The notes beneath the pieces are model-generated. The model was given only the letters and a program-made list of their open reading frames with translations. It was not told the origin of the DNA and did no database searches. A program made the translations under genes and the position numbers. DNA of 24,521 nucleotides, from NCBI GenBank assembly GCA_031375525.1, contig JANMHY010000529.1:1-24521 (forward strand), given 5' to 3'. The first letter of the stretch is position 1; every line of letters begins with the position of its first letter. The stretch is from Burkholderiales bacterium (lineage in GTDB: Bacteria; Pseudomonadota; Gammaproteobacteria; Burkholderiales; Burkholderiaceae_C). Positions 1 to 24,521 of this stretch are shown here, piece after piece.

Positions 1-386
1 GCGCCGACGAGCGCGCCTTCGCCGATGCTCACACCGCAGAGCACGGTGGCGTTGGAGCCGATCGAGGCGCGCCGCTTGACTCGCGTCGGCTCCACGGCCC
101 AATCGGCCTCGGTCTGCAGGCTGCCGTCGACGTTGGCCGCCTGCGGGTAGCGGTCGTTGATGAACATCACGCCGTGGCCGATGAAGACTTCGTCGTCGAT
201 CACCACACCTTCGCAGACGAAGCTGTGCGATGAAATCTTGCAACGCGCCCCGATGCGTGCGTTTTTCTGGATCTCAACGAAGGAGCCGACCTTGGTGTCG
301 TCACCGATGCGGCAGCCGTAGAGGTTGACCAAGGAAGGTTGGAAAATCCTGACATTGCTGCCCAGCTGTACATCGGTCACCGGCAT
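1..386 (-). CDS. Hexapeptide-repeat (left-handed beta-helix) N-acetyl/acyltransferase, WbpD/WlbB/WxcM-like; 3' end runs off the window
   Basis: Not in the ORF track; translated by hand from ATG at 386: MPVTDVQLGSNVRIFQPSLVNLYGCRIGDDTKVGSFVEIQKNARIGARCKISSHSFVCEGVVIDDEVFIGHGVMFINDRYP...IGSNATVLCGVSIGEGALVG. Repeating [LIV]G-x4 hexapeptides; GAAGGG SD-like sequence upstream. Confidence 0.9.
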   Translation of the reverse strand, partial: MPVTDVQLGSNVRIFQPSLVNLYGCRIGDDTKVGSFVEIQKNARIGARCKISSHSFVCEGVVIDDEVFIGHGVMFINDRYPQAANVDGSLQTEADWAVEPTRVKRRASIGSNATVLCGVSIGEGALVG

Positions 387-576
387 ACCAGCCCTTCGTC
401 ATAAAGTTGTTCACAATGGATGGCGTCAAACGCCGCCCGCATGGGTTTGAAGTGTCGGTGGCGCGCCTCGAGCCGACCTATCCCTAATCTCAGGCGTTGT
501 TTGCCCGCGTTTACCCCCTGTTTGCGGGTGCAGACGCACCTCTAGTCTTCTTAGACTGCCCCTCAGGTTCTGTGGC

Positions 577-1830
577 GTGGTCAAGGCGAAGGCGATGGGC
601 CCCATGAAGGTAACGACGAAGTACGCAAGCATCGAGGGCGCTGCCTCAGTGGCGGCGCTGCCGCGCAGCGCTGCACTGCATGCCGTCGATGTGGCAGAGG
701 GCATGGAGCACAGCGGCGCGGTGTCCGCGGCGCCATCGATCGTTCATCCGCAAAGCTGGCATGCGCCGCCCGCCGACAACGACGCACACCCAGACGGTCT
801 GCTGTCGCGCGCCGAGTTCCTGCGCATGGTGCAACGCGAGAAGCGCCGCACCGACCGCTCGCATTCGGCACTGTCGCTGGCGGTGCTGCTCGTCGATCCG
901 AACGGCGGCTGCACCTTGCCGCAAGTGCTGGAACAGGTCTCGTCAATGGTGCGCGAGACAGACTACGTCACCGCCACCGACGACCAGTGCATCGCAGTCT
1001 TGCTGCCCGATACCGGCGAGGCCGGCCTGCGCAGCTTTCTCGACAAGGTGGCGCTGAGCCGCGATGCGCAAGGCACCCGCGCTGCGGGCGCAACGTACCC
1101 GGACACCTCGTTCGATCGGCTGATCGCCGAGCGGCTCGGCACGCCTCGCTCACGCCACGCGGCCGATGCCGACGAGCCTTCGCCGCTGCGCTCCCATGGC
1201 TACCGCGGCAAACGCGCCCTGGACATCCTCGGTGCACTGGTGGCATTGGTCCTGCTGTCGCCGCTGATGCTGGTCGTCGCGCTGCTGATACGGCTCTCGT
1301 CGCCCGGACCGGCGATTTTTCGCCAGACGCGGGTCGGCCAGGGCGGTGCGCCGTTCACCATGTTCAAGTTCCGCTCGATGCGCACGGACATCGATGACAG
1401 CGCCCACCGTGAATTCGTCGCCAGCCTGATCGACGGCAAAGTGCAGCCGTCAGGCGGCAGCACGACCGCAGGCTCGTTCAAGATCAAGGGCGATCCGCGC
1501 GTCACGGCCATCGGCCGCTTCATCCGCAAGACCAGCATCGACGAGCTGCCGCAGTTCTACAACGTGCTCAAGGGCGACATGAGCTTGGTCGGCCCGCGCC
1601 CGCCGGTGCAGTACGAAGCAGACAAGTACAAGGCCTGGCACCGTCGGCGCGTCTTCGAGATGAAACCCGGCCTGACAGGCATCTGGCAGGTCGAAGGGCG
1701 CAGCCGGGTGTCGTTCGACGACATGGTGCGCATGGACCTGCGCTACCTGCAGCACTGCTCGCTGGGCTTCGACCTGGGCATCTTGCTGCGGACAGTCGCC
1801 GTCGTGCTGACCTGCGAAGGCGCGCAGTAG
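577..1830 (+). CDS. Priming (initiating) polyprenyl-phosphate sugar-phosphate transferase (Bac_transf; WbaP/WcaJ C-terminal type) with N-terminal degenerate GGDEF-like domain
   Basis: C-terminal half has KRALDILGALVALVLLSPLMLVVALLIR (single TM), FxMFKFRSM, DPRVTAIGRFIRKTSIDELPQFYNVLKGDMSLVGPRP, KPGLTGIWQV. Start uncertain (577 GTG, or ATG at 595, 604 or 703). Confidence 0.93.
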   Translation: MVKAKAMGPMKVTTKYASIEGAASVAALPRSAALHAVDVAEGMEHSGAVSAAPSIVHPQSWHAPPADNDAHPDGLLSRAEFLRMVQREKRRTDRSHSALSLAVLLVDPNGGCTLPQVLEQVSSMVRETDYVTATDDQCIAVLLPDTGEAGLRSFLDKVALSRDAQGTRAAGATYPDTSFDRLIAERLGTPRSRHAADADEPSPLRSHGYRGKRALDILGALVALVLLSPLMLVVALLIRLSSPGPAIFRQTRVGQGGAPFTMFKFRSMRTDIDDSAHREFVASLIDGKVQPSGGSTTAGSFKIKGDPRVTAIGRFIRKTSIDELPQFYNVLKGDMSLVGPRPPVQYEADKYKAWHRRRVFEMKPGLTGIWQVEGRSRVSFDDMVRMDLRYLQHCSLGFDLGILLRTVAVVLTCEGAQ

Positions 1831-1896
1831 CGCCCGGCGGGCACCCAGCGGCAGCGCAGTGGCGCGCGAACCATCTGAACCCAGGGAGAACATTGA

Positions 1897-2877
1897 ATGC
1901 ACATCGACGGCACGCGCATCCTCGTCACCGGCGGCTGCGGCCTTATCGGCTCGACGACGATCGATCTGCTGCTGCGCGAGCACCGGCCAGAAAAGATCGT
2001 CATCCTGGACAACCTGGCGCGCGGCAGCCTGGCCAATGTCGAAGCGGCGCTGAAGGACCCGCGTGTCAGCCTCGCCCGTGGCGATGTCCGTGATGCGGAC
2101 GCCGTGCGCCGCGCCACCGAGGGCATGGACGCCGTGATCCACATGGCCGCGCTGCGCATCACGGCGTGCGCCGCCGACCCGCGCGAGGCGATGCAGGTGA
2201 TGTGCGACGGCAGCTTCAACGTCGTCGATGCGGCGCACCACGCCGGGGTGAAGAAGCTCGTGGCCGCGTCGTCGGCATCGATCTATGGCCTGGCCGATCA
2301 GTTCCCGACGCGCGAGGATCACCATCCCTACAACAACCGCACGTGGTACGGCGCCAGCAAAATCATGCTCGAGGGCCTGCTGCGCTCGTACCACTCGATG
2401 TACGCCCTGCCCTACGTGGCCCTGCGCTACTTCAACGTCTATGGCCCGCGCATGGACATCCACGGCAAGTACACCGAAGTGCTGATCCGCTGGATGGAGC
2501 GCATCGCCACCGGGCAGGCGCCGCTGATCTTCGGCGACGGCGAGCAGACGATGGACTTCATCTACATCGACGACATCGCGCGCGCCAACGTGCTGGCTTT
2601 GCAGAGCGAGCAGACCGACGAAGTGTTCAACGTGGCCAGCGGGACCGAGACTTCTTTGAATCAACTCGCCGCCGCGCTGGCCAAGGTCATGGGTTCCGAT
2701 CTGTCACCCGTGTACGGCCCGGAGCGCAGCATCAACCCCGTACCGCGGCGCCTGGCCAGCACCGAGAAAGCGGAACGGCTGCTCGGCTTCAGAGCAGGCG
2801 CCGACCTGGAACAGGGGCTGCGCCGCTTGGTTAAGTGGTGGCAGGAAAGCCGCGAATCGACGATGGTCCACGCATGA
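1897..2877 (+). CDS. NAD-dependent nucleotide-sugar epimerase/dehydratase (extended SDR)
   Basis: GGCGLIG Rossmann motif, SSASIYG, YGASK (YxxxK), LRYFNVYGP; AGGGAG SD upstream. Confidence 0.93.
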   Translation: MHIDGTRILVTGGCGLIGSTTIDLLLREHRPEKIVILDNLARGSLANVEAALKDPRVSLARGDVRDADAVRRATEGMDAVIHMAALRITACAADPREAMQVMCDGSFNVVDAAHHAGVKKLVAASSASIYGLADQFPTREDHHPYNNRTWYGASKIMLEGLLRSYHSMYALPYVALRYFNVYGPRMDIHGKYTEVLIRWMERIATGQAPLIFGDGEQTMDFIYIDDIARANVLALQSEQTDEVFNVASGTETSLNQLAAALAKVMGSDLSPVYGPERSINPVPRRLASTEKAERLLGFRAGADLEQGLRRLVKWWQESRESTMVHA

Positions 2878-4028
2878 TCCCGATCGCCAAGCCCGTGATG
2901 GGCGAACCCGAAGCCGAAGCGGCGCGGCGCGTCATCCTGAGCGGTTGGATCACGCAGGGGCCGGAAGTCGCCGCCTTCGAACGCGAGTTCGCCGAGCTCG
3001 TTGGTGCCGAGCATGCCTGCGCCGTTTCCAACTGCACGACCGCGCTGCACTTGGCTCTCATGGTGGCCGGCGTGCAGGCCGGTGACGAAGTCATCACCGT
3101 CAGCCACTCCTACATCGCCACCGCCAACAGCATTCGCTATTGCGGCGCGACGCCAGTGTTCGTCGATATCGATCCGGTCACGTTCAACATGGATGTGTCG
3201 CTCGTCGAGGCCGCCATCACGCCGCGAACGAAAGCCATCCTTTGCGTGCATCAGATGGGCATGCCCTGCGACCTCCAGCGCCTGGTGCCGCTCGCAAAGC
3301 GCCACGGCATCCCGTTGATCGAGGACGCGGCCTGCGCTATCGGCAGCGAGATCCTCTGGCAAGACCGCTGGGAGCGCATCGGTGCCCCGCACGGCGACGT
3401 GGCCTGCTTCTCCTTCCACCCGCGCAAAGTCATCAGCACCGGCGACGGCGGCATGATCACCACGCGCCACGCCGACTGGGACAAGCAGTTCCGGCTGCTG
3501 CGCCAGCATGCGATGAGCGTGCCGGACACGGTGCGTCACGGCGCGGCGCAGGTGATCTTCGAGCAGTACGAAAGCGTGGGCTACAACTACCGCATGACCG
3601 ACATCCAGGCGGCGGTGGGGCGCGAGCAGTTGAAGCGGTTGCCGGAGACGGTGCGCCGTCGTCGCCTGCTGGCTCGACGTTATCGGGAGCTTCTCTCGTC
3701 GTTGGAAGGCATCGTGCTTCCGCTCGAACCATCGTACGGGCGTACCAATTGGCAGAGCTATTGCATTCGACTGCATGCGGCGGCCAAGCAATCCCTGCTG
3801 ATGCAGTCGATGCTCGACGCAGGTGTCAGCACGCGGCGCGGCATCATGTGCAGCCATCGCGAGCCGGCGCATGCGTCACAGGCGCAGCCGTTCGGGCTCG
3901 AGCACTCTGAACAGGCACAGGATCGTTGTGTGCTGCTGCCGCTGTATGTGCAGATGTCCGACGACGATCAAATACGCGTGGTGGACGCGCTGCACGACGC
4001 GCTGGTGGCCATGGAAGTCAGGGCGTAG
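2874..4028 (+). CDS. DegT/DnrJ/EryC1/StrS-family PLP-dependent nucleotide-sugar aminotransferase
   Basis: MIPIAKP start overlapping the previous stop (ATGA 2874-2877); GPEVAAFEREFA, SNCTTALHL, IEDAACAIG, SFHPRK (PLP lysine), GDGGMI, GYNYRMTDIQAAVG. Confidence 0.95.
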   Translation: MIPIAKPVMGEPEAEAARRVILSGWITQGPEVAAFEREFAELVGAEHACAVSNCTTALHLALMVAGVQAGDEVITVSHSYIATANSIRYCGATPVFVDIDPVTFNMDVSLVEAAITPRTKAILCVHQMGMPCDLQRLVPLAKRHGIPLIEDAACAIGSEILWQDRWERIGAPHGDVACFSFHPRKVISTGDGGMITTRHADWDKQFRLLRQHAMSVPDTVRHGAAQVIFEQYESVGYNYRMTDIQAAVGREQLKRLPETVRRRRLLARRYRELLSSLEGIVLPLEPSYGRTNWQSYCIRLHAAAKQSLLMQSMLDAGVSTRRGIMCSHREPAHASQAQPFGLEHSEQAQDRCVLLPLYVQMSDDDQIRVVDALHDALVAMEVRA

Positions 4029-5579
4029 ATGACCGCGGTGTCGCCCACGCCGACGCAGGTCGTGCCGCGCGCAGAGACTTCGACCTCCGCTCAGATCCTG
4101 CGAGCGTCGGCGCTGATTGGCGGCGCCACGGCATTGAACGTTCTCATCGGACTGGTGAAAACAAAAGCGTTGGCGATTCTGCTCGGTCCGGCTGGTGTGG
4201 GTTTGCTCGGCATCCTCGCGTCGGTATCCGATCTTGCCCGCAGCATCGCCCAACTGGGCATCCATGGCAGCGGCGTGCGGCAGATTGCCGAAGCCGTCGG
4301 CACGCAAGACTCGAACCGCATCGCTCGCACCATCATCGTGTTGCGTCGAACCGCCCTGGTCCTCGGCCTCGTCGGCATGCTGACGTTGGTCGCGATGGCC
4401 AAGGCTGCCTCGATGTGGGCGTTCGGCGACGCTGCGCATGCGACGTCGATTGCCTGGGTGTCGATCGCCGTCTTCTTCAGGCTCGTGGCCGACGGGCAGG
4501 CCGCATTGCTTCAAGGCATGAGGCGGGTGGGCGACCTGGCACGCGTCGGCGTGGTCGGCGCGTTGGCAGGCGCGGTCGCCAGCGTCGTCTTGGCGGCGTG
4601 GTTGGGCGAAGCGGGCATCGTGCCGGGAGTCGTTGCCTCGGCAGCGCTGGCCGCATTGGTCTCTTGGCGTGTCGCCCGACGAGTGCGTGTCGAGCCGGTG
4701 CACTTGAGCGTTTCACAGGTCTGCGAAGAGGCGGGCACGCTGCTCAAGCTGGGCCTGGCGTTCCTGGCCAGCGCGGCCATGATGGCCGGCGCAGCGTTTG
4801 CTGTTCGTGCGATGGTGCTGCGACAAGGCGGCATGGAGGAGGCGGGGCTCTATCAGGCCGCCTGGACGCTCGGCGGCATGTACGTCGGCTTCGTCCTGCA
4901 AGCGATGGGAACCGACTTCTATCCGCGACTCGTGGGCGTCAGCGGGAACCCGTCGGCGTCCAATCGCATGGTCAACGAGCAGGCCCAGATCAGCCTGCTG
5001 CTTGCAGGGCCTGGCGTGATCGGCACGATGGTGCTGGCGCAGCAAGTAGTGACCATCTTCTACAGCGCCGCATTTGCCGAAGCCGGCCCTGTGCTGCGCT
5101 GGATCTGCCTGGGCATGGCGCTGCGCGTGATCTCGTGGCCGCTCGGCTACATCGTGCTGGCGCTCAACCGACGCATGATCTTTTTCGGCGCCGAGTTGGC
5201 CTGGACGGTTGTCAACGTCTCACTGTCCTGGTTGTGCGTCCACAAGTTTGGCCTGGCGGGCGCCGGATTCGCGTTCTTCGCCTCTTACGTCTTTCATTGC
5301 TTGCTGGTGTACGCGATCGCGAAGCGTCTGCAAGACTTCTCCTGGGATGCGGCCACCCGCAATCAGATCGTCTGGTTCGTCGCCAGCACTGCTATTGCCT
5401 TCCTGGCCTTTCTGACGCTGGGCAACAGCTGGGCGACGACCGCCATCGGTGCGGTCGTCCTGTGCATCAGCACGGCCCACAGCCTCAACGCGCTGGCGCG
5501 CTTGGCTCCCGACATGGTGCCTGCACGTCTGGGACGCGTTGTCGAACTGGCGCGACGGACGAGGGAGCGACTGCCTTGA
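4029..5579 (+). CDS. wzx: Wzx flippase / O-antigen translocase (WzxE-like)
   Basis: 516 aa with many hydrophobic segments; LLGPAGVGLLG N-terminal motif; ATG abuts the previous TAG; position in a polysaccharide operon. Confidence 0.85.
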   Translation: MTAVSPTPTQVVPRAETSTSAQILRASALIGGATALNVLIGLVKTKALAILLGPAGVGLLGILASVSDLARSIAQLGIHGSGVRQIAEAVGTQDSNRIARTIIVLRRTALVLGLVGMLTLVAMAKAASMWAFGDAAHATSIAWVSIAVFFRLVADGQAALLQGMRRVGDLARVGVVGALAGAVASVVLAAWLGEAGIVPGVVASAALAALVSWRVARRVRVEPVHLSVSQVCEEAGTLLKLGLAFLASAAMMAGAAFAVRAMVLRQGGMEEAGLYQAAWTLGGMYVGFVLQAMGTDFYPRLVGVSGNPSASNRMVNEQAQISLLLAGPGVIGTMVLAQQVVTIFYSAAFAEAGPVLRWICLGMALRVISWPLGYIVLALNRRMIFFGAELAWTVVNVSLSWLCVHKFGLAGAGFAFFASYVFHCLLVYAIAKRLQDFSWDAATRNQIVWFVASTAIAFLAFLTLGNSWATTAIGAVVLCISTAHSLNALARLAPDMVPARLGRVVELARRTRERLP

Positions 5580-6658
5580 ACCAACTTGACGGACCCGTGT
5601 GGATCGACATCGACAACACGCCGCACGTGCCGTTCTTTGTGCCGATCATCGGACGCTTGCGTTCGCGCGGGCATAGCGTTGTCGTGACAGCGCGCGATGC
5701 CTACGGTGTGCGGGATTTGCTTGCGCTGCACCTTGTGGACTGCCAGGTGGTGGGCCGGCACTTGGGGAAGAACAGGCTGCTCAAGGTGGCCGGAACCTTG
5801 GCGCGCAGCGCGCAACTGTTTCTTCGGCTGCGCCGCTCGCGCCCCGCGCTCGCTGTCTCGCACGGTTCGCGTGCGCAAATGCTGGCGGCGAGGGCGCTCG
5901 GCGTGCCGAGCATGGTCATCGCCGACTATGAGCACGTGACCCACCTGATGCGCGCCGATTACACCCTGGTGCCGGATGTGATGCCGCGCGACGTCGCCGC
6001 GCGCCTGTCGCGTAATGTCATCACCTACCCGGGTATCAAGGAGGACGTCTACGCCTGCGCCTTCGCACCGGACCCGCACTTCACCGCCGGTGTCATCGGA
6101 CTGGACACGACGCGCGTGATCGTGACGATCCGCCCCCCGGCGACCGAGGCGCATTACCACAACGCCGACAGCGACGAGCTGTTCGCGGCGGTGATCGAAA
6201 AGGTCGCCGCCGATCCCGCGTCGCAAGCGGTGCTGTTGCCGCGCAGCAAGGTGCAGCGTGAGGATGTCGAGCGTCGGTATGCGCACCTCGTCGCAACGCA
6301 GAAGATCCTGATTCCTGCTAAGGCCGTCGGCGGGTTGGACCTGATCTGGCACTCGGATGTGGTCATCAGCGGCGGCGGGACCATGAACCGCGAGGCCGCG
6401 GCGCTGGGCGTGCCGGTCTTCAGCATTTTCCGCGGACGCATCGGCGCGGTCGACCGCAGTCTGGCTGCCCAGGGTCGGCTGACGTTGTGCGAGTCCGCGG
6501 CTGACGTGCACAACATCCCGTTGGTCAGGCGCACGCGGCTGGTCAAGCCGGGCCATGCGGCGTCTTCACCGGCTCTGGACGCCATCGTTTTGCAAGTGGA
6601 ATCATTGAAGGCCGCGGCGTTTGCGACGGTCAACCCTTTGCCGGAGCCACGGGTATGA
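5576..6658 (+). CDS. DUF354-family protein (predicted GT-B fold)
   Basis: 3' part of the 3926..6658 ORF; TTG start overlapping the wzx stop (TTGA), alternative GTG at 5597. VWIDIDNTPHVPFF, VVVTARD and DVVISGGGTMNREAAALGVP match DUF354 as recalled. Confidence 0.8.
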   Translation: MNQLDGPVWIDIDNTPHVPFFVPIIGRLRSRGHSVVVTARDAYGVRDLLALHLVDCQVVGRHLGKNRLLKVAGTLARSAQLFLRLRRSRPALAVSHGSRAQMLAARALGVPSMVIADYEHVTHLMRADYTLVPDVMPRDVAARLSRNVITYPGIKEDVYACAFAPDPHFTAGVIGLDTTRVIVTIRPPATEAHYHNADSDELFAAVIEKVAADPASQAVLLPRSKVQREDVERRYAHLVATQKILIPAKAVGGLDLIWHSDVVISGGGTMNREAAALGVPVFSIFRGRIGAVDRSLAAQGRLTLCESAADVHNIPLVRRTRLVKPGHAASSPALDAIVLQVESLKAAAFATVNPLPEPRV

Positions 6659-7764
6659 AGTCGGCAATCAAGCTCCTGGTCGTAGCGGGCGCGCGTCCGA
6701 ACTTCGTCAAGATCGCACCGCTCTTGCGACATATCGACCAGCGGCTGCGCCAATGCACGATGCCCGTCGTGGAGTATCGGCTCGTGCACACGGGTCAGCA
6801 CTACGACCCCATGCTTTCCGATGTCTTCTTCAGCGAGATGGGTATTCCGGCACCTCACTTCAGTCTCGGCGTCGGGTCCCACTCCCAGGCCGTCCAGACA
6901 GCGCGGGTGATGGAGGCTTTCGAGCCAGTGTGCCTGCAGGAGCGACCGGATTGGGTGGTTGTGGTGGGAGACGTGAACTCCACGCTGGCCTGCGCGCTGG
7001 TGGCCACCAAGCTGGGAATCCGCGTTGCGCACGTGGAGGCCGGCCTGCGCAGTTTCGACCGGACCATGCCGGAGGAGATCAACCGCATCGTCACCGACTC
7101 GATCGCCGATTTGCTGCTGACGCCGTCCGACGACGGCGACGAGAACCTGCTGCGCGAGGGTGTGGCGCCGCACCGCATCCGCCAGGTGGGCAACATCATG
7201 ATCGATGCACTCGTGGCCAACCTCGAGCAGTCGCGGCGCAGCACCATCCTCGATCGACTGCAGGTTACGCCGAAAGGCTACGCCTGGGTCACGCTGCACC
7301 GCCCTGCCAACGTTGACCACGGCGACGTCTTGCGCACGATCGCGGAGTCGCTGTACGACGTCGCAGCGCGCATCCCGGTCGTGTTTGCCGTGCATCCCCG
7401 CACGGCACAGCGCGTACGAAGCTTCGGCGTCCCGTGCAAGACGGGCGCAGGCGTGCATTGGATCGAACCGGTCGGCTACCACGACTCGTTGCGCCTGACT
7501 GAGTCGGCCGCCTTCGTGCTCACCGATTCGGGAGGACTGCAGGAGGAGAGCACGTTCTTCCGCACCCCATGCCTGACGCTGCGGCCCAACACCGAGCGGC
7601 CGATCACGGTGACCATGGGCAGCAACCGACTGACGACGGCCGAGCGTCTGCCGGACGATGTTGCGCATGCCCTGGCCCACAAGAACGGCTTGGGTCGGGT
7701 GCCGCCCTTGTGGGATGGCCATGCCGCGCCGCGCATCGTGGATGCGATCTCGCAACAGGCATGA
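6655..7764 (+). CDS. wecB: UDP-N-acetylglucosamine 2-epimerase (non-hydrolysing), WecB/WbpI family
   Basis: VAGARPNFVKIAP, HTGQHYD, VGDVNST, HVEAGLRSFDRTMPEEINR, TLHRPANVD, TDSGGLQEE; ATGA overlap with the previous gene. Confidence 0.94.
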   Translation: MKSAIKLLVVAGARPNFVKIAPLLRHIDQRLRQCTMPVVEYRLVHTGQHYDPMLSDVFFSEMGIPAPHFSLGVGSHSQAVQTARVMEAFEPVCLQERPDWVVVVGDVNSTLACALVATKLGIRVAHVEAGLRSFDRTMPEEINRIVTDSIADLLLTPSDDGDENLLREGVAPHRIRQVGNIMIDALVANLEQSRRSTILDRLQVTPKGYAWVTLHRPANVDHGDVLRTIAESLYDVAARIPVVFAVHPRTAQRVRSFGVPCKTGAGVHWIEPVGYHDSLRLTESAAFVLTDSGGLQEESTFFRTPCLTLRPNTERPITVTMGSNRLTTAERLPDDVAHALAHKNGLGRVPPLWDGHAAPRIVDAISQQA

Positions 7765-8657
7765 GGCTGACCGTGGATCCCGGCTTCATCATCGTCACCG
7801 CAGCACACAACGAAGCGGCGTTCATCGAAAATACGTGTCGATCGATCGTTGCGCAGCGTGTGCGTCCGAGCAAGTGGATCGTCGTCGATGATGCGTCCCA
7901 GGACGGAACCGCGGCGATCGTTGCGAGCTATCGCGAACTGTGCCCGCAGATGATCGAACTGCTGCATCTCCAACGCCCGGCTGGGCGCGACTTCGGCAAC
8001 AAGGCGCGCGCCTTCGCTGTCGGCCTTGAACGTGCCCGCCGCCTTGGCTACCGCTTCATCGGCAACCTCGATGCCGACATCTCGCTGCCTGAGCACTACT
8101 ACGCGCGCATGCTCGACGAGTTCTCTGGCGACACGCGCTTGGGCATCGTCGGCGGGATGGTGGCGTCCTTCATTGGAGGCAAGTTCGTGAGACAGGAGGT
8201 GGCGCTCGACAGCGTTGCAGGCGCAGTGCAACTGTTCCGCAGCGCCTGCTTCGACGACGTCGGCGGCTATGTTGCATTGCCGCTGGGGGGCATCGACGCT
8301 GCTGCGGAGATCAAGGCGCGCATGCAAGGCTGGCGCGTACGGACTTTGCCCGACGTTCAGGTGCTCGAGCACCGGCGTACCGGCAGCGCCACCAGCAACC
8401 CCTTGCGCGCTCGCCTGCGCGAAGGGCGCCGCCTCTACTCGCTTGGCTATGCACCATCGTTCTTCGCCGCGCGCTGTTTACGGCGTGCGGTCGAGCATCC
8501 CAAAGTACTTGGCAGTCTGGCCGCGCTGGCAGGTTATGCCTGGGAGGCGGCGCGGGGCGGACCCCGGGCCTTGCCGCCGCAGGTGATCGACTATCTGCGC
8601 TCCGAACAACGAGCCAAGCTGTCGCGGCTCCTGCGGCGGACGGCCGCCTCGCGCTGA
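7761..8657 (+). CDS. Glycosyltransferase family 2
   Basis: ATGA overlap at 7761-7764; IIVTAAHNEAAFI, WIVVDDASQD, NLDADI (DxD), VAGAVQLFR..F..VGGY. Confidence 0.9.
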   Translation: MRLTVDPGFIIVTAAHNEAAFIENTCRSIVAQRVRPSKWIVVDDASQDGTAAIVASYRELCPQMIELLHLQRPAGRDFGNKARAFAVGLERARRLGYRFIGNLDADISLPEHYYARMLDEFSGDTRLGIVGGMVASFIGGKFVRQEVALDSVAGAVQLFRSACFDDVGGYVALPLGGIDAAAEIKARMQGWRVRTLPDVQVLEHRRTGSATSNPLRARLREGRRLYSLGYAPSFFAARCLRRAVEHPKVLGSLAALAGYAWEAARGGPRALPPQVIDYLRSEQRAKLSRLLRRTAASR

Positions 8658-8668
8658 AGGCCACGACG

Positions 8669-10564
8669 ATGTGCGGCATTGCTGGCGTCTACGATCGTTC
8701 CGGTCTGTTCGTGGACCAGGCGCTCGTCGAGCGCATGACGAGCGCGCTGGCCCATCGTGGCCCGGACGGTTCCGGCTTTCTGTTCCGCCGCCACGCCGGG
8801 CTCGGCCACCGGCGACTCAGCATCATCGACGTGGACGGCGGTGCACAACCGATGGCCAACGAGGACGACTGTGTTCACGTCGTCTTCAACGGCGAGATCT
8901 ACAACTTTGTCGAATTGCGCAACGAGCTTCGCGCTGCCGGCCATCACTTCAAGACCGCATCCGACACGGAGGTGCTGGTTCATGCCTACGAACAGTGGGG
9001 CGAGTATTTCATGCGCCGCCTCAACGGCATCTTCGCTTTCGCACTGTTCGACGAGCGCAAGGACCTCGTCTTGGTGGCACGAGATCACTTGGGTGTCAAA
9101 CCGCTGTACTACGCCTGGTCCGGATCGAAGTTGCTGTTTGCCTCGGAGATCAAGGCGTTGATGACCCACGCCGATCTGACTATCGATGTTGATCCGCGAG
9201 CCCTGGCAAACCTTTTCACGTACCGGTACGTGCCGTCGCCGGAGACATTGATCCAGGGTATCGCCAAGCTGCCTCCCGGCCACTTCATGCGCGTAGATCG
9301 ATCCGGGGCCAGAGTCGATCGCTATTGGTCACATGTGCCGCAGCCTCGAACCACCCTTGGCCAGGAAGAACTCGTCGAACAGTACCAATCGTTGGTTGAA
9401 GACGCGGTGCGTCTGCAGATGCGAAGCGACGTACCCGTCGGGCTCTTTCTCAGTTCGGGCGTCGATTCGGCCGCGCTGCTGGCGCTGATGGCGCCGCACG
9501 CAGCGGCGCCCGTGGACGCTTTCACCATCGACTTCGATGGCGCCGACAACACCAACGAAGCCGCCGATGCGGCCTTGATCGCCAAGCGCTACGGCGCCAG
9601 ACACCACGTCTTGCGCCTGACCAGCCAGGACTACGCGCGCTACTTCGATCGATACATGAACGATCTCGAAGAGCCCGTCGGGCATGAGGCGGCGCCTGCC
9701 TTTCACTTTCTGGCTCAGTTGGCCAGCGAGCACGTCAAGGTGGCGCTGAGCGGCCAAGGTGCGGACGAGCCGTGGGCAGGCTACGGCCGCTACGTGGGCG
9801 TGAAGCTGTCCGCGTTGTACAGCCGGCTGCCTGTGCGGGCCACACGCATGATGGCCGTTCTGGCGCGGAGCATGCCCTACGCTCCTGAGCGCTTTCGCCG
9901 CGGCGCACTGTCTCTCGGCGAGCGTGACCCGTTGACGCGCTTCGGCAAGATCTACTCGTTCTTCAGCGACGACATGAAGGCCGAGTTGTATCGCGACTGG
10001 CTGCGACAAGCACAGGCGGATCCTTCATCGCTGATGTCCGTCGAGCCGCTTCGCAAGTTGCACAACGACGTCAAGCACCTCGATCCGCTGTCTCAGATCC
10101 TGTACCTCGACACGCGCACCAATCTGCCCGACGACCTGTTGATGGTCGGCGACAAGACCTCGATGGCCAACTCGCTCGAGCTGCGGGTACCTTACTTGGA
10201 TCACCGCATCGTTGAGTTTGTCGAGAACCTGCCACCGCAACTCAAGCTGAGCGGATTCACCGGCAAGTACCTGCACAAGGTAGCGCTGTCGAAATGGCTG
10301 CCTCGCAATGAGGTCTATCGGCGCAAGAAAGGCTTTGCGAATCCGCTCGGGCAATGGCTGCGCACCTCGCTCGCTCCTTGGGTGGACGATCTGCTGCTCG
10401 CTCCGGACACCTGCATCGCCGCCTACTTCAACCAGGATTTCATGCGCAAGATCGTGATGCTCGATCGCACCGGCAGCGCCAACTACACGCGTCATGTGTA
10501 TCTCCTGCTGTCGCTGGAGATGTGGCACCGCAACTTCCTTCGCAAGCCGCGAGCAGCGGCGTGA
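8669..10564 (+). CDS. asnB: Asparagine synthase (glutamine-hydrolysing)-like amidotransferase, copy 1
   Basis: MCGIAG N-terminal nucleophile Cys, HRGPD, HRRLSIID, FNGEIYN, SDTEV, RDHLGVKPLYY, LSSGVDS, LSGQGADE, ELRVPYLD. Confidence 0.95.
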   Translation: MCGIAGVYDRSGLFVDQALVERMTSALAHRGPDGSGFLFRRHAGLGHRRLSIIDVDGGAQPMANEDDCVHVVFNGEIYNFVELRNELRAAGHHFKTASDTEVLVHAYEQWGEYFMRRLNGIFAFALFDERKDLVLVARDHLGVKPLYYAWSGSKLLFASEIKALMTHADLTIDVDPRALANLFTYRYVPSPETLIQGIAKLPPGHFMRVDRSGARVDRYWSHVPQPRTTLGQEELVEQYQSLVEDAVRLQMRSDVPVGLFLSSGVDSAALLALMAPHAAAPVDAFTIDFDGADNTNEAADAALIAKRYGARHHVLRLTSQDYARYFDRYMNDLEEPVGHEAAPAFHFLAQLASEHVKVALSGQGADEPWAGYGRYVGVKLSALYSRLPVRATRMMAVLARSMPYAPERFRRGALSLGERDPLTRFGKIYSFFSDDMKAELYRDWLRQAQADPSSLMSVEPLRKLHNDVKHLDPLSQILYLDTRTNLPDDLLMVGDKTSMANSLELRVPYLDHRIVEFVENLPPQLKLSGFTGKYLHKVALSKWLPRNEVYRRKKGFANPLGQWLRTSLAPWVDDLLLAPDTCIAAYFNQDFMRKIVMLDRTGSANYTRHVYLLLSLEMWHRNFLRKPRAAA

Positions 10565-11535
10565 TGCTCATGGACGTCTCGATCATCATCGTCAACTGGA
10601 ACTCCAAGCAGTATCTGCCCGCCTGCATCGAGTCCATCTGCCGACACACGACGAAGGTGGCTTACGAGATCATCGTTGTCGACTCCGGTTCGTTCGACGG
10701 CTGCGGCGAACTGCTGTCTCGGCAGTTCTCGGATGTTCGCTTCATCCAGTGCAAGACCAATGTCGGCTTCGCAGCCGCCAACAACCTTGCGGTGGACCTA
10801 GCGCGCGCGGACTGTCTGCTGTTCCTGAATCCGGACACAGAACTGACTTCGCCCGCCGTTGATCGGCTGTTCGAGCATCTGGCCGAGCATCCGAAGGTCG
10901 GCGCTGTCGGCTGCAAGCTGTTCAACCGTGACGGGTCCGTGCAAACCAGCTGCGTTCAGCCCTTTCCGACGATCATCAATCAACTGTTGAACATCGAGGT
11001 CCTGCGCCAACGCCTTCCCCATTGGCGTGTCTGGGGAACGGCATCGCTGTTGGGGACGGCACAGGCTGCAGTTCCAGCCCAAGTGGTTTCAGGGGCCTGT
11101 CTGATGGTCCAGCGGTCCGCGTTCGAGCATGTTGGGCGCTTCAGCGAAGAGTACTTCATGTACGCCGAGGATCTGGACCTCTGTCACAAGCTGCACAAGG
11201 CGGGCTACGCGAATTGCTGCCTGCCAAACGTTACCGCACGGCACTTCGGAGGCGGCTCCAGTGAACAAGCTCCGAGTGCCTTCTCATCCGTGATGATGCG
11301 AGAGTCTATTTGGCGATTCCTGCAAAACAGCCGCGGCTTGGCTTACGGGGCCGCGTACCGGCTGTCGGTGCTCGTCGCGGCGTTGCTTCGCATCGGGTTG
11401 CTCGGGCTGCTGGTCGTGGTGGACCTCATCGGCCGCCGCAGAGACGGCGTTGCGCTGCGTCTTCGTTCTTTGGGCAAGTGGCGGGCGATCCTTGCATGGT
11501 CGCTGCGGATCAAAACGGCGGTGCGTCCCGCGTGA
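10564..11535 (+). CDS. Glycosyltransferase family 2 (WbbL/rhamnosyltransferase-like)
   Basis: TGATG overlap (alternative ATG 10570); IIIVNWNS, VVDSGSFD, NVGFAAANN, FLNPD, VSGACLMV, FMYAEDLDLC. Confidence 0.92.
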   Translation: MLMDVSIIIVNWNSKQYLPACIESICRHTTKVAYEIIVVDSGSFDGCGELLSRQFSDVRFIQCKTNVGFAAANNLAVDLARADCLLFLNPDTELTSPAVDRLFEHLAEHPKVGAVGCKLFNRDGSVQTSCVQPFPTIINQLLNIEVLRQRLPHWRVWGTASLLGTAQAAVPAQVVSGACLMVQRSAFEHVGRFSEEYFMYAEDLDLCHKLHKAGYANCCLPNVTARHFGGGSSEQAPSAFSSVMMRESIWRFLQNSRGLAYGAAYRLSVLVAALLRIGLLGLLVVVDLIGRRRDGVALRLRSLGKWRAILAWSLRIKTAVRPA

Positions 11536-11574
11536 CAGCCAGAGCAACAGCAAAAGCGAACGGAACAAAAAGTC

Positions 11575-13581
11575 ATGTGCGGTATTGCCGGTCAGCTAAT
11601 GCACGACATCGAGGCGCCGGCCGACGCCGCCCTGGTTGGCCGGATGAGCGCAGCCATCGCACACCGGGGCCCGGATGGATTTGGTCATCACATGCAGGGT
11701 CCTGTGGCCCTCGGCCATCGGCGCTTGGCGATCATCGACGTGGACTCCGGTGCGCAGCCGATGTGCAACGAGGACGGCTCGGTCTGGATCACCTTCAACG
11801 GTGAAATCTACAACTACGCCGAACTGCGGCTCGACCTGATCAAGCGAGGCCACGTTTTCCGCACGAAGTCCGACACAGAAGTCATCGTGCACCTGTATGA
11901 GGAGCACGGTTCCGATTGCGTCACCCATCTCAAGGGCATGTTCGCCTTCGCGATCTGGGATCAACGAGAGGCAAAGCTGTTCTTGGCGCGTGACCGCGTG
12001 GGCATCAAGCCCCTGTACTACGCCGTCACCAAAAGCTCCTTCCTCTTCGCATCCGAGATCAAGAGCCTGCTCCAGGACCCTGGCCTCGTTAGGCGCATCA
12101 ACCCAAAGACGATCGACCGCGCGCTCACCTACTACTACGCCCCTGGCACCGAGACGCTCCTCGAGGGTGTGTTGAAGCTCGAGCCCGGCCATTGGATGAC
12201 GGTGCAGGGCGGACGCGTCAAACGCCATCAGTATTGGGATCTCGATTTCAGCGCCGGCCGCTGGGACCGCTTCGAAGATGCCGTCGGCGCCCTGCAGAGC
12301 CTCCTGCACCGGGTGGTCGGCGAGCACATGGTCAGCGACGTGCCGGTTGGCGTGCTGCTCAGCGGCGGTGTCGATTCGACCGCCATGCTGCGCTTCGCCG
12401 CGGCACATGCGTCGAGCCCCGTCAACACGTTCACCGTCGGCTTCGACGGCGTCGGCGCCACTGACGAGCGGCCGTACGCGCGTCTGGCGGCTCAGGCCTT
12501 CGGAGCGCGCCATCACGAGATCACCTTTGGGGCCAAGGAGTTTGCCCGTGCTCTGCCGCTGTATGCATGGCACATGGAAGAGCCGGTGTGCGAGCCGCCC
12601 GCGATTGCGCTGTATGAGGTGGCCCGGCTCGCCAGTCGCAGCGTCAAGGTCCTTTTGTCGGGCGAAGGGGGCGACGAAGCCTTTGGCGGCTACAACAAAT
12701 ACGGCTACCTTCTCGCCCTCGAATCGGCCAAGTCTGCCCTCGGGCGCGGCACGGGGGCGTTGCGCTTGGCGATGCAGCTGGGGTCGAAATTGGGCTTGCG
12801 CAAGCTCGACAACTTCATCCCGCTGGTGCGCCAGCCGCTGTCGGCTCACTACTTGAGTTGCGCGTCGTCCCCGCACACCCTGTTCAACCGCAGCAAGGCC
12901 GCTCTTTACCGCGATGACTTCGCGCGTTCGCTGGGTGCGGTTCAGTCCGACGAGCCAACGCGCCGCGTGTTCCGACACAGCACTCACCTTCCTGCGCTGC
13001 ATCAGATGCTGCGTGTCGATACCAAGACATGGTTGCCGGACGACCTGTTGGTGAAGGCCGACAAGATGACCATGGCCGCGTCCGTGGAGTTGCGCGTTCC
13101 CCTCCTCGACTCGGATGTTCTCGAGTTCGCTGCACAGCTGCCGGCCCACTTCAAGGTCCGCGGCTGGCCGCCCAAGCGCATCCTTCGCGCTGCTGTTCGC
13201 GACTCGGTCCCCAGCCCCATCCTCAAGCGCAAGAAGGTGGGCTTTCCCGTGCCCTACGAGCACTGGCTTGGCCACGAACTTAAAGAGCTCGTCAACGACA
13301 CGCTGCTGGATCCACAGGCAGGCGTGCGCGACTTCTTCAGCGGCCAAGCTCTGCAGGCCCTGACCTCGGCTCAGCAGCGGGGCGATGGCGGTTCCCAGGA
13401 AGTCTTTGGGCTGCTGGTGCTGGAGCTGCTGCATCGTCAGTTCGTCCGTGGATCCACCGATGGCATGGTCGACGACGGCCCACAACGACTCGCTTCAGCT
13501 GCGGGCGGCGCGCCAGTGCGGTGCGAGCGCCTCGAAACCGGGGGCGCTAACGTGTCGTTGCGCCCCAGCTACCCCGCATGA
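11575..13581 (+). CDS. asnB: Asparagine synthase (glutamine-hydrolysing)-like amidotransferase, copy 2
   Basis: MCGIAG, HRGPD, HRRLAIID, FNGEIYN, SDTEV, RDRVGIKPLYY, LSGGVDS, LSGEGGDE, ELRVPLLD; about 40 aa of low-complexity C-terminal tail. Confidence 0.95.
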   Translation: MCGIAGQLMHDIEAPADAALVGRMSAAIAHRGPDGFGHHMQGPVALGHRRLAIIDVDSGAQPMCNEDGSVWITFNGEIYNYAELRLDLIKRGHVFRTKSDTEVIVHLYEEHGSDCVTHLKGMFAFAIWDQREAKLFLARDRVGIKPLYYAVTKSSFLFASEIKSLLQDPGLVRRINPKTIDRALTYYYAPGTETLLEGVLKLEPGHWMTVQGGRVKRHQYWDLDFSAGRWDRFEDAVGALQSLLHRVVGEHMVSDVPVGVLLSGGVDSTAMLRFAAAHASSPVNTFTVGFDGVGATDERPYARLAAQAFGARHHEITFGAKEFARALPLYAWHMEEPVCEPPAIALYEVARLASRSVKVLLSGEGGDEAFGGYNKYGYLLALESAKSALGRGTGALRLAMQLGSKLGLRKLDNFIPLVRQPLSAHYLSCASSPHTLFNRSKAALYRDDFARSLGAVQSDEPTRRVFRHSTHLPALHQMLRVDTKTWLPDDLLVKADKMTMAASVELRVPLLDSDVLEFAAQLPAHFKVRGWPPKRILRAAVRDSVPSPILKRKKVGFPVPYEHWLGHELKELVNDTLLDPQAGVRDFFSGQALQALTSAQQRGDGGSQEVFGLLVLELLHRQFVRGSTDGMVDDGPQRLASAAGGAPVRCERLETGGANVSLRPSYPA

Positions 13582-13588
13582 AGCGCCA

Positions 13589-14626
13589 ATGAACCAAGTC
13601 GAAATCCTCCCTCAGCAAGCCCCTCTGGCCAGTCCATCGAGGCCGCACTTCGAGTGCCGCATCTGCGGCAATGCCGATGACAACCGGCCGTACGAAGCAC
13701 CAGAGTTGATGTACGGCTTTCGCGACGTCCACTTGTACTTCCAGTGCGCACACTGTCAGTGCCTGCAGATTGCGCAGTTTCCGCCCGACATCGAGCGCTA
13801 CTACGGCGGCAAGTACTACTCGTACCAGTCGCGCTCCTCGACGGCGCTGAAAAGCGCTCTGATTCGCTCGCGAGATGCGTATGCGATGTTCGGTGCGGGA
13901 TGGATCGGCGCCGGGCTTTGCCGGGCGTTTCCCACAGATGAGTACGACTTCCTGCAACCGCTGCGTTCGACATTGTCGAAGGACCACCGCATTCTCGACG
14001 TTGGCTGTGGCGCCGGCGCTCTCCTGCGGGCGATGCGTCGCGTCGGCTTTGGCCGGCTGGACGGCATCGACCCCTTCGGCAGCGAGGACGGCGTCATCGA
14101 GCCGGGTCTGACCATTCGCAAGACGTTCATTCACGATCTGCACGGGACCTACGACTTGGTGATGTTTCATCACTCGCTCGAGCACGTGCCGGACCAGTTG
14201 GCCACGCTGCAAAGCGCCTTTCGCCTGCTGGCGCCGGGCGGCCAGTGCGTGGTGCGCATTCCCACCGTGTCTTCGTATGCATGGCGGCAATATGGGATCC
14301 ATTGGGTGCAACTCGATGCGCCGAGGCACTACTTCCTGCACTCCAGGCAAAGCATGAGCCTCATCGCAGCGCAAGCCGGGTTTGAAGTGGCCAGCGTCGT
14401 ATGCGACGGCACTGCGTTCCAGTTTTGGGGCAGCGAGCAGTACGCCAGCGGCATCGCGCTGAGGGACAGGCGCTCCTACTGGGTCAACCCCCGCGCCTCG
14501 ATGTTCTCCAAAGCAGACATGGCTCAGTTCACGGAGCGAGCGAAAGCGGCAAACGCTGCCGGCGAGGGCGACCAGTGCGCCTTTTACCTTCGCAAGCCCC
14601 CACTCCAACGGTCGCCAACGCCATGA
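13589..14626 (+). CDS. Class I SAM-dependent methyltransferase with N-terminal Cys-pair (putative Zn-binding) region
   Basis: ATG 13589, 7 nt after the asnB2 stop; CRICG and CAHCQC, ILDVGCGAG motif I, GIDP, YDLVMFHHSLEHV, APRH. Confidence 0.88.
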   Translation: MNQVEILPQQAPLASPSRPHFECRICGNADDNRPYEAPELMYGFRDVHLYFQCAHCQCLQIAQFPPDIERYYGGKYYSYQSRSSTALKSALIRSRDAYAMFGAGWIGAGLCRAFPTDEYDFLQPLRSTLSKDHRILDVGCGAGALLRAMRRVGFGRLDGIDPFGSEDGVIEPGLTIRKTFIHDLHGTYDLVMFHHSLEHVPDQLATLQSAFRLLAPGGQCVVRIPTVSSYAWRQYGIHWVQLDAPRHYFLHSRQSMSLIAAQAGFEVASVVCDGTAFQFWGSEQYASGIALRDRRSYWVNPRASMFSKADMAQFTERAKAANAAGEGDQCAFYLRKPPLQRSPTP

Positions 14627-15831
14627 AGGTGCTGGTTTACGCGCACCGGCTCGAGTGGGGTGGCAGCCAGGTCAATGCCATCGAACTCAGTTCATTGCTT
14701 TCGTTGCAGCATGGTCATGACGTCGTGCTCGTCGCTACGCCCGGGCCGATGCTCGAATTTGCGATCGAGAAGAAGCTGCGCTTCATTGCCGTTCCGGACG
14801 CCCGCACGCATCCCTCGCTCGGTCGAATGAAGGGCCTTCGGGCGGCCGTGCTGCGCGAGCGGCCCGACGTAGTGCATGTGTGGGACTGGTGGCAGTGTCT
14901 GGACGCCTACTTCGCAGTGCACCTGCCGATGCAAATGCCGCTGCTGGTATCGGACATGACGATGACGGTGAGTCGATTTCTGCCGACAACGCTCTTGACG
15001 ACATTCGGTACACCAGAGTTGGTAGAACGCGCCAGATCGGCGGGCCGCAAACGCGTCGATCTCTTGGTTCCGCCCGTGGATGTGATTTTCAACGCACCCG
15101 GCGCGGTGGACCCACTGCCGTTCCGCAAGCAATACGCGCCGGGTGCCGACGAGGTGCTGCTGGTGACGGTATCTCGCCTGGTCAAGGCGATGAAGTCGGA
15201 GAGCCTGTTCCGCACCATCGACGCGGTCGAACGCCTGGGCACCCGGTTGCCGCTGCGCTTCGTCATCGTCGGCGATGGAGATGCACGATCCGATCTTCAG
15301 ATCGCCGCCGAGAGGACCAACCAACGCCTCGGGCGCGAGGCGGTCGTGCTGGCCGGACCGCTGATCGACCCAAGACCGGCTTACGCAGCGGCCGACATCG
15401 TGGTGGGCATGGGCGGATCGGCGCTGCGAGGGATGGCCTTCGGCAAGCCGGTCGTCGTCGTCGGGGAACAGGGTTTCGCAGAACCGTTCGATGCCACCAC
15501 GATGCAGCGATTTCACTACACCGGCCTCTACGGCACTGGAATCGGGCAGACAGACAACGCCGCACTGGCCGGGTACATCGCGGCATGGGCAACCGACCCC
15601 GAAGCCAGAGCCCAAGTCGGTGCGCAGTCTCGCCAGTTCGTTGTCGAACGATTTTCCTTGCAGGCAGTGGGCCGGACGCTGGACGCGTTGCTGCGTTCAG
15701 CGGCGGCACGCAGGCCAGCATTACCCGCAGCCCTGTTGGATGCATGCCGCACGGCAGCATTTCTCTGGGGGCGGCAACTTGTCCCGCGCGATATTCGCCG
15801 CCTCTTTACGCGTGGCGGCCGTGTGACTTGA
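14623..15831 (+). CDS. GT-B fold glycosyltransferase, family 4-like (atypical C-terminal motif)
   Basis: ATGA overlap; MKVLVY...GGSQ...ATPGPM, RPDVVHVW, FVIVGDG, YAAADIVVG...AFGKPVVV. Confidence 0.82.
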   Translation: MKVLVYAHRLEWGGSQVNAIELSSLLSLQHGHDVVLVATPGPMLEFAIEKKLRFIAVPDARTHPSLGRMKGLRAAVLRERPDVVHVWDWWQCLDAYFAVHLPMQMPLLVSDMTMTVSRFLPTTLLTTFGTPELVERARSAGRKRVDLLVPPVDVIFNAPGAVDPLPFRKQYAPGADEVLLVTVSRLVKAMKSESLFRTIDAVERLGTRLPLRFVIVGDGDARSDLQIAAERTNQRLGREAVVLAGPLIDPRPAYAAADIVVGMGGSALRGMAFGKPVVVVGEQGFAEPFDATTMQRFHYTGLYGTGIGQTDNAALAGYIAAWATDPEARAQVGAQSRQFVVERFSLQAVGRTLDALLRSAAARRPALPAALLDACRTAAFLWGRQLVPRDIRRLFTRGGRVT

Positions 15832-15873
15832 GCGCAAACCAATGAGAAACAACGATCACACAGGCCACCGGAC

Positions 15874-16869
15874 ATGACCAATCCAGGACAGGTTACGCTG
15901 ATCATGTGCGTTTACAACGCGGGCAAGTATTTCGGACCTGCGGTGGACAGCCTGCTTGCGCAGACGTATCGCGACTTGCAAATCATCATCGTGGACGATG
16001 GCAGCACCGACGGCTGCACGTCAATCCTGAAAGACTTGTCCGACCCACGCATCGTCGTCCTGCGGCACGAAAACAGAGGACGGTCGGCGTCCCTGAACCG
16101 AGCCTTGTCGATCGCTACGGGCGAGTTTTACACCGTGCAGGACGCGGACGACCTGAGCCACCCATCGCGAATCGCACGCCAGGTCGAATGCATGCGTCTG
16201 TACCCCGACACAGCAGCCGCCTTCAGCGGACACGAAGTGATCATCAACGGGCGACACTTGGCACCACGCTTGGCCGAGAAGGACTCGCAGACCTGCCGAA
16301 CCGACATCGACCTGCTGCGCATGCCGGGGCACGATGCGACGGCAATGTATCGGATGTCGATGGTCAAGGGCATGCAGTACGACGAGACCCTGCCGTTCAT
16401 CGAAGCCTATGACTACGTGATCCGGGTGGGCGAGCAGCACAACATGCGAGTTATCGGCGAGTGTTTGTACTCGTACCGCGTGCACTGGAGTTCGATCACT
16501 CACCGCGATCCGGCGGCGCGGTGTCACAAGGTTCGAGAGTGCACGGCCAAAATCCTGCAGCGCCGCGGGCTGCGAGCCCATCCAACGCTGCTGCCACCGT
16601 TGCCGGAGCCGGGTCGGGCTTCCAACCGAGAACGCGACAACGACCTGGTTTCGCACTTCATGGAAAGCGTGGTCGATTTATGCCATGCCGGGCGCCGCGC
16701 CGAGGCGCTTCGAGCGGCCGCAACGTGCGCTCGCTTGCACCCGCTGGACCCCTACTACTACAAGCCGGCTCTGTACGCAGTGGCACCGACCTCGGCTGTC
16801 GCCTGGTACCGCTCACGGCGGACCTCTCGGGCCATTGCGCTGAACGCTCGTCCAGAGCCTCAGCGGTGA
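15874..16869 (+). CDS. Glycosyltransferase family 2
   Basis: VTLIMCVYNAGKY, LLAQTY, IIVDDGSTD, NRGRSASLN, QDADD. Confidence 0.92.
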   Translation: MTNPGQVTLIMCVYNAGKYFGPAVDSLLAQTYRDLQIIIVDDGSTDGCTSILKDLSDPRIVVLRHENRGRSASLNRALSIATGEFYTVQDADDLSHPSRIARQVECMRLYPDTAAAFSGHEVIINGRHLAPRLAEKDSQTCRTDIDLLRMPGHDATAMYRMSMVKGMQYDETLPFIEAYDYVIRVGEQHNMRVIGECLYSYRVHWSSITHRDPAARCHKVRECTAKILQRRGLRAHPTLLPPLPEPGRASNRERDNDLVSHFMESVVDLCHAGRRAEALRAAATCARLHPLDPYYYKPALYAVAPTSAVAWYRSRRTSRAIALNARPEPQR

Positions 16870-18176
16870 CTGAGCACCGCGTCGCCGAACCGGCTGCCAT
16901 CGCCACCCGCGGTTGACACCGCGGAATCACCCCTGCGGCGACCATAGGCTGAGCAGATGGCAGCCAGCGTCAGGTAGAAAAAGACCACCGACTGATCGAA
17001 GTAGGCAACGGACATGAAAGTCGCAGCATGGGCGAAGAGCGATGACCCCAGCGCCCACGCCAAGAAAGCGCCCTGAGTGTCTGCTGCGCCCTCGGCGACG
17101 ATGCGACCGGCAAAGGCAAAACCCATGACGAGGACGGCAACGAACAATACGAGCAACGGCAACCCGCCGTAGATACCCATCATCACGTAGTAGTTCGTGA
17201 TGTCGATGTGCTGATCTGTCCAACCGGAGTTGTGCATGATCCAGTGGCGGGTGTAGTCGGTACCGCTGAACCACCACTCGTCTAGGTGCTTCACGGCGGC
17301 ATCGATCAGCTGAGCTCGGTGCCAGCTGGTGCTGCTTCCCGTCAAATCGATCCGTGCCAGCAGGAAGTAAGCCGGCGCCTTCATCACCACCTCGAGCACC
17401 AGGTACCCCACCAGCAACGCCCATCGCAGTTTGCGCATGTGACGCCTCCAAGCCCACAACGCCATGGCCACAAAAGCGAAACCGGCACTGAGAATGGGGC
17501 CGCTCGATGCGGACAGGAACACGATGGCGCAGCTCGCTGCGATCCCGGCGCAGGCCAGGCGCCGTCGCTTGCTCCACAGGGCAAGCATCAGCGGCAGGGA
17601 TGCGGCCGCGATGGACCCGGCGAGAATCGAGTGGGCAAATGGTCCCTGCGCCCTGACCACGCCATCTCGCACTTCGGAGTACTCGCCTACGCCCCCGAAG
17701 ACCGCGAAGACGTTGCGCCCGGTCAATCGCTCCCCAAGCATCGTCGCCGCCAGTGGAATCAGCAGCAGTGCGGTCAACCGGCAAAGGAGCAAAGCATCGT
17801 CCACCGAGCCGCAGAAGAACCGCAGCAAGAAGTAGATGCCGCACGCGTTGAAGACGATACCCGACCGGTTGATGAGAGTGGCCAGCGCGTCTTCGTGGAA
17901 GATGCCGCTGAAGATCGCCCACCCGGCCCAGGTGATCATCAGCACGTCCAAACTGTTCACTGGGCTGGAAAGCCGCTCACCGCGGAACAGGACACGCAGC
18001 AAACCGACGGCAATCAGGATGCGAATGATCGGAAAGTTGAACGGTCCGATTTCTACGCCTTGACCGAGCGTCATGTAGCAAGCGCCCAGCAACAACGGAG
18101 CGGCAGCCCAGCGCAGCGGCAGGAACGCCAGTGCTGCGACGTTGGCGAGCAGAAAGATAAAGGCTAAGGGCGTCAC
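16860..18176 (-). CDS. Polytopic membrane protein, Wzy polymerase / O-antigen ligase-like
   Basis: 3' 438 aa of the 16860..18674 ORF from GTG 18176 (VTPLAFIFLLANVAAL...); about 10-12 hydrophobic segments, RAQGPFAHSILAG, SASSGP, GSSTSWHR and DITNYY loops typical of Wzy_C-like proteins; upstream part of the ORF is non-coding/shadow. Start is inferred. Confidence 0.75.
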   Translation of the reverse strand: MTPLAFIFLLANVAALAFLPLRWAAAPLLLGACYMTLGQGVEIGPFNFPIIRILIAVGLLRVLFRGERLSSPVNSLDVLMITWAGWAIFSGIFHEDALATLINRSGIVFNACGIYFLLRFFCGSVDDALLLCRLTALLLIPLAATMLGERLTGRNVFAVFGGVGEYSEVRDGVVRAQGPFAHSILAGSIAAASLPLMLALWSKRRRLACAGIAASCAIVFLSASSGPILSAGFAFVAMALWAWRRHMRKLRWALLVGYLVLEVVMKAPAYFLLARIDLTGSSTSWHRAQLIDAAVKHLDEWWFSGTDYTRHWIMHNSGWTDQHIDITNYYVMMGIYGGLPLLVLFVAVLVMGFAFAGRIVAEGAADTQGAFLAWALGSSLFAHAATFMSVAYFDQSVVFFYLTLAAICSAYGRRRGDSAVSTAGGDGSRFGDAVLSHR

Positions 18177-18202
18177 GAATCGAACCGAGTGAGATCTGCC
18201 AA

Positions 18203-18231
18203 AGAATGACTCGATTCGGATTGAGTTGCAA
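18203..18231 (-). promoter_or_regulatory. Candidate sigma70 promoter for the Wzy-like gene
   Basis: Minus strand TTGCAA-N17-CATTCT, located between the terminator and the inferred GTG start; the gene needs its own promoter if the terminator is efficient. Confidence 0.35.
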
Positions 18232-18264
18232 GGGTTCGATGGCGCATCCGCCCCCCACACATAA

Positions 18265-18298
18265 GCGAAGGCCCGCCCCTTGCGGGGCGGGCCTTCGC
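18265..18298 (-). terminator. Intrinsic terminator hairpin after the beta-helix gene
   Basis: Perfect 15-bp stem gcgaaggcccgcccc/ggggcgggccttcgc with a GCAA (GNRA) loop on the minus strand, followed by TTATGTGT; 27 nt past the stop at 18326. Confidence 0.8.
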
Positions 18299-18325
18299 AT
18301 TTGGCCGATGACAGCCGGGCCGCTA

Positions 18326-19645
18326 CTACCTCACTACTATGTTCGTAGGAGGCGTCAACGCAGTCGAGGACGCGTTGCTCGAATACTCCAGAGCGCCGCG
18401 AGAAAAGACTCCGTCCGCCCCGCGAACATTGCCGCGAAGGTCCTTGTTGAAAGGGGATGCCAACGCCACACCGGCCGACGTTTCCGAGCGCAGACGCAGA
18501 TCGCCCGCGGCGAAGTTCGTGAAGATCGAAGACGACACGTTCGTCTGGGCATTGGCCTCGCCGCGGCTGCTGCTGTCGGTAAACGTGTTGTAGTCGTGCG
18601 AACCCTCGATCCACACGCTGCGGCAGTCGATGAACACGTTGTTCTGGACGATGTTGTTGGTGCCGCTGCCCCAAGCCATGCCGGAGTTGTAGCCGATCCC
18701 TCTGACGAACGTATTGTTATAGACCCGATTGTTGCTTGTTGAGTAGCCGTTGTAGCCAACCGCCCCGTCCCCGACGAAGAAGTTGTCTGCGATGTTGCCG
18801 TAGAAGTGCAAGCCGTTGGCTTGCGTGATCGCCACGAGGGCCGTACCGCCTTCGCCAACGACGAACGAGTTACGCCAGTGGTTGTAGCGCAAGATGGCGT
18901 TGTTGCCGCTGTAGTACAGGTTGACGATCTCGCCATGATTGGCGTTGTTGCTCTGTGCACCATCCGAAGCGCTGTACTCGACGATGGCGCCATTGGTTGT
19001 GCGAAGGAACCAGACGTTGTTGCTGCCCGAAACAAACATGCGCGTAAAAACCAGATTGGTCGCGGTCGCTCCTCCGTCGAAGTCATCTGTATCGATGGCG
19101 TACCGACGTACCGTGTTGCCCGGCAGGTTGCCCAGGATCGCGTCCACAAATACGTGCTTTATCGTGATGTTGGAAGGCGCCTTACCGTAGTTTTGGATGA
19201 CGATGTTCTGGTCCATGTTGTTGTGGTTGATCCTGATGCCATAGGCGGCGCCGTCGAACCAATTGCTTTCGTTGCGGGTCTGTCCGTCGAACATGTAGTA
19301 CCCGGACTCGAACCGAACTACGGAGTCAAAGACGGCTTGGCCGTCGCCGTAGCTGGCTTGCCAACCCAAGTCGATGCCGTGATCGGCAATGGTTGCCTTC
19401 TTGATGGTGATCACCGCGCTGCCGCTCTGCGGATCAGCAAAGGTTCGGGCGCCGTAGCCGCCATCTGCCAAGTAGTACGTGTCGCCCCGCACTAACGCGG
19501 AAGGCAACGATCTGTAGGCATTGGCCCAGTCAGATCCGTCATTGCGTCCCGTCGCGTCAGGTCTGACGTACTTGGTCGCTGCCTGTGCCAGGCCGGCAGA
19601 TAGGCAGAGAACAAACAGCACGATGGTTCTTAGGTATCGGTTCAT
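18326..19645 (-). CDS. Secreted right-handed parallel beta-helix (pectin-lyase-like fold) protein; putative polysaccharide-active enzyme
   Basis: ATG 19645 with signal peptide MNRYLRTIVLFVLCLSAGLAQA|A; YVRPDATGRNDGSDWANAY, GDTYYLADGGY, Asn-ladder repeats (FYGNI, VYNNTF, VQNNVF), C-terminal GDLRL...DLRGNVR...GALEY. Confidence 0.8.
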   Translation of the reverse strand: MNRYLRTIVLFVLCLSAGLAQAATKYVRPDATGRNDGSDWANAYRSLPSALVRGDTYYLADGGYGARTFADPQSGSAVITIKKATIADHGIDLGWQASYGDGQAVFDSVVRFESGYYMFDGQTRNESNWFDGAAYGIRINHNNMDQNIVIQNYGKAPSNITIKHVFVDAILGNLPGNTVRRYAIDTDDFDGGATATNLVFTRMFVSGSNNVWFLRTTNGAIVEYSASDGAQSNNANHGEIVNLYYSGNNAILRYNHWRNSFVVGEGGTALVAITQANGLHFYGNIADNFFVGDGAVGYNGYSTSNNRVYNNTFVRGIGYNSGMAWGSGTNNIVQNNVFIDCRSVWIEGSHDYNTFTDSSSRGEANAQTNVSSSIFTNFAAGDLRLRSETSAGVALASPFNKDLRGNVRGADGVFSRGALEYSSNASSTALTPPTNIVVR

Positions 19646-19685
19646 GGTGGGCTCTCGAAAACTCTGTTGAAACAGTGGCGGCGGA

Positions 19686-20720
19686 CTACGGGACGAACTT
19701 GGTCGCTTCCACGGAGAACGGACTCTCCTGTCCACTCACATCCAATGCCGTCACAGCGAAATAGTATTGGTTGCCGGAGGTTAAGCCGGTAACTGCGTAA
19801 CTGGTACTTGCCCCGGCGTCGATGCCGGCACCGCGCGGCTGCAAGTAAGTGCCCGAGACCGTTCCGTAATACACGCGGTATCGGATTCCTGTCGAGTTTG
19901 GTGCAGCGGACCAGGACACGGCGGCAACCGGAGCTGGTGCTGGTGCTGGTGCTGGTGCTGGTGCTGGTGCTGGTGCTGGTGCTGGTGCTGGTGCTGGTGC
20001 CGGTGCTGGTGCCGGTGCCGGAGCTGTGGTGGTCGTGGTGAACACCACGTCTACCCAGTAGTTGCTGGCGTTCCATTGCAAGTTTGGGAACGAACTCGAC
20101 GCGCTGTACATGTAGACACCGGCATCGGCCCGCAGCGGCGCAGCGATATGAGACTGGCTGAAGTAGCCAAGATCGACTGCGTACCGGCCCACAGGCGCGA
20201 GGTAAGACGCGGTATAGGTCGCTCCGGCCGTGATCGGCACTGGCGTCGGGAAGCTCACCGTCTGCCAGCCGGTTGCTGTCTCGCTCGTGAAGTTGGCCTG
20301 GGCCAGCAATTGCCCCGAGCTTGACCACAACGAGCCGGCGTGCGTACCGTTGTTGCCGGCGCCCTTGTAGAACTTGACGCCGGTCACGTAGCCGCTGACA
20401 TCGCTAGCGAATTTCACGCCCAGGTTCACCGATGCCGTATCCGGCGCAACTTGCGCTGGCACGGCGGTTGCCGGCCAGATCGCGCAGGGGCACAACTCAG
20501 TGGGTGACGGTGGCGGCGCAGGGATGGGAGCCGGGGTGGGAGCCGGAGCCCACCGGCGTCGTGCAGCAGCTTCCATCTGCTGCGTCGCAGCCACACTGTC
20601 TGCTTGTGCTGTCGCGGCGTCATCGACGTTTTCACTTGCGCCGCCACAGGCTGCCAGCGCGGCCACAGCCACCGGCCACAGCAGCTGGAGTTGACGCCAA
20701 TTTGCCTTGGCTTTGCTCAT
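19686..20720 (-). CDS. Lipoprotein: DUF4082 domain + (Ala-Pro)16 linker + FN3-like domain
   Basis: ATG 20720; MSKAKANWRQLQLLWPVAVAALAA|CGG lipobox; CPCAIW...VNLGVKF..D..GYVTGVKFYK...NNGTHAGSLW...GWQ...YWVDVVF (DUF4082); VSW...YRVYYG...YAVTGLTSGNQYYFAVTALD..GQESPFS (FN3). Confidence 0.85.
   Translation of the reverse strand: MSKAKANWRQLQLLWPVAVAALAACGGASENVDDAATAQADSVAATQQMEAAARRRWAPAPTPAPIPAPPPSPTELCPCAIWPATAVPAQVAPDTASVNLGVKFASDVSGYVTGVKFYKGAGNNGTHAGSLWSSSGQLLAQANFTSETATGWQTVSFPTPVPITAGATYTASYLAPVGRYAVDLGYFSQSHIAAPLRADAGVYMYSASSSFPNLQWNASNYWVDVVFTTTTTAPAPAPAPAPAPAPAPAPAPAPAPAPAPAPAPVAAVSWSAAPNSTGIRYRVYYGTVSGTYLQPRGAGIDAGASTSYAVTGLTSGNQYYFAVTALDVSGQESPFSVEATKFVP
19930..20025. repeat. Hexanucleotide tandem repeat, 16 units encoding the Ala-Pro linker
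   Basis: Ten perfect GGTGCT units (19936-19995) plus GGTGCC/GGTGCT/GGAGCT variants. Confidence 0.97.
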
Positions 20721-20754
20721 TGTTGGGTTCCCAATCGACGTTCGATCTCTGGTC

Positions 20755-20769
20755 CCAACACGCTTGCCA
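20755..20769 (-). promoter_or_regulatory. Imperfect sigma54 (-24/-12)-like site upstream of the lipoprotein gene
   Basis: Minus strand TGGCAAG-CGTG-TTGG versus consensus TGGCACG-N4-TTGC; correct spacing, 34 nt before the ATG, but the -12 C is replaced by G. Confidence 0.25.
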
Positions 20770-21291
20770 CCCGCCGCCGGACCTTTCGAGGGTTGGCTGC
20801 GTACGCACACAACGACATCCGGGACCGCTTGTTTTTTCGAAGCCGTCCCGCAGCACTGTCGCTGTCTGTTCACGGCCGGACGCCACTTTGCCGGCCAACA
20901 GGGCAGCGTCGATGCGTCCAAGGGAATGAACCATATCGGAGCGCGCTGTGCGGTCTGCGACAGTGCGCAACTGGGGGAAACACCTTTCAATGGCGTTTTG
21001 CTACCCCTAAGTCGTGGGGGGAGCAGTGCCGACAGGCCCGCCCTGTCAGACCGCCGCAGCGTGCATCGCCAGCACCCAAGCGGGTTTGCGCACTGCCGCG
21101 TGACGCTCAAAGTTGCACCAAAACCGGTCCACGCCACCGCGCTGCAAGCACCACAGGAGCGACCCTGCGCTGCTTACAAATGGAGGAAATGACTACGGAA
21201 TTGCTTCGATCGGCGCCGAACGTGCTGCCTTCGATTCGTGATCTACGTCACGGTCGACGGCGCTGGCGAGCCCCGCTGCCCCGCGGCGCGA

Positions 21292-22635
21292 CTAAACAGC
21301 AGCCGGATGCGCCGCAGGCCGGCCGATCGAGTGGTACTCGAAACCAAAACTCGCCATCAGCGCAGGCTCGTAGAGGTTGCGCCCGTCGAAGACCAGCGGC
21401 GTCTTCAGCGCGCGACGCATCGCTTCAAAATCCGGCGTGCGGAATTCCTTCCACTCGGTGGCGATCAACAGCGCGTCGGCGCCGTGCAGCGCCGCCTCGG
21501 CCGTGTCGGCGATGACAAAGCCCGCCGTCTCGCCCAACACCCGCTGCGCCTCGGCGGCGGCCACCGGATCGTAGGCGCGCACGCGCGCACCCCGGCGCGA
21601 GAGTTCGCGCACCAGCGTCAGTGAAGGCGCCTGTCGCATGTCGTCGGTCTTCGGCTTGAAGGCCAGGCCCCACAGCGCGAGGGTCTTGCCGGAAAGGTCT
21701 GCACCCCAGCGTTGCACCACCTTGTCGACCAGCACCTGCTTTTGCTGCTCGTTGACCGCTTCAACGGCCGACAGCAATTGCAGCGTCACCCCCACCTCGG
21801 CGGCGGAGCGCACCAGCGCCTTCAAGTCCTTGGGAAAGCACGAGCCGCCATAGCCGATGCCGGGATAGAGAAACTGCGAACCGATGCGCGGATCGGAGCC
21901 GATGCCCAGGCGCACCTGTTCGATGTCGGCGCCCACGCGTTCGGCCACGCGCGACAGCTCGTTCATGAAGCTGATGCGCGTGGCCAGCATCGAGTTGGCG
22001 GCGTACTTGGTGAACTCGGCGCTGCGCACGTCCATCAGCAGCACGCGGTCGCGGTTGCGAACGAACGGCGCGTACAGCGCGCGCATCAGCAGGATCGCAC
22101 GCTCGTCGTCGGCGCCGATGATCACGCGGTCAGGGCGCATGAAGTCGGCAACTGCCGCGCCCTCCTTGAGGAACTCGGGGTTCGAGACCACGGCGAAATC
22201 CACGCGCACATCGCGCCTGCCGAGTTCTTCGGCGATCACCGCGCGCACCTTGTCGCCGGTGCCCACGGGCACGGTGCTCTTGTCGATCACCACCTTGTAG
22301 TCGGTCATCAGCCGGCCGATGTCGCGCGCCGCGGCCAGCACGTACTGCAGATCGGCCGAGCCGTCTTCGCCCGGCGGCGTGCCCACGGCGATGAAGAGCA
22401 GCGTGCCGTGGGCCACGGCGCGCTTCAGGTCGGTGGTGTATTGCAAGCGGCCCGCAGCGGCATTGCGCTGCGCCACTTCCGTCAGGCCCTCTTCATGGAT
22501 CGGCATCACGCCGGACTCGAGCTGGCGAACTTTCTCGTCATCGATGTCCAGGCACAGCACATGGTTGCCCATCTCGGCCAGGCAGGCGCCGGTGACGAGA
22601 CCGACGTAGCCGGTGCCGATGATCGTGATCTTCAT
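21292..22635 (-). CDS. ugd: UDP-glucose 6-dehydrogenase
   Basis: [47 protein letters not shown] (catalytic Cys), GLAFKP.TDD.R; AAAGGGA SD. Confidence 0.96.
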
Positions 22636-22716
22636 GGAGCCAGTCCCTTTTGCAGATGATCGCGCGGCGCATCGTAGCGGCAGGCCCGGCGCAGGACGTG
22701 CTCGACGGCACTCACG

Positions 22717-23712
22717 TCAAGCATGCTCGATCGGCCAAGCCGCCGGGTGGCGCTCTCCACTGCCGGCCGTCGCTACAGCAGGCTGCCTGGCGACGCTTCT
22801 GCGGATGGCTTGACGCAGCGGCCTGTAAAGAAAGATCTTCAACGCGTAGTAGGGCATTCTGAAAATCAGGTGCTGCAAAAGCGCCTTGGCTTCGCGTTCG
22901 CAGCTTGCAGCCTTGGCCCGTCGATAGCTCATGTAGCACATGTTGGACAGACCTTCTCGCAGGTAACGTGCAAGATCCGGCCGTCGCGCGCGCGCTTTCG
23001 CTTCGACCGCGCAAAAAGAGCGCCACATCTGTTCATAGTCCGTGGACATGCTCGTCGGCAAAGCACGGTACCCGGTCAGGTACTCCGGCACGACGGCAAA
23101 CTCGAAAGACTCGGCGACTGCCAAGTACAGCGCCCAGTCTTCACAGCCTTGAGCGTCGAGGCCGACCAACGACGAATCGTAGCCACCGACTTGCCTTATG
23201 ACATCGGCACGCATGAGCGGGCTGCTTCCGTTGCCAACCATGTTGCATTCACAGACGCACGTCAACACGTTGCCCTGATAAAGGTACTGCCCCGCCAGCG
23301 CCGTCACCCGGCTCTGCTCGTCGAGCAGCGCCGACCACGTGTAGACCAAACCCACCTTGCTGCCGCCACGACGCATCGCCGCCACCTGCTTCTCGATCTT
23401 GCGCGGATGCCACAGGTCATCGGCATCGATGGGTGCAATGAGGTCGCCCTTTGCAGCCGCAATGGCAGTGTTGCGCGCCGCGGCCACGCCTTGGTTTGCC
23501 GGATGCCGAATCAACACCACCCTGGCGTCGGCTTGCGCATGGCGCTCGACGATCTGCGCTGTCGAGTCGACGGAGCCATCGTCAACCACGATGATCTCAA
23601 GCGACGCGTACGACTGCGCGCGCACGCTGCGCAGCGTCTCGTCGATGGTCGCGGCCGCGTTGTAGGCGGGCACGATGACGGTGACCAAATCTTCTTCTGG
23701 GCTGGAAGTCAT
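22717..23712 (-). CDS. Glycosyltransferase family 2
   Basis: VTVIVPAYNAA, IIVVDDGSVD, NQGVAAARN, IDADDLW, GNGSSPL, CEDW. No clear SD; exact start uncertain. Confidence 0.92.
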   Translation of the reverse strand: MTSSPEEDLVTVIVPAYNAAATIDETLRSVRAQSYASLEIIVVDDGSVDSTAQIVERHAQADARVVLIRHPANQGVAAARNTAIAAAKGDLIAPIDADDLWHPRKIEKQVAAMRRGGSKVGLVYTWSALLDEQSRVTALAGQYLYQGNVLTCVCECNMVGNGSSPLMRADVIRQVGGYDSSLVGLDAQGCEDWALYLAVAESFEFAVVPEYLTGYRALPTSMSTDYEQMWRSFCAVEAKARARRPDLARYLREGLSNMCYMSYRRAKAASCEREAKALLQHLIFRMPYYALKIFLYRPLRQAIRRSVARQPAVATAGSGERHPAAWPIEHA

Positions 23713-23872
23713 GGCTTACGAAATCAGCAATTGCCTTCCGCTCGACGTAAGCGGCCGCGCCTATTGGAACGCATGCAAACGACTTCGCCAACTCGCAGTC
23801 AAGGACATTCCCATTGGGGAACTGGTCGAGTTCGACTACAAGGGCCGGGGCTACCCCCTCTCCGACGAATGA
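23711..23872 (+). pseudogene. Possible 3' remnant of a gene once coupled to the dehydratase (or a small ORF)
   Basis: Stop overlaps the dehydratase start (ATGA 23869-23872); the last codons are nearly all G/C-ending; the 5' end collides with the GT2 start codon. Identity unknown. Confidence 0.35.
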
Positions 23873-24521
23873 AGACCGCCGCTCAACTCCGCTCCGCACG
23901 CTGGTTCGCGCCCGACGACTTCCGCTCCTTCGGCCACCGCTCGCGCGTGCTGCAGATGGGCTATGCGCACGCAGACTGGGTCGGCAAGCCGGTGATCGCC
24001 ATCGTCAACACCTGGAGCGACGCCAACCAATGCCACTCGCACTTCAAGCAGCGCGTCGATGACGTCAAACGCGGCGTGCTGCAGGCCGGCGGTTTTCCGC
24101 TCGAGCTGCCGGCGATCAGCTTGAGTGAGTCGCTGGTCAAGCCGACGACGATGCTGTATCGCAACTTCCTCGCCATGGAAACCGAGGAGCTGTTGCGCTC
24201 GCACCCGGTCGATGGCGCGGTGCTGATGGGCGGCTGCGACAAGACCACGCCGGGCCTGACGATGGGCGCGCTGTCGATGGGCCTGCCGTTCATCTACCTG
24301 CCGGCCGGGCCGATGCTGCGCGGCAACTGGCGCGGCCAGGTGCTCGGCTCGGGCAGCGATGCGTTCAAGTACTGGGATGAACGACGAGCGGGCCGCTTGT
24401 CCGACCAAGCGTGGCGCGAGATGGAGGCCGGCATCGCGCGCAGCCACGGCACCTGCATGACGATGGGCACCGCGGCGACGATGATGGGCATCGCCGAAGC
24501 CGTCGGCCTCACGTTGCCGGG
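23869..24521 (+). CDS. IlvD/Edd-family dehydratase, L-arabinonate/sugar-acid dehydratase-like; 3' end runs off the window
   Basis: Not in the ORF track; translated by hand: MKTAAQLRSARWFAPDDFRSFGHRSR...KPVIAIVNTWSDANQCHSHF...GGFPLELP...KPTTMLYRNFLAMETEELLRSHPVDGAVLMGGCDKTTPG...GTCMTMGTAATM, including the Fe-S-ligating Cys motifs. Confidence 0.93.
   Translation, partial: MKTAAQLRSARWFAPDDFRSFGHRSRVLQMGYAHADWVGKPVIAIVNTWSDANQCHSHFKQRVDDVKRGVLQAGGFPLELPAISLSESLVKPTTMLYRNFLAMETEELLRSHPVDGAVLMGGCDKTTPGLTMGALSMGLPFIYLPAGPMLRGNWRGQVLGSGSDAFKYWDERRAGRLSDQAWREMEAGIARSHGTCMTMGTAATMMGIAEAVGLTLP

Follow-up and report, generated by a model that had tools for sequence, protein, structure and literature searches.

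We analysed a 24,521-nucleotide stretch of DNA from a Burkholderiales bacterium, referred to here as the window, which is the whole of one contig in a fragmented assembly (1035 contigs, 82% complete). A gene encoding a fusion between a dead GGDEF domain and a phosphoglycosyl transferase lies at positions 577–1830 on the forward strand, at the head of a polysaccharide cluster. Its upstream neighbour is a divergent gene for a hexapeptide-repeat acyltransferase (3–386, reverse strand; Pfam Hexapep, E 1.4e-17), which runs off the end of the window. Downstream, on the forward strand, Pfam matches identify an NAD-dependent epimerase/dehydratase (1897–2877), a DegT-type aminotransferase (2835–4028), and a Wzx-type flippase (4029–5579). 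The rest of the cluster, at 5600–18674, contains by Pfam a DUF354 protein, a UDP-GlcNAc 2-epimerase, several glycosyltransferases, two AsnB-type amidotransferases, and a methyltransferase. A Wzy/O-antigen-ligase-like membrane protein is encoded on the reverse strand at 16863–18674 and is identified by a weak Wzy_C match (E 6.5e-5) that falls below the curated cut-off. With the flippase and this weak match, the locus has the Wzx/Wzy-type character given to it in an earlier note, which had been made from the sequence alone. A UDP-glucose dehydrogenase gene is also present further along the window. A promoter scan of positions 1–2000 found nothing.

Residues of the fusion protein are counted from the GTG codon at 577, as in the earlier note, which gives a length of 417 amino acids. 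Translation probably starts at ATG 595 or ATG 604, since MKVTTK opens the sequences of more distant homologues. The open reading frame reads as previously quoted, with positions 793–1104 corresponding to residues 73–176. The central claim of the earlier note, that a priming transferase is fused to an N-terminal degenerate GGDEF domain, is upheld by the Bac_transf match (PF02397; residues 212–411, E 3.1e-66, 222.8 bits against a cut-off of 27) and by GGDEF homology at the family level. The chain opens with a leader of 72 residues (577–792) that is predicted to be disordered (pLDDT 31–36 in the full-length model), within which a comparison of homologous N-termini reveals the short conserved motifs MKVTTKYAS, ALHA, and WHAPxADND. 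The shortened, catalytically dead GGDEF domain follows at residues 73–187 (793–1137), as defined by the family profile, AF2, Foldseek, and VIA-align. A flexible linker at residues 188–211 (1138–1209; pLDDT <50 at 189–205) joins this sensor domain to a membrane helix, and the phosphoglycosyl transferase catalytic domain occupies residues 212–411 (1210–1809). The full-length model agrees with the model of the isolated domain over residues 73–187; its pTM of 0.51 leaves the placement of the two domains relative to each other uncertain.

The catalytic domain is defined by PF02397, by TIGR03025, and by alignment to WbaP. Three NCBIfam models for EPS, WcaJ, and WbaP enzymes (TIGR03022, TIGR03023, and TIGR03025) all score below their full-length cut-offs (284.6 bits for TIGR03025, then 234.4 and 231.6 bits, against 295.55, 410.75, and 403) because the N-terminal two thirds of these models have no counterpart in the fusion protein. 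The matches are confined to the last ~200 model positions; that the usual membrane-spanning N-terminus of WbaP/WcaJ enzymes has been replaced was already noticed in the translation. Among solved structures, the transferase half best matches the catalytic domain of Salmonella WbaP (E 4e-47), with PglC next (E 5e-31). As in WbaP, WcaJ, and EpsZ, the core carries an Asp-Glu pair (D322-E323, 1540–1545), aligned with the DELPQ segment of WbaP, and a PRP motif (P340-R341-P342, 1594–1602), aligned with its GPRP. Both are invariant in 62 homologues, as is a KFRSM segment that also aligns to WbaP. Residues 212–241 (1210–1299) form a helix in the full-length model, likely a re-entrant membrane helix, and contain a Ser-Pro pair (S228-P229, 1258–1263) whose proline is invariant in homologues; we take this to be the hallmark re-entrant helix of monotopic transferases described in work on PglC. 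A re-entrant helix with a Ser-Pro break leaves both ends of a monotopic phosphoglycosyl transferase in the cytoplasm, and the N-terminal domain would therefore be cytoplasmic if helix 212–241 is indeed re-entrant.

Judged by these features, the fusion protein belongs to the monotopic phosphoglycosyl transferases, which add the first sugar-phosphate to undecaprenyl phosphate. Its enzyme half looks functional because the Bac_transf core, the Asp-Glu pair, and the PRP and KFRSM segments are intact. Unlike WbaP, the fusion has neither the four N-terminal membrane helices nor the cytoplasmic DUF; the shortened GGDEF domain has replaced them, on the cytoplasmic side if the helix is re-entrant. A monotopic core with an extra N-terminal domain recalls the small monotopic transferases with fused regulatory domains, which O'Toole, Imperiali and Allen (PNAS 2021) are cited in PMC12802240 as listing, receiver-domain fusions among them. 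Assigning a donor substrate from the similarity to WbaP was considered unsafe and rejected; the flanking epimerase, aminotransferase, and acetyltransferase genes point to an amino sugar.

The ancestry of the N-terminal domain becomes clear at the level of the family. The single sequence gives weak evidence, with E 0.087 for Pfam GGDEF_2 and E 0.23 for the GGDEF domain of WspR, and does not reach the Pfam cut-offs. A profile built from 119 excised and aligned copies of the domain matches GGDEF structures in the PDB at E 1.4e-12 to 1e-5. These structures are GcbC, 3IGN, a Geobacter GGDEF domain, WspR, DgcR, SiaD, DosC, and PleD; PelD is absent among the PDB sequence matches of the profile. In Pfam, PF00990 matches 42 of the 119 domains, GGDEF_2 matches 13, and PelD_GGDEF matches 8. 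The fold, for which the earlier note had proposed AlphaFold and Foldseek as a check, is predicted to be GGDEF-like. An AF2 model of residues 69–190 based on the family alignment has a pLDDT of 92.2 and a pTM of 0.86, Foldseek against the PDB lists nothing but GGDEF domains among its best 50 matches (probability 1.00, TM 0.59–0.78), and VIA-align returns GGDEF domains only (Z 11.1–14.7 over 110–120 aligned residues). Secondary structure elements run in the order helix 78–95, strand 99–106, helix 114–124, hairpin 130–134/138–144, helix 148–160, strand 167–174, and helix 177–187. The N-terminal domain is a GGDEF homologue, and the family-level evidence for this is decisive. It shares its fold with WspR and PleD (Z ~12), its structural matches include BcsE in a c-di-GMP-saturated Bcs complex (9fnn, Z 11.1), and in sequence it is nearer to the true cyclases WspR and GcbC than to PelD. 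A TYPD motif in the last strand (residues 173–176, 1093–1104), with T173, Y174, and P175 nearly invariant, is specific to the dead-GGDEF family.

The features required of a cyclase have decayed. Alignments to WspR and to PDB GGDEF domains place DDQCI (residues 135–139, 979–993) where GGDEF would stand, just as the earlier note had read it. GG[DE]EF is retained in 1 of 126 representative domains, and its lone carrier is probably an ordinary receiver-GGDEF cyclase caught at the edge of the search. The stretch corresponding to Dx[LF]K..ND..GH..GD is 7–8 residues shorter than in WspR, GcbC, and 3IGN and shares none of the motif residues; what is left of the GTP/metal loop is not conserved. The end of the domain is truncated as well, with ~118 residues aligned against solved GGDEF segments of ~145–150, and is ~40 residues shorter than a full GGDEF domain. 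With the motif and the substrate/metal loop both gone, the reading as an active cyclase is rejected, and a domain of this sequence cannot make c-di-GMP. The denial of cyclase activity in the earlier note therefore stands.

The I-site of PleD is formed by R359 and D362 (the RxxD motif) and R390 of one domain together with R313 of an adjacent domain, and each site of this type accommodates an intercalated c-di-GMP dimer (PMC7288161). In WspR, the I-site comprises R242, D245, and R198 in trans, and R242A or R198A protein purifies free of nucleotide (PMC2270323). The RxxD motif of the fusion is RETD (R126 and D129, 952–963), which aligns to the RxxD of GcbC, 3IGN, and the Geobacter GGDEF domain and lies, as had been noticed, exactly five residues ahead of the GGDEF position (D135). 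Conservation of RxxD among homologues with the same architecture, a further check that the earlier note had named, is nearly complete. No variation at R126, T128, or D129 is seen in 62 full-length homologues, which extend down to ~40% identity; RxxD is present in 121 of the 126 representative domains (clusters at 50% identity), and the equivalents of R126 and D129 are each found in 122 of 125. This family conservation, together with the profile alignment, rejects RETD as a chance four-letter match.

Two further I-site positions, R94 and K157, lie beyond what the earlier note described and are also conserved. R94 belongs to the helix motif REKRRTDRS (residues 87–95, 835–861), in which E88 is kept in 122, R91 in 121, and R94 in 124 of 126 domains. 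It aligns residue by residue with R198 of WspR, by our own count back from R242 to the SLR arginine at 198. K157 (1045–1047) takes the position of PleD R390, the third same-domain I-site residue. Profile positions 47–105 and PleD (2wb4) residues 345–403 are of equal length and place R61, D64, and K92 of the profile at 359, 362, and 390, by our own count rather than from a printed alignment; the interval from T146 to K157 is 11 residues, as is that from T379 to R390 in PleD. Position 157 is occupied by K or R in 89 of 123 domains, and 86 of 126 domains have a suitable residue at all four I-site positions. The four residues that make up the c-di-GMP inhibitory site of real cyclases thus have conserved counterparts in the dead domain (R126, D129, K157, and R94), with the I-site geometry of WspR and PleD: RxxD, a basic residue on the next helix, and a first-helix arginine that would act in trans. 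Unlike WspR and PleD, the fusion lacks GG[DE]EF and the GTP/metal loop and hence would have no inhibiting product, and its predicted output is a membrane sugar-phosphate transferase.

The fusion belongs to a family that is widespread but uncharacterised. Searching exhaustively with residues 60–205 yielded 121 clusters at 50% identity, and a word-indexed search returned hundreds of full-length homologues, a few of which carry a precomputed PF00990 match beside PF02397. The family spans Beta-, Alpha-, and Gammaproteobacteria, Acidobacteriota, Planctomycetota, and myxobacteria. In nearly all representatives, Bac_transf follows the domain, and many short entries are truncated metagenome fragments. 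Some members carry the domain in tandem, as two or three copies ahead of the transferase (P0099, P0122, P0124, P0104, and P0113), nearly every copy with RxTD and R94, and one (P0154) has two copies ahead of a WecG/TagA/CpsF-type glycosyltransferase. The module thus occurs on phosphoglycosyl transferases and on a WecG-type enzyme and is portable among enzymes of lipid-linked glycan synthesis. The nearest public relative, from an uncultured betaproteobacterium, is 89% identical. Defluviicoccus vanus Ben 114, whose genome is complete, has a 36%-identical homologue that reads RDID at the I-site and is flanked by matching acyltransferase, aminotransferase, epimerase-aminotransferase, flippase, and GT2 genes. 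Of the 24 genomes searched from other species of the genus, 5 contain the full fusion, a patchy spread that is usual for surface-polysaccharide loci. Database labels for family members read 'sugar transferase' only. Our literature search, which ran outside the fusion survey of O'Toole, Imperiali and Allen (PNAS 2021), found no description of a GGDEF-transferase fusion, nor any pairing of GGDEF in this sense with 'phosphoglycosyl transferase', 'sugar transferase', or 'glycosylphosphotransferase'.

Conservation of the I-site set beside a decayed active site argues that selection has maintained a ligand site. In sequence terms, this combination is the pattern of known degenerate-GGDEF receptors. 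The functionally closest of these I-site receptors are PelD (Pseudomonas aeruginosa Pel), PopA, BcsE, Listeria PssE, and Bacillus YdaK. The fusion shares with PelD-type receptors a dead GGDEF domain with RxxD that appears dedicated to an exopolysaccharide machine, and the eight PelD_GGDEF matches in the family add to the likeness. PelD-type receptors are separate subunits, or have GAF or receiver partners, in synthase-dependent pathways, whereas here the domain is fused to a Wzx/Wzy priming transferase. Our main reading is that the dead-GGDEF domain is a candidate c-di-GMP receptor whose binding would gate the priming step, and we place its probability at roughly 55%; the analysis supports the earlier note's proposal at the strength it was given there, as a candidate. 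It draws on the near-invariance of R94 and RxxD, the mostly basic position 157, the 86 domains with all four positions, and the decay of the active site; tandem copies that nearly all carry RxTD and R94, and the same type of domain on a WecG/TagA-type glycosyltransferase, also speak for it. The genome has ~30 canonical GGDEF matches, and so uses c-di-GMP; it has only one member of the dead-GGDEF family. Against a receptor, the K157 position is basic in only 72% of domains. The window also lacks a diguanylate cyclase gene, and Rfam scans, one over its full length and a permissive one over 250–800, detected neither a c-di-GMP riboswitch nor any other Rfam family.

Degenerate GGDEF domains are also known as protein-interaction modules. 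The domain could be a pairing or docking scaffold without a ligand, mediating self-association or binding another protein (an active cyclase, a glycosyltransferase, or the flippase, for example), with RxxD and the arginines serving contacts or folding. A flexible linker would suit a tethered docking domain, and conservation extends outside the I-site to E88, R91, T128, T146, G150, and TYPD. Since T128 and the ExxRxxR helix are among the conserved elements, part of the conservation may be structural. We nevertheless regard a ligand-free scaffold as unlikely, since the residues conserved at 97–99% are the c-di-GMP contacts of PleD and WspR while the active-site residues have drifted freely, and a pure scaffold would not be expected to retain exactly the I-site set.

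Should the domain be a c-di-GMP receptor, the ligand would bind at R126, D129, and K157, probably as the intercalated dimer seen at I-sites, and R94 of a second domain copy would complete the site. As c-di-GMP levels rise, two enzyme molecules would be brought together, or the tandem domains in those relatives that have them, and pairing would alter priming activity. The multiplied copies fit a site that is completed by a second domain. Because the linker is flexible and ~20 residues long, control by pairing or tethering is easier to envisage than control through a rigid allosteric contact. Since the dead copy keeps only the putative signal-binding residues, c-di-GMP may act as a switch on the very first step of the pathway.

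Published work on EpsW-EpsZ in Myxococcus offers a link to pairing as an output, since it describes a priming transferase under post-translational control: EpsW, a response regulator, is proposed to activate EpsZ when phosphorylated, by stabilizing the EpsZ dimer, and WbaP likewise functions as a homodimer (PMC12802240). In the fusion, by contrast, the regulator is part of the enzyme itself, and its signal would be c-di-GMP, not phosphorylation as for EpsW. A specific form of the receptor reading, in which a c-di-GMP dimer bridges two domains and assembles an active, paired WbaP-type core at the committed first step of the Wzx/Wzy pathway, where lipid carrier is consumed, is put forward here only tentatively and is doubtful as it stands. 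Small monotopic transferases are reported to act as monomers (PMC12802240), so pairing may not matter for catalysis, and the output may be another one. Binding might instead relieve an occluding contact, recruit partners, or inhibit the enzyme.

The sequence contains nothing that decides between activation and inhibition. Activation is our guess, by analogy with other exopolysaccharide systems. In the opposite case, c-di-GMP would bind and inhibit priming, with cross-linked domains holding the enzyme inactive as at the I-sites of diguanylate cyclases, and the same four-residue site does lock the domains of PleD and WspR in an inactive state (PMC7288161, PMC2270323). Inhibition appears improbable here given that c-di-GMP stimulates exopolysaccharide production in most of the systems that have been studied (PMC12802240).

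A pocket that resembles an I-site might instead bind another nucleotide (a different cyclic dinucleotide, pGpG, GTP, or (p)ppGpp) and couple priming to that signal, an idea to which the structural matches 9g85 and 9g86, titled as PleD with c-di-GMP and ppGpp or pppGpp (titles only), and a change of specificity possibly reflected in the family-specific RxTD and TYPD lend some colour, but it is the least probable reading of all since the GTP-binding half of the domain is deleted and every characterised RxxD I-site binds c-di-GMP, to our knowledge. PleD (PMC7288161) and WspR (PMC2270323) are examples.

A c-di-GMP receptor at the priming step, our preferred reading, would bear on a part of polysaccharide biology in which post-translational control by c-di-GMP is poorly understood, namely the Wzx/Wzy pathways (PMC12802240). 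For synthase-dependent polysaccharides (cellulose, alginate, Pel, and PNAG), such control is understood in detail. The priming enzyme is a logical switch point because the undecaprenyl phosphate that it uses comes from a scarce pool. A receptor domain fused to this enzyme would provide a one-protein system with clear point mutants (R126A, D129A, R94A, and K157A). If the bridging model is true, the fusion would be a built-in counterpart of EpsW-EpsZ, in the form of a portable module that is also found on WecG-type glycosyltransferases.

The closest structural match to the AF2 model of the dead-GGDEF domain is PDB entry 6khu from Thermotoga maritima (131 residues), with a Z-score of 14.7. Entry 6khu, which may be a solved case of the same truncated GGDEF variant, is labelled as a 'DGC' domain and is itself unusually short. 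The GGDEF-like domain is preceded by a 72-residue N-terminal leader (positions 577–792 of the window) that is predicted to be disordered. Despite this predicted disorder, the short motifs MKVTTKYAS, ALHA and WHAPxADND are conserved in the leader across homologues. MKVTTKYAS probably marks the true start of the protein, and the conserved motifs might serve as a docking peptide.

The priming enzyme is flanked by an acyltransferase (3–386, minus strand) and by epimerase/dehydratase and DegT aminotransferase genes (1897–4028, plus strand), and the same three functions flank it in Defluviicoccus vanus (locus L002, 2847–9417). In its catalytic core the enzyme most closely resembles the galactose-phosphate transferase WbaP, yet these neighbours hint at an acetamido-amino sugar in first position. 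Further into the cluster, two full-length AsnB-type glutamine amidotransferases (8669–10564 and 11575–13581) are separated by a GT2 gene, which suggests a polymer containing amidated uronic acids. The product of another gene in the polysaccharide locus (19689–21137, minus strand) combines DUF4082 (E = 1.3e-50) with a fibronectin type III domain, and the adjoining gene (18329–19735, minus strand) has no match in Pfam.

Several family members carry tandem dead-GGDEF copies ahead of the transferase, with three in P0099 and P0122 and two in P0124, P0104 and P0113. Nearly all of these copies retain both the RxTD I-site motif and the equivalent of R94, the first-helix arginine. In P0154, a 532-residue metagenome representative, two copies are fused to a WecG/TagA/CpsF-family glycosyltransferase in place of the priming transferase, and the module is therefore not confined to phosphoglycosyl transferases.
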